Shown: piece after piece, positions 1 through 64,000 of the stretch
How the letters are laid out: every line of letters starts with the position of its first letter
How positions within the stretch are numbered: the stretch's first letter is position 1
Source of the DNA: Parcubacteria group bacterium
GTDB lineage: Bacteria > Patescibacteriota > Patescibacteriia > UBA2169
Assembly: GCA_016181765.1 (NCBI GenBank)
Contig: JACOYR010000004.1
Coordinates: 201,853-265,852, forward strand
Reading direction: 5' to 3'
Length of the DNA: 64,000 nucleotides
Translations under genes and position numbers: made by a program
Notes under the pieces: generated by a model
Databases searched by the model: none
What the model was told of the DNA's origin: nothing
What the model saw: only the letters and a program-made list of their open reading frames with translations

Positions 1-1
1 C

Positions 2-1246
2 CTCACCAGGGAGAAGAGCGGCGCGCTCTGGAAGCTCATTGAGCCGTTCGCGGCCTACGGGTTCAACAAGGCGCACGCCTGCTCCTATGGCGTGGTCGCG
101 TACCAGACCGCGTATATGAAAGCCCACTACCCGGCCGAGTTCATGGCGGCCCTCATGAGCGCCGAGTCCGATGACATTGAGAAAGTCGCGGAAGCGGTCG
201 CGGAGTGCAAGGCCATGGCCATCACCGTGCTCCCCCCGGACGTGAATGAAAGCTTTGCGGACTTTACGGTGATTGACGACAAGACCATCCGCTTCGGGCT
301 CTCGGCCATCAAGAACATCGGCAGCCATATTGTTGACGTGATCATTGCCGAGCGCAAGCAGAACGGCGCGTACGCGGATGTTTCCAGTTTTTTAAGCCGC
401 GTAAAAGACCGGGACTTAAACCGCAAGTCCCTGGAGAGCTTCATTAAAGCCGGCGCCCTCTCAAGCCTGGAAAGCCGGGCCACGCTCTTTGCGAACATTG
501 ACAAGCTCCTGGATTTTGCGCGGGACAGCCACGAGGCAGCGGCCCGCAGCCAGGAGAGCTTGTTCGGCGGCGCGGAAACAAAAGGGCGCGGCCTCGCGCT
601 CGCGGAGGCCCAAGAGAACCAGGACCAGGAGCTTGCCTGGGAAAAAGAGCTCCTGGGCTTGTACCTCTCAAGCCACCCCCTGGAAAAGCACCGCGCCCTC
701 CTCGCCAAGAGCCCGAACCCTGTTGCAACCATCCAGCCCGAATCTACAACAAGCGCCACGTGCTTCGGGTACATCACGGGCGCCAAAGAAATCATCACCA
801 AAAAGGGAGACCCCATGGCCTTTGTCACGCTGGAGGATTTGACGGGCAGCCTTGAGCTCATCGTGTTCCCGCGGCTGTACCAGGAGCACCGCTTGCTCTG
901 GCAGGCGGATTCCCTGGTCGCGGTCACCGGAAAACCGGAAAACCGCCAGGGCAAACAGCAACTCATTGTGGACCGCGTGGAAGCCTTGGCAGAATCCGCG
1001 GCAACCGCAGGCCGGCGCGCCGAAGAGCGCGTCAGCGTGCACATCAGCCTCAATGAGCCCGCGGACCGCGCCCAGCTTGATAAAATCAAAAAAATATTGT
1101 ACCTTAAGAGTGGCGCCACGCCGGTCATTCTCCATGTCAACGGAACTGCCGCGCTCAAGCTCCCCCGCGGGGTGGACCTGAACGCGCACGCGCTCTTGGA
1201 GGAGCTCGCGACGCTCGTCGGAGACAGCCGCATCAGCATTAGGTAA
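2..1246 (+). CDS. dnaE: DNA polymerase III alpha subunit, C-terminal part (5' end lies outside the window)
   Basis: The frame is open from base 2. The translation (…FNKAHACSYGVVAYQTAYMKAHYPAEFMAAL…LPPDVNESFADF…) matches the DnaE C-terminal region including the OB-fold, and it is the continuous ORF in the track. Confidence 0.9.
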   Translation, partial: LTREKSGALWKLIEPFAAYGFNKAHACSYGVVAYQTAYMKAHYPAEFMAALMSAESDDIEKVAEAVAECKAMAITVLPPDVNESFADFTVIDDKTIRFGLSAIKNIGSHIVDVIIAERKQNGAYADVSSFLSRVKDRDLNRKSLESFIKAGALSSLESRATLFANIDKLLDFARDSHEAAARSQESLFGGAETKGRGLALAEAQENQDQELAWEKELLGLYLSSHPLEKHRALLAKSPNPVATIQPESTTSATCFGYITGAKEIITKKGDPMAFVTLEDLTGSLELIVFPRLYQEHRLLWQADSLVAVTGKPENRQGKQQLIVDRVEALAESAATAGRRAEERVSVHISLNEPADRAQLDKIKKILYLKSGATPVILHVNGTAALKLPRGVDLNAHALLEELATLVGDSRISIR

Positions 1247-1257
1247 CCAGTACTCAT

Positions 1258-2430
1258 ATGGCCATGGACATCGTCAAGAACACCAAGAAAAAGGTGGAAA
1301 CAACCAAAAAGAAGCTCGCCAAGACCATGGAACTCAAATCCTACCGCAAGCTCGCGGTTAACTTTTTGATTCTCACCGTAAATTTGATCATCATCATCCT
1401 GTACTTCTCCCTCTCCCAGGCAAAGGTGGTGGTGGTGCCGGCGCGGGACGTGGTATCGCACTCCGTGGCCATTGCCATTGCCCCGGACCCGGCAGCGAGC
1501 GAGGCTCCACTCGTCATTGCGGGCAGCGCCACCTCGGTTCCGGTTTCGCACACCCAGGAGTTTGCGGTTGATGAGTCCGCGACCGTTGATGCGCAGGCCC
1601 AGGGCATGATCACTGTTTTTAATACGACCGCGGACCGGGACCAGCTCCTGGTCGCGAACACGCGGTTCCAAAACGAGGCCGGCATACTGTTAAAGACGCG
1701 CGAGCAAATCACGGTCCCGCGCGGCAAGGAGCAAGCAGTAGCCGCGTACGCGGATAAGCCCGGAGCCGCGGGGAACGTGGGTACCTCCGCGGGGCGGTTC
1801 CAGATCGTGGCCCTGCCCCACCTCAAGGACAAAATTTACGCGGAAGTGTCCCGGGAGTTCGGAGGCGGCACGGTTGCGGCCCCATCCCTCACCCAGGGCG
1901 CCTACGACAGCGCGCGCGCTGATATGGAAAAAGCCCTGCGGGAAAAAGGGAGCGCCCTGCTCTCCGAAACCACGGGCGTTGATCCGGACAAGGTCGCGCT
2001 CGCGGTGGACGAGATCACCGCAAGCGCCAAAGTGGGCGACCGGAACATCAAAACATTTTCCTTAACCGCAAAGGGTACGGTAAGCGCATTTACTTATGAC
2101 GAGGCGCGGGCCCGGGAAATCATAAAGCAGGAGCTCGCGAAGCAGGTGCCCCCGGACAAGCTTTTGCTTGAATTTGATGAGAGCTCCTATGCCGCGGCCT
2201 TGTCCGAGGACGGCGCCTCGGTAACCGTCTCCATCAAAGCCGAGATCGCCCCCAAGATTCCGGACACCGTCCTCGCGCAGGAGGACATCATCGGCTTGAA
2301 CGAGGAGGAAGTCAGATTGCGCTTCACCAAGATCACCGGGATCCGGGACGTGCAGGTTGAGTTCTGGCCGTTCTGGGTGCGGAGCGTGCCGAATCTCAAA
2401 GACCACGTGAATATTGAGATAAAGCGGTAA
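1258..2430 (+). CDS. hypothetical membrane-anchored protein (one N-terminal TM helix, Ala/Val-rich ectodomain)
   Basis: It is a 390-aa ORF in the gene-dense + strand context with a hydrophobic segment LAVNFLILTVNLIIIILYF. A hairpin terminator follows it. No recognisable domain. Confidence 0.55.
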   Translation: MAMDIVKNTKKKVETTKKKLAKTMELKSYRKLAVNFLILTVNLIIIILYFSLSQAKVVVVPARDVVSHSVAIAIAPDPAASEAPLVIAGSATSVPVSHTQEFAVDESATVDAQAQGMITVFNTTADRDQLLVANTRFQNEAGILLKTREQITVPRGKEQAVAAYADKPGAAGNVGTSAGRFQIVALPHLKDKIYAEVSREFGGGTVAAPSLTQGAYDSARADMEKALREKGSALLSETTGVDPDKVALAVDEITASAKVGDRNIKTFSLTAKGTVSAFTYDEARAREIIKQELAKQVPPDKLLLEFDESSYAAALSEDGASVTVSIKAEIAPKIPDTVLAQEDIIGLNEEEVRLRFTKITGIRDVQVEFWPFWVRSVPNLKDHVNIEIKR

Positions 2431-2444
2431 GTTATAAAAAGATG

Positions 2445-2476
2445 AAGGGGCGGCTCGTGAGAGTCGCCCCTTTTCG
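2445..2476 (+). terminator. hairpin (ggggcggctc/gagtcgcccc) followed by TTTT after the 390-aa gene
   Basis: The inverted repeat with a 9/10 stem and the short T-run were read directly. Confidence 0.5.
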
Positions 2477-2512
2477 TGATGGCCTCTGCTGCGCAATCCG
2501 ACCCCGAGGGGG

Positions 2513-2920
2513 TTAGGACTCTGACGCAGCTCCGGTGTCCGGCAAAAGCCCAAGCTCATTGAGCAACGCGTCCAGCCACTCCTGCAGAGACGCGTCTCCT
2601 CCCGCCAGGGTCACCTGTATCGCGCCTGCAAAGGTGCGCTCCCCGACTGTGGTCTCCCAGGACTGCACCGTGTTGCCGGTACGCTGCCGCAACCCGGTGC
2701 AGATGGCATCCGCAACCTGGCTCACCGCACCCGTACCCCTGTGGTCCGACTGAACCGCACATTGCGCCATCCTGTCCGAGACTCGGCACACGCTCACCTG
2801 AACCTCGCACTGGACGCCCCCTGGGCCCGGTACCCAAACAGTGCGCTGCACGCGCGATGGAATGCTCCCGCCGCAGCACTCGCGCGTCTCGCTGGCTTCC
2901 TGCATCATCGGCATTGCCAA
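2513..2920 (-). CDS. hypothetical protein, possibly YkoF/MTH1187 (DUF77)-like
   Basis: It is a 135-aa ORF in the GC-rich gap between the 390-aa gene and thrS. The stretch HRGTGAVSQVADAICTGLRQRTGNTVQSWETTVGE weakly resembles the PLGTG…YVA.AI…G…PMGT.IEGE pattern. The start is uncertain. A 179-aa ORF overlaps it in another frame. Confidence 0.3.
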   Translation of the reverse strand: MAMPMMQEASETRECCGGSIPSRVQRTVWVPGPGGVQCEVQVSVCRVSDRMAQCAVQSDHRGTGAVSQVADAICTGLRQRTGNTVQSWETTVGERTFAGAIQVTLAGGDASLQEWLDALLNELGLLPDTGAASES

Positions 2921-3106
2921 CCCACATCCTCCTGGTTGCGTGGTGAGGGAAAACTACCGATGAACGCCACGATTGTGGCGCCGAAAGAACTGCACAAACT
3001 ATAGTAGCAATACTAACCAAACTACCAGACAACGGGCGCGCTGTCAATATGCGGCCGCGCCGCGCGAGCGCTTGTATTGCGCGCGAACAGCTCACTGTGC
3101 TACGAT

Positions 3107-4357
3107 ATGCGTATCATTCCTATGGCACACGGCGCGCCGCACGCACAATCCAATCAGGAGGAACAGGGCCGCGACCACAAGTCCTTGGGCACGCAGCTTG
3201 ATTTGTTCGTGTTCAATGATCTGGTGGGGCCCGGGCTGCCGCTATGGACGCCCAAGGGAACCATCCTGCGCGAGGAGCTGGATAATTTCGTGTGGAGCCT
3301 GCGCAAGAAGCACGGGTACCAGAAGGTGGAAATTCCGCACCTGGCCAAAAAAGATTTGTACGAAACCAGCGGGCACTGGGCAAAGTTCAAGGATGATTTG
3401 TTCCGCGTCAAAACGCGCGAGGGCCACGAGTTCGCCATCAAGCCCATGAACTGCCCGCACCACACGCAGATCTACAGCCGCCATCCCCAGAGCTACCGCA
3501 ACCTGCCGGTGCGCTACTGCAACACCACCATGTGCTACCGCGACGAGCAGACCGGCGAGCTCAACGGGCTCGCGCGCTTGCGCGCGTTCACGCAGGATGA
3601 TTCGCACGTGTTCTGCCGCACTAGCCAGGTGGAAGAAGAATTTTTGAAAATCTGGGACATTGTTGATGAGTTCTATTCCGCGTTCGGGTTTAAGCTCTCA
3701 CCCACGCTCTCGTTGTCCGACCCTAACAACATGGGCGCGTATCTGGGTGATGAAAAGCTTTGGAAGCAGGCAGAGGATGCATTGCGCAGCGTGGCAAAGA
3801 AGCGCAACGTGCAAGCTCCGGAAGTCCTCGGCGAGGCCGCGTTCTACGGACCGAAGATTGATTTTGCGGCAAAGGATTCGCTGGGCCGGGACTGGCAGGT
3901 GGCAACCATCCAGCTGGATATGAACATGCCCGAGCGCTTTAACTTGGCGTGCGTGAATGAGAAAGGCGAACCAGAGCGCATTGTGATGATCCACTACGCG
4001 GTGATGGGCGCCATTGAGCGGTTCCTCGCCATTTTACTGGAACACACGGCTGGCGTGTTCCCGGCGTGGCTCGCGCCCATCCAAATTAGCGTTGCCACGG
4101 TTTCCAACGAAAAGCACCTGGTGTACGCGCAAAAGCTTGCGAATGAACTTTCGGCCGCCGGAGCGCGCGTTTGGGTTGATGATTCAGATGAGTCAGTCGG
4201 CAAAAAGGTGCGAGCGAGCGAGCAGCAGAAAATCCCCTACACGCTCGTGATCGGGGACAAGGAAATGGCTGGCAAAAAACTCGCGGTCCGCGCTCACGGC
4301 GAACGAGACACGGTTGAAATGACGCCGGACGAGTTGGTTGCAAAACTCAAGCGATAA
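3107..4357 (+). CDS. thrS: threonyl-tRNA synthetase, catalytic core plus anticodon-binding domain only (no N-terminal TGS or editing domains)
   Basis: The motifs LDLF…KPMNCPHHTQIY…FTQDDSHVFC and a class II core followed by an anticodon-binding domain are present. The ORF opens at 3077, but the first Met at 3107 or 3122 is the more likely start. The protein is only about 415 aa. Confidence 0.9.
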   Translation: MRIIPMAHGAPHAQSNQEEQGRDHKSLGTQLDLFVFNDLVGPGLPLWTPKGTILREELDNFVWSLRKKHGYQKVEIPHLAKKDLYETSGHWAKFKDDLFRVKTREGHEFAIKPMNCPHHTQIYSRHPQSYRNLPVRYCNTTMCYRDEQTGELNGLARLRAFTQDDSHVFCRTSQVEEEFLKIWDIVDEFYSAFGFKLSPTLSLSDPNNMGAYLGDEKLWKQAEDALRSVAKKRNVQAPEVLGEAAFYGPKIDFAAKDSLGRDWQVATIQLDMNMPERFNLACVNEKGEPERIVMIHYAVMGAIERFLAILLEHTAGVFPAWLAPIQISVATVSNEKHLVYAQKLANELSAAGARVWVDDSDESVGKKVRASEQQKIPYTLVIGDKEMAGKKLAVRAHGERDTVEMTPDELVAKLKR

Positions 4358-4388
4358 TAGTTTTTTGTTATTTTTTTAACAAAAGAAA

Positions 4389-4420
4389 GAGGCCCGCGGA
4401 GCTTGCGCTCGTTGGGCCTC
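4389..4420 (-). terminator. GC hairpin (gaggcccgcggag…ttgggcctc) between convergent thrS and the 104-aa gene; the T-run lies on the minus-strand side
   Basis: The 7-bp stem is perfect. On the minus strand it is followed by tttcttttgtt. Confidence 0.5.
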
Positions 4421-4441
4421 GGTGAACGTGTCTGACGCTAT

Positions 4442-4756
4442 CTACAGCGTCGGGAGCACGGTGCGGACGAAGTGCCCGCCGTCGTTGCTGTGCGGCACGT
4501 ACGCACCATGCTGGACGTTGAACGTATAGTTCAGTGTCCAGAGAGCTCTGCGGACCTCGTCGGTGACGTCCCTCACCGACTTGATCCACGGCCGCCCCTC
4601 TTCATCGTAGATCACCACAACCCCATTGTTGCAGTCAAAGGTGTTTGGTGTTCCGTGTTTGACGTGCTGTTCCTCCTCGGAGTGTCCCGGGTGCTCGGAT
4701 GTGCCGAGCGCACAGAAGAGCCCGAGGTCCAACAGCCTGTGAGAGAGCTTACCCAT
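4442..4756 (-). CDS. small His-rich hypothetical protein (104 aa), probably highly expressed
   Basis: The ORF has an AAAGGAGG Shine-Dalgarno 8 nt upstream and a perfect consensus promoter (TTGACA-17-TATAAT with TGc extended -10). No recognisable domain. Confidence 0.6.
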   Translation of the reverse strand: MGKLSHRLLDLGLFCALGTSEHPGHSEEEQHVKHGTPNTFDCNNGVVVIYDEEGRPWIKSVRDVTDEVRRALWTLNYTFNVQHGAYVPHSNDGGHFVRTVLPTL

Positions 4757-4823
4757 CGCGCGCCTCCTTTGAAGGCATCATGCGGGTTTTTTACGCTAGG
4801 CACGCTTTGTACCTAACAATATA

Positions 4824-4852
4824 ATTATAGCATACTTCCTATTTCTTGTCAA
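4824..4852 (-). promoter_or_regulatory. consensus sigma70-type promoter: -35 TTGACA (4847-4852 rc), 17-bp spacer, extended -10 TGcTATAAT (4824-4829 rc)
   Basis: The minus strand reads agatatagTTGACAagaaataggaagtatgcTATAATtat. Confidence 0.7.
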
Positions 4853-4932
4853 CTATATCTAACATTAGCCAAAAAAGTGAAATGATTAAAAGTGCCGAAT
4901 TGACGTTTTGACTAGCGTAAATTCCCAATGAT

Positions 4933-5295
4933 ATGTATATCCAAGACCTGCAAAAATGCGACGAAATTATCGCGGGTGACGATTCCGTCCTCCGCGAACT
5001 TTTGCACCCAAACAAAGCGGACGTAGCATTCCGGTATAGTTTGGCGCACGCGATGGTTAAGAACGGCCTGTCATCTAAATCGCACAAACTAAAAACATCA
5101 GAGGTGTACTACATTCTGGAAGGCGAAGGCACCATGCATGTCAATGGCGAGGCTGCAAACGTTCGCGCGGGCCACGTTGTGTACATTCCCCCGAACGCAA
5201 CGCAATACATTGAAAACACCGGCAATGCGGATTTGAAATTTTTGTGCATTGTTGACCCGGCCTGGCGGCCAGAAGACGAAGCCGAAACGGAATAG
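4933..5295 (+). CDS. cupin-domain protein
   Basis: The 120-aa product carries a cupin 2 barrel motif (EVYYILEGEGTMHVNGE…GHVVYIPPNATQYIEN). Confidence 0.75.
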   Translation: MYIQDLQKCDEIIAGDDSVLRELLHPNKADVAFRYSLAHAMVKNGLSSKSHKLKTSEVYYILEGEGTMHVNGEAANVRAGHVVYIPPNATQYIENTGNADLKFLCIVDPAWRPEDEAETE

Positions 5296-5343
5296 GCAAA
5301 ACCAGCGGCTAGAGCCTGCCCCATACGTAATACGAGGGGCCGA

Positions 5344-6132
5344 TCACAGCGGGCTCTGAATCGCGGCCAGAGCAGATCGCGCCACCTTGGTGTACACCTG
5401 CGTGGTGGTAAGCCGCGCGTGGCCCAAGAGCTCCTGGATGTACCGAATGTCGGTGCCGTTCTCCAGCAAGTGCGTGGCAAACGAATGGCGCAAGCTGTGG
5501 CAGCTTGCCTGTTTTTTGATGCCCGAATCTTTGAGCGCGTGGGCAAATATCTTTTGAGCCGACCGTTCAGTCAGCTTCCCGCCGCGGCTGCTTTCAAACA
5601 CAAAATCGCGTGCGTCTTTTTTTGCAACATACCGCGCAAGCGGCGCGCTGACTTTTTCAGAAAACAAGGTAACCCGGTCTTTCCCTCCTTTGCCGCCGCG
5701 AACCATCACGGCTTGGTTATCAAAATCCAAATCCCCCACCTTGAGATTCACGGCTTCGGAAACCCGCAACCCGGCCGAGTACATCATCCCGAGCAGGAGC
5801 TTGTGCTTGGCGCTTTTGATGGTTCCGAGCAATAACCGCACTTCTTGTTTGGAGAGCACCACCGGAAGTTTTTTTGATGATTTGGCGCGCGGAATGGAAA
5901 CAAAAAATCTCCGCTTGAGCACGGAGCCAAAGTAAAACTTAAGGGCGCTGTACACGGTATTGAGTGTTGACGCGGACTTTCCCGCGTCCGCGAGCGCTTC
6001 CAGATACTTTCGGACATCAGCCGTAGTGGTTGCCCGGGGGCCTTTGCCCGCCGAGCGCAAAAAGCCTTTGACGTTCGTTATATACGAACTTTGGGTCATT
6101 GGGCTAAACCCCCGCAGTTTCATCTCCTGCAC
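5344..6132 (-). CDS. tyrosine site-specific recombinase (XerC/XerD/IntI branch)
   Basis: The C-terminal catalytic motifs HSLRHSFATHLLENGTDIRYIQELLGH…TTQVYTKV are present. The segment KKLPVVLSKQEV…GLRVSEAVNLKVGDLDFDNQAVMVRGGKGGKDR resembles XerD and IntI. At 262 aa it lacks the IntI-specific insertion. It is divergent from the adjacent AT-rich island. Confidence 0.9.
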   Translation of the reverse strand: MQEMKLRGFSPMTQSSYITNVKGFLRSAGKGPRATTTADVRKYLEALADAGKSASTLNTVYSALKFYFGSVLKRRFFVSIPRAKSSKKLPVVLSKQEVRLLLGTIKSAKHKLLLGMMYSAGLRVSEAVNLKVGDLDFDNQAVMVRGGKGGKDRVTLFSEKVSAPLARYVAKKDARDFVFESSRGGKLTERSAQKIFAHALKDSGIKKQASCHSLRHSFATHLLENGTDIRYIQELLGHARLTTTQVYTKVARSALAAIQSPL

Positions 6133-6179
6133 GAATTTCTCAAAGCCTTCCGTAAAAACAACCAGTTCGTATATAACTA

Positions 6180-6207
6180 GTTATAAGAAATTTAATTTGA
6201 AAGCCCT
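6180..6207. repeat. left copy of a 28-bp imperfect inverted repeat (gttataagaaatttaatttgaaagccct) flanking the deoxyribosyltransferase-like gene
   Basis: Its reverse complement pairs with 6633-6660 at 25 of 28 positions. Confidence 0.7.
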
Positions 6208-6237
6208 AAGAGGAATTAACAAGTAAATGCATGAAAT

Positions 6238-6630
6238 ATGAAAATAGTCATCTGCGGTTCTAGACGTTTCTTTGACGACATTCGCGACTTGGAACGCAAG
6301 TTGCGCGAGAACGGTCATATTGTCTTGGGACCCATACTCAACAGAAATAAATCTATCAGCGACCTGCCGAGTGATCTTAAAACATACGCTTTTTTAGGAT
6401 TGACGCTTCACCATTTTGAATTTATCCGCAAAGCCGACATCTGCTTCATGTACAACAAAGATGGTTATCTTGGCAACAGTGGTACTTTGGAGCTTGGTTT
6501 TGTGGTCGCCTGCGGTATTCCAATATACGCTCTGAATGAAGATAAAGACGAGGTTTGCAGGAATGTACTCTTTGACTTCGTGGTTAATGACATTGATGAA
6601 TTCGTTAAAATTGTTAATTCCAATAAATGA
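6238..6630 (+). CDS. nucleoside 2-deoxyribosyltransferase-like / SLOG-fold protein
   Basis: The 130-aa product starts MKIVICGS…, and the segment GYLGNSGTLELGFVVACGIPIYAL matches the catalytic-Glu region G.G.ELG(F/Y)A of the Nuc_deoxyrib_tr family. The gene is AT-rich (about 33% GC) and is bounded by inverted repeats. Confidence 0.65.
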   Translation: MKIVICGSRRFFDDIRDLERKLRENGHIVLGPILNRNKSISDLPSDLKTYAFLGLTLHHFEFIRKADICFMYNKDGYLGNSGTLELGFVVACGIPIYALNEDKDEVCRNVLFDFVVNDIDEFVKIVNSNK

Positions 6631-6632
6631 CA

Positions 6633-6660
6633 AGGGCTTTCAAATTAAACATCTTATAAC
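6633..6660. repeat. right copy of the 28-bp inverted repeat; it overlaps the start of palindromic element A copy 1
   Basis: The sequence agggctttcaaattaaacatcttataac is the reverse complement of the left copy at 6180-6207. Confidence 0.7.
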
Positions 6661-6839
6661 ACTGAATATGCGGTTCAAAAACATTGCCCATTAGATACGA
6701 TTGGTCGCAATGTTTTTTCACCCAAATGGCGCTTCTGATATCCGCGATTGATGTTGTCTATACTGTGCATCTGATGACCACACTCCTACTGATTAAGACG
6801 GCGCCACTTCGCATATTCAGGAACGTTGCGACGAAATAA
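6656..6839 (+). repeat. palindromic element A, copy 1 (about 184 bp): outer IR cactgaatatgcgg/cgcatattcag, inner perfect 11-bp hairpin aaaaacattgc/gcaatgttttt, 3' tail gaacgttgcgacgaaataa
   Basis: It is 5'-identical over about 68 bp to copy 2 at 11488, and it shares its architecture and 3' tail with copy 3 at 12786. Confidence 0.7.
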
Positions 6840-6980
6840 TTTTTTTTATAAGTTTTTCTCAATCGGCTTTTTAAGAAAAGGAATAAAATAAGTTTTTTAA
6901 GAATTAGGATTTTAGGAGGGGTAAAGCCAAGGTGGTTTTCTCCGCTTCGCTCCGAAAACGATTCATTAATTAATTTATGT

Positions 6981-7439
6981 ATGTCAAAAATTAATGTAGT
7001 TTATACGCCCAAAATTGATGAAGAAGAAAAAAGAATATTTGAAGAAGTATTCGGAAAAAATAAAGTAGTATTTGGGGAATATAAAATTAAAGGAATAACA
7101 TGGGGCGCATTTGACATTCAAATAATAATAGACGCCTTGAATGACCCCACCATAACAGCCTTACTACACGGCACAGAATTTGCGCGTTTAATTGCCGTAT
7201 TGGTTAAAAAATTATTTAGCAGAAATACTAAAAAAATAATGGATAATAAATCAAGACCCAGATACACGACTTTGGTTATAAGAAAAGAAACTAGTTCTGT
7301 CGTAGTATCAAATGTTAATCCCGGCAACAAAATTCTTATTTCTAAAATCACGGCTAATTTCGAGGAAATTAAAAAACAGTTTGAGAGCGGTGATGATAAA
7401 TATACAGATGAAAAACTTAATAACTACTTGGATAATTAA
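6981..7439 (+). CDS. hypothetical protein (152 aa)
   Basis: It is an AT-rich ORF in an operon-like arrangement with the next two ORFs, which are spaced 5 and 4 bp apart. Confidence 0.5.
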   Translation: MSKINVVYTPKIDEEEKRIFEEVFGKNKVVFGEYKIKGITWGAFDIQIIIDALNDPTITALLHGTEFARLIAVLVKKLFSRNTKKIMDNKSRPRYTTLVIRKETSSVVVSNVNPGNKILISKITANFEEIKKQFESGDDKYTDEKLNNYLDN

Positions 7440-7444
7440 AATTT

Positions 7445-7651
7445 ATGAAGTCAAAAATAATTAAAAGCAAACGACTAAAGGATCGCATAGTGGAGATAAT
7501 TGAGTATAAAGATGATTTTGGGAAAATTGTAAATTATTCTGTTATTAACGTAAACCATGGCGAAGGGGTCATTGCGGGTGCCGGTAAATTAGAAGAAAAT
7601 AATTTTTCTAATGAAGAGGAAGCAATGATATTTTTTAATAATCAAAATTAA
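7445..7651 (+). CDS. hypothetical small protein (68 aa)
   Basis: Its spacing to the neighbouring genes suggests translational coupling. Confidence 0.4.
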   Translation: MKSKIIKSKRLKDRIVEIIEYKDDFGKIVNYSVINVNHGEGVIAGAGKLEENNFSNEEEAMIFFNNQN

Positions 7652-7655
7652 ATCT

Positions 7656-10136
7656 ATGCAAAAACAGTTCACAATCTATTTTATTCTTATTTTTATTCTA
7701 GGATTAACTTCGCTTAATTTTATTCAAAAAGTAAAAGCGTCAGATATTCCTGTGCCTATTGCCTACTGGAACCTTAACGACCAGGATGCTATAAATGCTG
7801 GCTTAGCATCCGATCAAATGGGTAACTATAATATGCAAATAGTTGACGGTACTTGGGATAGTAATGCATATGATGGCGGTTCTGTTGTTTTTAGTTGCAT
7901 GAAAACTGATTATAATGCTTGCGGGGCAAAAATCAGTAACGCCCTGCCAGAATTGAGCAAGTTTACTATATTATACAGAGTAAAATTAAAAGGTCCTATT
8001 AACAATACTCTTCGCCGCATCGTTGATTCAACGGGAGGATTTCATACATATTTTGACGGAAACTCAATCATGATTTCAGGAAACGGCATGAAAAATAGTA
8101 TTGATGAACCAATCAGTGTCAGCGAAAATTGGTATCATTTCGCAGTTGTTTACGACAATGCCGATGGTTATTATTTTTATAAAAATGGAAATTTAGCTGA
8201 ATACTCTACGACATCAGGCAATAAGATAAGCAGTGGGATCTGGTCCTTTGGGTATGGTGGTGGTGTCCAGGGCGATGCGAGTGCAAATATTATCCAACTT
8301 GATGAAATAAAAATATATGACACAGCACTTACCTCAGATCAAATTTTAGAAGAAAATAATTACAACGAAATAAGGTGTAAAGCAGATATTTACCAATATG
8401 GTGAGTGGGGCTCATGTCAGCCTGACGGCACAAAAACCAGAACTGCGACCAAAACGTTTAACTGTCCTTATACAAATAATGAACCAGAAAATGCAACAAC
8501 AAGTTGTAGCTATATTCCGCCTACTTGTACTTCTTGGCAATACTCAAACTGGTCGCAGTGTTCGAATAGTGGCCAACAAATAAGAACTATTATTTCATCT
8601 TCGCCAAGTGGCTGTGTTGATGGAAAGCCAATTTTAAATCAAAGTTGTAATTATACTCCTGTTTGTACAGTCAATAATTGGTCGTGTGATAATTGGTCGG
8701 GTTGTTCTTCTGGTGGAACTCAAACCAGATCCTGTAATAAAATTTCAAATTGCGAGGGTGGAATTTCCGCCCCGACCACCTCTCAATCCTGTACCTACAC
8801 TCCGACTTGTTCGGCAGACACTTGGCAGTGTGAAAATTGGGGGTCTTGCTCGCCACAAGGAATACAGGCAAGAAGCTGTACCAGAACCTATGACTGCCCG
8901 TCCGCTGAAACAGCGGCCCCGGCGACATCGCAATATTGCGTAGCCCCAAACCAGCCCAAACAACAATCACCGACCGAGGATTTGGGCATAGTAAACCAAA
9001 GCACAATTATAAAATCCACAGTTAAGCTTGTTTGTCCCGTAAATAGCACCACCGCAAGCCAAGGTTCGGGCACAGTTATCAATTCAACCGGCTTAATTTT
9101 GACCAATAAACACGTCATTGACGATACAGCCGGATGTCTAGTCGGGTTTATTGATGATTATGGCGATGAACCGTATTTTGGCGACAGGCAGATCGCTGAT
9201 ATTTACAAAATATCCAGCGATGCTGATGTTGCTGTTTTGAAATTGAGAAATCCAAGCAACAAGCCGCTAACCTCGATCAGTATTTCTCAAAGCAACAGCA
9301 ACAACATCAAATTGGGAGAAATACTTACTACCTACGGCTATCCGGCAAAATTCGGCACAAAAATAACCTACACCAGCGGCGATTTTAGCGGCGTGGACGG
9401 CAATTATCTGAAAACAACCGCTATTATTGAGCACGGCAATTCCGGCGGAGGCGCGTATTTAAAAAATGGCGCGTTTATCGGCATTCCAACCGCCGTAGTA
9501 AAAGGCAGTTTAAACTCCTTGGGCTATTTACTGTCAATCAATAAAGTAAACAGCTGGCTTAATAATTCTATAGCATATAACTACAATAATAATGACAATA
9601 ATTATTCGCGGGTTTCGGCTTTGTTAGAAGATATAAATTTGAACACTCTTGATTCTTTGGGCCTGTTCTTGCCTGGAGATGAGAAAAATCTTAAAACCCA
9701 AACAGAAAGCCAAAGCGTAATAGCCGAAGAAAAATTGTTGACCACCAAAATTGACAGCAGTTTATCAAGAAGAGTGAGTGGAAATATTCTGTTGCAGGTG
9801 GAAAAGAAAGGCGAAGGGTGGTATGTATATCCGGATAATAAAAAGAAGTATTATTTAGGCCGTCCGGCAGACGCTTTTAGCATTATGCGGAATTTGGGAT
9901 TGGGAATCAAACACAGCGAACTTAGCATTTATCTCAATTCAAAATTTCCCAGCAGATTATCCGGGAAAATATTATTGGATGTTGAGCAAAAAGGCGAAGC
10001 GTATTATATCAATCCAAACGACTTAAAGGGCTACTACCTTAGCAAGCCAGCAGACGCATTCAGAATTATGCGAGAACTCGGGCTGGGAATCACTAATGAT
10101 GACATAAGGAAAATTGACGTTGGTGAGACAGAATAA
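7656..10136 (+). CDS. secreted multidomain protein with a signal peptide, a LamG/ConA-like lectin domain, three thrombospondin-type-1-like Cys repeats, a trypsin-like serine protease domain and two C-terminal repeats of about 60 aa
   Basis: The N-terminus has the hydrophobic segment MQKQFTIYFILIFILGLTSLNF. The LamG-like region reads NWYHFAVVYD…LDEIKIYDTAL. The WxxWxxCSxxGxQxR repeats are CTSWQYSNWSQCSNSGQQIR, WSCDNWSGCSSGGTQTR and WQCENWGSCSPQGIQAR. The TNKHVI segment (His) and the GNSGGGAY segment (Ser) indicate a trypsin-like protease. Tandem repeats at the C-terminus read GKILLDVEQKGEAYYINP… and SGNILLQVEKKGEGWYVYP…. Confidence 0.8.
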   Translation: MQKQFTIYFILIFILGLTSLNFIQKVKASDIPVPIAYWNLNDQDAINAGLASDQMGNYNMQIVDGTWDSNAYDGGSVVFSCMKTDYNACGAKISNALPELSKFTILYRVKLKGPINNTLRRIVDSTGGFHTYFDGNSIMISGNGMKNSIDEPISVSENWYHFAVVYDNADGYYFYKNGNLAEYSTTSGNKISSGIWSFGYGGGVQGDASANIIQLDEIKIYDTALTSDQILEENNYNEIRCKADIYQYGEWGSCQPDGTKTRTATKTFNCPYTNNEPENATTSCSYIPPTCTSWQYSNWSQCSNSGQQIRTIISSSPSGCVDGKPILNQSCNYTPVCTVNNWSCDNWSGCSSGGTQTRSCNKISNCEGGISAPTTSQSCTYTPTCSADTWQCENWGSCSPQGIQARSCTRTYDCPSAETAAPATSQYCVAPNQPKQQSPTEDLGIVNQSTIIKSTVKLVCPVNSTTASQGSGTVINSTGLILTNKHVIDDTAGCLVGFIDDYGDEPYFGDRQIADIYKISSDADVAVLKLRNPSNKPLTSISISQSNSNNIKLGEILTTYGYPAKFGTKITYTSGDFSGVDGNYLKTTAIIEHGNSGGGAYLKNGAFIGIPTAVVKGSLNSLGYLLSINKVNSWLNNSIAYNYNNNDNNYSRVSALLEDINLNTLDSLGLFLPGDEKNLKTQTESQSVIAEEKLLTTKIDSSLSRRVSGNILLQVEKKGEGWYVYPDNKKKYYLGRPADAFSIMRNLGLGIKHSELSIYLNSKFPSRLSGKILLDVEQKGEAYYINPNDLKGYYLSKPADAFRIMRELGLGITNDDIRKIDVGETE

Positions 10137-10259
10137 AAATATCCAATTATTTGTAGACATCTTTCTTGTCTTATTCTAATATATATGCTATTATTAGAAT
10201 AAGCTAATTCTTTATTATAACCGTTAGAATAACGAAACTCCTTATTCTAACCGCAAAAT

Positions 10260-11360
10260 ATGGCTAACCAACCCTTTAATCCGCCCGCCTTACCGCCAAA
10301 AATCAACTATGAGCCACTGATTGACCATATTATCAGGGCCCACCGCGCCCTGGCCGGGCTTGATTCCCTGCTTGGCGCTTTACCCAACCCGAACCTATTG
10401 GGCCGAACCATGCAAACCAAAGAAGCGGTGGAAAGTTCAAAAATAGAGGGTACCCAAGCCACGATCAACGAAGTCTTGGCGTATGAAGCGGAACCGGGGA
10501 AAAAGGAAGATGCCAAGAAAAAACAAGACATAAACGAGATTATAAATTACCGCCAGGCTTTGGACTTGGGAGTAAAAAGTTTAACCACACTGCCGTTGTC
10601 CGAAAACTTGATTAAAAAACTGCATGCCACCCTGCTTAAATCCGGCCGGGGCGCCAATAAAGCGCCGGGTGAATTTAGAAAAATACAGGTGTACATCGGC
10701 AAGCCCGGAGCCACTATTTCCGAAGCGTCATATATTCCCCCGGCTGCTAACGGCATAATCTCCTTATTCAGCAATTTGGAAAAATACCTTAATAGCGGCG
10801 ATGAAAAAGACAAATTAGTGCAAATCGCGGTGGCCCATTATCAATTTGAAGCTATCCACCCTTTTTTGGACGGCAACGGCCGGGTCGGCCGGCTGATTAT
10901 CTCTCTGTTTTTGTACGAGAAAAAATTATTATCGCACCCGTTTCTGTATTTGAGCGAATTTTTTGAGGAGCACCGCCGGGATTATTACGAATTATTGAGC
11001 AATGTGAGCGCCAAGCAGGATTGGGAAAGCTGGATAAAATTTTTCTTGAACGCCCTGGCCACCCAAGCCCAAAAAGCCGAAGCCATTGGCAAGGAAATTC
11101 TGAAACTCCACAGCGGCTATAAAGAAAAAATTATAGCCATCAACTCCATGTATGCCAATAACTTATTGGACGCGATTTTTATTCGGCCGATTTTTACCAC
11201 TGCCAGCCTGCGGCCGCACGTTAAAATGAAAAATACCCAGACATTTTTCAGCTTAGTGGCAAAATTCGCCGCCGCCGGAATTTTAGAAGAAGCCAACCCC
11301 AAAAAAAGACGCAATAAAGTTTATGTCTTCACGGAATTAATGAAGCTTTTGAATAAATAA
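10260..11360 (+). CDS. fic: Fic family AMPylase (Fido) with an N-terminal inhibitory motif
   Basis: The canonical HPFLDGNGRVGR motif is present. The upstream SSKIEG matches the (S/T)xxxE(G/N) auto-inhibition motif of class II Fic proteins. Confidence 0.9.
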   Translation: MANQPFNPPALPPKINYEPLIDHIIRAHRALAGLDSLLGALPNPNLLGRTMQTKEAVESSKIEGTQATINEVLAYEAEPGKKEDAKKKQDINEIINYRQALDLGVKSLTTLPLSENLIKKLHATLLKSGRGANKAPGEFRKIQVYIGKPGATISEASYIPPAANGIISLFSNLEKYLNSGDEKDKLVQIAVAHYQFEAIHPFLDGNGRVGRLIISLFLYEKKLLSHPFLYLSEFFEEHRRDYYELLSNVSAKQDWESWIKFFLNALATQAQKAEAIGKEILKLHSGYKEKIIAINSMYANNLLDAIFIRPIFTTASLRPHVKMKNTQTFFSLVAKFAAAGILEEANPKKRRNKVYVFTELMKLLNK

Positions 11361-11447
11361 AGAGTTTTGGGCAAAGGGCATTCACCCCTAACCCCTCTGC
11401 CCCTTGCCCAAAACAAAAAATAAATTTAAGATTTAAGAAAAAAAAGC
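11361..11447 (+). repeat. repeat B, copy 1: terminator-like hairpin ttttgggcaaagggca…tgccccttgcccaaaa plus an AT-rich tail, directly after fic
   Basis: It is about 90% identical over its first 53 bp to 12658-12745. Confidence 0.7.
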
Positions 11448-11487
11448 CTACCAAAAGACATCAAAAAAAATATTTTTAGAACAGCGT

Positions 11488-11605
11488 ATAACACTGAATA
11501 TGCGGTTCAAAAACATTGCCCCTTAGATATGATCGGTCGCAATGTTTTTTCACCCATATTTGCCTCCGCTACGCTTTGGCAAACATCGCATATTCAGGAA
11601 CGTTG
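11488..11605 (+). repeat. palindromic element A, copy 2
   Basis: The 5' 68 bp are near-identical to copy 1, and it ends with tcgcatattcaggaacgttg. Confidence 0.7.
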
Positions 11606-11943
11606 TAACCGCTCAACAAGACCGTAGAGACCAAAACGATTATTTCCATCAGCAAATAAACATATTCGTAAAAAATTTGAGTGACGGCAATGAGGTGCAA
11701 ATCCTGTCCACCCAAGGAGATGTAAGAGAAACGGGATGGGTTAGTGCAAGCTTTAGTCCTGACAGCAAATACGGCGTATACAATCTAAACAAGCAGCTCT
11801 GGATTCTTGACGCTGAAACTGGAGAAAAAACACAGCTTACAACCGAGTTGAGAGAGTACCGCGAACCTCGTTGGTCTACGGACGGAAATAAAATTATCTA
11901 TACTACGGGTGAAGAAGTAAGATTAATTAAACTGACATTTTGA
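11542..11943 (+). pseudogene. fragment of a TolB-like PD40 beta-propeller protein (probable gene remnant)
   Basis: The translation …SDGNEVQILSTQGDVRE…FSPDSKYGVYN…REPRWSTDGNKIIYTT contains PD40-type repeats. There are only about 100 aa of the domain, and the ORF's 5' end runs into repeat element A, so no credible start exists. Confidence 0.35.
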
Positions 11944-12032
11944 TTCTATCAAATACATATATTTCCCTTGAACCTGCCCATGAGGCGGGCAGACACCCCA
12001 TTAGTTCCCCTCCGCCCTTTACCTATCAATTC

Positions 12033-12563
12033 ATGAAACCAACACCAAACAACTTCGCCTACATTGACGCCGCCAACTTGCACCGGGGCGTTATTCAGCT
12101 TGGCTGGCAATTGGATTACAAGAAATTCCGGATCTGGCTGAAAGAGAAATACGGCGTTAGCCAGGCCTATCTTTTCATCGGTCTGGTGCCCAAGCACAAA
12201 GATTTATACACCAGCTTGCAGGAAGCCGGCTTTACCCTTGTCTATAAAGAAATAACCTATGACGGCGAGGGCAAGGTCAAAGGAAATTGCGACGCTGATT
12301 TGGTGCTTAAAACCACCCGCGACGCTTACGAAAACTCGTTTGCGCAAGCGATTTTGGTTTCCAGCGACGGCGATTACGCCGGCTTGGTTAAATTTTTGCT
12401 GGAAAGAAACAAGTTCATGGGCATTATTTCCCCGTCAGTTTCGGCCAAATGTTCGGTGCTATTGAAACGGACCGGCGCGCGCATAGCGTACATCAATGAC
12501 CAGAGGTCCATATTGGAAATTACAAAAGGCGGCCAAAAAGAAAAAGCCCCCGGCCGGGACTAA
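12033..12563 (+). CDS. NYN-domain (LabA-like) putative ribonuclease
   Basis: Conserved acidic residues of the NYN fold are seen in FAYIDAANL…GNCDADLV…VSSDGDYAGLV. The ORF opens at 11940, but the Met at 12033 is the likely start. Confidence 0.8.
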   Translation: MKPTPNNFAYIDAANLHRGVIQLGWQLDYKKFRIWLKEKYGVSQAYLFIGLVPKHKDLYTSLQEAGFTLVYKEITYDGEGKVKGNCDADLVLKTTRDAYENSFAQAILVSSDGDYAGLVKFLLERNKFMGIISPSVSAKCSVLLKRTGARIAYINDQRSILEITKGGQKEKAPGRD

Positions 12564-12657
12564 CCCCGGCAAGGGTCTTTTTCGTAGTGATAAATACAGT
12601 ATAGCAGTTTGAGGCAAAAAGTCAATATAACTTATAAACAGCCCAAAAACAGACAAA

Positions 12658-12745
12658 GAGTTTTGGGCAAAGGGCATTCACCCCTAACCCCTCTGCCCTT
12701 TGCCTAAAACGGAAAAAACTTATTTTAAAATTTAAGAAAAAGCCG
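12658..12745 (+). repeat. repeat B, copy 2 (after the NYN gene)
   Basis: It carries the same hairpin as copy 1 with one compensating mismatch, and the same aaatttaagaaaaagcc tail. Confidence 0.7.
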
Positions 12746-12785
12746 ATTGAAGAAAAATTCAAAGAAAAAAAATTACATCGCGCAA

Positions 12786-12910
12786 CAGCGCATATGAGGT
12801 TCGGGAAAAAGCGATAATTTGATATAATCAAGGTGTCGCCTTTCCCCTCTCCCAAACCCGCCAAGGAGGCGGGCTTCTCATATGCGCGAACGTTCTGCGA
12901 AATAAAATAA
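12786..12910 (+). repeat. palindromic element A, copy 3 (diverged): outer IR gcgcatatgag/ctcatatgcgc, 3' tail gaacgttctgcgaaataaaataa
   Basis: Its architecture and conserved 3' tail match copies 1 and 2. Confidence 0.55.
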
Positions 12911-12926
12911 TTTTATTCAATTTTTT

Positions 12927-13183
12927 ATGAGTATAGAAAGACCTGAAAACATACAAGAACAGCTTCGGGAAATTTTTTTAAAGGAAGAATATACCTGTCG
13001 CCGGAACAATTAAAAATCATTGATTTCTTGGACCAGATGGGGCGCATTGTCGTTAAAGACGCGGAAGAGATATTGTCCTGCCCGCGGCGCACGGCGCAAT
13101 TGCACTTGCAAAAATTAAAAAAGATTAAAATGATTAAAGCCACCGGCAAAGGCAAATCCACCGCCTATATCGCCAATAAATAA
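12927..13183 (+). pseudogene. winged-HTH regulator (…LSPEQLKIIDFLDQMGRIVVKDAEEILSCPRRTAQLHLQKLKKIKMIKATGKGKSTAYIANK) split by a frameshift in a T7 tract
   Basis: The ATG at 12927 gives MSIERPENIQEQLREIFLKEEYT and then a stop. Frame +2 (read relative to that ATG) continues from 12947 as an HTH with the typical GKG(K/R)ST.Y ending. The two frames join at aatttttttaaagg. Confidence 0.4.
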
Positions 13184-13213
13184 TAAGGGTGTTTAAGGCG
13201 CGCGGTATGTATG

Positions 13214-13813
13214 CTACGCCATAAGCACGTTCGCGCGCTGCGGCTTCCAGAGCACGGTGATGGCGCTCGCGAACGCGAGGCCGGACATCAACACAAACAG
13301 CGCGTCAAAGCCATACTTTGACGCAATCACGGCGCCGGCCACGGACCCGACTGCAGTGGTGTAGTAGGTCATGGCCTCCCACACGCCCCACTGGCGCGCC
13401 GGATGCCGGAAATCCAGGTGCTGGGAATACAACGCGGAAAACGGGGGCGCGTACACTGCCTGCCCGGCTCCGATCACCGCCTCAACGATAAGCAGGGTTG
13501 CGAACGAATCAACCAACGTGTACAAAGCAAACCCAAGTCCGATGATCGCGTACCCGATGCCCACGAACACCCTGCGCGAACCAGACCAGTCGCTCGCCTT
13601 CCCCACAACCAAGGTAAGGGTGCCCGCGACCACGGCGAACACCCCTCCGGCAATGCCCGCATTCAAAATAGAGCCGCCCACATCAGCGATAAACAGCGCG
13701 TAAATGGGCCCAAGCATTGCTTCGGCAAGGAAAATCAGCCCATTGGTGATGAGCAAAAACTGGCGGATTTTGTTGTGCTTCTTTGGTGCCATATCACGAT
13801 ACAAAAAACCCAC
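13214..13813 (-). CDS. MFS transporter, N-terminal six-TM half only (truncated?)
   Basis: Six hydrophobic helices and MFS motif A (GKASDWSGSRRV) are present. The protein is 199 aa, whereas a 12-TM MFS is about 400 aa. The stop lies about 15 bp from the AT-rich island boundary. Confidence 0.7.
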   Translation of the reverse strand: MGFLYRDMAPKKHNKIRQFLLITNGLIFLAEAMLGPIYALFIADVGGSILNAGIAGGVFAVVAGTLTLVVGKASDWSGSRRVFVGIGYAIIGLGFALYTLVDSFATLLIVEAVIGAGQAVYAPPFSALYSQHLDFRHPARQWGVWEAMTYYTTAVGSVAGAVIASKYGFDALFVLMSGLAFASAITVLWKPQRANVLMA

Positions 13814-13982
13814 ACGCTGACTAGCGCGAGCTTGATAATAATGAGGCCCCGGAAAGGTAGAAAATGATGTTTTGTCGGGGCATATATACTATACCACAGC
13901 TAATAAAAAAATACAAGCTTGTGCTCTTTCCGAAAAAATGTGATATAATAACACCGCATTTTTCATCACTTAAAAAACAGAT

Positions 13983-16712
13983 ATGCAACACAAACCATAC
14001 CTGGGCTTGATCATGGCGCTCGCGCTCGCGCTCGCATCCCCTGCCCTCGCGCAGGATGAAGCCACAACCGAGGAGGCTGCGGTGGACGCGGCCGTGCAGG
14101 AAGCAGCTGCTGAAGAAGCCGTGGACGCGGTCATTGAGGAAGTCGGGCTCTCTCCGGAAGCGCTGGAAGACGAAGTCGTCACCGAACAGGATCTGGAAGC
14201 CGAGACCCCGGGCAGGTTCCATTTCCTGACGAAAATCAAGCGCACGGTCCAGCGCACCATCACGCGCGATCCCATCAAAAAAGCCGAGTACCGCATTGAG
14301 GAGGCGCACGAGGAACTGTTGCGCGCCAAAAAGCTCGTGGAAGAGAACCCGGATGACGAGGGAGCGCAGGAGCGCGCCCAGGAAGCGCTCGGTGATTTTG
14401 AGCGCAATATAGAAAAGGTAAAAGACCAGGCAGCGGACATCAAAGAGAAAAAGGCGGACCAGGCCGGCGCGTTCTTGGAAAAAATAGCGGACTTCCAGAT
14501 CAAGCAGCAAAAAATGCTTGATAATTTGGAGGAGAAGCTTCCGGAGCAGGCCTTTGCAAAAGTGCAGGAAGCGCGCCAGCGGTCCATAGCGAACCAGTCC
14601 CAGGTCATGGCCCAGGTGGCCGAAAACCAACAGCAGATCGCAGAACGCTTCAGCGCGGCGTTTGAGAAGCAGCGCGGCAGTGAATTCCGGGACTTCAAAA
14701 ACATTGAAATGATGGAACAGATGTCCGAGTTCATTCCGGACGAAATGAAAACCGCCATTGAGCAGGCAAAAACAGAGGCCCGCGCCCGGTTTGAAACGCA
14801 GATCCAGTCCCTTTCTGGAGATGCGCGCAACCAGGGGTTCAAGCGGTACGTGGAAAACATTAGTGGAGATCCGGTCAGCCAGATGCGCGCCCTGGACAAC
14901 ATAAAATCCCAAGCCGACCTTCCGGACGAATTTTTCGCAAGCATGGAGGCCGCAAAGGAAAAAACCATCAATAAGTTTGAAGAGCGCTTCCGGAGGTTTG
15001 CGGATCCCGCAAACCGCGAAGCGTTCCTGAACGAGTTCTCAAACGGCAGCCCGGAAAATTTGCGCGCCATGCAGCAAATCCAGGAAAACGTGCCCCCGGA
15101 AATCAAGCAGGAAATAGAGCGCAAAGAAACCCAATCAATCCAGCGGTTCAAGGAGCGGTTTGTGGATGATCCGGATGCGCAGTCCCGCGCCGGCAAGTTC
15201 CAGGAGCTCGCCAAAAAAATGCGCGAAAACCCGGACCCCGCAACTTTCGCCGCCATCCAGCAGATTGAGCAGAACCTGCCCCCGGAACAGCGCGCGTTCG
15301 TAGAAGGCCTCAAGCAGGAAGCCCAGGCCGGGTTCCAAGAACAGTTCCGGCAAGACCAGGGCACGTTCCTCAAGCGCATCCAGAGCTTTGACCCGAACGC
15401 CATCCAGCAACTGCAACAGTTTGGCGGAGACGCTCCGGCAGAGTTCCAGGGGATCATCAGCCAGGCTGTAAACGGGCAAATTGATTTTACGCGCCAGCGG
15501 CTCCAGCAGTTTGACGATCCTGCAAGGTTTGAGCGGTTCAAACAGCAGATTGACCAGAACGCGGGCATCCGTCAGCAGATTGAGGCGCGGTACGCTGATT
15601 TCGGGAGCCAATTGCAGAACAAGGGCCAGGAAATAGAGGGCATCAAGCAGCAGATTGAACAGGGCTTCAGCCAGCGGATTGAACAGGAACGCCAGATGAG
15701 AACCGAGCAGGGCTTGCCTGACTTTTCGCAAGAGGAGCTTACAAACATCAAAGAGCGCTTCTTCCTGCGGCCCCAGCTCGGCATTGAACAGGGCGTGGCC
15801 GACCAGTTCCGCCAAGTGCAGGAACAACAGGTCCAGAGGGAGTTCCAAAACCAATTCCGCGAGCAAGCGGTACAGCAGGGCTTGCAGGGAGACCAGCTGA
15901 ATAATTTCCTGAAACAGCAGGGCATCAGCGAAGACGAACAGCGCTCGTTTGAGCAGGGCCCCCCGCAGGGCGGCCAGCAGTTCCGCGAGTTTCAGAATGT
16001 GCCGAGCGACATCCAGCAAAAGCTCCAGGAGCAGTTCCAGAACCGCGAGCAGGACCTCAAACAGCAGATCCAGCGCCAGGGCGCGGTTCCCCAGGAAATT
16101 CTGCAGAGGGTCCAGCAACAGCAGCAATTCCAGCAGTTCCGAGAGCAGAACCAAGGACAAAACAACCGAGAGCAAGGCGGCCAGCCTAATGAGGCCAGGA
16201 CCGAAAACAGCGGCCGCGCCATAGAAAACCAGCGCCAAGAGTCCGGGCGCTCCCTGGAGCAGCTGCGGGAAGACCTCAAGCAGAACAGCCCTTCCGGAAC
16301 CAAGATTAACGAGCAGCCGTTTGAGGATGCCAAACGCGCGGTGGAGCGCCAGGCCGAATTCCTAAAACAGCAGCAGGAAAACCAACGCGAAAGCCAGAAG
16401 CAGGAACAGCAATTCCAGCCGCCTTCTCAAAATTCTTTCCAGCCGCCCCGAACAGAGCAGCAACAACAGCCCCAGAGCTTCACCCAGCCGCAAGAGTTCA
16501 AACAGCCGGAGAACAGCGGACCATCATTCAATAGCGGCCCCTCATCTGGAGGTTCCGGGAGCTTTTCTCCCCCTCCGTCCGGCGGCAACTTCTCTTCGGG
16601 CGGCGGTGGCGGCAACACGCCGCCTCCTCCCCCGCCTTCCGGCGGCGGATCCTCAAGCGGGCCCGGCCCCTCGTCCGGCGGCGGCACTCCGCCTCCTCCC
16701 CCGCCGCAGTAA
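13983..16712 (+). CDS. secreted Gln/Glu-rich repeat protein (909 aa) with a signal peptide and a Gly/Ser/Pro-rich C-terminal tail
   Basis: The signal peptide is MALALALASPALAQD. There are about 50-aa internal repeats of the form (…DP…F…NxPPE…RF.E.F), and the protein ends …GGGGNTPPPPPPSGGGSSSGPGPSSGGGTPPPPPPQ. The antisense ORFs 13821-14912 and 13970-15568 are composition artefacts. Confidence 0.8.
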   Translation: MQHKPYLGLIMALALALASPALAQDEATTEEAAVDAAVQEAAAEEAVDAVIEEVGLSPEALEDEVVTEQDLEAETPGRFHFLTKIKRTVQRTITRDPIKKAEYRIEEAHEELLRAKKLVEENPDDEGAQERAQEALGDFERNIEKVKDQAADIKEKKADQAGAFLEKIADFQIKQQKMLDNLEEKLPEQAFAKVQEARQRSIANQSQVMAQVAENQQQIAERFSAAFEKQRGSEFRDFKNIEMMEQMSEFIPDEMKTAIEQAKTEARARFETQIQSLSGDARNQGFKRYVENISGDPVSQMRALDNIKSQADLPDEFFASMEAAKEKTINKFEERFRRFADPANREAFLNEFSNGSPENLRAMQQIQENVPPEIKQEIERKETQSIQRFKERFVDDPDAQSRAGKFQELAKKMRENPDPATFAAIQQIEQNLPPEQRAFVEGLKQEAQAGFQEQFRQDQGTFLKRIQSFDPNAIQQLQQFGGDAPAEFQGIISQAVNGQIDFTRQRLQQFDDPARFERFKQQIDQNAGIRQQIEARYADFGSQLQNKGQEIEGIKQQIEQGFSQRIEQERQMRTEQGLPDFSQEELTNIKERFFLRPQLGIEQGVADQFRQVQEQQVQREFQNQFREQAVQQGLQGDQLNNFLKQQGISEDEQRSFEQGPPQGGQQFREFQNVPSDIQQKLQEQFQNREQDLKQQIQRQGAVPQEILQRVQQQQQFQQFREQNQGQNNREQGGQPNEARTENSGRAIENQRQESGRSLEQLREDLKQNSPSGTKINEQPFEDAKRAVERQAEFLKQQQENQRESQKQEQQFQPPSQNSFQPPRTEQQQQPQSFTQPQEFKQPENSGPSFNSGPSSGGSGSFSPPPSGGNFSSGGGGGNTPPPPPPSGGGSSSGPGPSSGGGTPPPPPPQ

Positions 16713-16719
16713 CCCTTTC

Positions 16720-17595
16720 GTGGCCAAGCCAAAGCTGATAGCTATCTTAGGCCCGACCGCGAGCGGAAAATCAACGCTCGCTATTGGGCTTGCGCAAAAA
16801 TTTGGCGGCGAAATCATAAGCGCTGACTCGCGCCAGGTGTACCGCGGCTTGGACATTGGCGCCGGCAAAGTGACTATTGGCGAGCAGGCTGCGGTTCCGC
16901 ACCACTTGCTTGATATCGTTGAACCGGGTGATGACTTTAGCGTTGCCGGCTTCCAGCGCCTCGCGTGTGCCGCGATTGGCGATATTTTGGAACGCAACAA
17001 GATCCCCTTTCTGGCGGGCGGCACTGCCTTGTACGCGTACGCGGTGATTGATAACTACCAACTGGCGGACGTGCCACCGAATCCAAAACTCCGGAACGAG
17101 CTCGCAGCAAAATCCCTGGCAGAGCTCCAGGCAATGGTTCCGCCAGGCATACTGAATGAAGATGACTATCAAAACCCGCGCCGCCTCATCCGCGCCATAG
17201 AAAAGCTGCGCGCCGGCGCATCACTCGGTTCGGACAAATTGCCTCCGCGGTATGATGCGCTGATTCTTGGAATTGATGTGCCGCGAGAAGAGCTCTACAA
17301 AAAAATTGACCAGCGCGTTGATGAGCGCATTGAACAGGGCATGATTGAGGAGGTTGAGCGGCTGCGGCAAAATGGCGTGAGTGACGAATGGCTGGTTAAT
17401 CTCGGCCTTGAGTATGCGTGGATTACCGAGCATCTGCAGGGCGCCTGGCCAAAAGACAAAATGATTGAGCGCTTGAAAGGCGCCATCCACGCCTTTGCGC
17501 GCCGCCAGATGGCGTGGTTCAACCGCGACCAGCGCATCCACTGGGTGCAAAGTACAGAAGAAGCCCGAAGCGCGGTGCGCGAATTTCTTGCGTAA
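16720..17595 (+). CDS. miaA: tRNA dimethylallyltransferase
   Basis: The P-loop KLIAILGPTASGKST and the DSRQVYRGLDIGAGK segment are present. An in-frame GTG at 16720 avoids overlap with the upstream gene. The ORF as listed in the track starts at 16606. Confidence 0.9.
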   Translation: MAKPKLIAILGPTASGKSTLAIGLAQKFGGEIISADSRQVYRGLDIGAGKVTIGEQAAVPHHLLDIVEPGDDFSVAGFQRLACAAIGDILERNKIPFLAGGTALYAYAVIDNYQLADVPPNPKLRNELAAKSLAELQAMVPPGILNEDDYQNPRRLIRAIEKLRAGASLGSDKLPPRYDALILGIDVPREELYKKIDQRVDERIEQGMIEEVERLRQNGVSDEWLVNLGLEYAWITEHLQGAWPKDKMIERLKGAIHAFARRQMAWFNRDQRIHWVQSTEEARSAVREFLA

Positions 17596-17601
17596 AAAAA
17601 G

Positions 17602-17630
17602 AGGCCTGACTCGGAACATTGAGTCAGGCC
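17602..17630 (-). terminator. perfect 10-bp hairpin (aggcctgactc…gagtcaggcc) with a T7 run on the minus-strand side
   Basis: It is directly after the miaA stop. The A-run at 17590-17601 reads as a U-run for a minus-strand transcript. Confidence 0.45.
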
Positions 17631-17651
17631 GCGCCGCGAAACCAGGCGCGC

Positions 17652-18035
17652 CTAGCAGGCGCACAAGTTTCGGAAAGCGGCTTTGAGCGCGTGCGCGAGC
17701 GGCGCCACGGAAGGGGGCAGCTTATTCAGTGGCACATCCTGATGCTTCAACAACCACTGAATCCTCTCGCAGGTCTCTGCGTCAAAACTGCCGCAAGCGG
17801 CAAGGTAATCGTACGCATGCATCGCAGGCGATGCATGCTGCCACATGCGCAAACACGCGGTCAGAAGTTCTACTCTCTGTCCGTGCGTAAGCTCCCCGTT
17901 GAGACTACTGCGTCCCGGCATTCTACGAATCTCCCCGAATTCGTATGGTGAACGACTGGCCGCATGAGTATTGGGCGGCCAGGGCTTCGTACTGCGTACT
18001 CTGCTTGGCGTGCGTTCTCCGTTTTGAAAGGACAA
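17652..18035 (-). CDS. hypothetical protein (start uncertain)
   Basis: It is a 127-aa ORF between miaA and gatB. The 17602-17630 hairpin and U-run downstream of it on the minus strand lend some support. Its upstream edge abuts the gatB terminator, and an alternative + strand ORF exists. Confidence 0.3.
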   Translation of the reverse strand: MSFQNGERTPSRVRSTKPWPPNTHAASRSPYEFGEIRRMPGRSSLNGELTHGQRVELLTACLRMWQHASPAMHAYDYLAACGSFDAETCERIQWLLKHQDVPLNKLPPSVAPLAHALKAAFRNLCAC

Positions 18036-18061
18036 AAAACGGCTTCCCGTCAGGGAAGCCG
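18034..18061 (-). terminator. rho-independent terminator of gatB (cggcttccctgacgggaagccg followed by T6 on the minus strand)
   Basis: The perfect 9-bp stem and the U-run were read directly. Confidence 0.7.
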
Positions 18062-18230
18062 ATGTTCGTGAAATAATGAAATGCCGGTGTTGCCGGAGCA
18101 GAAACCCGGCTTGTTCGTCTTATGCTTTGTCTTGTTGTTCCGGGGCATTTCTACCAGTATACTCCCTGCCCCACTGCCGCGCAAATCCCGCTTGTGGACA
18201 ACTTTGACGCGGAGCATCTTCGCGATCCCG

Positions 18231-19775
18231 TCACTGCCGCTTGAGCGCTTTTTTGAGCAGTTTTGCCGCGAGAACCGGATCAGCCTTGCCGCGGGCCTCC
18301 TTCATCACCTGGCCCACAAAATACTGGAACACCGCCTTTTTGCCGGAGCCATACTCTGCCGCCTGCAAGGGGTTATTTTTGACGACCCCTGCGACAATGC
18401 CGGGAAGCGCACCCGAATCTCCCATGGCGCCCAAATCCTTTGACTCCAAAATATCCGTCGGGTCCCCGCCGGTTTTAACCATCTCCGAAAGTATGACCTG
18501 CGCGTTCGCTGCATTGACGCGCGACTGGTGCACCAGGGTGATGAGTTCAGCCATATTCTCGGGCGTGATCTTGATGTCCGCGATTGATGAACCGGCCGTG
18601 CGCAAAACGCCGAGCAGTTTGGACAAGAGCCAGCTTGAAACTAATCGCGCGAGTTTTTTCTTGTCCTGTTCCCATGCTTCTTCGCTGCTTTGGTCCGGGT
18701 CAAGCAAGGTAAGCCACACCTTGAGCTCGGAAATCACCTCCTCGCCGAAGCGTGCGAGCGCGCGATCAGACGCAAACGTCTTGGCATCAGCCGCGCTGAA
18801 TCCATACTCTTGGACAAACCGTTGGCGCAAATCACGCGGCAATTCAGGAATGCCTTTTTTGATGCGGGCAACCCAAGACTCATCAAAATCCAGCTCCGGA
18901 ATGTCCGGGTCAGGAAAGTACCGGTAATCAGCAGACCCCTCCTTGCCGCGCTGGACCACGGTTTTGGCGCTGTCCTCGTCCCAGCCACGCGTGCCCTGCT
19001 CGCCCGGCGCGTTGCCGGTCTCCTCCCACACTGCGGTTTGGCGCTTGATCTCGTAGACAAGAGCGCGCTCAACGGCCTTGAATGAATTCAAATTTTTGAT
19101 CTCAGTCTTGGGATACAGAACTTCCCCCTCCTTTACCAAGGAGGGGGTCGGGGGGTGGTTCTTGGAGTGCATAGGCCGCAAAGAAACATTGGCATCGCAC
19201 CGCAGATGCCCCTTTTCCATGTCCGCGTCCGACACCCCGAGGTAGCGCATAATCAAGCGGAGTTCGCGCAAAAACGCGCCCGCTTCTTCCGGAGACCGGA
19301 TGTCTGCTTCGGTCACGATTTCCATCAGGGGCGTGCCCCCGCGGTTGTAGTCCACGAATGAATCGCCTTTTTCGTTATGCAAAAGTTTTGCCGCGTCCTC
19401 TTCTAAATGCAGGCGGTGGATGCGGATCGCGCGCTCCTCCCCGCCTATGACGATGCTCATGGAGCCTTTCACGCCGATGGGCTCGTCAAACTGGGAAATC
19501 TGGTAGCCTTTGGGCAGGTCCGGGTAAAAGTAGTGCTTCCTGTCAAACTTGGAATGGGGGGGAATCTCGCACCCCAAAGCAAGCGCGGCCAACACGGCCC
19601 ACTCAATGGCCTGCTTGTTGGGAACCGGCAAGGTTCCCGGGTGCCCCAGGCACACCGGGCAGATAGTGGTGTTCGGGGCCTCGTTTTCGCCCTCATTTGA
19701 GCAACCGCAAAACATCTTGCTCTTGGTTTTGAGCTGCACGTGGATTTCCAGGCCAATGACCGGTTCAAGCTTCAT
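18231..19775 (-). CDS. gatB: Asp/Glu-tRNA amidotransferase subunit B
   Basis: MKLEPVIGLEIHVQLKTKSKMFCGCS… and the C-terminal GatB/YqeY domain are present. One GC palindromic mini-element (19124-19159) is inserted in frame and encodes …KNHPPTPSLVKEGE…. Confidence 0.95.
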   Translation of the reverse strand: MKLEPVIGLEIHVQLKTKSKMFCGCSNEGENEAPNTTICPVCLGHPGTLPVPNKQAIEWAVLAALALGCEIPPHSKFDRKHYFYPDLPKGYQISQFDEPIGVKGSMSIVIGGEERAIRIHRLHLEEDAAKLLHNEKGDSFVDYNRGGTPLMEIVTEADIRSPEEAGAFLRELRLIMRYLGVSDADMEKGHLRCDANVSLRPMHSKNHPPTPSLVKEGEVLYPKTEIKNLNSFKAVERALVYEIKRQTAVWEETGNAPGEQGTRGWDEDSAKTVVQRGKEGSADYRYFPDPDIPELDFDESWVARIKKGIPELPRDLRQRFVQEYGFSAADAKTFASDRALARFGEEVISELKVWLTLLDPDQSSEEAWEQDKKKLARLVSSWLLSKLLGVLRTAGSSIADIKITPENMAELITLVHQSRVNAANAQVILSEMVKTGGDPTDILESKDLGAMGDSGALPGIVAGVVKNNPLQAAEYGSGKKAVFQYFVGQVMKEARGKADPVLAAKLLKKALKRQ

Positions 19776-20263
19776 TTATCTAACTCCAAAAACGTTACGT
19801 GGTACTCATCCGTATCAAGTTCTTTCCTGCTTATCACTCTACCAAATTCTCCGTATTCTGGGAAGAATGTATCAGCTTCAAAATTGCCGTCTATGACGGT
19901 CAAATACAGCCGGTTGATGAGGTGCATGGCGAGCTTGAAAATCTCTGCTCCGCCGATGATAAAAATTTCTTGTTGATCATGTTTGCTCGCTTCTTCAATC
20001 GCGTCTTCAACGGATGATACGACAAGAGCGCCCTCGGCTTTGTAGTCCGGATTTCGGGTGATGACAATGTTCAAACGCCCGGGCAAAGGCTTGTGGATGC
20101 CGAGCGACTCAAAGGTCTTGCGCCCCATGATCACCGGGTGCCCCAGGGTGGTCTGTTTGAAGTGCTTCAAATCCTCCGGGACGTGCCAGGGGATGGTGCC
20201 GTTGGCCCCGAGCTCGCGGTTTTTGCCGATGGCCGCGATTGCGCTGATGACTGGCTTTTGCAT
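19772..20263 (-). CDS. folA: dihydrofolate reductase
   Basis: MQKPVISAIAAIGKNRELGANGTIPWHVPEDLKHFKQTTLGHPVIMGRKTF… matches DHFR. The ORF opens at 20281, and the Met at 20263 is the likely start. Confidence 0.9.
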   Translation of the reverse strand: MQKPVISAIAAIGKNRELGANGTIPWHVPEDLKHFKQTTLGHPVIMGRKTFESLGIHKPLPGRLNIVITRNPDYKAEGALVVSSVEDAIEEASKHDQQEIFIIGGAEIFKLAMHLINRLYLTVIDGNFEADTFFPEYGEFGRVISRKELDTDEYHVTFLELDK

Positions 20264-20270
20264 GCCTGTA

Positions 20271-21200
20271 TTATACCGCAATCGGCGCTTTTATGGCAGG
20301 GTGCGGGTCATAGCCAACCAGCTCAAAATCATCAAACTCAAAATCAAACACGTCTTTGACTTCTGGATTCAGCTTCACCTGCGGCAATAAGCGCGGCTCG
20401 CGGGAAAGCTGTTCCCCTGCCTGCTCAAGATGGTTCTTGTAGATGTGCGCGTCCCCGAACGTGTGCACAAAATCACCCAGCTTGAGGCCCGTGGTCTGGG
20501 CCATCATCATGGTCAAAAGCGCGTAGGACGCAATGTTGAACGGCACCCCAAGAAACATATCCGCAGTGCGCTGGTACATCTGGCACGAGAGTATTCCGCG
20601 GTTGACGTAAAACTGGAACATGGTGTGGCACGCGGGCGGGGAATTGGTTTTGCTTTTGACGAGCTCCTGGATATCAGCCACGTTCCACGCATTTACGATA
20701 ATGCGCCGCGAATCAGGGTTGTTGCGGATCATCTCCTGTGCCTGCGCAACTTGGTTAATGGTTGAGCCGTCCTTTGCTTCCCAACGGACCCACTGCTTGC
20801 CGTACACCGGCCCCAGATCACCCCACTCCTCGGCGAACGCCGCATCCTCTTTGATGCGCTCCACGAACTCTTTCATTTTCTCGTGCCACCCCTCCGTGTA
20901 CATGGGAAACTGTTCAGTGAGCCCCTGGGCTTTCAACCACGCCTGGAATGGCCACTCGTTCCAGATATTCACGCTATTGTCCACGAGGTACTTGATGTTG
21001 GTATCGCCCTTCAAAAACCACAAGAGCTCGTGCAGAATCAGGCGAATCGGCACTTTCTTTGTGGTCACCAGGGGGAATCCTTTGGACAGGTCAAACCGAA
21101 TCTGCCGGCCAAACACGCTGCGCGTGCCAATGCCGGTGCGGTCGCTCTTATCAATCCCGTTTTCCTTGATGTCGCGAAGAAGTTCTAAATACTGCTTCAT
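20271..21200 (-). CDS. thyA: thymidylate synthase
   Basis: The motifs [12 protein letters not shown]…[11 protein letters not shown]… are present. Confidence 0.95.
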
Positions 21201-21206
21201 ACGCCA

Positions 21207-22352
21207 TTATTGTAGCACGCGGCGCACCTGTTCCCAAATGAGCCCATGCACCTCCGGTATGGAGAGCAGGCGGCCGTCCGGCGCGCACTCAATGAGCTTG
21301 AAACCCGGAAACAGGGCGCACATTTCGCGGTAGGTCTGGGACGCAGCCTCAAGGTGGGAAACATCATCCTCGTGCACGTCGCGCGTGGCCCCGGACAAAT
21401 ACGCGCGCATCGCCTTTTGGTCAATGTTGAGCTGGCCGATCTGGGCCGGAACGTGCAGGACCACCGTGAGGTCGGGCCGCGGGATGCCGAACACCCCATA
21501 CTCGTATTGGTCCAACCACTCAAAGTACTGCTGGCGCGCCTCGCGCGTTCGGAACTTCGCGCCCTGGTGGCCCATGTTCGCGGACACGTACCGGTTCGCG
21601 ACCACCACCTTCCCCTGCTCAAGTTGTTCGGCCAGCCCGAAGCTCGCATCATACCGGTCCAGCATAAAAAAGAATGACGCAACATACGGGCTGACCTCGC
21701 CTCCGGTCCCGTACGCGCCGTTCAAATAGTTTTCAACCAAGCCCGCGGACTTTTTTCCGTACTGCGGAAAATCAGCTTTAACGGCAGCGTGCCCTTCCGC
21801 GCGCAAGCGCTCAATAAGCAGATCAGTCTGCGTCCCCTTGCCGCTCCCATCTATGCCATCTATGACAATAAATTTTCCACTTTCCTGCGGCGAGGCCGCT
21901 GATTGCGGAATTGACGAAACAGGCGCCCGATTGTCGGTTGACCCAAACCCTCCCCTGCCCGCATTGCCCGTGGCCAAAACCTCCTCCCACTCCGCCCGGC
22001 CGACCGGCAGAAACACGGCCTGGGCAACGCGGTCCCCGCGCTTGATGATGACGGGCGAATCGGTAGGGTTGTAGAACTGCAAAAGAATCTCGTCATTGTC
22101 CCCGCAAAAATCGCGGTCAATCACTCCCTCGGTGATAAGCAGTCCGGTCTTTTTCAAAGTGCTGGAGCGGTCCGTGACCCAGAGCATGTACCCCGCAGGA
22201 ATCTCCACCGCCACATTGGATGGCGCGCGTCCCATGCCGCGGGCGGGAATCACGGTATCCGTCCGCACCACAAAATCAAACGCAACCGCGCCCGAGGTCT
22301 CGTACTGCGGGAGCGGGAGCGATGGATCAATCCGTTTGATGCGCACCCGCAT
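21207..22352 (-). CDS. dut-tmk: bifunctional dUTPase-thymidylate kinase fusion protein
   Basis: The N-terminal about 150 aa carry dUTPase motifs (GVIDRDFCGD, RVAQ, RGGFGSTD). A Ser/Pro linker follows, then Tmk with the P-loop KFIVIDGIDGSGKGTQ and the DRY-type motif FFMLDRYD. It is a single 381-aa ORF. Confidence 0.85.
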   Translation of the reverse strand: MRVRIKRIDPSLPLPQYETSGAVAFDFVVRTDTVIPARGMGRAPSNVAVEIPAGYMLWVTDRSSTLKKTGLLITEGVIDRDFCGDNDEILLQFYNPTDSPVIIKRGDRVAQAVFLPVGRAEWEEVLATGNAGRGGFGSTDNRAPVSSIPQSAASPQESGKFIVIDGIDGSGKGTQTDLLIERLRAEGHAAVKADFPQYGKKSAGLVENYLNGAYGTGGEVSPYVASFFFMLDRYDASFGLAEQLEQGKVVVANRYVSANMGHQGAKFRTREARQQYFEWLDQYEYGVFGIPRPDLTVVLHVPAQIGQLNIDQKAMRAYLSGATRDVHEDDVSHLEAASQTYREMCALFPGFKLIECAPDGRLLSIPEVHGLIWEQVRRVLQ

Positions 22353-22354
22353 AC

Positions 22355-23473
22355 CTACTGCCAGGTCTGCTTAAAGTGCTTGGAGAGCTTGGGACCTGTG
22401 CCGGTGTAGGATGACCCGATTCCGGAACTGTACAAAACCTCCGGGACTTCCAGCATGTGCTCGTACACCATCTTGCAGATAATCTGCCCCCGCGTTAAGC
22501 GGAACGGCACGTTGTGCGCGCGCACCTCAAGCACCGCAGGCGTGCCCGCGCCCGCGCCGGCCTCGCCGAACCCCCAGCCCGGATCAAAGAATCCCGCATA
22601 GTGGGAACGCATCTCCCCGCTTGCGGTGTCGTAGGACGCCATTTCCCCGGCAAACGCCGGGGGGAACGTGATGCGCTCAATGCTCGCGAGCAAATAGAAG
22701 TTGTTGGGCACCAGAATCAGCTCCCCGTTCTTGGGGCGCAGGATGGGCTCCCAAAAATCACTGGGCTCATACTCGCCCACCAAGCCCAGGTCAATGGCCT
22801 TGGTGGTATCGTGCTTGGCGCGGAATCCGATCACCTCCCGGGTCTCAAGGTCAACGGTCAGCATCAAGCCCCCGCCATTGACGAGCAGCATGTTCTGCAT
22901 CACGGGCGTGCCGCTCTGGTTAAACAAAATCCCGTGCTTCGCGTGCGCGAGCCGCAAATCGCTCTCCCGCGCGAGGTAGGGCCCCGCGGTGCGGAACCGC
23001 ACCTGGTTTGCGGCAAGCCCGGGGTGGATCTTCACCACAAAATCCAAAGGGATCACCTCTAAATAGAGCTGGCCTTTGTACCCGGGGGGAATGTAGTCAA
23101 ACCGCGGCGTGTGGTCGCACAATAATCTGACAAACAAGCCCACGCGCCCGATGGAGCTCTTGGGGTTCGCATACGCGTACATGCCCGGCGCCAAATCCAC
23201 GTACTCGTTCAACGGGATGATGTAGGATGAGTTCGGCTCAAGAATGGTGCCGGGCTTGAGCTCAAAATCATAAAGCGTGCGCGCCTTCAAAATCTCCCAG
23301 ATGGTCTCATTGGGCTTGGGCAGAAAGCTGGAGCTGGTGCGGTACACGCGGTCAGAGAGCGTCAGGTCCAAGGACGCGGGCTGGATCTGTTTTTCCGCAA
23401 TCGCCCCTTTGGAAAAAATCATGGGGTTTGCCCCAAAAATGAGGTCTTTGATTTTTTGGTACGGCAGTGTCAT
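22355..23473 (-). CDS. dcd: 2'-deoxycytidine 5'-triphosphate deaminase, long (about 370 aa) DCD-family form
   Basis: The motif …KSSIGRVGLFV… and the overall length match the DCD family. It overlaps the dut-tmk start and is the first gene of the dTTP operon. Confidence 0.75.
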   Translation of the reverse strand: MTLPYQKIKDLIFGANPMIFSKGAIAEKQIQPASLDLTLSDRVYRTSSSFLPKPNETIWEILKARTLYDFELKPGTILEPNSSYIIPLNEYVDLAPGMYAYANPKSSIGRVGLFVRLLCDHTPRFDYIPPGYKGQLYLEVIPLDFVVKIHPGLAANQVRFRTAGPYLARESDLRLAHAKHGILFNQSGTPVMQNMLLVNGGGLMLTVDLETREVIGFRAKHDTTKAIDLGLVGEYEPSDFWEPILRPKNGELILVPNNFYLLASIERITFPPAFAGEMASYDTASGEMRSHYAGFFDPGWGFGEAGAGAGTPAVLEVRAHNVPFRLTRGQIICKMVYEHMLEVPEVLYSSGIGSSYTGTGPKLSKHFKQTWQ

Positions 23474-23474
23474 A

Positions 23475-23495
23475 CAAAAAAGGGGGCTCTCCCCC
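23475..23495 (-). terminator. hairpin gggggagagccccc plus a U6 run that ends 2 nt before the dcd start codon (rplA terminator or dcd leader attenuator)
   Basis: The + strand reads catacaaaaaagggggctctccccctcc. Confidence 0.5.
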
Positions 23496-23614
23496 TCCCT
23501 GGCCCTTTAGTGTACCAAAATACATTGTGATAAGACACTAGACAAAACCGCACGGCTGTTGGCTAATCCGTGATGTTCTCCACCACTTCTCCCCAGGAAC
23601 CTAAAAACCAGTGC

Positions 23615-24289
23615 TTACATCTGAACCGGAATGCCTGGACCCATAGTCGTGGCAAGGGTCACACTCTTGATGAACGTGCCTTTGGCTGCTGCGGGTTTTG
23701 CGGCTTTCACCGCGTCATACGCGGTCTGGATGTTCTCTTTGAGCTTGCCTGCGTCAAACGAAGCACGCCCCACCAGGATGTGGATGTTGCCCGTGTTGTC
23801 GTTCTTAAAGGAAATTTTTCCGCGGGAGAGCTCGTCAATGGCTTTTGCAATATCCGGGGAAACAGTGCCGTTCTTGGGAGAAGGCATCAAGCCGCGCGGC
23901 CCCAGGATTTTCGCAACCGGAGCAAGCTTTGGCATGAATGCGGGCTCCGCAACCAAGACGTCAAAATCCATCTTCCCGACCTGGATCTCTTTGATGAGCT
24001 CTTCCCCGCCCGCAATGTGCGCACCTGCGGCTTTGGCTGCGGCAGGGTTTGCGGTGATAGCAGCGATCTTCTGCTTCTTGCCCGTGCCGTGCGGCAGGCT
24101 CGCGGTTCCGCGCACCTGCTCGTCCGACTGCTTCACGTCTATGCCCGTGCGCACGTGGAGCTCCACGCCCGCGTCAAACTTAGTGTTGCCCGCATCTTCA
24201 AGCCGCGCCAACGCCTCGTCCAGGCTGTATGTTTTGCCAGCCTCAACTTTTTCTTTGAGCGCCCGGTAGCGCTTTGAATGTTTTGCCAT
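23615..24289 (-). CDS. rplA: 50S ribosomal protein L1
   Basis: MAKHSKRYRALKEKV…GPRGLMPSPKNGTV… matches L1. Confidence 0.95.
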   Translation of the reverse strand: MAKHSKRYRALKEKVEAGKTYSLDEALARLEDAGNTKFDAGVELHVRTGIDVKQSDEQVRGTASLPHGTGKKQKIAAITANPAAAKAAGAHIAGGEELIKEIQVGKMDFDVLVAEPAFMPKLAPVAKILGPRGLMPSPKNGTVSPDIAKAIDELSRGKISFKNDNTGNIHILVGRASFDAGKLKENIQTAYDAVKAAKPAAAKGTFIKSVTLATTMGPGIPVQM

Positions 24290-24376
24290 AGGTTCTTCAG
24301 CCGCTTACAACGGCCGGAGTGGTGCGAACGAACGGAGACGAATCCGCTCTCCCACATGCGAATGAATTAAATCAAC

Positions 24377-24805
24377 TTATTTTACCTCCAGCCCCATCTG
24401 CTTGGCCGTGCCCTCAATGGTCTTCATGGCGGCCTCAATGCCGTTGGCGTTCAGGTCAGGCATCTTCACCTCCGCGATCTCTCTGATCTGCGCCCGGGTC
24501 ACGGTGCCCACCTTTTTTGTGTTCGGCGTGCCGGACCCGCTCTTGATCTTCGCGGCTTTCTTCAATAATTCGGACGCGGGCGACGTTTTGAGGATGAACG
24601 AAAAGCTGCGGTCCGTGTAAATGGTAATCACCGCCGGAATCACCTCGCCTCTCTGGTCCTTGGTCTTGTCGTTGTACTGGGCGCAGAACTCGCCCATGTT
24701 CACGCCATGCGGCCCGAGCGCAGTTCCCACCGGAGGCGCCGGGTTTGCGGCTCCGGCCTGGAGCTGCAGCTTGACCACTGCTTTCACTTCTTTCTTTTTC
24801 GCCAT
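24377..24805 (-). CDS. rplK: 50S ribosomal protein L11
   Basis: [37 protein letters not shown]… matches L11. Confidence 0.95.
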
Positions 24806-24818
24806 ACGATTAAATCTT

Positions 24819-25364
24819 TTAAATCTTTTCTACCTGTAAAAAGTCCAGTTCAACCGGGGTTTCCCTGCCGAACATGGAGACCAGTACTTTAACTTTTCCG
24901 CGGGATTTGTCAACGTCGCTCACCTTGCCCTCAAATTCCTTGAACGGCCCGTCCACGATCTTCACCGGCTCGCCGGCCGAAAGGTCAACTTTGAACTCGG
25001 GCTCTTTCAGGCCCATGCGCTTCTGCATGGATGCGACTTCAGCCTCGGCAATGGGAGTCGGCGTGGTGCCGGTGCCAATGAACCCGGTCACGTTCGGGGT
25101 GTTGCGCACCACGTACCAGGAGTCGTCGGTCACGACCATCTCCACCAGCACGTAGCCGGGGTACACCTTTTCCGTCACCTGGGTGCGCTTGCCGTTCTTG
25201 ATCTTGATCTTGGTCTCGGTCGGCACCATCACGTCAAAAATTTTGTCCCCCATGTCCAGGGATTCAATGCGCTGCTTCAGGTTGCGCGCCACGTTCTCCT
25301 CATAGCCCGAGTACGTGTGCAGCACGTACCACCTCCGCCCTAAATTGCCGGTCTGCTTCGCCAT
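24819..25364 (-). CDS. nusG: transcription antitermination factor NusG
   Basis: The NGN domain starts at [16 protein letters not shown], and the KOW domain is at …[17 protein letters not shown]. The ATG at 25364 directly follows the secE stop. Confidence 0.9.
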
Positions 25365-25366
25365 AC

Positions 25367-25555
25367 TTAAAAGGCCGCGAGCGCGTACTCCAGAAGCCAG
25401 CTCAAGCCATAGTCTGCCCCGCCCAAAAATGCGGCAATGCCAACGGAAACTGCTATCACGAGGATCGTGGCATTCATGGTCTGCTGGCTTCCGGGCCACG
25501 TGACTTTGCGCAGTTCCTGGCGCGAATTCTTGAGGTATTGGATGATTGCGTTCAT
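25367..25555 (-). CDS. secE: preprotein translocase subunit SecE
   Basis: The 62-aa product (MNAIIQYLKNSRQELRKVTWPGSQQTMNATILVIAVSVGIAAF…) has a single C-terminal TM helix. Confidence 0.85.
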   Translation of the reverse strand: MNAIIQYLKNSRQELRKVTWPGSQQTMNATILVIAVSVGIAAFLGGADYGLSWLLEYALAAF

Positions 25556-25565
25556 GTTTTCTATC

Positions 25566-25588
25566 TAAAAATGCCCCCCAGGGGCACC
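25566..25588 (-). terminator. hairpin ggtgcccctggggggcat plus a U5 run, 10 nt upstream of the secE start (gyrB terminator or leader attenuator)
   Basis: The structure was read from the sequence. Confidence 0.45.
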
Positions 25589-25601
25589 AATTACTGCACC
25601 C

Positions 25602-25629
25602 ATTATACCATAATGGGAAAATAATGCAA
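25602..25629 (-). promoter_or_regulatory. candidate secE-nusG promoter: -35 TTGCAT, 16-bp spacer, extended -10 TGGTATAAT
   Basis: The minus strand reads cacTTGCATtattttcccattaTGGTATAATg. It lies, oddly, upstream of the hairpin and U-run. Confidence 0.4.
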
Positions 25630-25637
25630 GTGCCACG

Positions 25638-27647
<2,010 letters not shown>

Positions 27648-28085
27648 CTAGGCGTGCTTGTCTAAAAATGTGCTGTAAGAATCGGCAAACTGCTGAAAAA
27701 CATCAGGGGCTTTCTGCAAATACGCATACACTTTTTTAAAATCAACATCTGCATACTCATGAATAAGCAAATTTCTGAATTTTGTCATATCCTTATTCTC
27801 ATTGATTATTTGTTGCGGAACAACTCCGACTTCTCCCAAAAGGCGCACAATATCAGAGTAATCTTCGGCTGATTTTTGAAAAACAGTACTCAAAATATGA
27901 TTTCCCGCATCAGTTATAATCGCAATCCCAATCGCTAAATCAAACATAGCCGCCCCGTTCAACTTTTTGTCAGCGATAAAATCCTCTTGAGTTTGCGCCT
28001 CTTCGGCATATTCCCGCAAATCACTGATGAGATCTTGCAATTTCATCAATTTTTTTTGAATTGATTTTCTATCTAGTGGGGACAT
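27648..28085 (-). CDS. hepT: HepT-like (DUF86) toxin
   Basis: The Rx4HxY motif RNLLIHEY is present. The gene is AT-rich and overlaps the 3' end of the MNT gene. The start is uncertain (ORF to 28196; Met at 28085 or 28046). Confidence 0.75.
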   Translation of the reverse strand: MSPLDRKSIQKKLMKLQDLISDLREYAEEAQTQEDFIADKKLNGAAMFDLAIGIAIITDAGNHILSTVFQKSAEDYSDIVRLLGEVGVVPQQIINENKDMTKFRNLLIHEYADVDFKKVYAYLQKAPDVFQQFADSYSTFLDKHA

Positions 28086-28536
28086 ATATTTCCGGTTTGC
28101 CAAATGTTTTATGAACCAAATGTCGGCGCATGATTTGATACTGTGTTTCGCGGATGTGGTTTGTGTCTTCGTATTCTCTCCTGATTTTTTGCTCAATCAT
28201 AAATCGCTGTTCCTCATCAGTAACATACAGCGGCTTTGCGTAAAACACGGCGCGATGTTTCAACAGCGGGCTCTTGCATGTTTCCAAATTAACCACATCA
28301 ACGCGGTCAATCTTAAACACACTCCCAATATCGGACATCATGCTCAACTCCAAATCAAACTGCTTGTCTTTTGGTACTTTCTTGGAAAAAACCACGGCAA
28401 TGTCCACATCCGACAAAGGACCGACATTACCCCTGGCGCGCGAGCCAAACAAATACGCCAGCGCAACCTTGCGCTTTTCAAAAATCGGGGCCAGTTTTTG
28501 CTTGATTTCTTCAATGGTTTTGGTCATATAATCCAA
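28069..28536 (-). CDS. mnt: MNT (minimal nucleotidyltransferase) antitoxin
   Basis: The GSxxxG…DxD motif GSRARGNVGPLSDVDIAV is present. It lies upstream of, and overlaps, hepT. Confidence 0.8.
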   Translation of the reverse strand: MDYMTKTIEEIKQKLAPIFEKRKVALAYLFGSRARGNVGPLSDVDIAVVFSKKVPKDKQFDLELSMMSDIGSVFKIDRVDVVNLETCKSPLLKHRAVFYAKPLYVTDEEQRFMIEQKIRREYEDTNHIRETQYQIMRRHLVHKTFGKPEIYVPTR

Positions 28537-28663
28537 GTTTGGATGATGATGTCAGTATAACAGATATTTTTGATGAAATAAAGGGTTGATGATGCAGTTT
28601 TTGCGCTAATGTTGGGGAAAAATAAATGATGAAATATGGCTAATTTTAGCCTATCTTGTGCTA

Positions 28664-28692
28664 TTGACATTATTTTGTAGGTGTGGTATAAT
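28664..28692 (+). promoter_or_regulatory. consensus promoter TTGACA-17-TATAAT with extended -10 TGG (TGGTATAAT)
   Basis: The + strand reads ctaTTGACAttattttgtaggtgTGGTATAATagat. Confidence 0.7.
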
Positions 28693-28731
28693 AGATACAT
28701 AATCAAAAGCCAAAAAAACCGTTCTTTGATA

Positions 28732-28781
28732 GAGGTGTTGCGATGATTGCTTAAGCCCTTGAGCCATTATCGCAACACCTC
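28732..28781 (+). repeat. leader hairpin module, copy 1 (18-bp arms gaggtgttgcgatgattg / ccattatcgcaacacctc) in the 5'UTR
   Basis: The same architecture, with covarying arm sequence, is found at 29267-29322 and 30471-30528. Confidence 0.7.
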
Positions 28782-28881
28782 GCAAAATAAGGACTGCCCG
28801 CAGAGGGCGTATGGACACATTTCCGCAATTCCGCGGAGATGGTCCCACTCAATAACGCCCGACAGGGCAGGAGAAAAAACA

Positions 28882-29142
28882 ATGCGGTACCATTGGGCAA
28901 TCATGAATGAAGACGGCCGGCCCCTGGCGTACTGCCAGGAAGACACCCACATCGTCCCGCCAGAGGGACGACACCAAGAAGTTTGCATTCGGGGGTACTT
29001 CCTCCGGAGGATCGGGAAATCCTCCAGCCGCTTCGTCCGGACCATGGACGAGGCACTGGCCCTCGTACCCGGCGGGGTGAGGTACGAAGGCTGGTACCGC
29101 GGGGCTACCTGGCCCTGCGGTGACGGCGTGCCCGACTGGTGA
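28882..29142 (+). CDS. small Cys/Trp-rich hypothetical protein (86 aa)
   Basis: An AGGAG sits 8 nt upstream of the ATG. It is the first gene downstream of the strong promoter. The ORF is open from 28747. Confidence 0.5.
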   Translation: MRYHWAIMNEDGRPLAYCQEDTHIVPPEGRHQEVCIRGYFLRRIGKSSSRFVRTMDEALALVPGGVRYEGWYRGATWPCGDGVPDW

Positions 29143-29153
29143 CCCGTCACATC

Positions 29154-29322
29154 GGCAGTCGGACGAACTCAATGCAACCAATGCAACGAGTTTCGTCCGA
29201 CTGCCACCTTTCCCTGCCCTCAACCAAAGTTGAGGTTAGAGAAAAGATTAAAACCGCTCTTTAATTGGAAGGTGTTGCTATAATGGCTTAAAGTCATTTG
29301 AGAGATTATAGCAACATCTTCC
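29154..29322 (+). repeat. intergenic module, copy 2: perfect 17-bp hairpin ggcagtcggacgaactc…gagtttcgtccgactgcc, a small hairpin ctcaac…gttgag, and the long palindrome gaaggtgttgctataat…attatagcaacatcttcc
   Basis: It is near-identical to 30367-30528. There is no U-run after the first hairpin. Confidence 0.75.
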
Positions 29323-29361
29323 GTAGTTTTCACCCACCCTCGTACACAAGGAGATAAGACA

Positions 29362-30315
29362 GTGTTCACCCGTTTCGCAGTGCTCGCAGTAGCCGCGCTC
29401 GCGGCCATCACAGGGTGCGCGGGTCCTCGGACCCTCGCGCCCTCACACGTCGCTACCGACGACGGCGACTTCAACCACCCGCTCATCGAAGAGATGCAGG
29501 GGGTTGGTGCGGGCATCGCGCCCTCGCACAAAGAGCTGGCACGCATCACGGAGCTCGCCCGCGAAGCCGAAGCGTCGCTCAAGCAGGACCCCACCACAAT
29601 AGTGACGAGCCACACCAAGACGGCGCGGTTCTCAACCGGCGCCATTGCCACGTTCGCATGGGATCTGGATACCGGCGGCGATGCGGAGCTCACCGGAAGG
29701 ATGCTCATCAGCAGCAACACGGACACGGCAAACGATGAGCGCGATAGCGTGTTCACCTCGGTGCAGATCAAAGAGATGCGGACCACCCTCTTGGACGGCA
29801 GCGGACGGAGCAGTCGCACGGTCATCATATCCGTGTGGGCCAGCCGGATCGGCTGCGAGCCGCGCGAATCCAAACAGGAGCTCGCAAAGCTCCTCAAGGG
29901 GTTCGTCGGTTACTCAAGCAGCTATGTGGATATGGCGGAAGCCAACATCCACACCATCGCGTCTTGGCTCCGCGACGGCATGCCGGCCGCGGAAAACGTC
30001 AGTGTCCGGTTCACCGAGGAGAACGAACTCCGTCAGGCAGTCACGCGCGTGGCGCGCAACTGGCACACCTCGGTCCGCCGCGACAGCGTGTTCTATCGCG
30101 TGGTGAACGAGCTCTCGCGCGACGGCACGCGGCTCGTGCTTCCGTCCCACGTCAGCGAGCTCTCCCATGACCTGGAGGAGCTCAACGTCATCAGCGTGGC
30201 GGAAGAGCAGTGGGGCGCCGATGCCTGGCGCAAGCTCATCAAGTACCACGATGAGCAGGCGTTCGCCGCCGAGAAAGAGCGGCTCCTCGCCCTGGTGGAA
30301 CGGCTGAAGGGATAG
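29362..30315 (+). CDS. lipoprotein (lipobox LAAITGC), 317 aa, hypothetical
   Basis: The GTG start has AAGGAG 8 nt upstream. The signal peptide is followed by a Cys. Confidence 0.7.
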   Translation: MFTRFAVLAVAALAAITGCAGPRTLAPSHVATDDGDFNHPLIEEMQGVGAGIAPSHKELARITELAREAEASLKQDPTTIVTSHTKTARFSTGAIATFAWDLDTGGDAELTGRMLISSNTDTANDERDSVFTSVQIKEMRTTLLDGSGRSSRTVIISVWASRIGCEPRESKQELAKLLKGFVGYSSSYVDMAEANIHTIASWLRDGMPAAENVSVRFTEENELRQAVTRVARNWHTSVRRDSVFYRVVNELSRDGTRLVLPSHVSELSHDLEELNVISVAEEQWGADAWRKLIKYHDEQAFAAEKERLLALVERLKG

Positions 30316-30366
30316 CCGAACCACCACCCCCCCCCCGCTCCCGCGACCGCGCAGCAGTAGCGCACC

Positions 30367-30528
30367 GGCAGTCGGACGAACTCAAACCAACGAGTTTCGT
30401 CCGACTGCCACTATTCCCTGCCCTCAACGAAAGTTGAGGTTAGAGAAAAGATTAAAACCGCTCTTTTATCCGAAGGTGTTGCTATAATGACTTAACAAAT
30501 TGTTTGAGAGATTATAGCAACACCTTCG
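30367..30528 (+). repeat. intergenic module, copy 3 (same two hairpins plus the palindrome cgaaggtgttgctataat…attatagcaacaccttcg)
   Basis: It is a direct repeat of copy 2 and is preceded by a C10 homopolymer at 30327-30336. Confidence 0.75.
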
Positions 30529-30564
30529 TAGTATTCACCCCACCCTCCCACAAGGAGAAAACAG

Positions 30565-31158
30565 ATGTACCGATTCCGCTTCATCCTCGCGCTCGTGGCC
30601 GCCATGGCCATCGCAGTCGTGGCCTGCAGAGACAAGGCCGTGACCACGCTCAACGACATCGTCACCGACACGGTGATTGAGGTCGCCGTTGCCTCCCTCG
30701 CCCAGGACATCAAGGCGGGAGACGCGGGAAACTGGTCGTACGCCGACTCGTACGGCCCGACCTGGACCGCGAACACAAAGGCCCGGCACGCAATCTTCGC
30801 CGATCACCTCGGTGAGGATTGGTTCGACCTCGTGTACGACAACAAGACCGACTACCGGGAGCGGGCTATGCGCATCGCCCGCGAATCCCTGGACACGCCC
30901 GAGGAGCTGTGGGCCGCGTACCTTCGCCACAAGGCGAAGGTCATCGCCGAGATCCGAAAGCACGGCATCCAGGACGATGTCGTCAGATACTCAACCGCCG
31001 CCCTGCCCTACTTCTCGCCGCCGGGCGGCGAAGAGCTCACCGACCCCCACGGCGACCACGGAGCCAAGGAGTGGGCCGAACGTCGGCGAACCGAAGGCGG
31101 CGACGCCCTAGTCGTTGCCTGGGGCGAGGTCATCGCAGATCTCGCCAGTTCACTGTAG
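30565..31158 (+). CDS. lipoprotein (lipobox AVVAC), 197 aa, hypothetical
   Basis: The ATG has AAGGAGA upstream, and a signal peptide is present. Confidence 0.7.
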   Translation: MYRFRFILALVAAMAIAVVACRDKAVTTLNDIVTDTVIEVAVASLAQDIKAGDAGNWSYADSYGPTWTANTKARHAIFADHLGEDWFDLVYDNKTDYRERAMRIARESLDTPEELWAAYLRHKAKVIAEIRKHGIQDDVVRYSTAALPYFSPPGGEELTDPHGDHGAKEWAERRRTEGGDALVVAWGEVIADLASSL

Positions 31159-31188
31159 TCGCCCGCCCCCAACGGCGGCCGCATCATC

Positions 31189-31236
31189 GGCCCGCTGCCA
31201 AGCTAGAAGTTATAGCAAGGCAGCGGGTCTTTTTTT
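31189..31236 (+). terminator. rho-independent terminator (stem ggcccgctgcc/ggcagcgggtc, 19-nt loop, T7 run). Its loop-to-T-run part is duplicated at 32384-32422
   Basis: The structure was read from the sequence. Confidence 0.75.
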
Positions 31237-31246
31237 ATGCGCGGGC

Positions 31247-32335
31247 TTATTTCACCGCATAATTTTTCGCGGCAAACACGTACTGCTCTATGAAGATAGC
31301 CTTAAATGGAATAATTGAATTAACCTCGTAAAACACGAGGGTCGCTTCGCGGTAGTCTTTCTCCTTTACGCTCCGATAGGATAGAGGCGCGCAGTTGTGC
31401 GCCAGCAATATCGCGTTTGCCATAATGCGCGCGGTGCGCTTATTGCCGTCATTAAACGGCTGAATGTAGCTGATGCCGAGCAAGGCCAAGAGGGCTTTGG
31501 CATAGGGGGTTTTCGCCCTTGCCATGGCGGCCGCCAGCGCCTCTACCGCCTCTCTAATCTGATGCGCGTTGTCCAGCGGCCGATACTTGGAACCGGTTAC
31601 GCCGACCGGTTTTTGGCGCAATCCCGCGCCCACGCTTAAATCTTTCACTACCATGCCATGCAGTTGTTCAAGATTAGGGCGCGTCAGAACGCGAAACTCT
31701 TTCTTATGTTCGTACACAAACTCAAACGCGTCCTTGTGATTGAGAATCATGCGGGCTTCTTTTTTATCATGCCCAAGAGCTTCCTTGCGCTCTAAAATAA
31801 GCTTCTCCGTGTCAAGAAGCGTATACGTATTCCCCTCAATCTTTGATGATTTCCAGGACAGTTCTATGATGAGCCGTTCTAATTCTTTCTTTTGAATGGC
31901 CCGCGGTAACCGCGCCGTCCGCGCATGATATTCGTCGGTTGCCTTTTCAAGAGCGGCTTGTTCGGCCGGAGTGAAGATATCGGAGAGGAACGACGGCAGC
32001 AGATCAAAATTAAAACGCGCGAGCCCAAAGCGCTCGTCCGGTTCCGTGGCGCAGTAACGGTTCGCGTCCACCTCGCTCCAGATGCGCCCTAAAACGCTGA
32101 TGCCGTACGCGCGCGACCGGCCGCGGCCAAAAGCGGCCAAAAGCCCCGCCGCGGCCATGCGGGATAGTTCTCGCTTAATGGTTACCAGCGAGGTTTCTTG
32201 GCCTTCTCTGGCCAGGCGGCTGTGAACCTCTGAAGAACTTATGAAATCTTGGCGTAGAAATAAATCCAGTATTTTTTGCTGCTTTGAACTGATTATGGTC
32301 ATAATCGTATCATTTATACTAATTAATCGTATCAA
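31247..32335 (-). CDS. HTH-Fic family protein with a degenerate Fic motif (QPFNDGNKRTAR instead of HPFx[D/E]GNGR)
   Basis: An N-terminal winged HTH is followed by a Fic fold. The catalytic His is replaced by Gln and the second Gly by Lys. Confidence 0.75.
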   Translation of the reverse strand: MIRLISINDTIMTIISSKQQKILDLFLRQDFISSSEVHSRLAREGQETSLVTIKRELSRMAAAGLLAAFGRGRSRAYGISVLGRIWSEVDANRYCATEPDERFGLARFNFDLLPSFLSDIFTPAEQAALEKATDEYHARTARLPRAIQKKELERLIIELSWKSSKIEGNTYTLLDTEKLILERKEALGHDKKEARMILNHKDAFEFVYEHKKEFRVLTRPNLEQLHGMVVKDLSVGAGLRQKPVGVTGSKYRPLDNAHQIREAVEALAAAMARAKTPYAKALLALLGISYIQPFNDGNKRTARIMANAILLAHNCAPLSYRSVKEKDYREATLVFYEVNSIIPFKAIFIEQYVFAAKNYAVK

Positions 32336-32383
32336 AATGATACGATTATGTCAAACATATCGCCCGTAACCACTCACAATGGT

Positions 32384-32422
32384 AAGCTAGAAGTTATAGC
32401 AAGGTAGCGGGCCATTTTTTTT
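32384..32422 (+). repeat. direct repeat of 31200-31236 (aagctagaagttatagcaagg[c/t]agcggg…ttttttt) lacking the left stem arm
   Basis: About 34 of 37 positions are identical. Together with 31200-31236 it brackets the HTH-Fic gene. Confidence 0.7.
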
Positions 32423-32473
32423 GACTAAAATAGCTTGTAGTGTTAATCTAGTAGTATAGAGAATCCAATACAT

Positions 32474-32680
32474 ATGGAAACAGCAACAATGCCTAAAAAA
32501 ATAAGCTCCGCATCATTACACGAGCTTAAACCGTTTATTGTGCAGACAATTTCCGAAGTCTTGAACGACCCTGATTTTGGTTTAGAGCTAAGCGATCGGG
32601 CGCAGGCAAGGCTGCGGCAATCCAGAGAATCTTCGGATAAAACAATCTCGTTCAATGATGTCAAAAGAAAGTATCATTAA
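32474..32680 (+). CDS. putative antitoxin (68 aa) of the ParE-like toxin
   Basis: It is a small ORF 7 bp upstream of a ParE/RelE-family gene, in an AT-rich islet. The family is not recognised. Confidence 0.5.
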   Translation: METATMPKKISSASLHELKPFIVQTISEVLNDPDFGLELSDRAQARLRQSRESSDKTISFNDVKRKYH

Positions 32681-32686
32681 ACCCAT

Positions 32687-32956
32687 ATGGGGGAATGGGA
32701 GTTGGAATTTTCCGTTGCGGCCGAGGATGACCTCGCCGCGCTTGATAACGAACTGCGGCAGAGAATCATCAATAAGCTTGATTGGTTTTTGGAAAATTTT
32801 GATTCGCTTTCTCCTGAATCATTAACCGGCGAGTACAGGGAATTTTATAAATTGAGAGCGGGCCAGTGGAGAATATTCTATAAGGTCAACTGGCAACAAA
32901 AGACAATCACGGTCCACTATATTGACCCGAGAGACAAAGCGTACAGGAAAAGATAG
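32687..32956 (+). CDS. ParE/RelE-superfamily type II toxin
   Basis: The C-terminus …LRAGQWRIFYKVNWQQKTITVHYIDPRDKAY is characteristic of RelE/ParE. Confidence 0.75.
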   Translation: MGEWELEFSVAAEDDLAALDNELRQRIINKLDWFLENFDSLSPESLTGEYREFYKLRAGQWRIFYKVNWQQKTITVHYIDPRDKAYRKR

Positions 32957-33022
32957 CGAGTGATGCGCACGCGGAAAACAACGCCATATTTTTATGCCGT
33001 TTTTTTATTCGCCGCCGTTTTT

Positions 33023-33051
33023 TTGACAATTCCGTGTTTTTGTAGTAATAC
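33023..33051 (+). promoter_or_regulatory. candidate promoter TTGACA-17-TAATAC
   Basis: The + strand reads tttTTGACAattccgtgtttttgtagTAATACaaag. It lies upstream of the 78-aa ORF and STAS operon. Confidence 0.4.
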
Positions 33052-33169
33052 AAAGAAACACGCTGCCCGCAAAAACAGCGCAACGCAACAAAAATTGACC
33101 TTTACATAACCACAAAGTGTAGAACGATTCATCAAACCCTTCCCCGAAAGGGAGAAAGAGCATAGGCTC

Positions 33170-33406
33170 ATGAGCGGCGCAGGCACCGAAGAGGTCCCTT
33201 GGGCAAGTGCCGTAGTTGTCGTTACGGTCAGCGACAGCAACAACGACTTGGAGTGCGTACGGAAATTCGTGCGCGGGATATCCGCGCCCGATGCAGACCC
33301 GGCCGACTGTTGTGTGGATGTGGATGAGGTGCGGCAGTACAAAAACCGCCGGGGTGAACAGTGCACCGAGCTTTACCTGTTCCGCCCCCAAACCCCAAAA
33401 CCCTAA
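33170..33406 (+). CDS. small Cys-rich hypothetical protein (78 aa)
   Basis: It is an ORF with a weak GGGAG upstream. No similarity was recognised. Confidence 0.3.
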   Translation: MSGAGTEEVPWASAVVVVTVSDSNNDLECVRKFVRGISAPDADPADCCVDVDEVRQYKNRRGEQCTELYLFRPQTPKP

Positions 33407-33417
33407 GGAGGCAAGGC

Positions 33418-33777
33418 ATGAACCTCACCCAGGAACAGCACGGAAATGTGGTTGTGGTCACGTTCCACGGCGATGTACTGGATGCGCGCAACGTCAAGGA
33501 ATTCCGCCAGGCCATGGACCCCATCCTTGAGCAGCACGACACCATGATCCTGGACATGTCCGAGATTACATTCGTGGACTCCTCGGGTCTGGGCAGCCTC
33601 TTGGACTGCCTGCGCAAGCTCACTACTGACCGCGACGGCAGATTTGATCTCTGCAGCCTCACGAGGCCAGTGCGCACGCTCTTTGAGATGGTGCGCATAC
33701 ACCGCATTTTTGAGATCCATAACACCCGCGAAGATGCACTTCAGAGGCGCCAAAAAAAAGGCGCAGACACAGAGTAG
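33418..33777 (+). CDS. STAS-domain anti-sigma-factor antagonist (SpoIIAA-like)
   Basis: The motif …ITFVDSSGLGSLL… is present, and AAGGAGG sits 8 nt upstream of the ATG at 33418. Confidence 0.8.
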   Translation: MNLTQEQHGNVVVVTFHGDVLDARNVKEFRQAMDPILEQHDTMILDMSEITFVDSSGLGSLLDCLRKLTTDRDGRFDLCSLTRPVRTLFEMVRIHRIFEIHNTREDALQRRQKKGADTE

Positions 33778-33810
33778 TGTTTTTCCATCACGCACAAGGA
33801 GAGAAAAGGC

Positions 33811-34809
33811 ATGAACATGGGTCGCACGGTGTTCGGGTACCACGCGGGCCGGGCAGGCTTGGACGCGGCCGGAGGAACTGCCGGGCCGCCGGTTGGCCTG
33901 GATGACCTCCGCAAGAGCGCGTACACGCATGTGGGCGTTCCCATGGACCACGCGGATTCCTACGTCCAAACACTCATCAGTGTTGCCGGAGTGAGAGTCA
34001 TCCGCACCATGGAAGCGCAGTGGAACCCGGGCCTGAACAAGAGAGACCTCGGCCGCATCATCCTGGACTTTGTTGATGTGCACCAGCCGGGCCCGTTCCT
34101 CTCTACCTGGCTCATCAACATTCAGGAGCCGTGCCACGGGTTTGCCTGGAATCTGGAGCACGACATCACGGACGCGAGCCTGTACCCCATCACCGCGGCG
34201 GACATGCATCTCGCCAGGCTCTGGAAGTTCAACCTCGCGGTTCCTGCCCAGTACGTCGCGTTCCGGTGCCAGCAGTTTACAATCATCGCCCGGCTCATGA
34301 AAAAGCTGGGCGCCGCGCACTGGGGCGAGTTTACGGTCATCATCTACTCCGAGTACGGGGAGGGGGCGCGCGAACGGTACGGCTGTGACTGGAACCAGCT
34401 CTCAAACCCGTTCCTCAAGCTGGGCGCAGAGGCCTTGCCGCTCATTGACTACGCCCACTGCGCCTACTTCGGCGGGGTAAAGCTCTCTCCCGAGTACCGG
34501 AACTGGCTTGCGAGCCTGCCCGAGAACGGGCTCAAGGTCCTGCACAACACCCAACTGCCGCATCCCTTAAACACCCCGGAGGGCCACCGCGGCCAGGTCG
34601 CGGACAGGCTCGGGCTGATGGCAAACCGCCCGGGAGACGGGTTCGGAAGCTGCGACGCCGAGGCGGGAAAAGGCCAGCTGCACCTCTGGGACGACCCGGA
34701 CCGGGACGTGAGCCGCGCCATCACCCAGGGCATGCGCCTTGCCAAGGACCCGGGCCTCGCCGTGCTGCAAAGCATGAGCTGGGGCCAGATCAAGGCGAGC
34801 ATGGCGTAA
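33811..34809 (+). CDS. hypothetical protein (332 aa) co-operonic with the STAS protein
   Basis: AAGGAGAG precedes the ATG, and a terminator follows the gene. No kinase, phosphatase or other known domain was recognised. Confidence 0.6.
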   Translation: MNMGRTVFGYHAGRAGLDAAGGTAGPPVGLDDLRKSAYTHVGVPMDHADSYVQTLISVAGVRVIRTMEAQWNPGLNKRDLGRIILDFVDVHQPGPFLSTWLINIQEPCHGFAWNLEHDITDASLYPITAADMHLARLWKFNLAVPAQYVAFRCQQFTIIARLMKKLGAAHWGEFTVIIYSEYGEGARERYGCDWNQLSNPFLKLGAEALPLIDYAHCAYFGGVKLSPEYRNWLASLPENGLKVLHNTQLPHPLNTPEGHRGQVADRLGLMANRPGDGFGSCDAEAGKGQLHLWDDPDRDVSRAITQGMRLAKDPGLAVLQSMSWGQIKASMA

Positions 34810-34837
34810 CGCGCGCCGCGCTCGCAGTACAACAAAC

Positions 34838-34876
34838 GGACTCCCTGCCGCTCTGGCCGGGAGTCCAATTTTTTTT
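34838..34876 (+). terminator. rho-independent terminator (ggactccc…gggagtcc plus T8) between convergent genes
   Basis: The structure was read from the sequence. Confidence 0.75.
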
Positions 34877-34886
34877 AAGGGCGAGG

Positions 34887-35846
34887 TTATCCCCAAAACT
34901 TGACGCTGTACACCGCGTACAAGAGGTACCCCATCACCAAGACCGCGCCCTCAAACCGCGTCAGCGTGTGGTGGGACTTGAAGAGTGCGGCAACCAGGAT
35001 CGCGGCAAAGATGAACGCCGGAAAGTCAAAAATCAAAAGGTCCGGGTTGATGGCAATGGGCGAAATGAGCGCGGCAACGCCCACCACCAAATGGATGTTC
35101 ATCACGTTGGAGCCGATCACATTGCCGATGCCGATGCCGGGCTGGTGCTTGGCAGCGGACACCAGGGTTACCACGAGCTCGGGGATGGACGCGCCGATTG
35201 CGATCACGAGAATGCCCACCAAGAGCTCGGACACGTTAAACTGCACGGCAAGCGCAAGGCTTGAATCAACAAACAATTTTGCGCCGAGGATGATGAGGAC
35301 AAGCCCGAGTACAATCCGCACCCAGGCCCTGCCGGTTTTGAGCGCTTCCTTCTTGCGGCGCCGGTGCTTGTGCGCGCCCAGTTCCTTGCGCATCTCCGCG
35401 TGGGACGTGCGGATGGAGTACCACTGGAACGCAATGCCGAGGAGTATGAGGATGATGGCGTCCCCGCGGCTGACCGTAAGGTCAAACGCCAGAAAGTAGA
35501 TGAGCACTGCGGCAAGCATGACCCAGGGAAACTCGTGCTTGAGGGTGCTTGCGTGGATGCGCAAAGGGGCTATCACCGCGGCCAAGCCGAACACGAGCGC
35601 GAGCTTGAGCACCGAGGAGCCGATGGCATTGCCGATGATGAGGTCATTCGCCCCGGAGAGCGAGGCCGTGATAGCGATGGACGTCTCGGGCATGATGCCC
35701 CCGAGCGTGACCACGGACAATCCCACCACCGCGGTTGAGACGCCCATTTTCGCGGCAAGCGCGGACGCGTGCGACACGAGCAAGTCAGCGCCCTTGTACA
35801 GGGCAAGTATGCCGATGCCAAAAAACAGGATTACGAAAAACATCAT
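34887..35846 (-). CDS. Na+/Ca2+ exchanger (CaCA family, YrbG-like)
   Basis: There are two alpha-repeat motifs (…GNAIGSSVLKLALVFG… and …GNVIGSNVMNIHLVVG…) and about 10 TM helices. Confidence 0.85.
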   Translation of the reverse strand: MMFFVILFFGIGILALYKGADLLVSHASALAAKMGVSTAVVGLSVVTLGGIMPETSIAITASLSGANDLIIGNAIGSSVLKLALVFGLAAVIAPLRIHASTLKHEFPWVMLAAVLIYFLAFDLTVSRGDAIILILLGIAFQWYSIRTSHAEMRKELGAHKHRRRKKEALKTGRAWVRIVLGLVLIILGAKLFVDSSLALAVQFNVSELLVGILVIAIGASIPELVVTLVSAAKHQPGIGIGNVIGSNVMNIHLVVGVAALISPIAINPDLLIFDFPAFIFAAILVAALFKSHHTLTRFEGAVLVMGYLLYAVYSVKFWG

Positions 35847-35890
35847 TGCAAACGTAGGTTAGTTTCTGTTTTGGTTTTGCGGAACTGCGG

Positions 35891-36202
35891 CTATGATGCG
35901 GCCGGTGGCGCTTCTTTTTCTTTCTTTTCCGCGGGCTCTGCGTCTTCCAGCAAGCGGAAATCCAGGTGGAATCCGCCCCAGCGCTTGGACGAAAAGTTGT
36001 ACGCCCACGCCACAACGGCGCCCACAACGGCCCCGATGATCCCGAAGAGCACAATGCCGATAACGAGCGACACCGCGCCCGTGCCGAACGCCGTGGTTCC
36101 GGTTGCCAGGGAAATGATCGCAAAGATCACGTACACCACCACCGCGAGAAAGCCAGCCACGCGGGCTGATGATTTTAGGGAAACTGTTTTTAGTTCATAC
36201 AT
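35891..36202 (-). CDS. small membrane protein (103 aa, 2 TM), hypothetical
   Basis: It is an ORF with two hydrophobic helices and a Lys/Glu-rich tail. Confidence 0.45.
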   Translation of the reverse strand: MYELKTVSLKSSARVAGFLAVVVYVIFAIISLATGTTAFGTGAVSLVIGIVLFGIIGAVVGAVVAWAYNFSSKRWGGFHLDFRLLEDAEPAEKKEKEAPPAAS

Positions 36203-36211
36203 ATGTTTTAC

Positions 36212-38581
36212 TTACCTAAACGAAACGTTGTATTTTTTTGCGAGTACTGACCGCAGTTTTTCCATAATCACATCAACTTCTTTTGATTCTAACGTCCGGT
36301 CCGTGGAGAAACAGGTGAGGCGCACGGTCAGGCTCGCGCTTGTTTCCAGGCCGTGGTAGGAATCAAACAACTCAACCTTTTTTATGAGCGGATTAAAATG
36401 GGAAATCGTAGCCTCAAGCTCCCTGTATTCTACCACAGAAGGCACGGAAAGCGAAAGGTCGCGCTCCACAACCGGGTAAAACGGAATAGGGGCGTATACT
36501 GCTTTTCCCTTTGCGCGGGCACCGGAGAGCGCCTCCACGTCAAGGAATGAGATTGCGCACGAGCTCCGAAACCGCAGTCCCGGAACCGTTCCTCTGGGAT
36601 GGATGGTGATGAATCCAATGGGACGCTTGCGGACGCCTATGCGGTACGTGCCGCGCTCCTTTTCCATGGTCAGCTGCTCACCCGTGAATGACGCGATGAT
36701 TCCGACTAAGGTGCGGAACAGTTCCTCGTCTGACTGTTTCGTGTTGATGAGCCCAATGGCCGCTTTCCAGGACTCGCCTTTTGTTTTGCGGAACACCTTG
36801 CCGATCTCAAACAAGCGGAACGCATCGCGCGAGAGCAGTGATGAATTCTTGGAAAGTTTTTCCAGCATCCACGGCCCAAGCGAAGTTCGCAGGTACGGAA
36901 ATTCATCGTTGACCGGGTTGGTAAGCTTGATGTGCTCCGCCTTTGCGTGGCCCGAAAGTTTGATGGCGCTTTCCTGGTAGAACGAGTACGTCAAAAGCTC
37001 CGTGAATCCGAGGCCCGCCAAAAAGTGGCGCAACGCATGCCGCAGCTCGTGCAAGGGTAGAACCCTCGGGCTTGCAAGCGTTGCCATGGGCAAGGTCTTG
37101 GGGAGCTTGTTGTAATCAAGCATCCTGCCGATTTCTTCTATGAGGTCAGCTTCCTCACGTGTGTCATGCATCCGCCATGACGGAATCTTGACCTCTAATT
37201 TCCCCCCTTTGCCAAGGGGGGGACGAAGGGGGGGTCTTGACGTGCCAGCCACGACAAATCCCAGTGATTGCAGGATTGACTTGATTTTTGATGCCGGAAC
37301 CGCAACTCCGAGCAAGCGATGCGCTTCAGCCACTGACAATTTGATGGAGCGCTTGGGAACTTCCGCGCTTCCGGATGACACAATGCCTTTGAGCACCACG
37401 CCGCCTGCCAGGTCGCGGATAGAGGCGGCGGCGCGGTCAATCGCCTCTTCTACGATACTTGGGTCCACGCCTTTTTCAAATCTGCTGGATGATTCACTGC
37501 GCAATCCAAGAGCTTTTGACGTTGCGCGCACAGATGCGCTATTGAACACCGCAGCCTCCAGGATGATGTTCTGGGTGCCGTTATTGATGCCGGATTCTTT
37601 ACCCCCCATAACCCCGGCAATTGCCGCGGCGCGCTTCTCATCAGCCACCACGAGCATGCTTTCCGTGAGCGTGTAGGTTGCATCGTCCAAGGCAATGATT
37701 TTTTCCCCGCGCTTTGCGCGCCTAACAGTTATCGTGTCCCCTGCCATCTTGTTCGCGTCAAATGCGTGCAAGGGGTGGCCCAACTCGTACATCACGTAGT
37801 TTGTCGCGTCAACCACGTTGTTGATGGATGCAATGCCAGCCTGGGCGAGCCGGTTGGAAAGCCACAGCGGAGACGGCGCGACTGAAACGCCCTGGATCAC
37901 GCGGGCGCAATAGAGCGGGCAGAGCTTCTTGTCCGCGATTTTAACGGTGAGAGATGATGATGCGCTGGTGCCGCTTTCCTTTATTCCCCCTCCTTTATTA
38001 AGGAGGGGGCGAGGGGGTGGTTTGAGCTTGAGCCCATACAGCGCCGCAACCTCCCTCGCAAGCCCGCGTATGGAAAAACAGTCGCTGCGGTTCGGGGTAA
38101 TGGCAAGCTCCAGCACAGCCTCATCTAATCCAAGAAATTTGACCGCGTCAGCCCCTATTTTCGCGTCTTTGGGAAGAATAAAAATGCCGGAGTGGTCATC
38201 GTTTATGCCCAGTTCTCTTGGTGAGGCCAACATGCCGTGTGATTTGATGCCGCGCACGGATCTAGCCTCTATCTTCAAGCCCGGAACGCTTCCGCCAACC
38301 AAAACGCAGGGAACCTTTTGGCCGACCGCAATGTTCGGGGCGCCGCACACAATTTCCAGCAATGACTTGTTGCCCACATCAACGTACGCGATCTGCAACT
38401 TGTCCGCGTTCGGGTGCGGCTTAATGTTTTTGATCTGGCCCACCACGATTTTTGACAAACCATTGGCATTGTCCGTAATCTTCTCAACTTCTGAACCGGA
38501 CAGCGTTAAGCGCTCCGCAATCTCGTGCGGTTTCGCTTTCACGTTCACAAATTCTTTCAGCCAACTGATTGGTAGATTCAT
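36212..38581 (-). CDS. pheT: phenylalanyl-tRNA synthetase beta subunit
   Basis: The N-terminal tRNA-binding domain (MNLPISWLKEFVNVKAKPHEIAERLTLSGSEVEKI), the B3/4, B5 and FDX-ACB regions are present. Two GC palindromic elements (37201-37236 and 37986-38022) are inserted in frame. Confidence 0.95.
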   Translation of the reverse strand: MNLPISWLKEFVNVKAKPHEIAERLTLSGSEVEKITDNANGLSKIVVGQIKNIKPHPNADKLQIAYVDVGNKSLLEIVCGAPNIAVGQKVPCVLVGGSVPGLKIEARSVRGIKSHGMLASPRELGINDDHSGIFILPKDAKIGADAVKFLGLDEAVLELAITPNRSDCFSIRGLAREVAALYGLKLKPPPRPLLNKGGGIKESGTSASSSLTVKIADKKLCPLYCARVIQGVSVAPSPLWLSNRLAQAGIASINNVVDATNYVMYELGHPLHAFDANKMAGDTITVRRAKRGEKIIALDDATYTLTESMLVVADEKRAAAIAGVMGGKESGINNGTQNIILEAAVFNSASVRATSKALGLRSESSSRFEKGVDPSIVEEAIDRAAASIRDLAGGVVLKGIVSSGSAEVPKRSIKLSVAEAHRLLGVAVPASKIKSILQSLGFVVAGTSRPPLRPPLGKGGKLEVKIPSWRMHDTREEADLIEEIGRMLDYNKLPKTLPMATLASPRVLPLHELRHALRHFLAGLGFTELLTYSFYQESAIKLSGHAKAEHIKLTNPVNDEFPYLRTSLGPWMLEKLSKNSSLLSRDAFRLFEIGKVFRKTKGESWKAAIGLINTKQSDEELFRTLVGIIASFTGEQLTMEKERGTYRIGVRKRPIGFITIHPRGTVPGLRFRSSCAISFLDVEALSGARAKGKAVYAPIPFYPVVERDLSLSVPSVVEYRELEATISHFNPLIKKVELFDSYHGLETSASLTVRLTCFSTDRTLESKEVDVIMEKLRSVLAKKYNVSFR

Positions 38582-38582
38582 A

Positions 38583-39608
38583 TTAAAACTGCTCAATAAA
38601 CCGCAAATCCCCGCCGTATGAGAGGCGGATGTCATCAACCCCGTAATACAGCATCATCAAGCGGTCAATGCCCAGGCCGAACGCAAAGCCGGACCACTGT
38701 GCGGGGTCAACCCCCATATTAGCCAATACATTCGGGTGCACCATGCCCGAGCCGAGCGTCTCTATCCAGCCTGACTGCTTGCAGAACGAACAGCCCTTTC
38801 CCCTGCACAGTAAACAGCTCATATCAATGTCCATGGACGGCTCCGTAAACGGGTAAAAGTGCGGGCGCACACGGATTTTGACCGCATCTCCGTACAAGCG
38901 TTTGAGGAAGAGTTCCAGGGTTCCCATGAGGTCGGTCACGCTGATGGCGCGGTCAATCACCAGGCCCTCCACTTGGTAGAACGTGGTTTCGTGCCCCGCA
39001 TCCGTTCGCTCGTTGCGGAACACGCGCCCCGGAACCAGTAATCGCACCGGCGGCTTACGCGTCTTCATGGCGCGGATTTGCACGGGAGACGTGTGTGTGC
39101 GCAGCACTAAGGGGCGGCCGCGCTTGTCAGCCTTGCCAACGTAAAACGTGTCCTGGATGTCGCGCGAGGGGTGGTCGCGCGGCACGTTCAGCAAATCAAA
39201 ATTATACTCCTGGGTCTCCATCTCCGGGCCCTCCACCACCTCATACCCCATCGGAACGAAAATAGCTTCTATCTTTTCCAAAAAAAGGGTGATGGGGTGC
39301 ACATGCCCGACTGCGGGCGCAATTCCCGGAAGCGTGTGGTCAAACTTACGTGACGTTGATGTGCCTGCTGGCGAAACAGATTTCTTTTTTTGGATGATGT
39401 CCAAAATGTCTTTTTTGACGTCATTGATGAGCTTCCCGACTGCCGGGCGTTCCGCGTCAGCCAAAGATTTCATTTCCTTGGAGATGCGCGCGAGCTCTGC
39501 TTTGCGCCCCAAAAACTGCGTGTACAGCTTTTCAATGGCTGCCGCGTCAGTTGCTTTCTCAAACGCAGCCATTGCGTCCTTCCGCAGTTGTTCCAGGCGC
39601 TTCTTCAT
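38583..39608 (-). CDS. pheS: phenylalanyl-tRNA synthetase alpha subunit
   Basis: Class II motifs …FYQVEGLVID… and …FTEPSMDID… are present. Confidence 0.95.
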   Translation of the reverse strand: MKKRLEQLRKDAMAAFEKATDAAAIEKLYTQFLGRKAELARISKEMKSLADAERPAVGKLINDVKKDILDIIQKKKSVSPAGTSTSRKFDHTLPGIAPAVGHVHPITLFLEKIEAIFVPMGYEVVEGPEMETQEYNFDLLNVPRDHPSRDIQDTFYVGKADKRGRPLVLRTHTSPVQIRAMKTRKPPVRLLVPGRVFRNERTDAGHETTFYQVEGLVIDRAISVTDLMGTLELFLKRLYGDAVKIRVRPHFYPFTEPSMDIDMSCLLCRGKGCSFCKQSGWIETLGSGMVHPNVLANMGVDPAQWSGFAFGLGIDRLMMLYYGVDDIRLSYGGDLRFIEQF

Positions 39609-39979
39609 AGCCCCTGCGCCTCCTCCTTGCCGATGAAGAACACCTCAATCAGCACCACCGCAATAATGAGGATCCCTGCGTTCCACCAGGTGAGCAGTTC
39701 AAAGCGCGAGAGATACAAAGCCAGCACCACCACGATTGACAAAAATGACGCTTGGCGCAGGCTTACGGCGACTGGCCGATCTTTCTTGCGCAAGCGGCGT
39801 GTTGCGAGCATGAGCGTGCCGAGCAAGCCCCATAAAAACAAAAACAGAGATGCGGTCACAAACACAAACCCGGTCCACGCCGCTGACCTCGGATCAACAT
39901 TGGTGAGGCCGAAAAACAAGAGCCCCGCAAAAACGAGGGTCGTAACCAACATGCCGATGATGGCGTTTTTGTGTTCCAT
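39605..39979 (-). CDS. hypothetical membrane protein (about 125 aa, 4 TM)
   Basis: The ORF opens at 40120, and the Met at 39979 (MEHKNAIIGMLVTTLVF…) is the likely start. It is translationally coupled to pheS. Confidence 0.5.
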   Translation of the reverse strand: MEHKNAIIGMLVTTLVFAGLLFFGLTNVDPRSAAWTGFVFVTASLFLFLWGLLGTLMLATRRLRKKDRPVAVSLRQASFLSIVVVLALYLSRFELLTWWNAGILIIAVVLIEVFFIGKEEAQGL

Positions 39980-40028
39980 ACAGCCTGTATTGTAATAGAA
40001 ACACGCCCTTTTGACAATACGGGGCGCC

Positions 40029-43000
40029 CTAGATGATGCCCGCCTCCCCCAAATCACGGAGGTACTCCACGTCTTCGGACGGGAAAAACCGGTCCTCGGA
40101 AGGGCTAAAGTCGCTCTCATGGATGCGCTTGATCACGCCTAATATCCAGTCTTTCACTTCCTGCTTGTCTTTGTCCGTCCCGATGAATGGCACGAGATTT
40201 TCTCCAGACTTAATGTTCTCGGCATCAATATAGTGGTACGCCAGCTCGCCAATTTTTTCCCTGAACACCTCTTCCGCCGCAATCTGGTAGATGAGGAGCT
40301 GGAACTTGTCCTCTTTGGAGAGCGCTTTTTTGGGCGTGCCGGTCTTGTAGTCAACGATCCTAATGGAGCCGTCAGCCAGCTGGTCGCAGCGGTCCATCCT
40401 GCCCACAATGGTATACTCCCCGACTTTGATGCTGAATCCGCGCTCAAGCGCTTTTACCTGCGGGACAACGCCGGATTGAGAGAGGTGTTCGTAAAAATCC
40501 TTGAGCCGGCTTGCGCCTTGCTTGCGGTATTTTTCTTTCTGCTCCGCGTCCTCGTACCAGTCATCAATCCAGCTCTTTTCATAGATGTCCAACAGCTCAT
40601 CAAGCGCCACGCTTAATCCGTTTTTTGGCGATTCAGTGCGGTTGCCGAACAAATCAGTCTGCCCTGCCCGCTGCTTCTGCGAAACCAGCTGGAAAAACTG
40701 CTGCAAGGCGGCGTGCATGGTGGAGCCGTAGCTGAACACGTACTTCCCTTTCATAGGCACCTTGTAGATGAACTGCAGTTTGTACTCAAACGGGTCAGCG
40801 TCAAAAATTTTAAGCTGGGTGAACGAAAAGCGCGTGGGAATCGGGAGCTTGAACGGCGCTGTCGGGCCGCGGCGGGCGCGGGGCAAAAAGCTCGTGTGGT
40901 CTCCGGCCAGGGCCTTAACGCTCGGCGCAAACGGCTTGTGCGCTTCTCCAAGTTCAACCAAAAAACGCGATAATTTTTTCTTCTGCGTTCCGCCGTAGCT
41001 CTCGGCAGAGGTAAAAAAGAGCCCACTCTTCGCGCGCGTCATGGCCACGTAAAACAACCGTCGCTCTTCCTCCAGGTGGTGGTCCCCCTCGGGAATCACT
41101 TCTTTGATGAGCGCATCCGGAATCTCAATAGCCTCGCGGCGTTCAATGGTCGGAAACCTCCGGTCCACCAGGTTGGTGACGAATACATATTTGAATTCCA
41201 AGCCTTTGGCGCTGTGTATGGTCATGACCCGCACCATTTCCGGCCCGCTTTCCGCATCCGGCGGCAGGGACCCGGAATCCCCGGAATCGCGTTCCTGTTT
41301 GATGATGCTGACGATATCTTTGACGCGGCCGTCCCCGATCGCGGCCTCAATTTCCTTGAGATGCTCCCAAAAGTAGCGCAAGTACCGGTATTCGCGCATT
41401 GAATCCGCATCCGGCATAGCGTTCAGATAATCAAAGTACCCCTCATCCTGCATCCAATCAAATAATAGTGAGGTTGGCTTTTGGGTCTTGGCTGCATCCC
41501 CGTACTTTTCAATCCAGGACCGCACGCGTTGCATCTCAAGCAGCGCGTCACTGTCCGAAATACCGGCCCGCTGGGGCGCGCGCAAAAGCTCGTACAAGGC
41601 AACATTCTTTTTTGATGCGTAGTGCGTAAGCTTGATGATATCCTCAATCGGGATAGTTAAAAACAGAAGATTCAGCAAGCGGAATATGGCGCGCGACTCG
41701 TGGTAATCGTCCAACACGTCAAAAAACGCGAGAATGTTCGCCACAATGGTGGTTTTGTACAGCCCGGATGCCGCATAATTTTGGTGCGGGATGTTGATTG
41801 ATGCGAGCGCATCTTCAAAAATCGCGGCTTGACTGTTTGCGCGGACCAAAACCGCAAAATCGTTCCAGGTAGCATCCTTGTCCCGCTTTTTTAATTCGGC
41901 GATTGTTTCCGCCACAACGCGCGCCTCGTCCGGCGCTGACGCGCAGTGCAAGTGCTCAACTTTCGCAATTTCCTTGGTCTGTGATACAAGCTTTTTATTT
42001 AGATCAAACTGCTTGGCAGCCTCCAGGCGGTTCGGGTTGTTGAGCTGGATAAAGTCGTACGCCGCGTCCAGAATGGCCTGGCCGCTGCGGTAATTTTTTA
42101 CGAGCGCCACCGTGGCCACATCCTTATAGTCTTTTGAAAATTGAATGACATTGGACATGCTTGCCCCGCGGAACCGGTAAATGGACTGGTCATCATCCGC
42201 CACCACCGTAAGATTGTCCTGGGGCTTGGCCAGCATTTTCACCAATTCATACTGCGCCCAGTTCGTGTCCTGGAACTCGTCAACCAGCACGTGCTTGAAC
42301 TGCTCCTGGTACTTTTTGAGCACGCCCGGGCGCTCGCGGAACAGCTTCAAGGTATAGTTGATGAGATCCCCGAAATCCATCTTGTTATTATCCAGCAAGA
42401 GCTGCTGGTAGGCGTGATACGCATTCGCCATTTCCACGACGCGACACGCCTCCTCCGAATCCCTCTTCTCTGTCTTTGAACTTTGAGCTTTGAACTTTGA
42501 ACTTTTGCCGCCGCTCGCCTCCATGTCATCAGATGATGCCCGCAAAGATTCCGCATATTCTAAATACGCCTCCGGCGTTATCTCTTCATCTTTCAAACGC
42601 GAAAAGTGCGAGAGCATGGAGCGGATGAACTTGGTGGGATTGTTCGTGGGCTGGTAGTAGTCCAAATTAAATTTCTGCAAGTGCGCGCGCACCAAGAGCC
42701 ACTGGCCCGTGCCATCCAAGAGCTCAACATCCCCGGGCAAGCCAATGTCCAGGGCATGGCTGTCCAAAATACGCTGGCAGAACGTGTGGAACGTGGACAC
42801 CCACAAATCCACGTACCCGTACGGCAGAAGCTTATCGCAGCGCTCAATCATTTCATCAGCCGCCTTGTTGGTGAAGGTCAAGGCCAATATCTCGTCCGGC
42901 TTGATGCCTTGCTCCATAATCAACCAGGCAATCCTACGGGTGATAACCGTGGTTTTGCCGGTGCCGGCTCCGGCCACAATCAAAAGTGGCTTGCCTTTGT

Positions 43001-43091
43001 GCTCAACCGCCTTTTTCTGTTCCGGATTGAGCCCTTCTAATATCTCCCCTACTCGCTGAGGAGGGGGCGAGGAGGTGATTTCTGTTTCCAT
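40029..43091 (-). CDS. UvrD/PcrA-family helicase fused to a C-terminal PD-(D/E)xK (RecB/Cas4-like) nuclease domain
   Basis: The Walker A segment is LLIVAGAGTGKTTVI, and UvrD motifs follow. The C-terminus …GRMDRCDQLADGSIRIVDYKTG… matches the nuclease. The product is 1020 aa. Confidence 0.85.
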   Translation of the reverse strand: METEITSSPPPQRVGEILEGLNPEQKKAVEHKGKPLLIVAGAGTGKTTVITRRIAWLIMEQGIKPDEILALTFTNKAADEMIERCDKLLPYGYVDLWVSTFHTFCQRILDSHALDIGLPGDVELLDGTGQWLLVRAHLQKFNLDYYQPTNNPTKFIRSMLSHFSRLKDEEITPEAYLEYAESLRASSDDMEASGGKSSKFKAQSSKTEKRDSEEACRVVEMANAYHAYQQLLLDNNKMDFGDLINYTLKLFRERPGVLKKYQEQFKHVLVDEFQDTNWAQYELVKMLAKPQDNLTVVADDDQSIYRFRGASMSNVIQFSKDYKDVATVALVKNYRSGQAILDAAYDFIQLNNPNRLEAAKQFDLNKKLVSQTKEIAKVEHLHCASAPDEARVVAETIAELKKRDKDATWNDFAVLVRANSQAAIFEDALASINIPHQNYAASGLYKTTIVANILAFFDVLDDYHESRAIFRLLNLLFLTIPIEDIIKLTHYASKKNVALYELLRAPQRAGISDSDALLEMQRVRSWIEKYGDAAKTQKPTSLLFDWMQDEGYFDYLNAMPDADSMREYRYLRYFWEHLKEIEAAIGDGRVKDIVSIIKQERDSGDSGSLPPDAESGPEMVRVMTIHSAKGLEFKYVFVTNLVDRRFPTIERREAIEIPDALIKEVIPEGDHHLEEERRLFYVAMTRAKSGLFFTSAESYGGTQKKKLSRFLVELGEAHKPFAPSVKALAGDHTSFLPRARRGPTAPFKLPIPTRFSFTQLKIFDADPFEYKLQFIYKVPMKGKYVFSYGSTMHAALQQFFQLVSQKQRAGQTDLFGNRTESPKNGLSVALDELLDIYEKSWIDDWYEDAEQKEKYRKQGASRLKDFYEHLSQSGVVPQVKALERGFSIKVGEYTIVGRMDRCDQLADGSIRIVDYKTGTPKKALSKEDKFQLLIYQIAAEEVFREKIGELAYHYIDAENIKSGENLVPFIGTDKDKQEVKDWILGVIKRIHESDFSPSEDRFFPSEDVEYLRDLGEAGII

Positions 43092-43184
43092 AGCTCTATT
43101 GTATCACAACCTTGCGAATTTACAGCCATATTAGCGAAAAATCATTATTTTAGGCTAATTAAAGCCCTATTTTACTACCGGTAT

Positions 43185-43213
43185 TTGACTATTTTCTATG
43201 GGTATGGTATAAT
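43185..43213 (+). promoter_or_regulatory. near-consensus promoter TTGACT-17-TATAAT with extended -10 TGGTATAAT
   Basis: The + strand reads gtatTTGACTattttctatgggtaTGGTATAATtat. Confidence 0.65.
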
Positions 43214-43302
43214 TATATAGTGAATTGAGGGCTTGAGAGAACAAATAGAGATTCTTGTTCCATATTCCGCCAGAAAGGCGGACACATTTGGGGAGGTGTG
43301 AT

Positions 43303-43638
43303 ATGCAACGTCTTGCAGGAGCGGTGTTGCTCGCCATCGTGGCGGGCGTTGTGATGTACAGCATGCACGTGGACCGCCAGTACGAGGTCATGGCGGCCCG
43401 CGCGGCGTGGGAGGAAGCCGCGACACTCAACCGGCCGAGCGCCACAGCGCAAACCCTCCTGTGCCGCATAGAGCGGCACAAGGACACCATCATCGCGGAT
43501 GGCATTGCGTCCGCAGACTCGTTTCAGGCCGTCCAGAGCCGCCTGGATATGCTGTGGGAGGCCTACTGCTGGCTGGAAGACGAGCGGCTCGCGGCATCGC
43601 CAGCCGCAGGGGGCGAGGTCACGCTCGGCAACGAGTAA
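43303..43638 (+). CDS. small membrane-anchored hypothetical protein (111 aa)
   Basis: GGGGAGG sits 7 nt upstream of the ATG at 43303, and there is an N-terminal TM helix (LAGAVLLAIVAGVVMY). The ORF is open from 43255. Confidence 0.5.
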   Translation: MQRLAGAVLLAIVAGVVMYSMHVDRQYEVMAARAAWEEAATLNRPSATAQTLLCRIERHKDTIIADGIASADSFQAVQSRLDMLWEAYCWLEDERLAASPAAGGEVTLGNE

Positions 43639-43885
43639 CACCGCGGGCGCCGCGCCAACACTGGACTGACCCCCCTCCCCCGAAGCCCGACTGGACTCAC
43701 GTCCGCCGGGCTTCTTTATTTTTGTGTGAATGGCCCTATTGCTTAATCTTCCTTATAAACTCCTCGGGCGCAACAACAGTTGTAGGGCTCTCACTCGCGC
43801 TTGCAACAAGGTAGGGTGTATTGTTGTATTCTTCGTACATTATTGCTATAATGCAATTATTGATAACTCCTTACCTTTCAAACCT

Positions 43886-44167
43886 ATGAATAACGATGAA
43901 GAACTAATTAAAAAAGCCGATATTCAGAGGATAGCAGAAGAAGGGGCGAAGATTTACGACCAGATTAAGGTCAATTATGACCCCAAAGAAAGGGGCAAGT
44001 TTTTGGCTATTGATATTGATAGCAAAAAGGCATATCTCGGCAACACAAGTGCTGAAGCGTTGGAGCTGGCAAGACAAAATCATCCCAATAAGGTCTTTTA
44101 TGTTGTGAAGATAGGATTTGATGTTGCCGAAACAATGGCGAAAACATTTACTGACAGCTTTAAGTAA
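43886..44167 (+). CDS. hypothetical small protein (94 aa)
   Basis: It lies in an AT-rich islet, and the Met at 43886 is the likely start. It is paired with the downstream aspartic-protease-like gene. Confidence 0.45.
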   Translation: MNNDEELIKKADIQRIAEEGAKIYDQIKVNYDPKERGKFLAIDIDSKKAYLGNTSAEALELARQNHPNKVFYVVKIGFDVAETMAKTFTDSFK

Positions 44168-44175
44168 TTTGTAAA

Positions 44176-44544
44176 ATGATTAGCGGCGTATTTGTAGAAA
44201 ACATACCCTTAATAAAAGTTGTAGTGGCTTGGGGGCAATCAGTGCAAGCCCCTTTTGTTATTTTGGACACTGGTTTTACTGGTGATTTTCAAGTAACACC
44301 CAAGATAGCAGGAGAACTCGGTCTCCAAGTTGCTGGTGTTACAAAAACACAAATTGCCAATGGCGATGTTATTGAAGTTCCCGTAGCTCTCGCAGTTGCG
44401 GCGATGGAAGGGGCGGTAAATTACATTCAAGTTTTAATATCTGAAAGTATGCCGTTAGCTGGTATCAGCTTTTTGTCTAAATTTGGCTATAAGGCAAGTA
44501 TAGATTGTAAATACAGAACTGTGGCATTGGAGAGAATGATATAG
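44176..44544 (+). CDS. retropepsin-like (clan AA) aspartic peptidase domain protein
   Basis: The ILDTGFTGDF segment carries a D-T-G active-site signature typical of A2 retropepsin-like proteases. The product is 122 aa. Confidence 0.6.
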   Translation: MISGVFVENIPLIKVVVAWGQSVQAPFVILDTGFTGDFQVTPKIAGELGLQVAGVTKTQIANGDVIEVPVALAVAAMEGAVNYIQVLISESMPLAGISFLSKFGYKASIDCKYRTVALERMI

Positions 44545-44646
44545 TGACTAGTGCGGTGGGTTTAAGTTGCCGAGGACGTGATGCAAAAATCCATGCACCG
44601 GAACACTAATCATGAGCAGTGGCGGTTCCCCATAACTAGAGAGCGC

Positions 44647-45075
44647 CTACGGCTTCGGCAGCTTGCGGTACTTGTTAGCCACGCGCACGCGGGCAAATTC
44701 CTTTTCCAGCTTTGCTTGCAAGGCCGCGTAATCAACGTCTTCGTGGTGGCGCGCCTCGGACATCAGTTTCTCGGCGCGCTCATGCGCTTCCTTGGCGCGC
44801 GCCACGTCAATTTCTTCGGCGCGCTCGGCCGTGTCCGCCAGCACCACCAAAGAATTGTCCGGCCGCACCTCGCAAAATCCGCCGGAGACGGCCAGGGCGT
44901 ATTCTTCCTCCCCTTTCTTGCAGCGCAATTCACCGCTTTGCAAAACCGTAACCAACGGTATATGCCCGGGTAAAACAGTAATTTCGCCGGACGTGGTCAT
45001 CATGGTAACTTGGTCAATCTGGTCTTCAAAAACCACGCGCTCCGGAGTGATAATTTTGAAGTTAATCGTGCCCAT
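44647..45075 (-). CDS. atpC: ATP synthase F1 epsilon subunit
   Basis: A conserved N-terminal beta-sandwich (…ITPERVVFEDQ…) is present, and the gene follows atpD. Confidence 0.9.
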   Translation of the reverse strand: MGTINFKIITPERVVFEDQIDQVTMMTTSGEITVLPGHIPLVTVLQSGELRCKKGEEEYALAVSGGFCEVRPDNSLVVLADTAERAEEIDVARAKEAHERAEKLMSEARHHEDVDYAALQAKLEKEFARVRVANKYRKLPKP

Positions 45076-45077
45076 GG

Positions 45078-47324
<2,247 letters not shown>

Positions 47325-47335
<11 letters not shown>

Positions 47336-48812
47336 AGTCCTCGCACGCAGTCTTTAATTCGCCTTCTATGGAATCGTCCCACTCGCCTTTCCCAATCTTA
47401 TCAAGCAAATGCTTATGGGTTTTATTCATGTGGCTGTGAAACTTTTCTTCCCAAACGCGGATATCCGGCACCCCTACGTTATTGGCAAAGCCGTTGGAGA
47501 TGGCGTAAATCACGGCCACTTGGTTGGCCGCGGGCAGGGGCGCAAACTGCGGCTGTTTTAGAATTTCAACCAGGCGCTGACCCAAATCAATCTGCTTTTT
47601 GGTTTCCGGATCCAAATCGCTTGAGAACTGGGCAAAGGCTTCCAGCTCGCGGAACTGGGCCATGGCAAGCTTCATCTTGCCGGCCACTTTCTTCATGGGT
47701 TTAATCTGCGCGGCCGCGCCCACGCGGGACACGGAAATGCCGATATTAAGAGCCGGTCGGATGCCGCGGTAGAACAAATCGGTTTCCAGGAAAATCTGGC
47801 CGTCCGTAATGGAAATGACGTTGGTCGGGATGTAGGCGGTCACGTCCCCGGCTTGGGTTTCAATAATCGGCAAAGCCGTGATGGAGCCGCCGCCCGACTC
47901 CTTATTACGACGACAAGCCCGCTCCAGCAGGCGGGAATGTAAATAAAATACATCCCCCGGATAAGCCTCGCGGCCCGGCGGGCGGCGCAGCAAGAGCGAA
48001 ATTTCGCGATAGGCCCAGGCCTGCTTGGATAAATCGTCGTAAATCACCAGCACGTCTTTCCCTTGATCCATAAAATATTCGGCCATAGCCACGCCCGCGT
48101 ACGGCGCAATATAGAGGAGCGAGGCCGGATCCGAAGCGCCGGCCGAAACCACAATCGTATAATCCATGGCCCCGGTTTCTTTAAGTTTCGCCACCAAGCG
48201 CGCCACCTTGGATTCTTTCTGCCCGATGGCCACGTACACGCACACCATGTCCTGGCCTTTTTGGTTGATGATCGTGTCAATCGCCACCGCGGTTTTGCCG
48301 GTCTGCCTGTCGCCGATGATGAGCTCGCGCTGGCCGCGGCCGATCGGAATCATGGCGTCAATGGCCTTGATGCCGGTCTGAACCGGTTGCGACACGCCCT
48401 GGCGGGTCGCAACTCCGGGCGCGATCCGTTCAATAGGATAGAATTTTTTTGATTTGATGGGAGATCCCCCGTCAATGGGCGCGCCCAGGGGATTGACGAC
48501 GCGGCCGATCAGCTCTTCGCCCACGGGCACGGACAAGATGCGGCCCGTGCGCTTAACCGTATCCCCTTCTTTAATATGGGCATATTCGCCCAAGAGCACG
48601 GCGCCGATGGTTTCTTCTTCCAGGTTCAGAGCCACGCCAAAGGTAGCGCCGGGAAACTCCAACATTTCATTAAACTGGCAGCGCGTTAAGCCTGACAAGC
48701 GGGCAATGCCGTCCCCGACTTCAATCACCGCGCCCACCTCCTCAACGTGGACCGCGCTCTCAAAGCCCTCTATCTGTTTTTTTAGTTGTTCAACAATGGC
48801 ATTGATTGACAT
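47325..48812 (-). CDS. atpA: ATP synthase F1 alpha subunit
   Basis: The P-loop GDRQTGKTA and its overall similarity support the call. Confidence 0.97.
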
Positions 48813-48816
48813 AGGT

Positions 48817-49206
48817 TTAAGAAGCTAGCTTCATCGTTAAGTTGCGTAATTGGGTGGCCGCACTGGCGTCAAAAATGGTATCCCGGCTCCGCACCACCAC
48901 ACCGCCCAGGAGGCGCGCGTTGCGCGTGGTTGTGGCCTCCGCTTTTTCGCCGAAAATTTTTTTTATGCGGCCCACTGTTGCCCCATCCAGCAGAAAGGCG
49001 CTCTCTATGTGAATCTCCGCAATCCCTTCTTGGGCCTTGGCGTAATGGATGAATGCGCCGATGATCCTGTCCGCGCGCCGGAGCGCGCGCTCGCGCGCCA
49101 GGAGCGCCGCAAAATGCCGAATGGCTTTTTCCAAGGCCGCGCCGCGCTTATTGGCCGTGATTTCGTACAGGGCGCGCGCATAGGTTTGGGGAGTTCTGGT
49201 ATCCAT
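48817..49206 (-). CDS. atpH: ATP synthase delta (OSCP) subunit, short form
   Basis: The 129-aa product lies between atpF and atpA and has an OSCP-like helical N-terminus. Confidence 0.75.
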
Positions 49207-49207
49207 A

Positions 49208-49705
49208 CTACGCTTTGAGCTTGCTGATGATGCCCGCGATCAGCTTCTTGTCTTTTTCTGCGGTCATCTTTTCGCCAATGAGCTTCTCTAAAGCCGCGCC
49301 CACCACCCCTGCCGCCTCTTCCTTGAAAGCCGCCATCATCTCTTCTTTTTCCGCCTGGACCGTGCGCTTGGCTTGCGCAACCAGGCGCTCTATCTCCACG
49401 CGCGCCTTGGCTTTCAGCTCCTCGGATACTGCCCCGGCCTCGTTCGCCGCAGCAATCAGCACTTTTTCCGCTTCCACTCTGGCCGCGTGCATGCGTTTTT
49501 TGTAGTCAGCCTCGGACGCGGCCAGGCGGCCCTGGATCTTCTCGGCGTTGTCCAGGCTCTGGTCAATGACGTTTTTCCGTTCCTCAAGTTTTTTTGCGAG
49601 CGGCTTTAAAATCAGCCACCACAGTATGGCCGCCACCAAAACGAAGTTCCCAAGCTGGAATAAAAACAGGCGCACATCAAGCCCGAACGAGGCTAAAATA
49701 TCCAT
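49208..49705 (-). CDS. atpF: ATP synthase F0 B subunit
   Basis: An N-terminal TM helix is followed by a long charged helix. Confidence 0.8.
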   Translation of the reverse strand: MDILASFGLDVRLFLFQLGNFVLVAAILWWLILKPLAKKLEERKNVIDQSLDNAEKIQGRLAASEADYKKRMHAARVEAEKVLIAAANEAGAVSEELKAKARVEIERLVAQAKRTVQAEKEEMMAAFKEEAAGVVGAALEKLIGEKMTAEKDKKLIAGIISKLKA

Positions 49706-49755
49706 AAAAAAATAATCTTATTCGGGCTGTCCAGCAAGTGAACGGCCCAATAAAA

Positions 49756-49977
49756 CTACTTCAAAGTGAACACCACCACCAACGCGTAAATGGCGATGGA
49801 CTCGGCAAACGCCGCGCCCAAGAGCATGGGCACAAACACCTTGCCCGATGCCTCGGGGTTGCGGCCGATTGACTCCAGGGCTTTGGCCACCAGGCGGCCG
49901 ATGGCGAGCGCGGGCCCCAGGCCGCCGATCGCTATGGCAAAGGCCTTGGCCAGGACCACGACTGATTCATGTTCCAT
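49756..49977 (-). CDS. atpE: ATP synthase F0 C subunit
   Basis: The 73-aa helical hairpin carries the conserved Glu (…AAFAESIAIYALVVVF). Confidence 0.9.
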   Translation of the reverse strand: MEHESVVVLAKAFAIAIGGLGPALAIGRLVAKALESIGRNPEASGKVFVPMLLGAAFAESIAIYALVVVFTLK

Positions 49978-50058
49978 ATCATTTCCTTTCTTACGGGCGC
50001 GTCCGGCCGAGGGGAAGTATGTTTAACCTCGCCGCGGCGCCCACTCTGATAAGTAATG

Positions 50059-50841
50059 CTAATGCGCCTCTTCGTGGACCGGCGCGGTGGTTGCAACCGT
50101 CAGGTACATCAACGCGAGCATCGCGAATACTCCGGCCTGGACCACGCCCACCAAAAGCTCCAGCAGCATAAACGGCGCCGGCACCGCCACACCAACCAAA
50201 CTCGCCATCACCGAGAGCAGCACCTCGCCCGCGAACACGTTGCCAAAGAGCCGCAAGGACAAGGAGAGCACCTTGGCAAGCTCGCTCACTATCTCAATCA
50301 GGCCCACGCCCAGCTCAATGATGGCCGTAAAAATAGCCACCGGCCCTTTTCTTAAGCTCTTGATGAAGCTGCCGATTTGGATAAATTTGTTCAGATGGGT
50401 GAACACGCCAACTGTGATGAATCCGTACGCGTGCGACAGCGCCACCGCCGAAATGGCCATGGCAGCCGTTAAATTCAAGTCCGTATTGGCCGGGCGCAGG
50501 ACAAACTCGTGGTTCCAGGTTAAGCTGCCGGTGCCGGGCAAAAGGCCGAGCCAATTGGAGAGCAGGATGAAAAAAAACACGCTGCCCGCGATAGGCAAGA
50601 AGGTGAGCGTTTTCTTCCGGTCGCCCGTCACCTGGTCAAAATACCCAAGCATGGTCTCCAAAAAAAACTCCAGGGCGTTCTGCAATCCAGCCGGCCGCAG
50701 GGAGAGGCGCACGCGGACCGCGATGCCGAGCGCCAAAAAAATCACGATCGCGAGCCACGCGTTGATGATGGTGTTGGTAATGCCAAAACTGCCGAGGTGG
50801 AAAACAACATCAGGAGCCAATGTGGGGATATGGAATTCCAT
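50059..50841 (-). CDS. atpB: ATP synthase F0 A subunit
   Basis: The 260-aa polytopic product carries a conserved Arg region (…LSLRLFGNVFAGEVLL…). Confidence 0.9.
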   Translation of the reverse strand: MEFHIPTLAPDVVFHLGSFGITNTIINAWLAIVIFLALGIAVRVRLSLRPAGLQNALEFFLETMLGYFDQVTGDRKKTLTFLPIAGSVFFFILLSNWLGLLPGTGSLTWNHEFVLRPANTDLNLTAAMAISAVALSHAYGFITVGVFTHLNKFIQIGSFIKSLRKGPVAIFTAIIELGVGLIEIVSELAKVLSLSLRLFGNVFAGEVLLSVMASLVGVAVPAPFMLLELLVGVVQAGVFAMLALMYLTVATTAPVHEEAH

Positions 50842-50847
50842 GGGTAA

Positions 50848-51111
50848 TTACTTGCTCGTGCCTAACTTCTGGTACTCCGCGCCGTAGCGCTTGGCTTTGC
50901 GGTAGATAACCGTGCCGGACAAGAAAGCCGCCAGGATGAAAGCCAGAACCGTAAAAAGCCAGCCCCCCTGGTACCGCTCATCAAGCCATCTGCCTGCGAG
51001 CACGAACAGGACCACGGGCACGGCAATGGCGGCGCCAAAATCGCCTATGATGCGGAACGCGAGCAGGTGGTAGCTCCGGTCGGGCGATGAAGAGAGTTTC
51101 GGCTCGTTCAT
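50848..51111 (-). CDS. AtpI/AtpZ-like small membrane protein upstream of atpB
   Basis: It is an 87-aa, 2-TM protein in the usual atpI position. Confidence 0.5.
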   Translation of the reverse strand: MNEPKLSSSPDRSYHLLAFRIIGDFGAAIAVPVVLFVLAGRWLDERYQGGWLFTVLAFILAAFLSGTVIYRKAKRYGAEYQKLGTSK

Positions 51112-51142
51112 AACTAAAAAAAGTAGGTAACTGTGTACGGTG

Positions 51143-51171
51143 CCCTAACCACATTAAGAACCCTTTCCGCG
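51143..51171 (-). promoter_or_regulatory. candidate atp operon promoter: -35 TTGACA, 17-bp spacer, -10 CTTAAT
   Basis: The minus strand reads gcaTTGACAcagccgcggaaagggttCTTAATgtgg. Confidence 0.3.
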
Positions 51172-51211
51172 GCTGTGTCAATGCTCCTTAGCCCTTGATT
51201 TTTTTCCGAAA

Positions 51212-51670
51212 CTATAGTATATGGAGCACCCCCAGGCTCGCGAGCGCCACCGCCAAACCGGCAAGGAGCACTCCCGAAAAAATGAGCCCGAGCGAACGCC
51301 AGAACGGCAACCCGAGCAAATAGGCCGCAACAGAGCCGCTCCAGGCTCCGGTCAGGGGCAGCGGAATCGCCACAAACACCACAAGCGCAATGGAGCCGTA
51401 CACTTCCCACTTCCCGGTAATTTTGCGGCGCGTGCGGCTGAACACCCACGCAAAAAAACGCTCCCAGAGCCGGGAGCGGCTCGCGAGGAACGTGGACACC
51501 GCATCCAAAAAAAGCAGTAAAAAAACGACCGGCACCATGTTTCCCAGTACCGAGAGCGCGTAGGCTTCGGCTATGGAGAGGCCGAGCGATCCCAATGCCA
51601 GGGGAATAGCCAAACGCAGTTCCCCGATTGGGGTCATAGCCGCGAGCGCTGTTTGTAGGTATGGATCCAT
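51212..51670 (-). CDS. small multidrug-export-like membrane protein (COG2426-like)
   Basis: The 4-TM product has Met 51670 (MDPYLQTALAAMTPIGELRLAIPLAL…) as its likely start. The ORF is open to 51820. Confidence 0.45.
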   Translation of the reverse strand: MDPYLQTALAAMTPIGELRLAIPLALGSLGLSIAEAYALSVLGNMVPVVFLLLFLDAVSTFLASRSRLWERFFAWVFSRTRRKITGKWEVYGSIALVVFVAIPLPLTGAWSGSVAAYLLGLPFWRSLGLIFSGVLLAGLAVALASLGVLHIL

Positions 51671-51759
51671 GGTGTACTCTGCTTCCGCGGCTGCAAAGCC
51701 AGAAAAATGGGGCCAGGACCCATTTTTCCTTGCATGAAAAATCTTTTCTCGGCGCGCTA

Positions 51760-51936
51760 TCCCTTGCTCATCTCGCCGGCGACCAAGACCACGCCAAACG
51801 CGACCAAGACCACGGGCCACACCGGAAAGTCAATATCCACAAATCCCATCTGGCGCGCGTAGAGCAGAATCCCGAGGATGATCAAAAATACGCCGAACGT
51901 GATCTGCGCGGAGTGTGCCATCAACTTTTTTGCCAT
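51760..51936 (-). CDS. small membrane protein (59 aa), hypothetical
   Basis: The ORF translates as MAKKLMAHSAQITFGVFLIILGILLYARQMGFVDIDFPVWPVVLVAFGVVLVAGEMSKG and is below the track's 60-aa cut-off. Confidence 0.3.
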
Positions 51937-52015
51937 AGTTTTATTTTATTTTTTTAGTGCCCGGGTACGACTTTTCCACAGGCGGTTATAGTATAGCACA
52001 TTTTGCGCCATCCGG

Positions 52016-52979
52016 CTACTCATCAACTTTTTCCGGCCCCTCAATCAGTTCAGGCATAACCCCGGATTCAGTGCGGCCCGTGATTTTCATCACGTCCTTA
52101 TCTATCTTCCCGAGCTCCCGGAACGACGTATTGTACGCATTGACCGTGGTTGCGAGGTGCCCGCCGAGCTTGCGGACGTACTCCTCGTAATTCACGATGT
52201 GCTTTCCCAAAGCCTCCACCTGCGTGCGGATCGCCTGGGCGTCCTTTTCTATCTGCAAGGCTTTCAAGCCCTGGAGCACGGTCTGCAGGTACGCGAGAAA
52301 CGACGTGGGGGACACAATGATGACGTGCTTCCGCTTGAACGCGTACTCAATCAAATCTTCGGTTGAGATTTTTACGGCCCCAACTTTGTTGATGAGCAGG
52401 TCATAGTAAATGCCCTCGCTCGGGATGAACATGAACGCAAAATCCATGGTCCCCTCGCTCGGGCGGATGTACTTTGCGGTCTCGTCAATCCTGTTCTTGA
52501 GGTCGTTCTTGAACACCTTCTCGTGCCGGTTCCGGTCCTCTTCTGTGTCCGCGGCAATCACGCGGTTGTAGTTTTCCAGGGAAAATTTTGAATCAACAGG
52601 CACGATCTTCTCGTCAATGAACACGGCCGCGTCAACGATTTCCCCGTCCTTGAATTTGTACTGCATCTGGTAGCTGCCTGTTGGTCTCGTCCAACTTGGT
52701 GAGGCGCTCGGTCACGTCTTTCAGGATCTGGTGGGACTGGCCCGTGATCCCCTGGATGATTTTTGAGGACTGCCCGAATTGCGCTTGCATCATCTTGGTT
52801 GATTCCCCGAGCTTGGAATCCAGGGTGCGCGTAAGCTCATTAAGCTGGTTCTGCAGCAATTGCAGGCCTTGTGTGTCCGGCGGCTTTTGCATTTCGCGGA
52901 TGCGCCCGATCAGCACAAATACAAGCGCGCTAAAGCCCGCCAAAAGGATGATGATAATGATTAAAAATGTTACATCCAT
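52016..52979 (-). pseudogene. rmuC: DNA recombination protein RmuC, split into two overlapping ORFs by a frameshift near 52650
   Basis: The N-terminal part (52632-52979) carries a TM helix and a coiled coil. The C-terminal part (52016-52666) carries the RmuC domain. The frames overlap by 35 bp. Confidence 0.7.
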
Positions 52980-53061
52980 AATGTCATTGCGAGGGAGCGA
53001 TAGCTCCCGCGGCAATCCTTGGTCCCGAGCGAAGCGTGGGGATCATCAACGCGCTAAGGCT

Positions 53062-54246
53062 CTAGATTCCAAAAAAGCGTCTAGCGTTCTCCGTAGTTTG
53101 GGAAGCCACTGTATCATAGTCCTGCCCCCGAATGAACGCAATACCCCTGGCCACATATTCAACATATGACGGTTCATTTTGCTTTCCGCGGTAGGGCTCG
53201 GGCGCCAAATAAGGTGAATCAGTCTCAATCATCATCCGATCCATGGGAATATTGCGTACTACCTCCTTTAATGTTTCGCTGGCGTTTTTGAATGTCACAA
53301 TGCCGGTAAAGGAAAGCATCAGCCCCAAATCCAAAAACTTTTTAGCCATCGCCCAGTCCCCGCCATAGCAGTGCAGAACGCACTTGAAATACCCGAAGTC
53401 TTTGATGATATTATAGAGATGTTCGTAAGCCGTAAGACCACCCCCCAGTCCCCTCTGTCGTGCCGGAATGGGAATCTCCTCTGATACCATTCCCCCTCCT
53501 GTAACCAGGAGGGGGTTAGGGGGTGGTGCTTTGGATTCTGTTTTACTATCACGCGAATGCAGTATGACAGGCAGTTTTTTATCCCGCGCAATGGTTAAAT
53601 GCGCCCGCAATAAATCTTCCTGTTTTTTTAAGATAACTTCGCGCTGATTCTCGTCAATATGGAAATGGTCAATCCCGGTCTCCCCGATTGCCACAACTTT
53701 TGGATGATCAGCCGCTTTGTTAAACCAGTCAAAATCGAACTCCTCATCCGTGTGCGTCGGATGCACGCCCAAGGCGGCAAAAACGCCATCGCTGGATTCC
53801 GCGATGGCGATGGATTTTTCACTCGTGGCCTTAGCCGCGCCCACGGCAATCATCTGAATATCTTTCTCCCGGGCGCGTTTGACCACCTCGGGCCAGGAAT
53901 CGTCAAAAGCTTTAAACGCTAAATGGCAATGGGTGTCGATGAGCATAATTAATTGAGGAAAGTGAACAGGGAGTCCTAATTCCGTTGAACCAGTTAATTT
54001 TGTTGCTACAATGCCATTGAGGTCGTACTTCTCTGACTGATAAATGGAACTGACTTGTTGGCCGCCGATAATTCCGTCTTTATTGTATTTCTGAATAAAG
54101 TCGTCAAGCTTAACATTCCCTACTGATATTCCAAAACTTGCTGTATATAACTTCTCTTCTCTTAGACCTGTATATGTTACCCCTCTAGACTCATCGGACG
54201 AACCAGTTACCTCCCAATCAACGGTTGGAGCTAACTTCTTGTTCAT
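53062..54246 (-). CDS. tatD: TatD-family metal-dependent DNase with an about 100-aa N-terminal extension and an internal Pro/Gly-rich insertion
   Basis: TatD motifs MLIDTHCHL… and …GETGIDHF… are present. The insertion KAPPPNPLLVTGGGMVSEEIPIPARQRGLGGG is encoded by GC palindromic elements at 53442-53527. Confidence 0.85.
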   Translation of the reverse strand: MNKKLAPTVDWEVTGSSDESRGVTYTGLREEKLYTASFGISVGNVKLDDFIQKYNKDGIIGGQQVSSIYQSEKYDLNGIVATKLTGSTELGLPVHFPQLIMLIDTHCHLAFKAFDDSWPEVVKRAREKDIQMIAVGAAKATSEKSIAIAESSDGVFAALGVHPTHTDEEFDFDWFNKAADHPKVVAIGETGIDHFHIDENQREVILKKQEDLLRAHLTIARDKKLPVILHSRDSKTESKAPPPNPLLVTGGGMVSEEIPIPARQRGLGGGLTAYEHLYNIIKDFGYFKCVLHCYGGDWAMAKKFLDLGLMLSFTGIVTFKNASETLKEVVRNIPMDRMMIETDSPYLAPEPYRGKQNEPSYVEYVARGIAFIRGQDYDTVASQTTENARRFFGI

Positions 54247-54343
54247 ACGGTCGGTTTTAGGTAATAGAAATCTTAAGTTTGCCGTCCAACGCCTTGGCGA
54301 CTTTGCGCAACAAGCGACGGGCTTGGAAACTGGTCATCCGAAG

Positions 54344-54559
54344 CTAATTAATCTTTTCCAACTGCCCAAAATCCACGGGCACGCCGGTTTTTTCAGCTAT
54401 GGCCTTAACCCACTGGGCGATCAGCGCATCACGGTGTTTGAGCTCAAAATACCGTTTATCGGAAAGGTATGAAATATCCAAACTATCCAAGGTCATTTGT
54501 TTTTTACTGATATCTTCCATAGACTCGCCTATCATACCACGCGGCCGCGCAAAAAACAA
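54344..54559 (-). CDS. hypothetical small protein
   Basis: It is a 58-71-aa ORF between cvpA and tatD. Confidence 0.3.
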   Translation of the reverse strand: MFFARPRGMIGESMEDISKKQMTLDSLDISYLSDKRYFELKHRDALIAQWVKAIAEKTGVPVDFGQLEKIN

Positions 54560-54580
54560 CCCCGCAACAAGCCGCTCACA

Positions 54581-55099
54581 CTATATCAAAGACTGGATCT
54601 GCTTGATGGCGTCCGGCAGAAGCGGCTGGACGATTCCCGCAATCCCGAGAAGAATGGGCGCAACCCGGGAACCGTCAAAAAAATTTTCCACCAAGCCCCC
54701 GAACGGAAACCGCGCCGCAAAATAGAGCACCAAGCCAAGGAGGATGGAGGACTGCAAGAGCCCTAAGGCCGCGCCGAGCAAGCGGTTGCCGAACTGCATG
54801 AACGGCAGCACCGCGACTGACGTGTACACGCGCTCCGCGAGCGAAACGATGAAGCCCACAAGGTAGTTGACCGCGATCAAAAGCGCCACAAACGCGATCA
54901 TGCGCGCCAGGTTGAGGTTGTGGTCAAACCCGATAATCGGCGCGATGAACTCCGCAGCTGGCTCATAGTACCGGCTCGCGAGCGCCACGGCGCCGACCAA
55001 ACCCACAATGCCCCCCACGGACCGGATAAGGCCTTTCCGAAACCCCCAGACCGTGGACCAACCCACCATGGCGAGTAAAATGTAGTCAACGACAAGCAT
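54581..55099 (-). CDS. cvpA: CvpA-family membrane protein
   Basis: The 172-aa, 4-TM product (MLVVDYILLAMVGWSTVWGFRKGLIRSV…) matches CvpA. Confidence 0.8.
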   Translation of the reverse strand: MLVVDYILLAMVGWSTVWGFRKGLIRSVGGIVGLVGAVALASRYYEPAAEFIAPIIGFDHNLNLARMIAFVALLIAVNYLVGFIVSLAERVYTSVAVLPFMQFGNRLLGAALGLLQSSILLGLVLYFAARFPFGGLVENFFDGSRVAPILLGIAGIVQPLLPDAIKQIQSLI

Positions 55100-55119
55100 G
55101 GGAATAGTGTACCAAATAT

Positions 55120-56461
55120 TTACTTCCGGGGGAACAATGGTTTTGCCTTTTTGACCGGCGAACTGCTGAACTGCTCCATAATATATTCCGCGGTTTCAGG
55201 CAAGAACGGCTGCAGGAGAACGGCAATATTCAGAATCTGCTGGCTCACCGGCTCAAGCACTTGCTTTTTCTCGCCTGCTGATTCCATCTCCCAGGGCTTT
55301 GATTCGGCAAGCGTTTCATCAACCCTTGAGAGCTCCCGCCAGAGCACGGCGAGCGCTTCGTTGAACTGGTAGCGCTCCATTGCGGATGAGACGGCCGTAG
55401 CGAGCTTCTTGTCGCTGCCCGGCGCGATGGAAACCGTGATTGCGTCTTTTTCCAAAAGCGTTGAAACGCGGGAGATAACATTCCCCAGGCCATTGGCGAG
55501 GTCTCCGTTGTAGCGCTGTTCAAATTTTTCAATGGTGGTCTATGACCGCACCGCTTGACTTGGACATCTTTTTGCCTTCGCTCGTGATGAATCCGTGGAT
55601 CAGGATCTGTTTGGAATTCGGCAGCCCGGCGGACAAGAGCATTGCCTGCCACATGGATGCCTGCTGGCGCAAATTGTCCTTGCCCGCGATTTGCACGCCC
55701 GGCCAGAACTTTTTGAACATTGCCTCATCGCTTGGCCAGCCGAGCGTGGAAATATAGTTGACCAAGGCATCAAACCACACGTACATCACCTGGCGCTCAT
55801 CCCCGGGAACCGGAACGCCCCAGGGCATTTTCTCCCGCAACCGCGAGACGCTGAAATCTTCCAGCCCGGATTTCACGAACTCCGTAATCTCTTTTAGCCG
55901 GTGCGGGGGCAGCACAAAATCGCTCTGCGATTCATACAGCTTCAAAAGCGGCTCCTGGTACTTTGAAAAACGGAAAAAATAATTTTCCTCGTCTATAGTT
56001 TCAAGGGCTGTATCCGGGTGCAGAGGGCACTTCCCATCCGCAAGTTCTGATTCAGTCTTTTCCAGTTCGCACCCAACGCAGTATTTGACCTTGTAATTTT
56101 TCTTGTAGATGTCCCCTGCCGCCTCGCACCGCTTCCAGAACTCCTGGGCCGCGGCTTTGTGGGCCGGATCAGTGGTGCGGATGAACGCGTTATAGCTCAA
56201 GTTCAGAGCAGCCTTAAGATCATCAAACCGTTGCGCGTGCTTGTCTGTGTACGCCTGCGGATCCTCGTGGGCCTCCTGGGCCTTGCGGTAGATTTTGAGG
56301 CCATGCTCGTCCGTGCCCGTGTTGAAAAACACCTCATCCCCCTGCAAGCGGCGGTAGCGCGCAATGGCGTCCGCCTGCGCGATTTCCAGCGCAAACCCGA
56401 TGTGCGGGCTCGCGTTTACGTACGGAAGGGTGGTGGTGATGTAGAATGGCTTTGCCATCAA
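55120..56461 (-). pseudogene. metG: methionyl-tRNA synthetase (minimal form) interrupted by a frameshift and stop just after the KMSKS motif
   Basis: The 5' ORF (55529-56461) has HIGH-type P-loop PHIGFALE and KMSKS. The 3' ORF (55120-55455) has the anticodon-binding helices FEQRYNGDLANGLGNVISRV. About 30 aa expected between KMSKS and this helix are absent. Confidence 0.8.
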
Positions 56462-57519
56462 GAAGATTTTTCGCCCCTAATCTCCTCAACCATCACCCCA
56501 AACCAGTCGCCTGCAATGGTCATCACCGCAACCGCAACCGGAATGGAGAGGATGGCGCCCAAAATCCCGGCAAGTTTCGCGCCGAGCAGAATGACGACAA
56601 TCACCACAATCGGGTTCATGCCCACGGCGCGCTGCATGACCTTGGGCACAATGATGTTGCCTTCAAGCTGCTGGATCACGAGGTACAGAATGACGACCAA
56701 GAGCGCTTTAATCGGGGACTGCAAAAACGCGAGGAGCACGGCGGGTATGGCGCCGATAATAGGGCCCAAAAACGGAATGACCTCGGTGATGCCCGCAATC
56801 AAGGCAAGCACCAGCGAGTACTTGACCCCGAGCGCCAAGAGCCCGATCCAGGTGACCGCAAAAATAATTCCGGAAAGCAGGAGCTGGCCGCGCAGCCACA
56901 GCCCGAGCTTGTCCTGGATGCGGACAAACATGCTTTCCACATACTTCTGGTGGCTCGCGGGCGTCACGGAGCGGATGAAATACTTGAGGCCGTCGCGGCG
57001 GGCGGAAAAGTAAAACGTAAGCACCAGCACTAGGATGAGGGTGGTGAGCCCACCGAAGATGCCGGAGAGGGTTGCCACCACCGAACCGGTGTACGAGGAC
57101 AGGGTCTGGCCAATGGAGCGCAAGTTGCTCTGGAACGCCTCGCCGAAATCGCTCTGGATCTGCAAATTCCCGAACAGGTTTATCAGCCGCTCGTAGTAGA
57201 ACGGGAACGTGGCAGCCAGCTGGTCAATCTGCTCCGTGATTGGGGGGATGAGGAGCACAATCACCAGGCTCAACACGAACACCAGAGCCACGTAGATGAG
57301 GAGGATACCGGCTCCCCGCGGAACGCGCTTCTTCTCCAGCCAGTCAATGGACGGGCCGAGTGATGCGGCAAACACGAGCGACACGAACAAGAGCACCACA
57401 ATGTCCCACACCAGGTAAAAAAACGTAAGCACCGCGAGCACCGCCAGGATTTTGACGATGCTCAACGTTGAGAGGTGTATGGTGGTTGAGTCTTTTGGGT
57501 CTGAAAACGGATTTGCCAT
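56458..57519 (-). CDS. AI-2E family transporter (PerM/UPF0118)
   Basis: The 353-aa, 8-TM product has the typical AI-2E topology. Confidence 0.85.
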   Translation of the reverse strand: MANPFSDPKDSTTIHLSTLSIVKILAVLAVLTFFYLVWDIVVLLFVSLVFAASLGPSIDWLEKKRVPRGAGILLIYVALVFVLSLVIVLLIPPITEQIDQLAATFPFYYERLINLFGNLQIQSDFGEAFQSNLRSIGQTLSSYTGSVVATLSGIFGGLTTLILVLVLTFYFSARRDGLKYFIRSVTPASHQKYVESMFVRIQDKLGLWLRGQLLLSGIIFAVTWIGLLALGVKYSLVLALIAGITEVIPFLGPIIGAIPAVLLAFLQSPIKALLVVILYLVIQQLEGNIIVPKVMQRAVGMNPIVVIVVILLGAKLAGILGAILSIPVAVAVMTIAGDWFGVMVEEIRGEKSS

Positions 57520-57531
57520 ACGCTGATTATA

Positions 57532-58697
57532 CTAGAATTGCAAAAAACGAGCAAACTGCTTTACGGACTTGAACGGGCTTAAGGTGGTGAGGTGCAGTTT
57601 TTTGCGCTGGATAATTTTGTTCGCAACTGCTTTGACGTCGGCAAGCTTGACCTTGTCAATTCTGCGAAACACCTCCTCCGGAGTTTTAATTTTTTTGGCA
57701 AACAGCGCTTGGGACCCGTAGAATGACGCCACGTCCAGAGAATCTTCCTGGCTCAAAGCCATCTTGCCTTTGATGTACTCCTTTGCGCTCGCAAGCTCGT
57801 CTCCCTTGACCCCATTGGCTTTGATGTCCGCAAGCTCAATGCTGATTGCCTCAAGCGCCTTATCAAATTTTTTGAGGTCCAAGCCCGCCTGGATGGTGAA
57901 CGTGCCCGTGTCCTCCAGTGTATCGGATGAGGAGCGGATGAAGTAGCACAGCCCCAAGCGCTCGCGCACCTGGATGAAGAGCCTTGAGCTCATGTTGCCG
58001 CCGAGGATTATGGAAAGCAATCCCAGGGCGTACTTGTCCTTGTGCTCGCCCGCGACCCCCGGAAACCCGAGCACGGCATGAGCCTGGCTCGTCTCTTTGC
58101 GGTGCGCGCTAAATGATTGCTTGTTGATTTCGCGCGAGAGCGGAGCAACGCGGTTGCGGCTGCCGCGTCTGATTGAGCCGAACTGCTTTTGCAGGAGTGA
58201 TAAAACGCGGGCCTTTTGGAAGTTGCCGGCAATGCTTATGGCGATATTGTTGGCGTGGTAGTGCTTCTGCCAGTAATTGACGAGTTGCGAACGCTTCATC
58301 TGCGTGATGGTGTGCGGCGTGCCAATCACGTGCTGGCCAAGTTTTGAACCGCTGCCGAACAAATCCTCTTCAAACAGGTCCTCAACCTTTGCCATGGGAT
58401 TATGGGAAGATGGGTATTCTCGGCCTTGATGTAGTACCCGGTGCTCTCCTTGCCGGTCCAGGCATTGTAGTCCGCGCCGATTGAATCCAGCTCCTTGGAG
58501 ATGATGAGCGTGCTCGGCCGCTTGGCAGTGCCCTTGAACAAGAGGTGCTCCACAAAGTGCGAAATGCCGTTGATGGGATTGGCCTCAAACCGCGAACCCA
58601 CTTTAATCAACACCAAAATGGAAACCGCCCGGGTGGCGGTATTCGGCGAAAGAATTACCTTAATGCCGTTCTTGAGTTTGGTTTGATGAAATGCCAT
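57532..58697 (-). pseudogene. M16-family (insulinase-like) metallopeptidase split by a frameshift near 58330-58395
   Basis: The N-terminal ORF carries the HxxEH zinc motif (HFVEHLLFKGT). The C-terminal ORF (57532-58395) overlaps it by 70 bp in another frame. Confidence 0.7.
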
Positions 58698-58737
58698 GCT
58701 GAAATAGTATCGTTTTTGGGGTAAAATTGCAATGCCC

Positions 58738-59256
58738 TCAAACAACAACAAACCGATACTTCCTTTTCGCCCACACAGGTCCCGCATAGTCCACGCCAAT
58801 GCGCGGAAGGCGCTTGATATCGCTTTTTTTGACGACAACTCCCCTGTCCTCAATCCATAATCCAGTAATGCGGCTCGCGGGCTTTGCGTTGAATGTTTTG
58901 GTGATGGAGAGCGCCTTGGTGAGTTTAGCCGGGCCATTGATACTACCTGCGCCACGGATGAGTATTGCGGCTGGATACTCGCGAGCGCCAGTGACGATAT
59001 TCAGCATCCAGTGCATGCCATACACCAAATACACATACCAAAACCCGGCATCCCCGAACATGGGCGCGTTCCGGAGGGTATTCCCCCTGCTCGCGTGGGA
59101 CGCTTTGTCGTTAAAACCATCATATGCCTCCACTTCCGTAATAGGCAGGCTGATTTCCCTGCTCCCGATTCTGCGGACAAGAAACATGCCCAAAAGCTCT
59201 TCTGCAACTTTGAGCGTGGGGCGGTTGAAAAATACTTGCTTCACTATCGCTCCCAT
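58738..59256 (-). CDS. mpg: DNA-3-methyladenine glycosylase (AAG/Mpg family)
   Basis: The segment …EVEAYDGFNDKASHASRG… matches the family over all 172 aa. Confidence 0.85.
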   Translation of the reverse strand: MGAIVKQVFFNRPTLKVAEELLGMFLVRRIGSREISLPITEVEAYDGFNDKASHASRGNTLRNAPMFGDAGFWYVYLVYGMHWMLNIVTGAREYPAAILIRGAGSINGPAKLTKALSITKTFNAKPASRITGLWIEDRGVVVKKSDIKRLPRIGVDYAGPVWAKRKYRFVVV

Positions 59257-59276
59257 AGAAACAATCAGAATTCAAA

Positions 59277-59621
59277 CTATAGTAACAAACGCTCTTTTAT
59301 TATGGCAATCAACTCTTTCTCATGCTTGTAAATTCCATGCCGCGAAAAGACCAGCAGTGTGGCCGCTTGAGGTGACGCCATTTGAAACGCAAGGCGGTAG
59401 CCGTGCGACTTGCCCACGTTCTCCCCGAGCGGCACGACCCGCGCTTTGTACACGCGCTCATTGCCGAACTCGTTGAACTGCTCAATGCCGGGTGTCTCGG
59501 CTAAACCCTTAACGCAAAACAAGCGCACCCACGCCTGGAGCGATTCTTCCGGAGCTGGGTAGCGCTTGAGTTTTTTAAAATCTTTCTTGATGCCATCGTG
59601 CCGCTCCACCTCCATACTCAC
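59277..59621 (-). CDS. putative toxin partner of the Panacea-domain antitoxin (RelE/ParE-like fold suspected)
   Basis: The 114-aa ORF overlaps the stop of the upstream Panacea gene by 4 bp. Its C-terminus reads YRLAFQM…LLVFSRHGIYKHEKEL. Confidence 0.45.
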   Translation of the reverse strand: MSMEVERHDGIKKDFKKLKRYPAPEESLQAWVRLFCVKGLAETPGIEQFNEFGNERVYKARVVPLGENVGKSHGYRLAFQMASPQAATLLVFSRHGIYKHEKELIAIIKERLLL

Positions 59622-60124
59622 ACCTTCGCCATCTCTCCATACGTATTGCGATAGTAGGACAAATTGTAATCAATCACGCCGTCCGGCTTGGTGGCAATCC
59701 AGGGCGCCTCGCCGTGGCTCGCGTTCTTCATTTCGGCGCCGGAAAACTTTTCCCATTTGCCAGCAATCTCCTCAAGCATCAAGAGTTCTTCTCTGCTGAA
59801 CGCGGAAACGTCAAACGGCTTGAGGGGTTCTATGAGCTGCTGCTCCCGGTATCCGTCCACAACAGCGCGCCTGCTGATTTTGATGTCCCGGCCATCCATC
59901 TTCTTGAGCATCTTTTCCGCCATGCGCGGCACCGGCCCGTTCTCAAACCGCAGGTACTGGTCGCCGGTAACTGACCTACCGTATTTCTCAAAAAAATCAA
60001 AATCCAAAAAGTAGAGCAGCTTCATGAGTTTGAGCTTCCCTAGTGTCCCGTTGCGAACTTTATTAGCAAAAAAAAGTACTGCGTTGCGGTACTTTTTCTC
60101 ATTGATTCGGAATCGTGCGGTCAT
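59618..60124 (-). CDS. Panacea-domain (DUF4065, SocA/GepA-like) antitoxin
   Basis: The segment KLMKLLYFLDFDFFEKYGRSVTGDQYLRFENGPV matches the Panacea/DUF4065 core. The ORF is open to 60154. Confidence 0.65.
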   Translation of the reverse strand: MTARFRINEKKYRNAVLFFANKVRNGTLGKLKLMKLLYFLDFDFFEKYGRSVTGDQYLRFENGPVPRMAEKMLKKMDGRDIKISRRAVVDGYREQQLIEPLKPFDVSAFSREELLMLEEIAGKWEKFSGAEMKNASHGEAPWIATKPDGVIDYNLSYYRNTYGEMAKV

Positions 60125-60254
60125 AGCGCTTACAGTATATAACAAAAACGGCATGGCCGCAACACAGCCCTATTCCGCTGCTAAGCGCCACCTACTCACG
60201 CTCGCCCACGCCCGGCTGGAACCGCCAATAGCAATGATGTATTTTTTTGGCATG

Positions 60255-61574
60255 TCAATTAAGTTTCTCCCGCACATACCCCGCAAGTTCCCCAACCTTG
60301 ACGCGCACTTGCTGCATAGTGTCGCGGTCCCGGATGGTGGCTGTGTCGTCCTCAAGCGTGGTAAAGTCTATGGTGATGCAGTAGGGCGTGCCGATCTGGT
60401 CCTGGGAGTAGTAGCGCTTGCCCACATTGCCCCTATCATCCCAGACAGCCATGAACTTCTGGCGCAGGTCCTGGTAGATACTTTGCGCTTTTGCAACGAG
60501 CTCGGGCTTGTTGCGCATGAGCGGAAACACCGCAACTTTGTAGGGCGCGAGCTTTGGAGCGAGTTTGAGCACTTCCCTATCACCCTCTTGGCTGTAGCTG
60601 CTTGCGAGGATAGCAAGCAAGGTGCGGTCAACGCCCAATGATGGCTCTATCACGTGCGGCCAAAAATCTTCGCCTGATGCAGGGTCTTTGTACGGAGCTT
60701 CCTTAAAGTGGTTTTTGAGGTCAAAGTCCGTGCGGTACGCAAGCCCGTACAACTCGTCTTTTCCGAACGGAAAATCAAACTGGAAATCAACAGTCTTTTT
60801 TGAGTAGTGCGCCAACTCATCCTTGGGCACGTCAAACTCATGCACCTTGCCGGAATTGATGCCGCAAGCTTTGATCCATTCATGCATTTCTTTTACCCAC
60901 ATTGCAAACGGCTCCTCCCAATCCTTGTCGTCTTTTGGCGCGGGAATAAAGTACTCAATCTCCATCTGCTCAAACTCGCGCGTGCGGAAAATGAAGTTGC
61001 CTGGAGTGATTTCGTTGCGGAACGCTTTTCCGATTTGCGCAATGCCGAACGGCAATGTCTTGCGCGAAGTTTGCAGTACGTTTTTAAAATCAACAAAAAT
61101 CGCCTGCGCGGTTTCCGGGCGCAGGTACACAACATTGCTCTCATCCTCAACCGGCCCCAAGTGCGTGCGGAACATCATGTTAAACTGCGCTGGCGCAGTG
61201 AGTTCCCCCGCGCACTCCGGACAAGAACCACCCCCTGACCCCCTCCTCGTTTGAGGAGGGGGAAGTTTATCGGCGCGGAAACGCGAGTGGCACTTTTTGC
61301 ACTCAACCATGGGGTCATTGAACTCGGAAACATGGCCGCTCGCCTCCCACACTTTTGGGTTCATAATCAATGCCGCGTCCAAGCCCACCATGTCATCCCG
61401 CCTGCGCACAAACAGGTCCCACCAGAGCGCTTTGATGTTGTTTTTGAGCTCAACCCCCAAGGGGCCATAGTCCCAGGAGTTGGCAAGGCCCCCGTAAATT
61501 TCGCTTCCCGGGTAGATAAATCCCCGCTGCTTGGCCAGAGAAATAATTTTTTCCATGAGGTCTTGTTTTTGCAT
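60255..61574 (-). CDS. glyQS: glycyl-tRNA synthetase (dimeric GlyQS type)
   Basis: …GGLANSWDYGPLGVELKNNI… and class II motifs are present. A GC palindromic element (61227-61262) is inserted in frame and encodes ADKLPPPQTRRGSGGGS. Confidence 0.95.
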   Translation of the reverse strand: MQKQDLMEKIISLAKQRGFIYPGSEIYGGLANSWDYGPLGVELKNNIKALWWDLFVRRRDDMVGLDAALIMNPKVWEASGHVSEFNDPMVECKKCHSRFRADKLPPPQTRRGSGGGSCPECAGELTAPAQFNMMFRTHLGPVEDESNVVYLRPETAQAIFVDFKNVLQTSRKTLPFGIAQIGKAFRNEITPGNFIFRTREFEQMEIEYFIPAPKDDKDWEEPFAMWVKEMHEWIKACGINSGKVHEFDVPKDELAHYSKKTVDFQFDFPFGKDELYGLAYRTDFDLKNHFKEAPYKDPASGEDFWPHVIEPSLGVDRTLLAILASSYSQEGDREVLKLAPKLAPYKVAVFPLMRNKPELVAKAQSIYQDLRQKFMAVWDDRGNVGKRYYSQDQIGTPYCITIDFTTLEDDTATIRDRDTMQQVRVKVGELAGYVREKLN

Positions 61575-61639
61575 ACAATAGCTCTATGATAGCACGAAAG
61601 CTTGACAAAAATCAATCAATGTGCAAGTATACACGTACT

Positions 61640-62190
61640 TTCGCGATTCCCCGCTCCTTAACACGCCAGGCTAGCCCCCTCTCTTCAGAGAGCCTGGCCG
61701 GCCCGGCAGGCCTCGCCCTGCGGACGCACGTCCGTGCCTGTCCGGGCCACTGTACTTCGGCCTCGTTGCAATCAGCTGCCTTGGCTGCCCCCCAGCCAGT
61801 GCTTTGTCCGCTGATTGAGGCCGGAAGCCCAGCTTCTTTGCTCGCAACACCCCTCCGCGAGCACGGCGACAAGAAGCTGGCGCTGCGCGGAGGGTGCGGC
61901 GCTAGACGCACCCTCCGCGCTCATCTGCTCTTCTTAAAAAACCCACGTCGGTTGCCGCCGCGCGAGCAGATCGCCATCTGCTTTCTCCCTTGGCAGCCGA
62001 CACGCCGGCGGGCGTTTCTCATCTCGTCGCCCGCCGGCACCTTCCGCCGACCCGCTCCTCGGGCCCCAGCCGCAAAACGGCGGGAAAAGAATGGGTCGGC
62101 CGCCATGGCAGGCCTTCATCCTGGCATGGCAAGCCCGGCGGGTGGTGCTTTGCGGCTTCGGTCGCATTGCATCACCCCCGGGTCTTTTTT
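61640..62190 (+). other. about 550-bp, about 70% GC, hairpin-dense non-coding region ending in a T7 run (candidate structured RNA or decayed element)
   Basis: There are several perfect 8-14-bp stems (gcgcggagggtgcg…cgcaccctccgcgc, gccggcgggcg…cgcccgccggc, caatcagc…gctgattg). Only Arg/Ala/Pro-rich junk ORFs are found here. Confidence 0.3.
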
Positions 62191-62193
62191 TAC

Positions 62194-63285
62194 TTACAGT
62201 TTTCCCTTGCTGACGGCAGTGCGGATGCGGCGCATCAATTCAAGGTAAAAATCCACGTTATTGAGCGTGGCGAGCCGCACTGCGAGCGGCTCTTGTGTTT
62301 TGAAAAGGTGGTGCAGGTACGCGCGCGAATACGTTTGCAGCTCTTTGATGTGTGATTGCGCGTTGATGGGAACAAAGGACTTTGCGAATCGCGCGTTGGT
62401 GATGGATGCGGCTTCGTACCCGAATCCCGCGCCTTTCCAAAAGTACAGCCGAGCGTGCCTGGCTTCGCGCGTGGGAATCACGCAGTCAAACAAATCAATG
62501 CCGCGTTTTACGGCCGCAACAATCTGTTCCGGCTTGCCCACGCCCATAAGGTAGCGCGGCTTTTCGGCCGGAAGTTCGGGGACCGTGTACTCAAGGACTT
62601 TGAACATGTCGCTTGCCGGCTCGCCGACCGCCAAACCGCCGATGGCATACCCGTCAAAATCCAGATTGACCAATTCGCGCGCTGATTTAAGGCGCAAGTC
62701 CGGATGGATTGAACCCTGTACAATTGCAAACAACAGTGCGTTATTAAGATTGCCGCGTCGCTTCGCTCCTCGCAATGACATAGTAGCCCACTTCGTCGTC
62801 AACTCTACTGCGCGTTCCGCTTCTTTGCGGGAGCAGGGGTACGCCGGGCACACGTCAAGGACCATGCGGATGTCCGAACCGATCACTTCCTGGATCTCCA
62901 GGGCTTTTTTCGGAGTCAGCAAAAACTCTCTGCCGTCTCTGTGCGACCGAAACCGGACGCCTTCCGGGAGAATCTTGCGGATCTTTGCCAGTGAAAAAAC
63001 CTGGAACCCGCCCGAGTCCGTAAGCAACGGGCCGTGCCAATCCATGAACTTGTGCAAGCCTCCTGCCTTTTTCAAAATTAACAGCCCGGGCTGCAACAGC
63101 TGGTGATACGTATTTGAGAGGATGATCTGCGCTTTGAGATTGCGCATATCATCTCCGGTCAAAGATTTGACCGCGCCCTTGGTTGCGATGGGGCAAAAAA
63201 ACGGCGTCTGGATAGAGCCGTGCGGCGTCTTGAGCGTGCCGAGCCGCGCCAGTGAGCGCCTGGATTGTTTGCGGATAGCGAACAT
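62194..63285 (-). CDS. tgt: queuine tRNA-ribosyltransferase
   Basis: The motif …GSIQTPFFCPIATKGAVK… and the zinc-binding C-terminus are present. Confidence 0.95.
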   Translation of the reverse strand: MFAIRKQSRRSLARLGTLKTPHGSIQTPFFCPIATKGAVKSLTGDDMRNLKAQIILSNTYHQLLQPGLLILKKAGGLHKFMDWHGPLLTDSGGFQVFSLAKIRKILPEGVRFRSHRDGREFLLTPKKALEIQEVIGSDIRMVLDVCPAYPCSRKEAERAVELTTKWATMSLRGAKRRGNLNNALLFAIVQGSIHPDLRLKSARELVNLDFDGYAIGGLAVGEPASDMFKVLEYTVPELPAEKPRYLMGVGKPEQIVAAVKRGIDLFDCVIPTREARHARLYFWKGAGFGYEAASITNARFAKSFVPINAQSHIKELQTYSRAYLHHLFKTQEPLAVRLATLNNVDFYLELMRRIRTAVSKGKL

Positions 63286-63932
63286 TACTCAATGTTTCCC
63301 AATGTCACGCCGTTCAGAAACAGCTCCATTGCCTCCCCGGCCGCATCATCAACCACTTTGAATTCACTGCGCTCAAGGAGGGCCGCGGAATCCGAAAGCG
63401 CGGACGTTGGAGTAACGCCGATCTTGAAGCGCACCTCAATGGGCAGCTCAAGCGCTGGCACGCGTGATGCCTTCCACACAACGTTCCGCGTGCCTGGGTC
63501 AAAGCTGATTTCGCCGACCGCGAGGCTTGTATCGTCTTTCCACGAAACAGGGCTCGGCAGCCGTACTGCGAGCGTAAGGTCGCGCAAGCCGGACGTGGTT
63601 GGCCCAATGTTCCACTGCATGACGTACACCGTCTCCTGGCCCGGGAGCGGCGGGTGCGGGCCCGATCCCAGAACCGCGCCTTCAGGGCTCGTATACAAGC
63701 CCATGATGTCAAAATCAATATCCGCGAGAATGTTGATGAGATGCTCTTCGCTTACGACAGAAACCTCCTGGTCCCCGAGCTTGGCTTTAACCTCTGCCCC
63801 GGCAACCAAGCGAGGCACTCCGGCAAATCCGCGCGGCGGCCGCTTGGCTGTGGTGAGGCTCAAGCGCAGCGCGGCACTTGCGTCCGGGCGCAACGAATCC
63901 AGAGCCGGCGTTGTGGCGGTGTCCCAGAACAC
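63285..63932 (-). CDS. hypothetical protein (215 aa; may extend upstream beyond the listed start)
   Basis: The GC-rich ORF overlaps the tgt start by 1 bp. No domain was recognised. Confidence 0.45.
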   Translation of the reverse strand: MFWDTATTPALDSLRPDASAALRLSLTTAKRPPRGFAGVPRLVAGAEVKAKLGDQEVSVVSEEHLINILADIDFDIMGLYTSPEGAVLGSGPHPPLPGQETVYVMQWNIGPTTSGLRDLTLAVRLPSPVSWKDDTSLAVGEISFDPGTRNVVWKASRVPALELPIEVRFKIGVTPTSALSDSAALLERSEFKVVDDAAGEAMELFLNGVTLGNIE

Positions 63933-64000
63933 GCTGCCGGATTCGTAGAACCCCCCGTTCTGAATGTTGAGGGATGCGGAGTCCCACAGGCTCTCGCTGG

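Follow-up and report, generated by a model that had tools for sequence, protein, structure and literature searches.

A dUTPase-thymidylate kinase fusion in a probable thymidylate operon of a patescibacterial genome

Proteins that merge two activities of the dTMP pathway include the DHFR-TS of protozoa and plants and the bifunctional Dcd-Dut of archaea and mycobacteria. These join consecutive or cofactor-linked steps, whereas the Dut and Tmk activities of the fusion described here, which likewise reside in one protein, flank the ThyA step. A nearer counterpart is found in baculoviruses, whose TMK-dUTPase fusions (PeluSNPV pelu112, ErelGV erel005 and OpMNPV op031) have been proposed to control the dUTP/dTTP balance and to allow faster DNA synthesis (PMC4895240). 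As in the baculovirus proteins, a thymidylate-kinase-family domain and a five-motif trimeric dUTPase are combined in one polypeptide. The order is opposite: Tmk is N-terminal in the baculovirus proteins, which leaves the C-terminal arm of the dUTPase free, whereas in the patescibacterial protein the dUTPase (residues 13-139) precedes the kinase (residues 164-308). The baculovirus fusions are also of viral or eukaryote-like origin, with a kinase of a different subfamily, and were compared with the present protein at the level of domain families; unlike the gene studied here, theirs does not lie within a dcd-thyA-folA operon.

The stretch of DNA analysed (64 kb, hereafter the window) carries the fusion gene in a probable transcription unit composed of dcd, dut-tmk, thyA, folA and gatB, the boundaries of which we infer from the sequence (Table 1). 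A preliminary description had placed five genes in 19772-23473; this interval holds four genes (dcd, dut-tmk, thyA and folA) with five activities. The same description was right about the tight packing on the minus strand and the continuation into gatB, and about the lengths of dcd and dut-tmk, both of which are uninterrupted ORFs. Reading of the sequence gave TAG, 2 nt and ATG at the junction of dcd and dut-tmk, TAA, 6 nt and ATG between dut-tmk and thyA, and TAA, 7 nt and ATG between thyA and folA, while the start of gatB is overlapped by the folA stop (ATGA), an arrangement by which gatB is translationally coupled to folA. The start of folA is most likely the ATG at 20263 and not the TTG at 20281, as the orthologues in two relatives (L002 and L003) are also of 163 aa. 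In most of the Patescibacteria loci examined, gatB follows the tmk cluster. Elsewhere in the window, metG and rmuC are each split by apparent frameshifts.

Table 1. Features of the dcd-gatB region, with positions in the window.
Feature	Position	Strand	Description
Promoter-like/operator-like element upstream of dcd	23507..23547	-	TTTTGTCTAGTG-N18-TGGTACACTAA; conserved in relatives
Leader hairpin	23476..23500	-	GGGGG-AGAG-CCCCC + T6; ends 3 nt 5' of dcd ATG
dcd	23473..22355	-	372 aa, uninterrupted ORF
dut-tmk	22352..21207	-	381 aa, uninterrupted ORF
dUTPase domain of fusion (residues 1-141)	21930..22352	-	PF00692 residues 13-139, motifs, fold
Linker (residues 142-157)	21882..21929	-	NRAPVSSIPQSAASPQ; low pLDDT; stop + spacer here in unfused relatives
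Thymidylate-kinase-family domain (residues 158-381)	21207..21881	-	PF02223, 1g3u alignment, fold
thyA	21200..20271	-	309 aa, uninterrupted ORF
folA	19772..20263	-	Probable start ATG at 20263, 163 aa; PF00186 match
gatB	19775..18231	-	Last gene of unit; GatB_N + GatB_Yqey domains
Intrinsic-terminator-like hairpin 3' of gatB	18030..18061	-	Terminator scan: 9-bp stem, 7 GC pairs, T6

The genes flanking the fusion belong to well-defined families. ThyA is a thymidylate synthase of the long (309-aa) type (PF00303, Thymidylat_synt, 376 bits) and passed the cut-offs of TIGR03284 (452.4 bits against 108.35) and NF002496 (443.5 against 325), and FolA matched PF00186 (DHFR_1) with 184 bits. Dcd contains the DCD_N, DCD and DCD_C domains, exceeded the 283-bit cut-off of the NCBIfam equivalog PRK07559 with 374.4 bits and is 74-91% identical to its counterparts in relatives. 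It matched PDB 2R9Q of Agrobacterium tumefaciens (E = 1e-87, aligned residues 19-368). The earlier suggestion that this is a long-form Dcd was accurate as to the length of 372 aa; the protein is a member of the established tandem-domain dCTP deaminase family (PF06559/PF22569), which has a solved structure, and no difference from that family was detected at the sequence level. To our knowledge, no enzymology has been published for this family, and a literature search also found none.

The element upstream of dcd contains the inverted repeat TAGTGT...ACACTA, and the element recurs at the same spacing 5' of dcd in L002 (CG10_46_32) and L004. It was the only site in the window with an exact match to both halves, and its score in a sigma-70 scan was below threshold; it is a putative promoter or operator. 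Between this element and dcd, 120 nt past the rplA stop, a hairpin followed by T6 was read at 23495-23476, overlapping the Shine-Dalgarno-like run GGGAGG. The preliminary description had taken it for an rplA terminator. The hairpin itself exists, but its distance from rplA and its folding energy (MFE -17.2 kcal/mol; z = -0.43, indistinguishable from shuffled sequences) do not favour that role. It was also absent from the list produced by a terminator scan of the window and showed no conservation in L002 and L004, and is more aptly regarded as belonging to the 5' leader of dcd. Transcription would run from the promoter-like element, about 35-75 nt 5' of dcd, to a point after gatB, where the terminator-like hairpin is the probable end of the unit.

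The single Dut-Tmk ORF of the preliminary description was confirmed as a genuine architecture. Of the 120 protein clusters that matched best, 24 shared it, 21 of these aligning over the full length at 51-70% identity, and it recurred with the same gene order in independent assemblies (L001, on a 1.03-Mb contig; L002, L003 and L011 of CG10_46_32; and L006), one cluster (P0001) occurring on 11 contigs; neither chance nor an assembly slip accounts for this distribution. The AF2 monomer model (pLDDT 88.9) consisted of two confident domains separated by a disordered linker, with pLDDT<50 at residues 145-154 and averages of 56, 46 and 65 for the 10-residue blocks over 131-160. Foldseek matches in the PDB were to thymidylate kinases and trimeric dUTPases only. 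No in-frame start codon was found within the linker when the sequence was read, and in the fused relatives the gap between the matched Dut and Tmk segments was 10-28 aa. That the fusion is a sequencing or assembly artefact, in which the stop codon between two separate genes was lost, could be argued from the apparent frameshifts in metG and rmuC, which are signs of indel errors in the window, and from other lineages that keep dut and tmk as two genes, often in one frame, which one altered base could join. However, the effect of indel errors is to break ORFs and not to abolish stops, no gene of the operon is truncated relative to its orthologues, and the nearest relatives (L001, L002, L003 and L006) are fused in assemblies of their own. 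An artefact is thus extremely improbable.

Adjacent but unfused dut and tmk genes occur in Doudnabacteria and others. In eight loci (L007, L008, L012, L013, L021, L034, L047 and L052) dut ends in RGGFGSTG followed directly by the stop, and in the unfused relatives a stop codon and a short spacer occupy the position of the linker. The comparison points to loss of the stop at the end of dut, in the clade of the window, as the origin of the fusion, and the linker, now flexible and of about 16-30 residues, would correspond to the former stop and intergenic spacer. The reverse order, Tmk-Dut, was more common (59 of the 120 best-matching clusters). These patescibacterial Tmk-Dut fusions and the unfused pairs share the kinase type of the window protein (50-57% identity) and the neighbourhood rplA ... 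thyA folA ... gatB miaA; the dUTPase of the Tmk-Dut fusions is of a different type (26-32% identity, motif V RG.GR.GSSG). Database entries of the patescibacterial relatives are annotated as 'dTMP kinase', 'dUTP diphosphatase' or 'hypothetical protein', and a literature search for a bacterial Dut/Tmk fusion found no paper. With both orders common in Patescibacteria and a Tmk-Dut protein already described in baculoviruses, the novelty implied by the preliminary description has to be lowered: the fusion is a variant peculiar to one lineage, built on an arrangement that is widespread and recurrent in Patescibacteria, and not a new kind of system.

The N-terminal half can be assigned with confidence, from sequence and model, to the trimeric-type (all-beta) dUTPases, and is predicted to be active. 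It scored 70.1 bits against Pfam PF00692 (cut-off 22), and was below the NCBIfam equivalog (TIGR00576, 76.6 against 102.55) and superfamily (70 against 103) cut-offs. The domain was modelled with pLDDT of about 85-98, and its jelly-roll gave target-normalised TM-scores of 0.79-0.85 to the dUTPases of H. pylori, B. subtilis and M. tuberculosis. All five motifs, said earlier to be kept, could be aligned to solved dUTPases (I GAVAFDF, II DRSS, III GVIDRDFCGD, IV RVAQ and V RGGFGST). Motif III retains the catalytic Asp and has Phe in place of Tyr, and motif V is compressed (G-R-G-G-F-G-S-T), its Arg being 2 residues nearer the Phe than in the canonical R-G-x-G-G-F-G-S-T. In the window protein this motif would have to work while tethered to the C-terminal domain. 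Trimeric dUTPases are homotrimers specific for dUTP, in which the C-terminal arm of one subunit covers the active site of a neighbour.

The dUTPase half might alternatively be weak or regulatory, moonlighting or serving for scaffold trimerisation, if Dcd were a bifunctional dCTP deaminase/dUTPase that gives dUMP directly. A close relative (L004, L009 and L010), which keeps dcd-tmk-thyA-folA without any Dut domain, would fit this reading, as would the degenerate Dut-like domains of some Tmk fusions (L049 and L058) and the compressed, C-terminally tethered motif V. It is nevertheless very unlikely, as conservation within the Dut-Tmk clade is at least 60% for all five motifs, the catalytic Asp of motif III among them, and at least 90% for most, the same form of motif V is found in unfused Dut orthologues, and nothing in the analysis shows the long Dcd to be bifunctional.

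The C-terminal half scored 62.7 bits against Pfam PF02223 (Thymidylate_kin, cut-off 27, residues 164-308), and was below the NCBIfam dTMP kinase equivalogs PRK07933 (106.9 against 193) and TIGR00041 (54.7 against 83.25). Its best match in both sequence and fold was the M. tuberculosis (Mtb) TMPK (PDB 1g3u and related entries; E = 1.7e-18 for 1g3u, with a residue-by-residue alignment; identity about 25%; target-normalised TM-score 0.82-0.86), from which it differs, apart from its fusion to a dUTPase, by Asn for D94, His for Y103 and Gly for R14. The motif set comprises the P-loop GIDGSGKGT (G166-I-D-G-S-G-K172-G-T, with G166, G171 and K172 invariant in the family), FPQYG, F229/R233, N253-R254-Y255, N259, H262, K313/R316/R324 and D325/E328, the last Glu also being invariant. 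The equivalents of Mtb D9, K13, F36/P37/Y39, F70, R74, R95, N100, D163 and E166 are kept, and are conserved across 121 kinase-family members. Among them, F229, R233, N259 and D168 align to the dTMP-binding F70, R74, N100 and D9, which in the published Mtb structure serve in stacking (F70) and in contacts to thymine (R74 and N100) and to the 3'-OH (D9). The basic LID residues K313, R316 and R324, with D325 and E328, correspond in order to Mtb R153, R156, R162, D163 and E166. A check of the alignment for the catalytic residues of Tmk found the P-loop, clamp Arg, TMP-contact and LID residues present.

The preliminary description had reported both the P-loop and the DRY motif as kept, and of these the P-loop stands. 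The position of the DRY motif (Mtb D94-R95-Y96) is occupied by N253-R254-Y255 (nt 21596-21588), so that the clamp Arg and the Tyr are kept and the Asp is replaced, as it is throughout the family (Asn in 108, Asp in 10 and Glu in 3 of the 121 members). The string LDRYD (residues 232-234) was considered as the DRY motif and rejected, since it aligns to Mtb D73-R74, the upstream TMP-binding Arg site. The kinase appears to belong to a distinct Mtb-TMPK-like subfamily in which N-R-Y replaces D-R-Y, and its substrate would be dTMP.

Members of this NRY-type family lie in thymidylate neighbourhoods (thyA, folA, dut, dCMP deaminase) at about 80 species-level loci, and ThyX-like and TK domains are further fusion partners of the family. 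In one cluster (P0260) a canonical DRY Tmk is fused to an NRY kinase, and in Falkowbacteria two NRY paralogues adjoin each other, which hints that the NRY kinase may do more than duplicate Tmk. Such cases, together with the Asn of the DRY position, the His at Mtb Y103, the scores under the dTMP kinase equivalog cut-offs and the weak PPK2 or dNK Pfam matches of some family members, could indicate a diverged Tmk-superfamily paralogue that is not the dTMP kinase of the cell, acting instead on a different dNMP or dNDP (e.g. dTDP to dTTP) or with polyphosphate. Tmk-annotated proteins have been shown by experiment to be polyP kinases, and PPK3, a Tmk-like polyphosphate kinase of Crenarchaeota, is encoded in an operon with ppx, CHAD and SixA genes and has paired catalytic and regulatory Tmk-like subunits (PMC12995831). 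The window gene lacks this setting: its neighbours are thyA, folA, dcd and gatB, with dut in the same ORF, and not ppx, CHAD, SixA or pst, and no second Tmk-like ORF was found in the 64-kb window, which is a fraction of the genome. Furthermore, bona fide TMPKs are the best sequence and fold matches, the TMP-contacting residues and the clamp Arg are conserved, and the ThyX-like and TK fusion partners make dTMP, the expected substrate. We consider this explanation unlikely, while giving it some weight.

The reading we favour, with a probability of about 0.7, is that of a de novo thymidylate operon, in a small uncultured bacterium of the Patescibacteria (CPR), containing a fusion that arose by stop loss, with an Mtb-TMPK-like NRY kinase, and with stoichiometry and co-localisation as the benefit. 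Dcd would deaminate dCTP to dUTP, and the N-terminal domain of the fusion would hydrolyse dUTP to dUMP and PPi. ThyA would then methylate dUMP to dTMP, with FolA regenerating tetrahydrofolate, and the C-terminal kinase would phosphorylate dTMP to dTDP. The complete set of steps from dCTP to dTDP, with recycling of dihydrofolate, had been proposed before and was borne out by the family assignments. The accompanying idea that dUMP is channelled towards dTMP phosphorylation was not: Dut and Tmk are steps 1 and 3 with ThyA between them, and the fusion alone gives no ground for direct channelling because dUMP is not the substrate of Tmk. The likely benefit is that the enzyme destroying dUTP and the one committing to dTTP are made at a fixed 1:1 ratio and are co-localised, by which the dUTP/dTTP ratio would stay low.

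A wider reading, which we regard as rather doubtful, combines recurrent selection for coupling with a proofreading scaffold and an altered kinase mechanism. Ultra-small (CPR/DPANN-type) cells may repeatedly have been selected for physically coupled thymidylate enzymes. The NRY-type kinase has been fused independently to dUTPases (in both orders), ThyX-like proteins, TK and extra kinases. A trimer-forming Dut tied by a flexible linker to a dimer-forming Tmk could form a hexamer or larger scaffold, which could also dock the dimeric ThyA in a 'thymidylate metabolon', and the dUTPase could proofread by hydrolysing dUTP that arises from promiscuous phosphorylation of dUMP by the kinase. The conserved change of Asp to Asn in the DRY motif would be the sign of a subfamily whose metal or phosphoryl-transfer mechanism is altered.

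The fusion is a real but modest finding, which does not overturn current understanding: both the pathway and the families of its enzymes are standard. The conserved N-R-Y kinases form an uncharacterised branch within the thymidylate-kinase superfamily, and their enzymology is of interest in view of recent evidence that the activities of Tmk-like proteins can be unexpected. With its unfused, Dut-Tmk, Tmk-Dut, Tmk-ThyX-like and Tmk-TK forms, the series lends itself to a clean comparison directed at the question of why enzymes of a pathway become fused. If active as predicted, the Dut-Tmk protein would illustrate, compactly and in nature, how bacteria with reduced genomes hard-wire the stoichiometry between dUTP sanitation and dTTP synthesis.

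The span in which the preliminary description had counted five genes holds four, encoding five activities, with a dUTPase and a thymidylate-kinase-family domain on one 381-aa ORF (the fusion). The gaps between dcd, dut-tmk, thyA and folA are 2, 6 and 7 nt, and gatB comes fifth in the probable transcription unit. As judged from sequence, the family assignments of these genes are unambiguous at the Pfam level: DCD_N/DCD/DCD_C for Dcd, dUTPase (residues 13-139, 70 bits) and Thymidylate_kin (residues 164-308, 63 bits) for the fusion, Thymidylat_synt (376 bits) for ThyA, DHFR_1 (184 bits) for FolA and GatB_N plus GatB_Yqey for GatB. The NCBIfam equivalog cut-offs were exceeded by Dcd (PRK07559, 374 vs 283) and ThyA, and were missed by FolA and by each half of the fusion. 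A profile search found no second Dut- or Tmk-like ORF within the 64-kb window.

Coordinates of the operon, its flanks and other features of the window (window numbering)
Feature	Position	Strand	Remark
rplA	24289..23615	-	followed by a 141-nt spacer before dcd
element TTTTGTCTAGTG-N18-TGGTACACTAA	23547-23507	-	about 10-50 nt upstream of the leader hairpin
leader hairpin GGGGG-AGAG-CCCCC + T6	23495-23476	-	ends 3 nt before dcd ATG; overlaps a GGGAGG run
dcd	23473..22355	-	372 aa
dut-tmk fusion ORF	22352..21207	-	381 aa
thyA	21200..20271	-	309 aa
folA	ORF from TTG 20281; ATG 20263	-	ATG gives 163 aa, matching relatives
gatB	19775..18231	-	start overlapped by folA stop (ATGA)
hairpin, 9-bp GC-rich + T-run	18061-18030	-	3' of gatB; from terminator scan
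low-GC island	5344-13000		GC 0.36-0.42 vs ~0.55 elsewhere
tyrosine recombinase/integrase gene	6132..5344		start of low-GC island
trypsin-like/LamG protein	7656-10136		island cargo
Fic-domain protein	10260-11360		island cargo
NYN-domain protein	11940-12563		island cargo
gyrB	25638-27644		668 aa
HepT-like ribonuclease gene (toxin-type)	27648-28196		adjoins gyrB
Fic-domain protein	31247-32335
rmuC	52016-53015		apparent frameshift; frame change near 52640
metG	55120-56461		apparent frameshift

The fusion is genuine, as had been claimed, since independent assemblies show it too. Among 5.8 billion proteins searched, 2023 relatives were retrieved. The best 120 clusters of these, with names from Patescibacteria, Parcubacteria, Falkowbacteria and Uhrbacteria, comprised 24 Dut-Tmk, 59 Tmk-Dut and 34 kinase-only clusters, and three that fit no class by motif patterns. 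In the closest full-length relatives (CG10_46_32, 70% identity; isolate ARS1386, 64%; the 1.03-Mb contig ERZ26692762:ctg84335, locus L001, 58%) the order dcd, dut-tmk, thyA, folA, gatB is identical, and CG10_46_32 also has the upstream block gyrB-secE-nusG-rplK-rplA in common with the window. That the joined ORF is an assembly artefact is highly improbable and was rejected. The window assembly is not error-free, given the apparent frameshifts in metG, where the catalytic and anticodon-binding domains lie on separate ORFs and the KMSKS-region reading carries on in another frame, and in rmuC; these splits may be either assembly indel errors or pseudogenes. Indels, however, break ORFs and do not join them, and a fused state common to independent assemblies also argues against an artefact.

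For the origin of the fusion, one genome per species was scanned for the unfused state, with tblastn mapping and ORF checks. Adjacent but separate dut and tmk genes were found at eight loci, four of them labelled Doudnabacteria (L012, L021, L034, L052) and four under other record labels (L007, L008, L013, L047). The unfused dut ends in RGGFGSTG and a stop, with a short spacer before tmk, often in the identical frame. Because dut and tmk are adjacent and separate in these relatives, the fusion is traced to loss of the dut stop in the window's clade, with the spacer becoming the linker. A viral scan (IMG/VR) gave just two weak partial kinase matches, so the fusion is not phage-borne.

An AlphaFold2 model of the fusion, from a 55-sequence alignment, had a mean pLDDT of 88.9 and a pTM of 0.62, with two confident domains. 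The predicted linker fell below pLDDT 50 at residues 145-154, and blocks across 131-160 averaged 56, 46 and 65. Foldseek against the PDB matched the model only to thymidylate kinases (M. tuberculosis, target-normalised TM-score 0.82-0.86) and trimeric dUTPases (0.79-0.85), with no single PDB chain spanning both halves (query-normalised TM-score <= 0.46). The linker sequence contains no in-frame start codon, so the kinase is made solely as part of the fusion. As dUTPases are trimeric and thymidylate kinases dimeric, the fusion could form hexamers or larger assemblies.

All five dUTPase motifs, reported earlier as kept, align with those of solved trimeric enzymes (I GAVAFDF; II DRSS; III GVIDRDFCGD; IV RVAQ; V RGGFGST). 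Motif III has Phe in place of the Tyr of most enzymes and most clade members, and motif V is compressed, with its Arg two residues closer to the Phe than in the canonical R-G-x-G-G-F-G-S-T. The unfused dut orthologues have the same form, so the compression characterises the clade and did not result from fusion.

The top similarity of the C-terminal half was to M. tuberculosis thymidylate kinase (1g3u, E = 1.7e-18). In this alignment D9, K13 and F36/P37/Y39 correspond to D168, K172 and F195/P196/Y198 of the fusion; F70, R74, N100 and Y103 to F229, R233, N259 and H262; R153/R156/R162 to K313/R316/R324; and D163/E166 to D325/E328. The DRY motif described in the preliminary reading was thus only partly borne out: the LDRYD at residues 232-234 that had been taken for it is the R74 site, and at the true position (D94-R95-Y96) the clamp Arg is present and the Asp is Asn (N253-R254-Y255). 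The Asn is not a lesion. Of 121 family members, 108 have N in this column, 10 have D and three have E, and the column is part of the strongly conserved signature (S/A)NRY(V)(T/S)ANMGHQG.K.

Proteins of this NRY kinase family are fused repeatedly. phmmer, run exhaustively against 1.84 billion representatives, gave 620 matches at E <= 1e-30, many of them 520-780 aa long with the kinase N-terminal. Pfam scans of examples identified the kinase with a ThyX-like domain (clusters P0125, P0133, P0178), with thymidine kinase (P0122), and as an AAA_18-type kinase plus Tmk plus Dut (P0074); the ThyX-like fusions are proteins of 620-780 aa in many clusters. One case (P0260) has a canonical DRY Tmk followed by an NRY kinase. 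The Dut domains of the Dut-Tmk and Tmk-Dut orders share 26-32% identity and differ in motif V; they belong to different lineages, so the two orders arose independently. Two loci encode the kinase with a degenerate dUTPase-like C-terminal domain lacking motifs III and V (L049 1946-3055; L058 5980-7089), and in another (L046 6001-7000) the fusion partner of a dUTPase is an unrelated ~190-aa domain, and a separate tmk follows. At most of the 80 species-level loci the NRY kinase belongs to a gene neighbourhood conserved in Patescibacteria, rplA ... thyA, folA, dut, dcd or dCMP deaminase ... tmk ... gatB, miaA.

Since the ThyX-like and thymidine kinase partners make dTMP, dTMP would be the substrate of the NRY kinase. 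A specificity other than that of a dTMP kinase is unlikely, its main hints being the double-Tmk protein P0260 and the tandem NRY paralogues of Falkowbacteria. Some 'thymidylate kinases' have been shown biochemically to be polyphosphate kinases (PPK3), whose operons carry ppx, CHAD and SixA (PMC12995831); that context is absent around the window kinase, in which the TMP-contacting residues are retained.

The 'long-form Dcd' singled out earlier belongs to an established tandem-domain family (PF06559/PF22569, PRK07559), and it matched the Agrobacterium tumefaciens structural-genomics structure 2R9Q over residues 19-368 (E = 1e-87). By direct reading of the sequence, its N-terminal half has putative Ser/Arg (KSSIGR) and Glu (LEV) positions of the kind expected in a dCTP deaminase. 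In L004 (1886-4601), L009 (927-3514) and L010, dcd is directly followed by a gene for the kinase alone, 75-77% identical to the C-terminal half of the window's fusion, and the operon lacks a Dut domain; in L004 and L009 thyA-folA comes after the kinase gene. In view of these Dut-less relatives, it is worth asking if the product of this Dcd is dUTP or, directly, dUMP.

Other close relatives are mosaic. L014 and L027 are closest to the window by Dcd (91% and 83%) and Dut (83% and 72%), and in them the Dut is the same but its fusion partner is another Tmk-superfamily domain, of ~200 aa (L014 1931-2989; L027 2761-3816). This domain has the P-loop GINNLGKST, with other residues in place of the two key arginines (LNKY and AEDYW vs LDRY and ANRY); the module may be inactive or repurposed. 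The long 309-aa type of thyA is found in the window, L001 and L027 (70-71% identity), whereas that of CG10_46_32 (L002 8735-9529) is of a 264-aa type with 57% identity, although the genes on either side of it are 76-83% identical, which suggests replacement of a thyA allele or module inside the operon. Given the kinase swap, the Dut-less operons and the two thyA types, the operon is a hotspot of module replacement. In CG10_46_32 relatives gyrB encodes 1105 aa with an intein (Intein_splicing; L002 280-3597), and a DUF5671 gene, missing from the window, lies between rplK and rplA. The low-GC island elsewhere in the window is probably an integrated mobile element.

A hairpin had been described as the rplA terminator preceding the operon. 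The hairpin exists, but it is read here as part of the dcd 5' leader; it is not conserved in L002 and L004, and is missing from the terminator scan list. A separate, clear rplA terminator is found in L002, upstream of the conserved element. The leader hairpin could be a partial rplKA read-through terminator, an attenuator or an SD-masking stem; the leader fold energy was no better than that of shuffled sequence, so no functional terminator or attenuator is claimed. The element recurs, its spacing unchanged, ahead of dcd in L002 (6412-6452) and L004 (1787-1827), and the stretch GGGGAGAAG.(A/G)GTGGAGAA, upstream of it, is common to the window and L002. Either a promoter/operator or a small leader RNA is possible for the element, and it was read as the operon promoter/operator because it is conserved, the hairpin is not, and the fold energy is no better than that of shuffles. 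A sigma-70 promoter scan of the rplA-dcd spacer gave nothing. Rfam families had no match anywhere in the window at gathering thresholds, which leaves the region ahead of dcd without a known riboswitch or leader. The element holds an inverted repeat, TAGTGT/ACACTA; an NrdR box was considered for it and dropped, as neither half lies within a full 16-bp palindrome.

The original observation was largely right, and the operon, whose components are standard enzymes, would supply dTDP from dCTP. Channelling from Dut to Tmk, as first proposed, does not follow: the fusion covers steps 1 and 3 of dUTP -> dUMP -> dTMP -> dTDP, and because these are not consecutive, simple channelling is impossible. Of described systems, the baculovirus TMK-dUTPase fusion comes closest; its domain order is the opposite one, and it speeds viral DNA replication when expressed (PMC4895240). 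A literature search, with most subscription journals beyond its reach, found no paper on a bacterial Dut-Tmk fusion and no enzymology of the tandem-domain Dcd family. A selected thymidylate metabolon with an NRY kinase of altered mechanism is a rather doubtful proposition. The fusion is a lineage-specific variant among recurrent fusions of thymidylate enzymes, present in public databases yet undescribed, and its benefit would, most economically, be that dUTP removal and commitment to dTTP are necessarily co-expressed and co-localised.

Follow-up and report, generated by a model that had tools for sequence, protein, structure and literature searches.

A repeated hairpin set in a Parcubacteria operon looks like lineage-specific RNA punctuation at a locus of gene shuffling

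In an uncultured groundwater Parcubacteria bacterium, an operon of three genes (starting at 28882, 29362 and 30565) for otherwise uncharacterized secreted proteins has one strong promoter and a repeated set of hairpins between its genes. The hairpins look like an RNA punctuation module that is new, specific to the lineage and set in a locus where genes are shuffled, a reading that we adopt because relatives retain the hairpins and differ in the genes between them. Our interpretation, held tentatively and with slightly less than even confidence, is that the operon would give a polycistronic mRNA punctuated by lineage-specific sense-strand RNA hairpins, and that the modules may also serve as portable homology for gene swapping.

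The operon and its setting

We analyzed a 64-kb stretch of DNA, hereafter the window. A search for perfect hairpins (arms of 12 bp or more, loops of 3–30 nt) found eight in it, and five of them, ranking among the window's eight longest, lie inside the operon. Ten Markov-1 randomizations of the window, used as a chance control, contained no perfect hairpin of that size. The three leaders fold with z-scores of −9.5, −11.3 and −11.7. Positions 29233-30459 are identical in Logan contigs of three other sequencing runs; because these independent contigs match exactly, an assembly artefact is ruled out. Rfam (4227 models) gave zero matches over the whole window at gathering thresholds, and for 28600-31300 at E up to 5 it returned only generic miRNA- or snoRNA-like noise (18–26 bits versus thresholds of 40–98). 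Rfam, Pfam, integron attC and integron integrase comparisons were all without a match.

Roughly ten further contigs, all from related genomes of the candidate phyla radiation, carry homologous modules. Their locus is syntenic, between gyrB on one side and a Na/Ca exchanger and pheST on the other. In the window, the neighbors of the array are gyrB, HepT/MNT, Fic, a RelE-like gene and a STAS gene.

Table 1. Features of the operon, in window coordinates
Feature	Position	Strand	Description
Palindromic box	28638..28651	.	GGCTAATTTTAGCC, 12 nt 5' of −35; position conserved in relatives
Promoter	28664..28692	+	sigma-70 consensus, TTGACA-17-TATAAT plus TG extension; 12/12 positions matched
H2b copy 1 (tentative)	28702..28730	+	small A/U-rich leader hairpin, AUCAAAAG...CUUUGAU; loop contains CCGUUC
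H3 copy 1	28732..28781	+	5'-UTR hairpin; two 24-nt arms 2 nt apart; −33.8 kcal/mol
Nested extra structure	28794..28870	+	gene 1 leader only; 3' strand abuts Shine-Dalgarno; −44 kcal/mol, z = −5.85
Gene 1	28882..29142	+	86 aa, 3 Cys, no signal peptide, no family match
H1 copy a	29154..29205	+	GC-rich, just 3' of stop codon; 14 bp / U bulge / 3 bp; U-run absent
H2 copy a	29207..29246	+	interrupted hairpin; flanks CYTTTCCCT...TAGAGAAAAG conserved, inner stem variable
H2b copy 2 (tentative)	29246..29266	+	GAUUAAA-ACCGCUC-UUUAAUU; from fold and conserved segment
H3 copy 2	29267..29322	+	18 bp / 2x2 internal loop / 6 bp; one G.U pair
Gene 2	29362..30315	+	predicted lipoprotein, 317 aa; GTG start; lipobox ITGC
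C10 homopolymer	30327..30336	+	3' UTR of gene 2
H1 copy b	30367..30409	+	arms identical to copy a, loop shorter
H2 copy b	30411..30450	+	
H3 copy 3	30471..30528	+	perfect 18-bp arms; window's longest perfect hairpin
Gene 3	30565..31158	+	lipoprotein, 197 aa; lipobox VVAC; small lineage-specific all-helical family
Intrinsic terminator	31191..31236	+	array end; hairpin CCCGCTGCC...GGCAGCGGG, then T-run

An earlier note on this DNA had described a perfect promoter upstream of the operon, and every consensus position is indeed matched (Table 1). Its form is conserved in relatives as TTGAC(A/T/G)-17-(TGG)TATAAT. The array is bounded by this one promoter and by one clear terminator, which suggests that the three genes are transcribed as a single unit. 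The terminator has a conserved loop, AAGCTAGAAGTTATAGCAAGG, its homologues close the arrays in loci L014, L016, L019, L023 and L029, and a degenerate second copy lies at 32381-32425.

Gene 2 is an orphan: a homology search returned only the protein itself. The C10 tract that had been noticed after this middle gene is present, and its length is unchanged in two Logan contigs. Gene 3 has homologues in L016 and L019, ten of its homologues are close, and its family has fifty representatives among 1.84 billion proteins. A structure model of gene 3 (pLDDT 72.6) found no fold match in the PDB.

Two smaller elements occur in the leaders. The segment AAAAC(C/G)G(C/T)TCTTT, which speaks for the tentative H2b hairpin, is conserved in every type-A leader, and the H2b stem shows a U-A / U.G / C-G series across copies, as judged by eye and without statistical scoring. 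The structure nested in the gene 1 leader has no Rfam match, and no homologue of it was seen in the other loci.

A covarying core and an accessory hairpin

The proposal that a structured module is repeated between the cistrons of this secreted-protein operon is supported, with H1-H2 as its core. Both internal intergenic regions had been said to carry an identical, perfect 17-bp hairpin without a U-run. The identical arms and the lack of a U-run stand; the perfect stem does not, as a one-nucleotide U bulge interrupts it. The small ctcaac/gttgag hairpin reported with it exists (CCCTCAAC-N4-GTTGAGG) and is nested in a longer interrupted helix, UUUCCCUG...UAGAGAAA.

A covariance model of H1-H2 detects 14 copies in 10 loci. 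In the resulting alignment, which the model fits to the structure so that pairing and G.U counts are inflated, 96.3% of cells are paired and both sides changed in 25 of the 29 pairs; 0/500 shuffles reached the observed value, and slid controls stayed at or below 8. In distant relatives, the inner stems are wholly replaced while the flanks TTTCCCT and AGAGAAAAG are kept. The start of the H1 arm differs as well among copies (GGCAGTCGG, GGCGGT, GGTCGGG, GTCAGGC). H1-H2 is thus the widespread core of the module and its strongly covarying unit. We also considered H1 as a DNA uptake sequence pair and rejected it for want of over-representation: GGCAGTCGG occurs five times in 64 kb, and four of these occurrences are the two H1 hairpins themselves.

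H1 may instead act between cistrons as a leaky intrinsic terminator or as an attenuator and so grade expression along the array, with H2 and H3 modulating read-through or re-initiation. This role would suit a GC-rich 17–20-bp stem directly 3' of each stop codon and followed by a weak U-containing tract (ACCUUUCCCU in the window, AGUUUUCCUU in L028), and canonical hairpin-plus-U terminators are used at array ends. However, the first three residues past the H1 stem are not U, a terminator scan does not call H1, and the UUUCCC tract belongs to the H2 helix, of which it forms the 5' strand. In L024, moreover, H1-H2 is part of the first gene's 5' UTR, between promoter and gene. H1 was rejected as an intrinsic terminator outright, as the tail ACCUUUCCCU is not an immediate U-run and it is the true array terminator at 31191-31236 that has the T-run; the attenuator role we consider improbable.

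The palindrome that the earlier note had placed before each of the three genes is there in each case, and we call it H3. Its arms are 24–26 nt long and 85–88% complementary, with perfect cores of 13, 12 and 18 bp in copies 1, 2 and 3. Copies follow a common geometry (18 bp, a 2x2 loop, 5–6 bp) and fold at −27 to −34 kcal/mol. The description of 18-bp arms around a loop of about 20 nt was right about the palindromes but not about the loop: its effective length is 4–8 nt because an inner CUUAA/UUGAG stem forms past the 2x2 internal loop. The half-site GGTGTTGCNATNAT matches six times in the window against 0.3 expected, every match within one of the three palindromes.

The compensatory difference gcgat/atcgc versus gctat/atagc, first seen among the copies in the operon, maps to columns 17/50 of alignment A2, so that two compensatory variant types exist inside this one genome. 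Over seven copies of H3, 5 of 21 pairs are compensatory, a level found in 1/500 shuffles. With compensatory pairs in other genomes for H3 as for H1-H2, the suggestion that the stems are conserved as structure is borne out, and the copies are more than recent identical duplicates. Compensatory changes in DNA palindromes can also arise by one-step template-switch (quasipalindrome) mutation, without RNA selection.

H3 occurs in four related genomes only. It is missing from the orthologous leaders behind the same promoter in L026 and L028 and from many internal junctions, and is therefore dispensable for the operon family. Thus, H3 is a lineage-restricted accessory hairpin, an add-on to H1-H2. The palindromic leader had been taken for the conserved module: its structure holds, but the widespread unit is H1-H2.

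The earlier note had also raised a dimeric operator as an alternative. H3 would then be bound by a dimeric DNA-binding regulator that recognizes GGTGTTGC...GCAACACC; the symmetry of H3 would allow it, with copy 1 downstream of the promoter and copies 2 and 3 over a −10-like element. Yet the half-sites lie 18–22 nt apart within a total span of 46–50 nt, the loop sequence is not conserved, and the 24–26-nt arms far exceed typical half-sites. Such variable loop and spacer lengths fit a hairpin and not a rigid dimer site. Symmetric double changes coexist in one genome, which a single regulator would not need. The orthologous promoters of L026 and L028 lack H3 and keep every other promoter-proximal box, and no conserved regulator gene was found beside the arrays. 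A separate conserved 14-bp palindrome 5' of the −35 fits better: the box GGCTAAnnTTAGCC is a better operator candidate than H3. This box recurs at the equivalent position of the homologous promoters of L016, L024, L026 (two operons) and L028, and has a single exact site in the 64-kb window (being palindromic, it was counted once per strand); it may serve this operon family as an operator or an activator site. Because the spacing of H3 varies by 4 bp, its variants coexist in one genome and a better box exists upstream, we disfavor the dimeric operator and hold it to be very improbable.

RNA hairpin or DNA element

Strand and position bear on whether the modules act as RNA or as DNA. The structure, covariation, strand and orientation bias, modular gene turnover and synteny are all observed. 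On the sense strand, G.U cells outnumber A.C cells by 31 to 6 in H1-H2, where the model-fitted alignment inflates G.U, and by 8 to 3 in H3. The sense strand of H3 is the more stable one in six of seven copies; the antisense strand folds slightly better in the L016 copy of H3 and in several copies of H1 and H2. On the sense strand the H1-H2 model scores 112–116 bits, against no more than 21 bits on the antisense strand, and a search of the window with filters off found two copies, both in the operon and co-oriented. All modules are oriented with the genes. They lie in transcribed positions only: 3' of stop codons, 5' of ribosome-binding sites and, in one case, in the 5' UTR of a first gene. In module intergenic regions without H3, reading the sequence by eye and not by scan, we saw no sigma-70-like promoter.

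For H3, an effect at the level of DNA has to be weighed against the RNA hairpin. H3 may be a palindromic DNA insertion (Correia- or MITE-like, or a self-perpetuating quasipalindrome) that spread from the first leader to the internal junctions; its main effect, if any, would be to create extended −10 promoters (TGCTATAAT), giving each downstream cassette its own start, with the RNA hairpin incidental. H3 is cleanly present or absent in otherwise homologous leaders, as at AAAACCGC|...|ACCTTC in L012a versus L012b and L023, and likewise in the first leaders of L016 versus L026. All four internal H3 copies have a perfect TGnTATAAT, the perfect extended −10 TGCTATAAT, in both arms; in copy 2, for example, the left arm bears TGCTATAAT and the right arm its complement. 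The two copies behind the strong promoter have none (GCGATGAT in the window, GCTGTAAT in L016). There is also an antisense promoter-like site, GTGAAA-17-TATAAT, with 10/12 positions. On the other hand, a sense-strand −35 is absent, so that the promoter scan calls no sense promoter, and the internal copies are close relatives, which reduces the promoter correlation to about two independent lineages. Non-Watson-Crick pairs in H3 are mostly sense-strand G.U. The three copies in 64 kb all belong to this operon, and none lies outside such leaders in any locus.

Correia elements (CREE) of Neisseria are 100–155 bp long and contain a core as well as an IHF site; they cause duplication of a TA target, and a genome has hundreds of them. 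They resemble H3 as inverted repeats upstream of genes; H3 has −10-like ends and is present or absent in leaders. In contrast, H3 measures 50–58 nt, has no core or visible target duplication and is confined to the operon family. As a precedent for the insertion, PMC2649163 describes Correia elements whose ends can create promoters and whose RNA hairpins RNase III can bind or cut. Still, filled and empty sites in the leaders just compared differ without any duplication, no terminal signature is visible and copies occur only in this leader type, so we rejected the MITE or Correia class as such. The insertion reading as a whole is unlikely, though not negligibly so.

REP/BIME and ERIC elements of enterobacteria are likewise imperfect palindromes in transcribed intergenic regions and can stabilize upstream mRNA or serve recombination. 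According to PMC3733652, a genome holds hundreds of REPs, which lie in either orientation, have a GTAG/CGTC head and are linked to RAYT transposases. The two H1-H2 and three H3 copies in the 64-kb window, the scanned part of the 281-kb contig, by contrast, sit in one operon, co-oriented and without that head, and no transposase was found among the scanned ORFs; we rejected this class too.

Gene turnover and a possible mechanism

The genes between modules are unrelated and mostly orphans with a signal peptide; the eight module-flanked ORFs that we compared are mutually unrelated. Their order varies across genomes, with gene 3 homologues first, middle or last in different arrays. Because the genes between modules differ among related genomes, we regard the locus as a shuffling cassette array. 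The H1 region 29153-29220 is identical to L016 at 68/68 nt, whereas gyrB, the exchanger and pheT are 73–83% identical between the two. Homology extends from H1 past the ribosome-binding site and reaches the first (signal-peptide) codons, and several unrelated cassettes start with MYR(F/R). The breakpoints of homology coincide precisely with the 5' edge of H1 or lie within H2. Repeated terminator elements bracket the Fic gene in the window and the MNT-HepT pair in L016.

The modules may instead be recombination sites of a cassette system: folded single-stranded DNA or cruciforms, attC- or Xer/dif-like, at which a recombinase encoded elsewhere would insert or excise secreted-protein genes. As in integron attC arrays and CALINs, the ORFs lie behind one promoter and share one orientation; they are unrelated, for the most part orphans, and often code for secreted proteins. 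Structured imperfect palindromes split them, and toxin-antitoxin genes lie nearby in a syntenic, hypervariable locus. The shuffled order, the exact breakpoints and the bracketing terminators would agree with this. The H2 of the window resembles R''/R' (CCTCAAC/GTTGAGG, 6/7 positions of RYYYAAC/GTTRRRY), and the bulged base of H1 recalls the extrahelical bases of attC. But the R-like boxes lie 4 nt apart and not 57–141 bp, L''/L' boxes are absent, and the AAC...GTT core is replaced in other copies by GAC..GTC, GGA..TCC and GAA..TTC. The conserved block is the whole intergenic region from the stop codon through the ribosome-binding-site leader to the first signal-peptide codons, unlike attC-bounded cassettes, which share only the 3' site and have cassette-specific 5' leaders. 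Neither attC sites nor integron cassettes were thus recognized, and no integrase adjoins any array. CALINs are known cassette arrays without an integrase, so this absence alone is not decisive. The only tyrosine recombinase in the window (5344-6132) is 23 kb off and Xer-like: it passes NF040815, the XerA model (229.8 vs cutoff 220), and fails TIGR02249 (211.6 vs 265) and NF011946 (158 vs 435). Strict co-orientation with transcription and the sense-strand G.U pairs suit RNA better. We consider a dedicated recombination site quite unlikely.

The variable surface-lipoprotein loci of Mycoplasma (vsp, vlp, vsa and mpl), which are gene clusters, share with the operon highly conserved 5' UTRs and signal-peptide starts joined to unrelated mature parts. 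Their variation arises inside a single genome, through site-specific inversion or slippage of a promoter tract, whereas variation here is between genomes; inversions, an adjacent recombinase or a promoter tract of the Mycoplasma type were not seen.

For the favored reading, RNA hairpins that punctuate the message, the nearest precedent is the intercistronic RNase III processing hairpins of the phage T7 and lambda polycistronic mRNAs. They too have about two helical turns with an internal loop, lie between cistrons of a strong-promoter transcript and would be expected to leave a stabilizing hairpin at the new ends. Sequence or family relation is absent, however, and the unit in the operon is bi- or tripartite, with invariant TTTCCCT and AGAGAAAAG (single-strand or outer-helix). 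It also sits in a bacterial chromosome, flanks variable genes and has predicted cleavage only. RNase III substrates have about 20 bp or more of coaxial dsRNA in a transcript, often with an internal loop; H3 and H1 (17–20 bp) have such helices, in a predicted transcript.

We infer single-unit transcription, cleavage, stabilization and the recombination route, and propose processing and stabilization by analogy. The strong conserved promoter would produce one mRNA of three genes. Past each stop codon the RNA would fold into H1 and then H2, whose flanks are invariant, the 5' one rich in pyrimidines and the 3' one in purines; next would come an A-rich linker and, in this sub-lineage, the long near-perfect H3, ~35–45 nt upstream of the next ribosome-binding site. 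Cleavage may occur in or beside the module: either within the A-rich linker or in H3, whose helix of roughly 25 bp has RNase III substrate geometry. H1 would define or protect the 3' end of the upstream cistron and may also attenuate read-through, after which H3 would serve the downstream cistron as a cap or insulator of its 5' end. Protection of an upstream 3' end cannot apply in L024, because H1-H2 there precedes the first gene.

Taken together, these results suggest that the likeliest role of the module is that of sense-strand RNA hairpins that process, stabilize or insulate cistrons, and of homology for cassette shuffling, the mechanism being drawn by analogy. Each cistron would thereby become a separate, stable message. 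Since each gene is flanked by the same 100–200 nt, the modules constitute portable homology, at which unrelated secreted-protein genes may be swapped, added or lost between related genomes.

Layout of the operon and its hairpins

Three genes (genes 1–3) lie between a sigma-70 consensus promoter and a terminator, and each is preceded by a long palindromic leader hairpin that we call H3 (see the table). Between the genes, the stop codon is followed by a GC-rich hairpin, H1, and then by an interrupted hairpin, H2. We refer to H1-H2, with or without H3, as the module. The earlier note's description of this operon was correct overall, and two details are revised here. H1, which had been described as a perfect 17-bp stem, consists of 14 perfect bp, a bulged U and 3 bp. 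The H3 loop, put at about 20 nt, is effectively 4–8 nt, since an inner CUUAA/UUGAG stem forms.

Features of the operon in the window and of related loci
Feature	Position	Description	Ribosome binding
Promoter	28664-28692	sigma-70 consensus TTGACA-17-TATAAT with TG extension
Gene 1	28882-29142	86 aa, three Cys, without signal peptide	good Shine-Dalgarno site
Gene 2	29362-30315	317 aa, lipobox ITGC	good Shine-Dalgarno site
Gene 3	30565-31158	197 aa, lipobox VVAC	good Shine-Dalgarno site
H3, ahead of each ORF	28732-28781, 29267-29322, 30471-30528	arms of 24-26 nt, 85-88% complementary
H1, two internal intergenic regions	29154-29205, 30367-30409
H2, two internal intergenic regions		CCCTCAAC-N4-GTTGAGG inside a longer interrupted helix
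Terminator	31191-31236	hairpin and T-run
Basic-protein gene	L016 13902-14054, L019 9348-9500, L023 5570-5719, minus strands	always behind a palindrome-free leader
MYR(F/R) starts	window 30565; L012 1491; L023 ~5542; L016 ~13875; L019 ~9303
GGCTAAnnTTAGCC box in relatives	L016 ~14925-14940 minus; L026 ~15775 and ~1880; L024 ~16165; L028 ~22-35

The two internal intergenic regions share 92% identity across 113 nt (29179–29291 versus 30383–30495). The first leader is ordered AAAACCGCTCTTT, H3, CACCCACCC and Shine-Dalgarno site, and the internal leaders that bear H3 resemble copies of it placed behind H2. Such repetition is not expected by chance: there are six occurrences of the half-site GGTGTTGCNATNAT, where 0.3 would be expected, all of them in the H3 palindromes, and the folding z-scores of the leaders are −9.5 to −11.7. 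Hairpins whose perfect arms reach 12 bp or more number eight in the window, five of them in the operon; ten randomised sequences contained none. Logan contigs assembled from three further sequencing runs match 29233–30459 exactly, which rules out an assembly artefact. Gene 2 is present in the runs SRR12113422-430.

Two further features lie in the untranslated regions. The gene 1 leader contains an extra 77-nt nested structure (28794–28870, −44 kcal/mol, z = −5.85) whose 3' strand adjoins the Shine-Dalgarno sequence. Rfam has no match for it, the other loci carry no homologue, and it could serve to control the translation of this gene specifically. A C10 run (30327–30336) lies in the 3' UTR of gene 2. 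Length variability had been raised as a possibility for this run, yet its length is the same in the two independent assemblies from other samples that span it; a third contig ends a few bases short of it.

Conservation of pairing

A covariance model of H1-H2, built on seven copies, retrieved 14 copies in ten loci, including distant relatives with wholly different stem sequences. The stems on contig L024 are GGCGGTTGTTGCATGACAT/ATGTTGTGCGACAACCGCC and then CTCTGGA/TCCAGAG; those on L026 are GGCGGTCGTACGA/TCGTGCGACCGCC and then TCTGAA/TTCAGA. A second operon on L026 (1–1960, minus strand) has the same promoter type and carries the hairpin pair in all three of its intergenic regions. The punctuation therefore extends beyond the gyrB-proximal locus in which the window operon lies.

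Standard pairs account for 96.3% of cells in the 14-copy alignment, and 25 of the 29 pairs have changed on both sides (62 cells), in an alignment that was fitted to the covariance model and so favours structure. None of 500 shuffles reached any of these three values, and slid partners gave at most eight such pairs. The stems turn over completely between invariant H2 flanks, CYTTTCCCT and TAGAGAAAAG. Given the size of the effect and this turnover between invariant flanks, the conclusion that H1-H2 is conserved as structure is hard to avoid. When the window was searched with filters off, only the two H1-H2 copies were recovered, scoring 112–116 bits in sense versus at most 21 in antisense. The H2 pattern CCCTCAACNNAAGTTGAGGTTAGAG had no match in the metagenome and viral collections; its inner stem proved variable.

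H3 was aligned in seven copies, three from the window and one each from the related loci L012, L014, L015 and L016. The paired cells amount to 93.9%, with compensatory changes in 5 of 21 pairs (reached in 1 of 500 shuffles). The L016 copy, GAAGGTGGCGCTGTAAT...ATTACAGCACCACCTTC, has two pairs altered on both sides, one of them abolishing TATAAT, and an inner U.G replaced by C-G. The loops are conserved in neither sequence nor length, and half-site spacing is 18–22 nt. Inversion of the loop was considered and rejected: the asymmetric inner stem CTTAA/TTGAG is oriented alike in all copies. H3 differs between loci by clean presence or absence. The L026 and L028 leaders stand behind the same promoter without it, and a palindrome-free leader, AAAC(A/C)NCGC|ACCT(T)C, is found at several internal junctions (L012b, L023, L016, L019 and L029). 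Taken together, the module is a real, non-random and evolutionarily conserved structure.

Turnover of genes between modules

We scanned sequence collections for the palindrome pattern. Species-representative genomes yielded one true relative, L012 (a 2.2-kb contig), JGI metagenomes yielded two, L014 and L015, and viral contigs gave no match. Nine of the ten matches in the genome collection were dismissed as chance, three of them falling in a conserved coding stretch (GPGGVAI..LTDNRNK). More contigs were reached by way of two anchors, gene 3 and the neighbouring Na/Ca exchanger.

The gene content of the window is that of ordinary chromosome, with thyA, dut-tmk, dcd, rplA, rplK, nusG, gyrB, pheST, an ATP synthase operon, tRNA synthetases and tgt. 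The operon occupies a variable stretch between gyrB and a HepT/MNT toxin-antitoxin pair on one side and, on the other, Fic, a RelE-like pair, a STAS gene, an unknown 332-aa gene, the Na/Ca exchanger and pheST. L016 agrees with this order: gyrB, HepT/MNT, then promoter, array (successive module-flanked ORFs, or cassettes, behind one promoter) and terminator, then the exchanger and pheST. More distant relatives (~70% exchanger identity) have a different operon at the same place, encoding small secreted proteins, a subtilisin-like peptidase and VKOR. This gyrB-proximal locus is a hotspot for foreign insertions. Toxin-antitoxin genes flank the array at 27648–28536 and 32474–32956 (HepT/MNT 38–44% GC, RelE-like 45%), and only these genes are clearly atypical in a genome of ~54% GC (38–45%). 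The cassette genes have 64–65% GC versus 54–59% for housekeeping genes, a gap too small to argue for transfer from a high-GC donor, and we rejected the view that they form a foreign compositional island.

The terminator element with AAGCTAGAAGTTATAGCAAGG is present twice in direct orientation (31191–31236 and 32381–32425). The two copies bracket a minus-strand Fic gene, and the left arm of the second is degenerate; in L016, two such terminators bracket an MNT-HepT pair. This suggests that toxin-type genes inserted at shared terminators. The N terminus of the Fic protein is winged-helix-like, and a perfect 16-bp inverted repeat, CATAATCGTATCATTT...AAATGATACGATTATG (32300–32350), overlaps the start and promoter region of its gene, possibly as an autoregulatory operator.

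The cassette proteins are mostly orphans. The 317-aa product of gene 2 (HYT31_03660) matched only itself among 5.8 billion proteins, none of the three products matched anything in Pfam, NCBIfam, PADLOC or PHROGs, and a structure model of the gene 3 product (pLDDT 72.6) had no match in the PDB with E < 1.5. The eight flanked ORFs of the window, L012 and L014/L015 are not similar to one another (best E 0.17), and six of them start with a signal or lipoprotein sequence. The idea that the cassette proteins are paralogues was rejected, none being related at E < 0.1. Gene 3, the sole gene of the window operon with homologues elsewhere, closes the array in the window, L016, L019 and L029 and opens it in L028. 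Two other contigs, L031 and L032, have an H1-H2 module and a 139-aa gene upstream of the gene 3 homologue and a further gene downstream. An extremely basic protein of ~50 aa (MG[LIF]M.RL.G...KKRKRK...) is encoded in the arrays of L016, L019 and L023 and is absent from the window.

H1 is identical at 68 of 68 positions between the window (29153–29220) and L016, the 17-nt loop included. The ORFs upstream of it are unrelated, and DNA identity is 73–83% for gyrB, the exchanger, pheT and gene 3. Such a mosaic points to recent exchange or conversion, the breakpoints lying at the edges of modules. Unrelated cassette proteins also share their opening signal-peptide codons, ATG TAC CG. (MYR(F/R)), and the conserved block therefore reaches a few codons into the ORFs.

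Such an array resembles that of an integron in outcome, yet it fails on the attC core, L boxes, leader specificity and an adjacent integrase. The sole recombinase in the window is a Xer-type tyrosine recombinase (262 aa, 5344–6132, minus strand) 23 kb from the operon. It scores best with the archaeal XerA model (229.8 bits, cutoff 220) and falls under the cutoffs for XerC, XerD and the integron integrase. We regard it as a long shot that H1-H2(-H3) is the recognition site of an undescribed cassette-exchange system of candidate-phyla-radiation bacteria. A recombinase or nuclease encoded elsewhere would then read the folded hairpin with its invariant TTTCCCT/AGAGAAAAG, giving an integron-like outcome without IntI or attC and allowing host-dependent bacteria to diversify their surface and secreted repertoire. 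If so, promoterless, unrelated secreted-protein genes would be placed behind one promoter at a fixed chromosomal locus.

A proposed role in the transcript

Does the module act as RNA or as DNA? All modules share the orientation of the genes and are confined to transcribed positions, and both facts favour a role in the sense-strand transcript. The excess of G.U over A.C among non-Watson-Crick cells (31 versus 6 in H1-H2, 8 versus 3 in H3) and the greater stability of the H3 sense strand in six of seven copies favour it too. On the other hand, template-switch mutation can make palindrome arms covary without selection on RNA, which counts against this reading. So do the slightly better antisense folds of one H3 copy and of some H1 and H2 copies, and a perfect extended −10, TGCTATAAT, on both strands in the four internal H3 copies. 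As for the suggestion that H3 is a dimeric operator, its variable spacing and the compensatory variants within one genome oppose a rigid DNA site. A better candidate for a DNA operator is a 14-bp palindrome, GGCTAATTTTAGCC, upstream of the −35 (28638–28651), which is likely a regulator binding site. This palindrome, the GGCTAAnnTTAGCC box, is conserved 12–14 nt upstream of the −35 in every homologous operon promoter and has a single exact site in the window; a TTGGGGAAAAAT box is conserved further upstream.

Rfam gave nothing real at gathering or permissive thresholds, and no description of the module was found there or in the literature searched. In function it would be most like the intercistronic RNase III hairpins of T7 and lambda, without belonging to them. 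It can also be likened to the mRNA-stabilising REP/BIME palindromes, which it does not resemble in copy number and orientation. H3 recalls Correia elements, described in one account as able to supply promoters and RNase III sites (PMC2649163); it shows no visible target duplication and is not a member. Integron attC, REP/BIME, MITE, DNA uptake sequence, intrinsic terminator and dimeric operator each fail a defining feature. The module finds its best place among the intercistronic hairpin elements of mRNA, as a new variant set in a hypervariable operon that encodes orphan secreted proteins.

We infer the following scheme, cleavage and transcription unit included. The operon would be transcribed as one unit, and the module would make each cistron a discrete, protected message. 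H1 would define or protect the 3' end of the upstream cistron, and it may also attenuate read-through. The transcript could be cleaved either within the A-rich linker or within H3, whose helix of ~25 bp is shaped like an RNase III substrate, and H3 would cap or insulate the downstream 5' end. The invariant H2 flanks suggest a sequence-specific partner. L024 does not fit the 3' protection part, since its H1-H2 is found within the 5' UTR of the first gene. Because the same 100–200 nt flank every gene, the cassette turnover would be explained most simply by homologous recombination between modules, which could follow DNA uptake.

These results bear on both RNA biology and research on candidate-phyla-radiation bacteria. 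A strongly covarying RNA motif outside Rfam would represent a new class of cis-acting RNA and, if the hairpins insulate cistrons, a natural counterpart of the RNA-processing insulators of synthetic operons. Candidate-phyla-radiation bacteria are uncultured, depend on hosts and encode many proteins of unknown function, and to our knowledge almost nothing is known of how they control and diversify their surface and secreted proteins. The module stands at each gene boundary of the operons that encode these orphan secreted proteins, and it is also a practical marker for such loci. The same modules flanking different genes at a syntenic locus, with one module identical amid ~80% identity, point to a simple route by which these bacteria may shuffle their secretome.

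Follow-up and report, generated by a model that had tools for sequence, protein, structure and literature searches.

The intrinsic-terminator hairpin 3' of a predicted lipoprotein gene in a bacterium of the Parcubacteria group may be a reused recombination site for small self-contained addiction or defence cassettes, a reading to which we give about an even chance. The hairpin lies in a stretch of 64,000 nucleotides, hereafter called the window. CPR bacteria (Patescibacteria) have tiny genomes with few recognisable mobile elements, and the exchange of accessory genes among them is poorly understood. The locus described here is a concrete case in which a single terminator hairpin has seen the repeated entry of differing cassettes, with cargo that has no recombinase of its own, and in which the host terminator would be rebuilt at each insertion. 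The cassette now beside the hairpin holds one gene, and it is bounded by two copies of a direct repeat, the first of which is part of the hairpin itself. The features of this segment are as follows.

30565-31158, plus strand: predicted lipoprotein gene, 197 aa, with a signal peptide and the lipobox VVAC, the last of a tandem lipoprotein array.
31189-31236, plus strand: intrinsic-terminator hairpin and T7 run, GGCCCGCTGCC-AA-GCTA-GAAGTTA-TAGC-AA-GGCAGCGGGTC-TTTTTTT.
31200-31239, plus strand: repeat copy 1, attL-like, comprising the inner loop region of the hairpin, the right arm and the T-run.
31247-32302, minus strand: wHTH-Fic gene, 351 aa, Pfam Fic (PF02661) 4.6e-13, the sole gene in the interval.
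32355-32383, no strand assigned: 29-bp spacer between the Fic promoter and copy 2.
32384-32423, plus strand: repeat copy 2, attR-like, comprising the loop, the right arm and a T8 run, without the left arm.

The terminator of the 197-aa lipoprotein gene is the insertion site. It is located where the lipoprotein and Fic genes converge, 30 nt past the lipoprotein stop codon, and its hairpin [31189-31229] is 41 nt long, with an 11-bp outer stem and an inner GCTA/TAGC stem, and is followed by the T7 run. Copy 1 therefore has the GC-rich stem-loop, the U-run and the position downstream of a gene that define an intrinsic (rho-independent) terminator. Folded as RNA it reaches -32.4 kcal/mol (z = -5.25), a value equalled by 0 of 200 shuffles; a simple terminator scanner, which allows loops of 3-8 nt, passed over it on account of its larger apical part. 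The hairpin structure is kept in the related contig L016 and in both hairpins of another, L017 (L017A and L017B); the alignment shows one compensatory pair, and a deletion in one arm that is matched by one in the other.

The first-pass annotation had described a 37-bp direct repeat around one gene. A repeat search of the window confirms this repeat and extends it to 40 nt, with 36 of 40 positions identical (90%) and a spacing of 1184 bp. The 28-mer AAGCTAGAAGTTATAGCAAGGYAGCGGG, searched with up to 3 mismatches, has only two matches in the 64 kb, which are the two repeat copies, and shuffled sequence gave matches in 0 of 100 shuffles. Past the 40-nt limits the copies have no significant similarity, the observed score being reached by 199 of 1000 shuffles for the left flanks and by 914 of 1000 for the right flanks. 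Copy 2 is located in a divergent promoter region, with Fic on one side and a ParDE pair on the other. The same annotation had noted that copy 2 has no left arm, and this is borne out: there is no complementary arm, and the fold is weak (-17.2 kcal/mol, z = -1.7), the T8 run being present and the stem absent. The 29-bp spacer [32355-32383], which sits where the left arm would be expected, has no significant similarity to any of the left arms or left flanks. A decayed left arm was also considered and rejected, since the 35 nt to the left of copy 2 gave a best p of ~0.07 (versus L017B). Nor does copy 2 read as a conserved terminator of a minus-strand transcript, the finding that the annotation had named as decisive against its claim, for the minus strand reads an A-run and then a weak fold.

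It is highly improbable that the repeat is a chance likeness of unrelated terminators or an assembly artefact joining two strains. Three Logan contigs from three samples do end at 31250, in the Fic stop codon, which marks a branch point of the assembly graph, and the junction of copy 1 with Fic is found in the present assembly alone. Against this explanation stand the 0 of 100 shuffles for the 28-mer and the copy 2 side, which is present at 100% identity on the independent contigs L001-L004 and L007. Moreover, copy 1 has diagnostic bases of its own, one of which completes its stem, and it is less than 20 nt from the Fic stop codon, so that bridging k-mers must exist in the reads. A double arrangement is also seen in L017-L020, which come from four other data sets.

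Three states of the locus can be distinguished among relatives. L016 has a single hairpin 3' of the orthologous lipoprotein gene (747-1319 in L016; 5661-6230 in L017), and the cargo is absent. L017-L020 and L031 have two full hairpins, 879 bp apart, with genes for MNT (Polbeta 4.6e-12) and HepT (4.6e-18) between them, and the window has one and a half hairpins around Fic. The coexistence of single and double hairpin states with different cargos suggests that the hairpin has been used repeatedly as an insertion point. The left side of L016 continues its alignment with L017A (448-1400 with 5366-6320), while from the hairpin rightward it aligns with L017B (1345-1426 with 7140-7225, 77%), and the score for the right flank was reached by 0 of 2000 shuffles. 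The single site of L016 thus combines the left of L017A with the right of L017B, which is the pattern expected of attL and attR relative to attB. The slot is hypervariable between conserved flanks, gyrB and the lipoproteins on one side and a Na/Ca exchanger gene and pheT on the other, and its cargos, Fic, ParDE and MNT-HepT, are addiction or defence genes of a kind typical of mobile DNA. The gene next after the hairpin in L016 is that of the Na/Ca exchanger, and ParDE, STAS and the 332-aa gene are all missing. An empty site of the form predicted at first pass, with the ParE operon immediately following one copy of the 37-mer, was not found. The loop of L016 is 5 nt shorter than that of every other copy, and L016 could, from its sequence, be a deletion product instead of a never-occupied site. 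The 197-aa lipoprotein has 10 homologues only, with identities of 48-100%, and exact-protein look-ups of gyrB and of this lipoprotein returned no record. The lipoprotein homologue L114 was rejected as a carrier of the hairpin, its terminator being unrelated, and the hairpin is accordingly confined to a sub-lineage.

The differences among the copies bear on the order of events. The right parts of the two window copies differ at three positions (C/T, GGGTC/GGGCC and the base that precedes the T-run), at all of which copy 2 agrees with L016 and L017B, the state in copy 1 being derived. Statistics of this asymmetry are weak, because only three genome types carry the hairpin. The right flank of copy 2 can be aligned to L017B and L016 as far as 32431. 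Both window copies have a 1-nt deletion in the right arm, which is absent from L016 and L017 and which in copy 1 is matched by a compensating deletion in the left arm. Since this deletion is specific to the lineage, the duplication in the window is probably a separate event, independent of that in L017.

A second explanation, which we regard as unlikely, is that the slot is old and had two terminators from the start: an ancestral gene was duplicated together with its terminator, the gene between the terminators was later exchanged for various cargos, and L016 lost the interval through recombination between the copies. Unequal crossing-over is indeed likely in a tandem array of lipoprotein genes with 113-nt repeats, and L016 reads equally well as a deletion hybrid. 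The L017B loop is near-identical to both window copies (20/21), and the L017A loop differs, as expected if L017B and copy 2 are orthologous. There is also a weak match (14/16, one gap) between the 3' end of the lipoprotein gene and the left flank of copy 2, but it is not significant (199/1000 shuffles). Furthermore, a two-terminator origin would need gene conversion across just 40 nt to account for the shared right-arm deletion, and a lipoprotein remnant between the copies is found in neither lineage.

A replication error offers a third explanation, with a similarly small probability. Here the palindrome would stall the fork and the nascent strand would switch by microhomology to foreign Fic DNA, then return upstream in the hairpin and re-copy the loop, right arm and T-run, with no site-specific enzyme. 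The absence of a recombinase from the cassette favours such an event, as does the failure to find an attP in the collections searched. So does the left limit of the duplicated segment, which in L017 comprises the whole hairpin and ~4 nt (CCAC) and in the window only the part from the loop onward; unlike limits argue against a mechanism that is site-specific and shared. Microhomology would have been available, since the 3'-terminal part of Fic [31245-31277] is similar to the right flank of L016, taken as ancestral, CTTTTTCAAAAATTTTTCGCAAAC (5/2000 shuffles), and L011 and L012 have the patch AATTTTTCGC at the 3' ends of their Fic genes too. However, the value of 5/2000 is uncorrected and comes from one of many comparisons tried. 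It would also be an unlikely coincidence that two cargos in two lineages met at one hairpin, with the duplication ending right after the T-run in both, and the asymmetry of the differences from the outgroup is better explained by recombination between non-identical sites than by self-copying.

In the recombination reading that we prefer, the incoming DNA would have carried the wHTH-Fic gene and a related, non-identical copy of the loop, right arm and T-run. A crossover with the resident hairpin would have taken place inside the shared 21-nt core, AAGCTAGAAGTTATAGCAAGG, in which the inverted arms CCAAGCTA and TAGCAAGG surround a 7-nt spacer, the layout of a tyrosine-recombinase site. The outcome would be an intact lipoprotein terminator (copy 1, attL-like) and a half site beyond the cargo (copy 2, attR-like). 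A site-specific exchange would predict the empty-site junction ...CCCGCTGCCAAGCTAGAAGTTATAGCAAGG[C/T]AGCGGG...TTTTTTTTGACTAAAATAGC and the circle junction ...CACTCACAATGGTAAGCTAGAAGTTATAGCAAGG...TTTTTTTATGCGCGGGCTTATTTCAC. As the cassette has no recombinase, catalysis would have to come from elsewhere, from a host tyrosine recombinase acting in trans, for example of the XerA type, or else from short-homology recombination. Neither in the Fic interval nor beside it do the ORF list and Pfam reveal an integrase or recombinase, and a single recombinase gene was found among the scanned ORFs of the window, 25 kb from the cassette.

5344-6132, minus strand: XerA-type tyrosine recombinase, 262 aa, Pfam Phage_integrase 6.8e-43.

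This protein scores 229.8 bits with the NCBIfam model NF040815 (recomb_XerA_Arch; cut-off 220), and it is a candidate trans-acting factor. Its gene adjoins a low-GC array of same-strand genes (6.2-13.2 kb) with repeated structured elements between the genes.

The first-pass annotation had likened the two repeats to an attL/attR duplication, and this likeness is upheld in part. The direct repeats are present, relatives with one and with two hairpins exist, and the cargo between the hairpins differs; a single-copy relative, L016, is known, with a neighbour other than the one predicted. On the other side, the cassette has no integrase, no attP was found, and Fic homologues elsewhere have no flanking repeats, none being found in four other genomes (L009-L012), which argues against the site-specific reading. 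In addition, the presumed spacer is GCAACT in one copy of L017 and GTAGTTA in the other, which argues against a simple recent exchange by a tyrosine recombinase.

The search for further copies was negative. The exact 21-mer core is absent from the genome_contigs and metagenome_contigs collections, and no other copies of the hairpin were found in these collections, in the 64-kb window or in 16 kb of L017. A degenerate hairpin pattern had 20 genome matches, about the chance estimate, and 73 metagenome matches, with a complementary left arm only in the L017 contig; in viral_contigs, a true copy or a complementary left arm was seen in 0 of 120 among the matches listed. No free or element-borne copy that could represent attP was thus found in the collections searched (for viral_contigs, among the matches listed). 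A dispersed repeat of the REP or MITE type was rejected, as there are two copies in 64 kb and the relatives carry the hairpin at this locus only. A tRNA or tmRNA gene as the target was likewise rejected, ARAGORN finding none in the window. Rfam (E <= 1) gave only spurious microRNA-type hairpin matches at 28.5-33.5 kb and none at 6-13.4 kb. Searches of the literature for insertion hotspots at hairpins or terminators that carry toxin-antitoxin genes, and for integrons in Patescibacteria, returned nothing that covers the present case.

The cargo of the window is a single gene whose product has an N-terminal winged helix and a Fic fold. Its start is the ATG at 32302 and not the TTG at 32335, which gives 351 aa, as in nearly all homologues and in the NCBI record P0001; the exact protein is found as this record and on Logan contigs. 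Membership of the Fic/Fido family follows from the PF02661 score (50.3 bits, cut-off 24) and from the fold of the core. The AlphaFold model (pLDDT 88, pTM 0.89) has a winged helix at residues 6-68, in the order H-E-H-H-E-E, and a Fic core similar in structure to FICD, BT_2513 and SoFic; Foldseek returned FICD, 3cuc and 3eqx with E from 1e-8 to 1e-5, and the TM against these three is ~0.55-0.6. The best PADLOC match is SoFic (8.5e-19). The Fic motif QPFNDGNKRTAR corresponds to residues 281-292 (Q281-PFNDGNKRTAR), in which Q281 aligns to the catalytic His of human FICD, HPFIDGNGRTSR, and K288 is in place of the second Gly. The motif, this alignment and the model agree with the earlier description of a single wHTH-Fic gene with Gln for His. 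To call the gene degenerate, however, is misleading. Q...NKR is present in 118 of 120 close homologues and in 117 of 150 distant representatives, His is present in none, and a 50%-identity library contains no fewer than 286 cluster representatives of the family (E <= 1e-30). As judged from these sequences, the family is large and conserved, and QPFxDGNKR is its strict signature; a Gln that is invariant throughout the family is not a local degeneration. An earlier in silico study had described the variant as Doc clade D2, with the consensus Qx[F/Y]x[D/E][G/V]NKR, in 45 proteins that are mostly single-domain (Khater and Mohanty 2015, PMC4454073). By its consensus motif the window protein would fit this clade, with which it shares Gln for the catalytic His and Lys for the second Gly, while its family adds the N-terminal winged helix, a class II-type inhibitory helix and a promoter-operator architecture. 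The inhibitory motif, S152-S-K-I-E156-G157, is of class II type, is invariant in 37 homologues and aligns to the inhibitory helix TVAIEGN of FICD; with (S/T)xxxE(G/N) N-terminal to the core, the protein would be placed in class II. It keeps the fold and this motif of the class II AMPylases SoFic, FICD and BT_2513, but differs from the SoFic type in having Gln for His, GNKR for GNGR and a winged helix that is N- and not C-terminal. It is not a canonical AMPylating Fic, HxFx(D/E)GNGRxxR, given the same two replacements. A Doc-type kinase as in P1, a single-domain protein with the motif HxFx(D/N)(A/G)NKR and an essential His, was also rejected: NKR is present, but His is replaced by Gln, there is an extra wHTH and there is no adjacent Phd-like gene. 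Homologues elsewhere occur in unrelated contexts, for example in a restriction-modification/OLD/RhuM-Fic island.

Upstream of the gene, the promoter region contains repeated palindromic sites.

32302-32354, minus strand: Fic promoter and putative operator, with the -35 element TTGACA at 32349-32354 and the -10 element TACGAT at 32326-32331 (promoter scan 10/12).
32338-32348 (inverted), 32324-32334 and 32302-32312: three exact TGATACGATTA sites, the last of which abuts the ATG.

These three sites are the only ones in the 64 kb, none being found outside the Fic promoter, against an expected number of 0.30, and the promoter also holds a perfect 16-nt inverted repeat (I17). The TGATACGATTA sites are found at the same positions in four other loci (L009-L012), and two viral-contig homologues with 45% identity (L235 and L237) have the same architecture with an altered site sequence; in total, the three-site architecture is present upstream of the eight homologue loci examined. 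An autoregulated wHTH repressor is characterised by a winged helix and by palindromic sites that recur in the promoter of its own gene, and the three exact putative operator sites point to autoregulation. Fic thus probably represses its own promoter through the modelled winged helix, which lends support to the regulatory role proposed at first pass; that it may be a regulator without catalysis is only one possibility among others. With its built-in winged helix and operator, the family is a good candidate for the study of histidine-less Fic function.

Beyond copy 2 there are two further features.

32474-32680 and 32687-32956, plus strand: antitoxin-like ORF of 68 aa and ParE toxin of 89 aa (Pfam ParE_toxin 6.2e-08).
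33000-33027, plus strand: tentative third partial echo of the repeat, T7 followed by ATTCGCCGCC, which resembles the T-run and right flank of copy 1 (31230-31256).

The ParE_toxin score of 33.5 bits (cut-off 23) and the arrangement of the two genes identify a ParDE type II toxin-antitoxin system; the 68-aa ORF, which has no family match, ends 6 nt ahead of the ParE start. ParDE, which neither L016 nor L017 has, is a second addiction cassette occupying this variable slot. The echo is located just 5' of the 78aa-STAS-332aa operon promoter, and its local alignment score of 27 is reached by 0 of 1000 mononucleotide shuffles. The match is short and T-rich, and it may tentatively be read as a third partial copy.

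If an enzyme can be tied to the hairpin, the locus would represent a new route of cassette exchange; if not, it is a natural, palindrome-driven insertion hotspot. A broader proposal, which is distinctly doubtful at present, is that CPR/Parcubacteria possess an undescribed form of cassette capture, in which toxin or defence cassettes without a recombinase are swapped between strains at terminator hairpins by a host XerA-type enzyme acting in trans. Such capture would amount to a platform that resembles an integron but lacks IntI and canonical attC. Like integron cassettes, those of this locus have one or two genes, often of toxin-antitoxin type, without their own recombinase, enter at a fixed site and are bounded by an imperfect palindrome that is able to fold as a hairpin. 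The hairpin is nevertheless not an attC site. It has 41 nt versus ~57-141 nt and no RYYYAAC/GTTRRRY boxes, the nearest sequence being GTTATAG, and inspection by eye found no attC boxes in it or in the 6-13 kb elements; its centre is conserved, whereas that of attC is variable, neither intI nor attI lies beside it, and it occurs in one or two copies, not in an array. The IMEX or pdif modules of Acinetobacter plasmids are similar in being free of a recombinase, often with toxin-antitoxin genes, and in using short palindromic sites on which the host Xer acts in trans, and a XerA-type gene is present in the window; pdif sites, however, are inverted, while those of the window are direct repeats. 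A dif site was rejected, since the cumulative GC skew has no turn at the hairpin. Intrinsic terminator hairpins also mark the homing sites of class C group II introns, which insert just 3' of them. The cargo of the window also starts a few bases past the T-run of a terminator, and the hairpin seems to be the recognised feature, but the cargo is an ordinary protein gene without intron RNA structure or reverse transcriptase, and, unlike in intron homing, the target is duplicated. In tyrosine-recombinase integration at the 3' ends of tRNA and tmRNA genes, as in the events proposed for this locus, the 3' part of a structured target arrives in a second copy on the incoming DNA, the target stays functional, a partial copy is left beyond the cargo, and one site receives various cargos. 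The locus differs from such integration in that no integrase and no attP were found, the target is an intrinsic terminator and the cargo is a single gene of 1.1 kb.

A terminator hairpin with a fixed chromosomal position occurs once in one genome, and two other genomes carry it in duplicate, each pair enclosing a different cargo; the upstream lipoprotein gene retains an intact terminator each time. In the window, the cargo is the only gene between two copies of a direct repeat. The first-pass annotation had described repeats of 37 bp that duplicate the terminator loop; a repeat search confirmed them as a 40-nt repeat, of which 36 of 40 positions are identical, with a spacing of 1184 bp.

Features of the locus
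31200-31239: copy 1 of the direct repeat (attL-like)
31247-32302, minus strand: wHTH-Fic gene
32384-32423: copy 2 of the direct repeat (attR-like)

Copy 1 lies within the hairpin GGCCCGCTGCC-AA-GCTA-GAAGTTA-TAGC-AA-GGCAGCGGGTC, which is followed by T7 and starts 30 nt past the stop codon of a predicted lipoprotein gene. Its RNA fold has an energy of -32.4 kcal/mol (z = -5.25), a stability equalled in 0 of 200 shuffles. Copy 2 comprises the loop, the right arm and T8 (fold z = -1.7). No complementary sequence was found to its left, and the search for a decayed left arm beside it gave a best p of about 0.07. Past the 40-nt boundaries, the similarity between the copies was matched by 199 of 1000 shuffles on the left and 914 of 1000 on the right. 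The 28-mer core (one ambiguity) occurs at only two places in the 64 kb with up to 3 mismatches allowed, and was matched in 0 of 100 shuffles. A chance resemblance or an assembly artefact is unlikely. The point in favour of an artefact is the junction between copy 1 and Fic: L001, L002 and L003, three Logan contigs each from a different sample, match the window at 100% identity for 4-6.8 kb and stop exactly at 31250, the base adjoining the Fic stop codon, where the 31-mer is unique within the window. This junction is thus a branch point in those graphs, without independent confirmation, and the common end point implies that a second sequence variant left of 31250 exists in the population.

In a large protein collection, only 10 homologues of the adjacent lipoprotein were found, and syntenic contigs were reached through them. 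In one of these, L016, a single hairpin of the window's hairpin family, GGCCCGCATAC-TAAGCT-TTTG-AGCAAG-GTATGCGGGCC with a T-run, comes after the lipoprotein orthologue, and 85 bp separate it from the Na/Ca exchanger gene, which is convergent, and pheT; L016 lacks Fic, ParDE, STAS and the window's 332-aa gene. The order in L017 is gyrB, HepT, MNT, two small genes, lipoprotein, hairpin A, MNT (Polbeta, 4.6e-12), HepT (4.6e-18), hairpin B, a 361-aa gene, Na/Ca exchanger and pheT, and contigs from four other data sets (L018-L020 and L031) have the same arrangement. The slot between the lipoprotein and the Na/Ca exchanger is hypervariable, and its contents are genes of the addiction or defence type. 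The terminator of L114, a lipoprotein homologue at a greater distance, is unrelated.

Both A and B are full hairpins, alignable with each other over about 60 nt. L016 448-1400 aligns with L017 5366-6320, from the lipoprotein through hairpin A, and the alignment resumes between L016 1345-1426 and L017 7140-7225, from hairpin B into its right flank, where the similarity score was reached by 0 of 2000 shuffles. Because its alignment switches from hairpin A to hairpin B, L016 looks like the left of A joined to the right of B, and by alignment its relation to A and B looks like that expected of attB to attL and attR. The single and double hairpin states of the relatives strengthen the earlier claim of an attL/attR insertion scar. 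The empty site directly followed by the ParE operon, which had been predicted, was not found, since the L016 hairpin leads to the exchanger gene, and the insertion-scar reading is partly supported.

At the three positions in the right part that differ between the window copies, copy 2 has the state of L016 and L017B, that of copy 1 being derived; the right flank of copy 2 is alignable to both relatives up to 32431. This asymmetry, together with the recurrence of insertions at the same site, argues against a template-switch insertion at a stalled fork, which a patch of resemblance of the Fic 3' end to the ancestral right flank favours (5 of 2000 shuffles, uncorrected). The hairpin structure is kept in the four full copies: one pair is compensatory, and in the window the deletion on one arm is paired with one on the other. 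Copy 2 has the same right-arm deletion as copy 1, so the window duplication would postdate the divergence of the lineages, and it is probably independent of the L017 duplication unless the 40 nt were homogenised by gene conversion. The same common deletion speaks against an old two-terminator slot whose cargo was replaced later, a reading favoured by the tandem array of lipoprotein genes and by the L017B loop, which is near identical to the window copies.

Three further observations concern this locus. At 33000-33027, T7 and ATTCGCCGCC resemble the T-run and right flank of copy 1 (score in 0 of 1000 shuffles for a short, T-rich match), directly upstream of a promoter like that after hairpin B in L017; this may be a third, older echo, which would make ParDE a separate insertion. 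The HepT/MNT pair beside gyrB is a second place of toxin-antitoxin cassette swap: it has the same position in the window (27648-28536; 182/155 aa) and in L017 (3867-4485; 117/98 aa), the DNA of the two pairs is not alignable, and the flanks align at 78%. The L017/L031 record (CAYIMZ010000002.1, GCA_964364695.1) is titled 'uncultured Gammaproteobacteria bacterium', a label that is probably wrong, since the contig is syntenic with the Parcubacteria window at 74-80% DNA identity.

In the insertion model, incoming DNA with a related hairpin segment would arrive and recombine with the resident hairpin inside the shared core, using an enzyme presumably supplied in trans. This core is arranged like a tyrosine-recombinase site, with inverted CCAAGCTA/TAGCAAGG and a 7-nt spacer between them. 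The product of a XerA-type tyrosine recombinase gene at 5344-6132, minus strand (NF040815, 229.8 bits, cut-off 220), is a candidate for this enzyme, and nothing links it to the hairpin core. Several points weigh against a clean site-specific model: hairpins A and B of L017 have different spacers; the left boundaries of the window and L017 duplications are not the same; L016 may be a deletion product; and no attP, that is, an element-borne hairpin copy, was found anywhere in the collections searched. The search for the repeat elsewhere, which had been recommended, gave no member of the hairpin family beyond the window, L016 and L017 loci. The exact core had no match in either of the two large collections, and a degenerate structural pattern had the L017 contig as its sole true member, with match numbers near the chance estimate; the left arm was present in none of the viral contigs among the 120 matches listed.

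The Fic gene starts with the ATG at 32302 and encodes 351 aa. An upstream TTG start was rejected because this product is exact on Logan contigs and in NCBI (P0001, 'Fic family protein, Parcubacteria group bacterium', from a 281-kb contig), and 351 aa is the length of nearly all homologues. Pfam Fic matches at 50 bits, and winged-helix matches at residues 15-77 are weak. A confident AlphaFold model from 37 homologues (pLDDT 88, pTM 0.89) predicts a winged helix of the classical H-E-H-H-E-E type at residues 6-68 and, after it, a Fic core that matches FICD, BT_2513 and SoFic, in agreement with the proposed fusion. In the alignment with human FICD, Q281 falls on the catalytic His, as had been claimed; K288 takes the place of the second Gly in GNGR, and S152xxxE156G157 coincides with the inhibitory helix. 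The protein had also been called degenerate, which does not hold: the Gln is not local decay, and among the 120 closest homologues, which have 63-100% identity and come mostly from Parcubacteria/Patescibacteria, 118 share QPFxDGNKRxxR. Among 150 representatives of 50%-identity clusters (identity down to ~30%), 117 have Q...NKR and none has His; Q281, P282, F283, D285, G286, N287, K288, R289 and R292 are invariant in the homologue alignment. The cargo is a Fic-fold member fitting the Gln-variant signature Qx[F/Y]x[D/E][G/V]NKR, described in silico as 'clade D2' of Doc (PMC4454073); a canonical AMPylase or Doc identity is excluded by the motif. A second Fic gene at 10260-11360 (+), within the low-GC array described below, with Fic_N and Fic domains, the canonical motif HPFLDGNGRVGR and the inhibitory motif SSKIEGT, means that the genome carries both a canonical and a Gln-variant Fic.

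The Fic promoter is a good sigma-70-type promoter (TTGACA-17-TACGAT). Its region contains three exact copies of TGATACGATTA, one of them inverted and the last abutting the ATG, with none elsewhere in the window (0.30 expected). In four other genomes, whose Fic proteins are 78-83% identical, DNA is conserved exactly from the -35 box to the stop codon and the three sites are kept, two of them exact in L011. Homologues with 45% identity on predicted viral contigs of IMG/VR (L235 and L237, ~5830-5950) share the QPFNDGNKRTAR motif, and their promoters keep the three-site architecture with changed sites (TCTGCTCA/TGAGCAGAAT). That site and protein vary together supports autoregulation, in which the winged helix would bind the predicted sites of its own promoter. 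In another Patescibacteria genome (L009 9149-16086 and L010), a Gln-variant Fic lies at the edge of a defence island with RhuM-Fic, an NgoFVII-type restriction enzyme, a LexA-fused methylase, Vsr, a Y1 transposase and an OLD-family nuclease. Other homologues lie beside tRNA synthetase genes, or after a ribosomal protein operon with a PIN gene and a methylase. No flanking repeats were found around the homologues in those contexts. These unrelated contexts point to a mobile, self-contained accessory gene.

Other repeated or low-GC features were seen in the window. Within 5344-13200, the recombinase gene lies at the edge of a low-GC (31-46%) stretch of plus-strand genes, which are separated by repeated structured elements. 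The layout is integron-like by analogy; canonical attC boxes are not evident in the elements, and an Rfam search gave no match. Palindromes and a 113-nt repeat lie upstream of each of the three high-GC (60-65%) lipoprotein-array genes; the palindromes may serve as operators, as recombination sites or as promoters in both directions.

Other features of the window
~6655-6830, 11487-11607, 12780-12897: elements E1-E3; closing stem co-varies, CTGAATATGCG/CGCATATTCAG vs GCGCATATGAG/CTCATATGCGC
11352-11420, 12648-12716: hairpins H1 and H2, 69 nt, 90% identical
28732-28781, 29267-29322, 30471-30528: near-perfect 50-nt palindromes with TGTTGCTATAAT (extended -10-like) on both arms
29179-29291, 30383-30495: 113-nt direct repeat, 92% identical
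43730-44544, plus strand: low-GC (39-41%) two-gene insert, 145 aa and 122 aa, no Pfam match, within a 53-61% GC core region

A dif site was ruled out, as the cumulative GC skew has no turn at the hairpin. Integron cassettes, Xer-dependent IMEX elements and pdif modules all resemble the window cassette in being recombinase-less. However, the window hairpin has neither attC boxes nor an adjacent intI, and pdif modules have inverted repeats, whereas the window repeats are direct. Class C group II introns share the position just past a terminator T-run, but the window locus has no intron or reverse transcriptase. Although the window contains no tRNA gene, integration at tRNA 3' ends follows the same logic, restoring the target and leaving part of it as a second copy.
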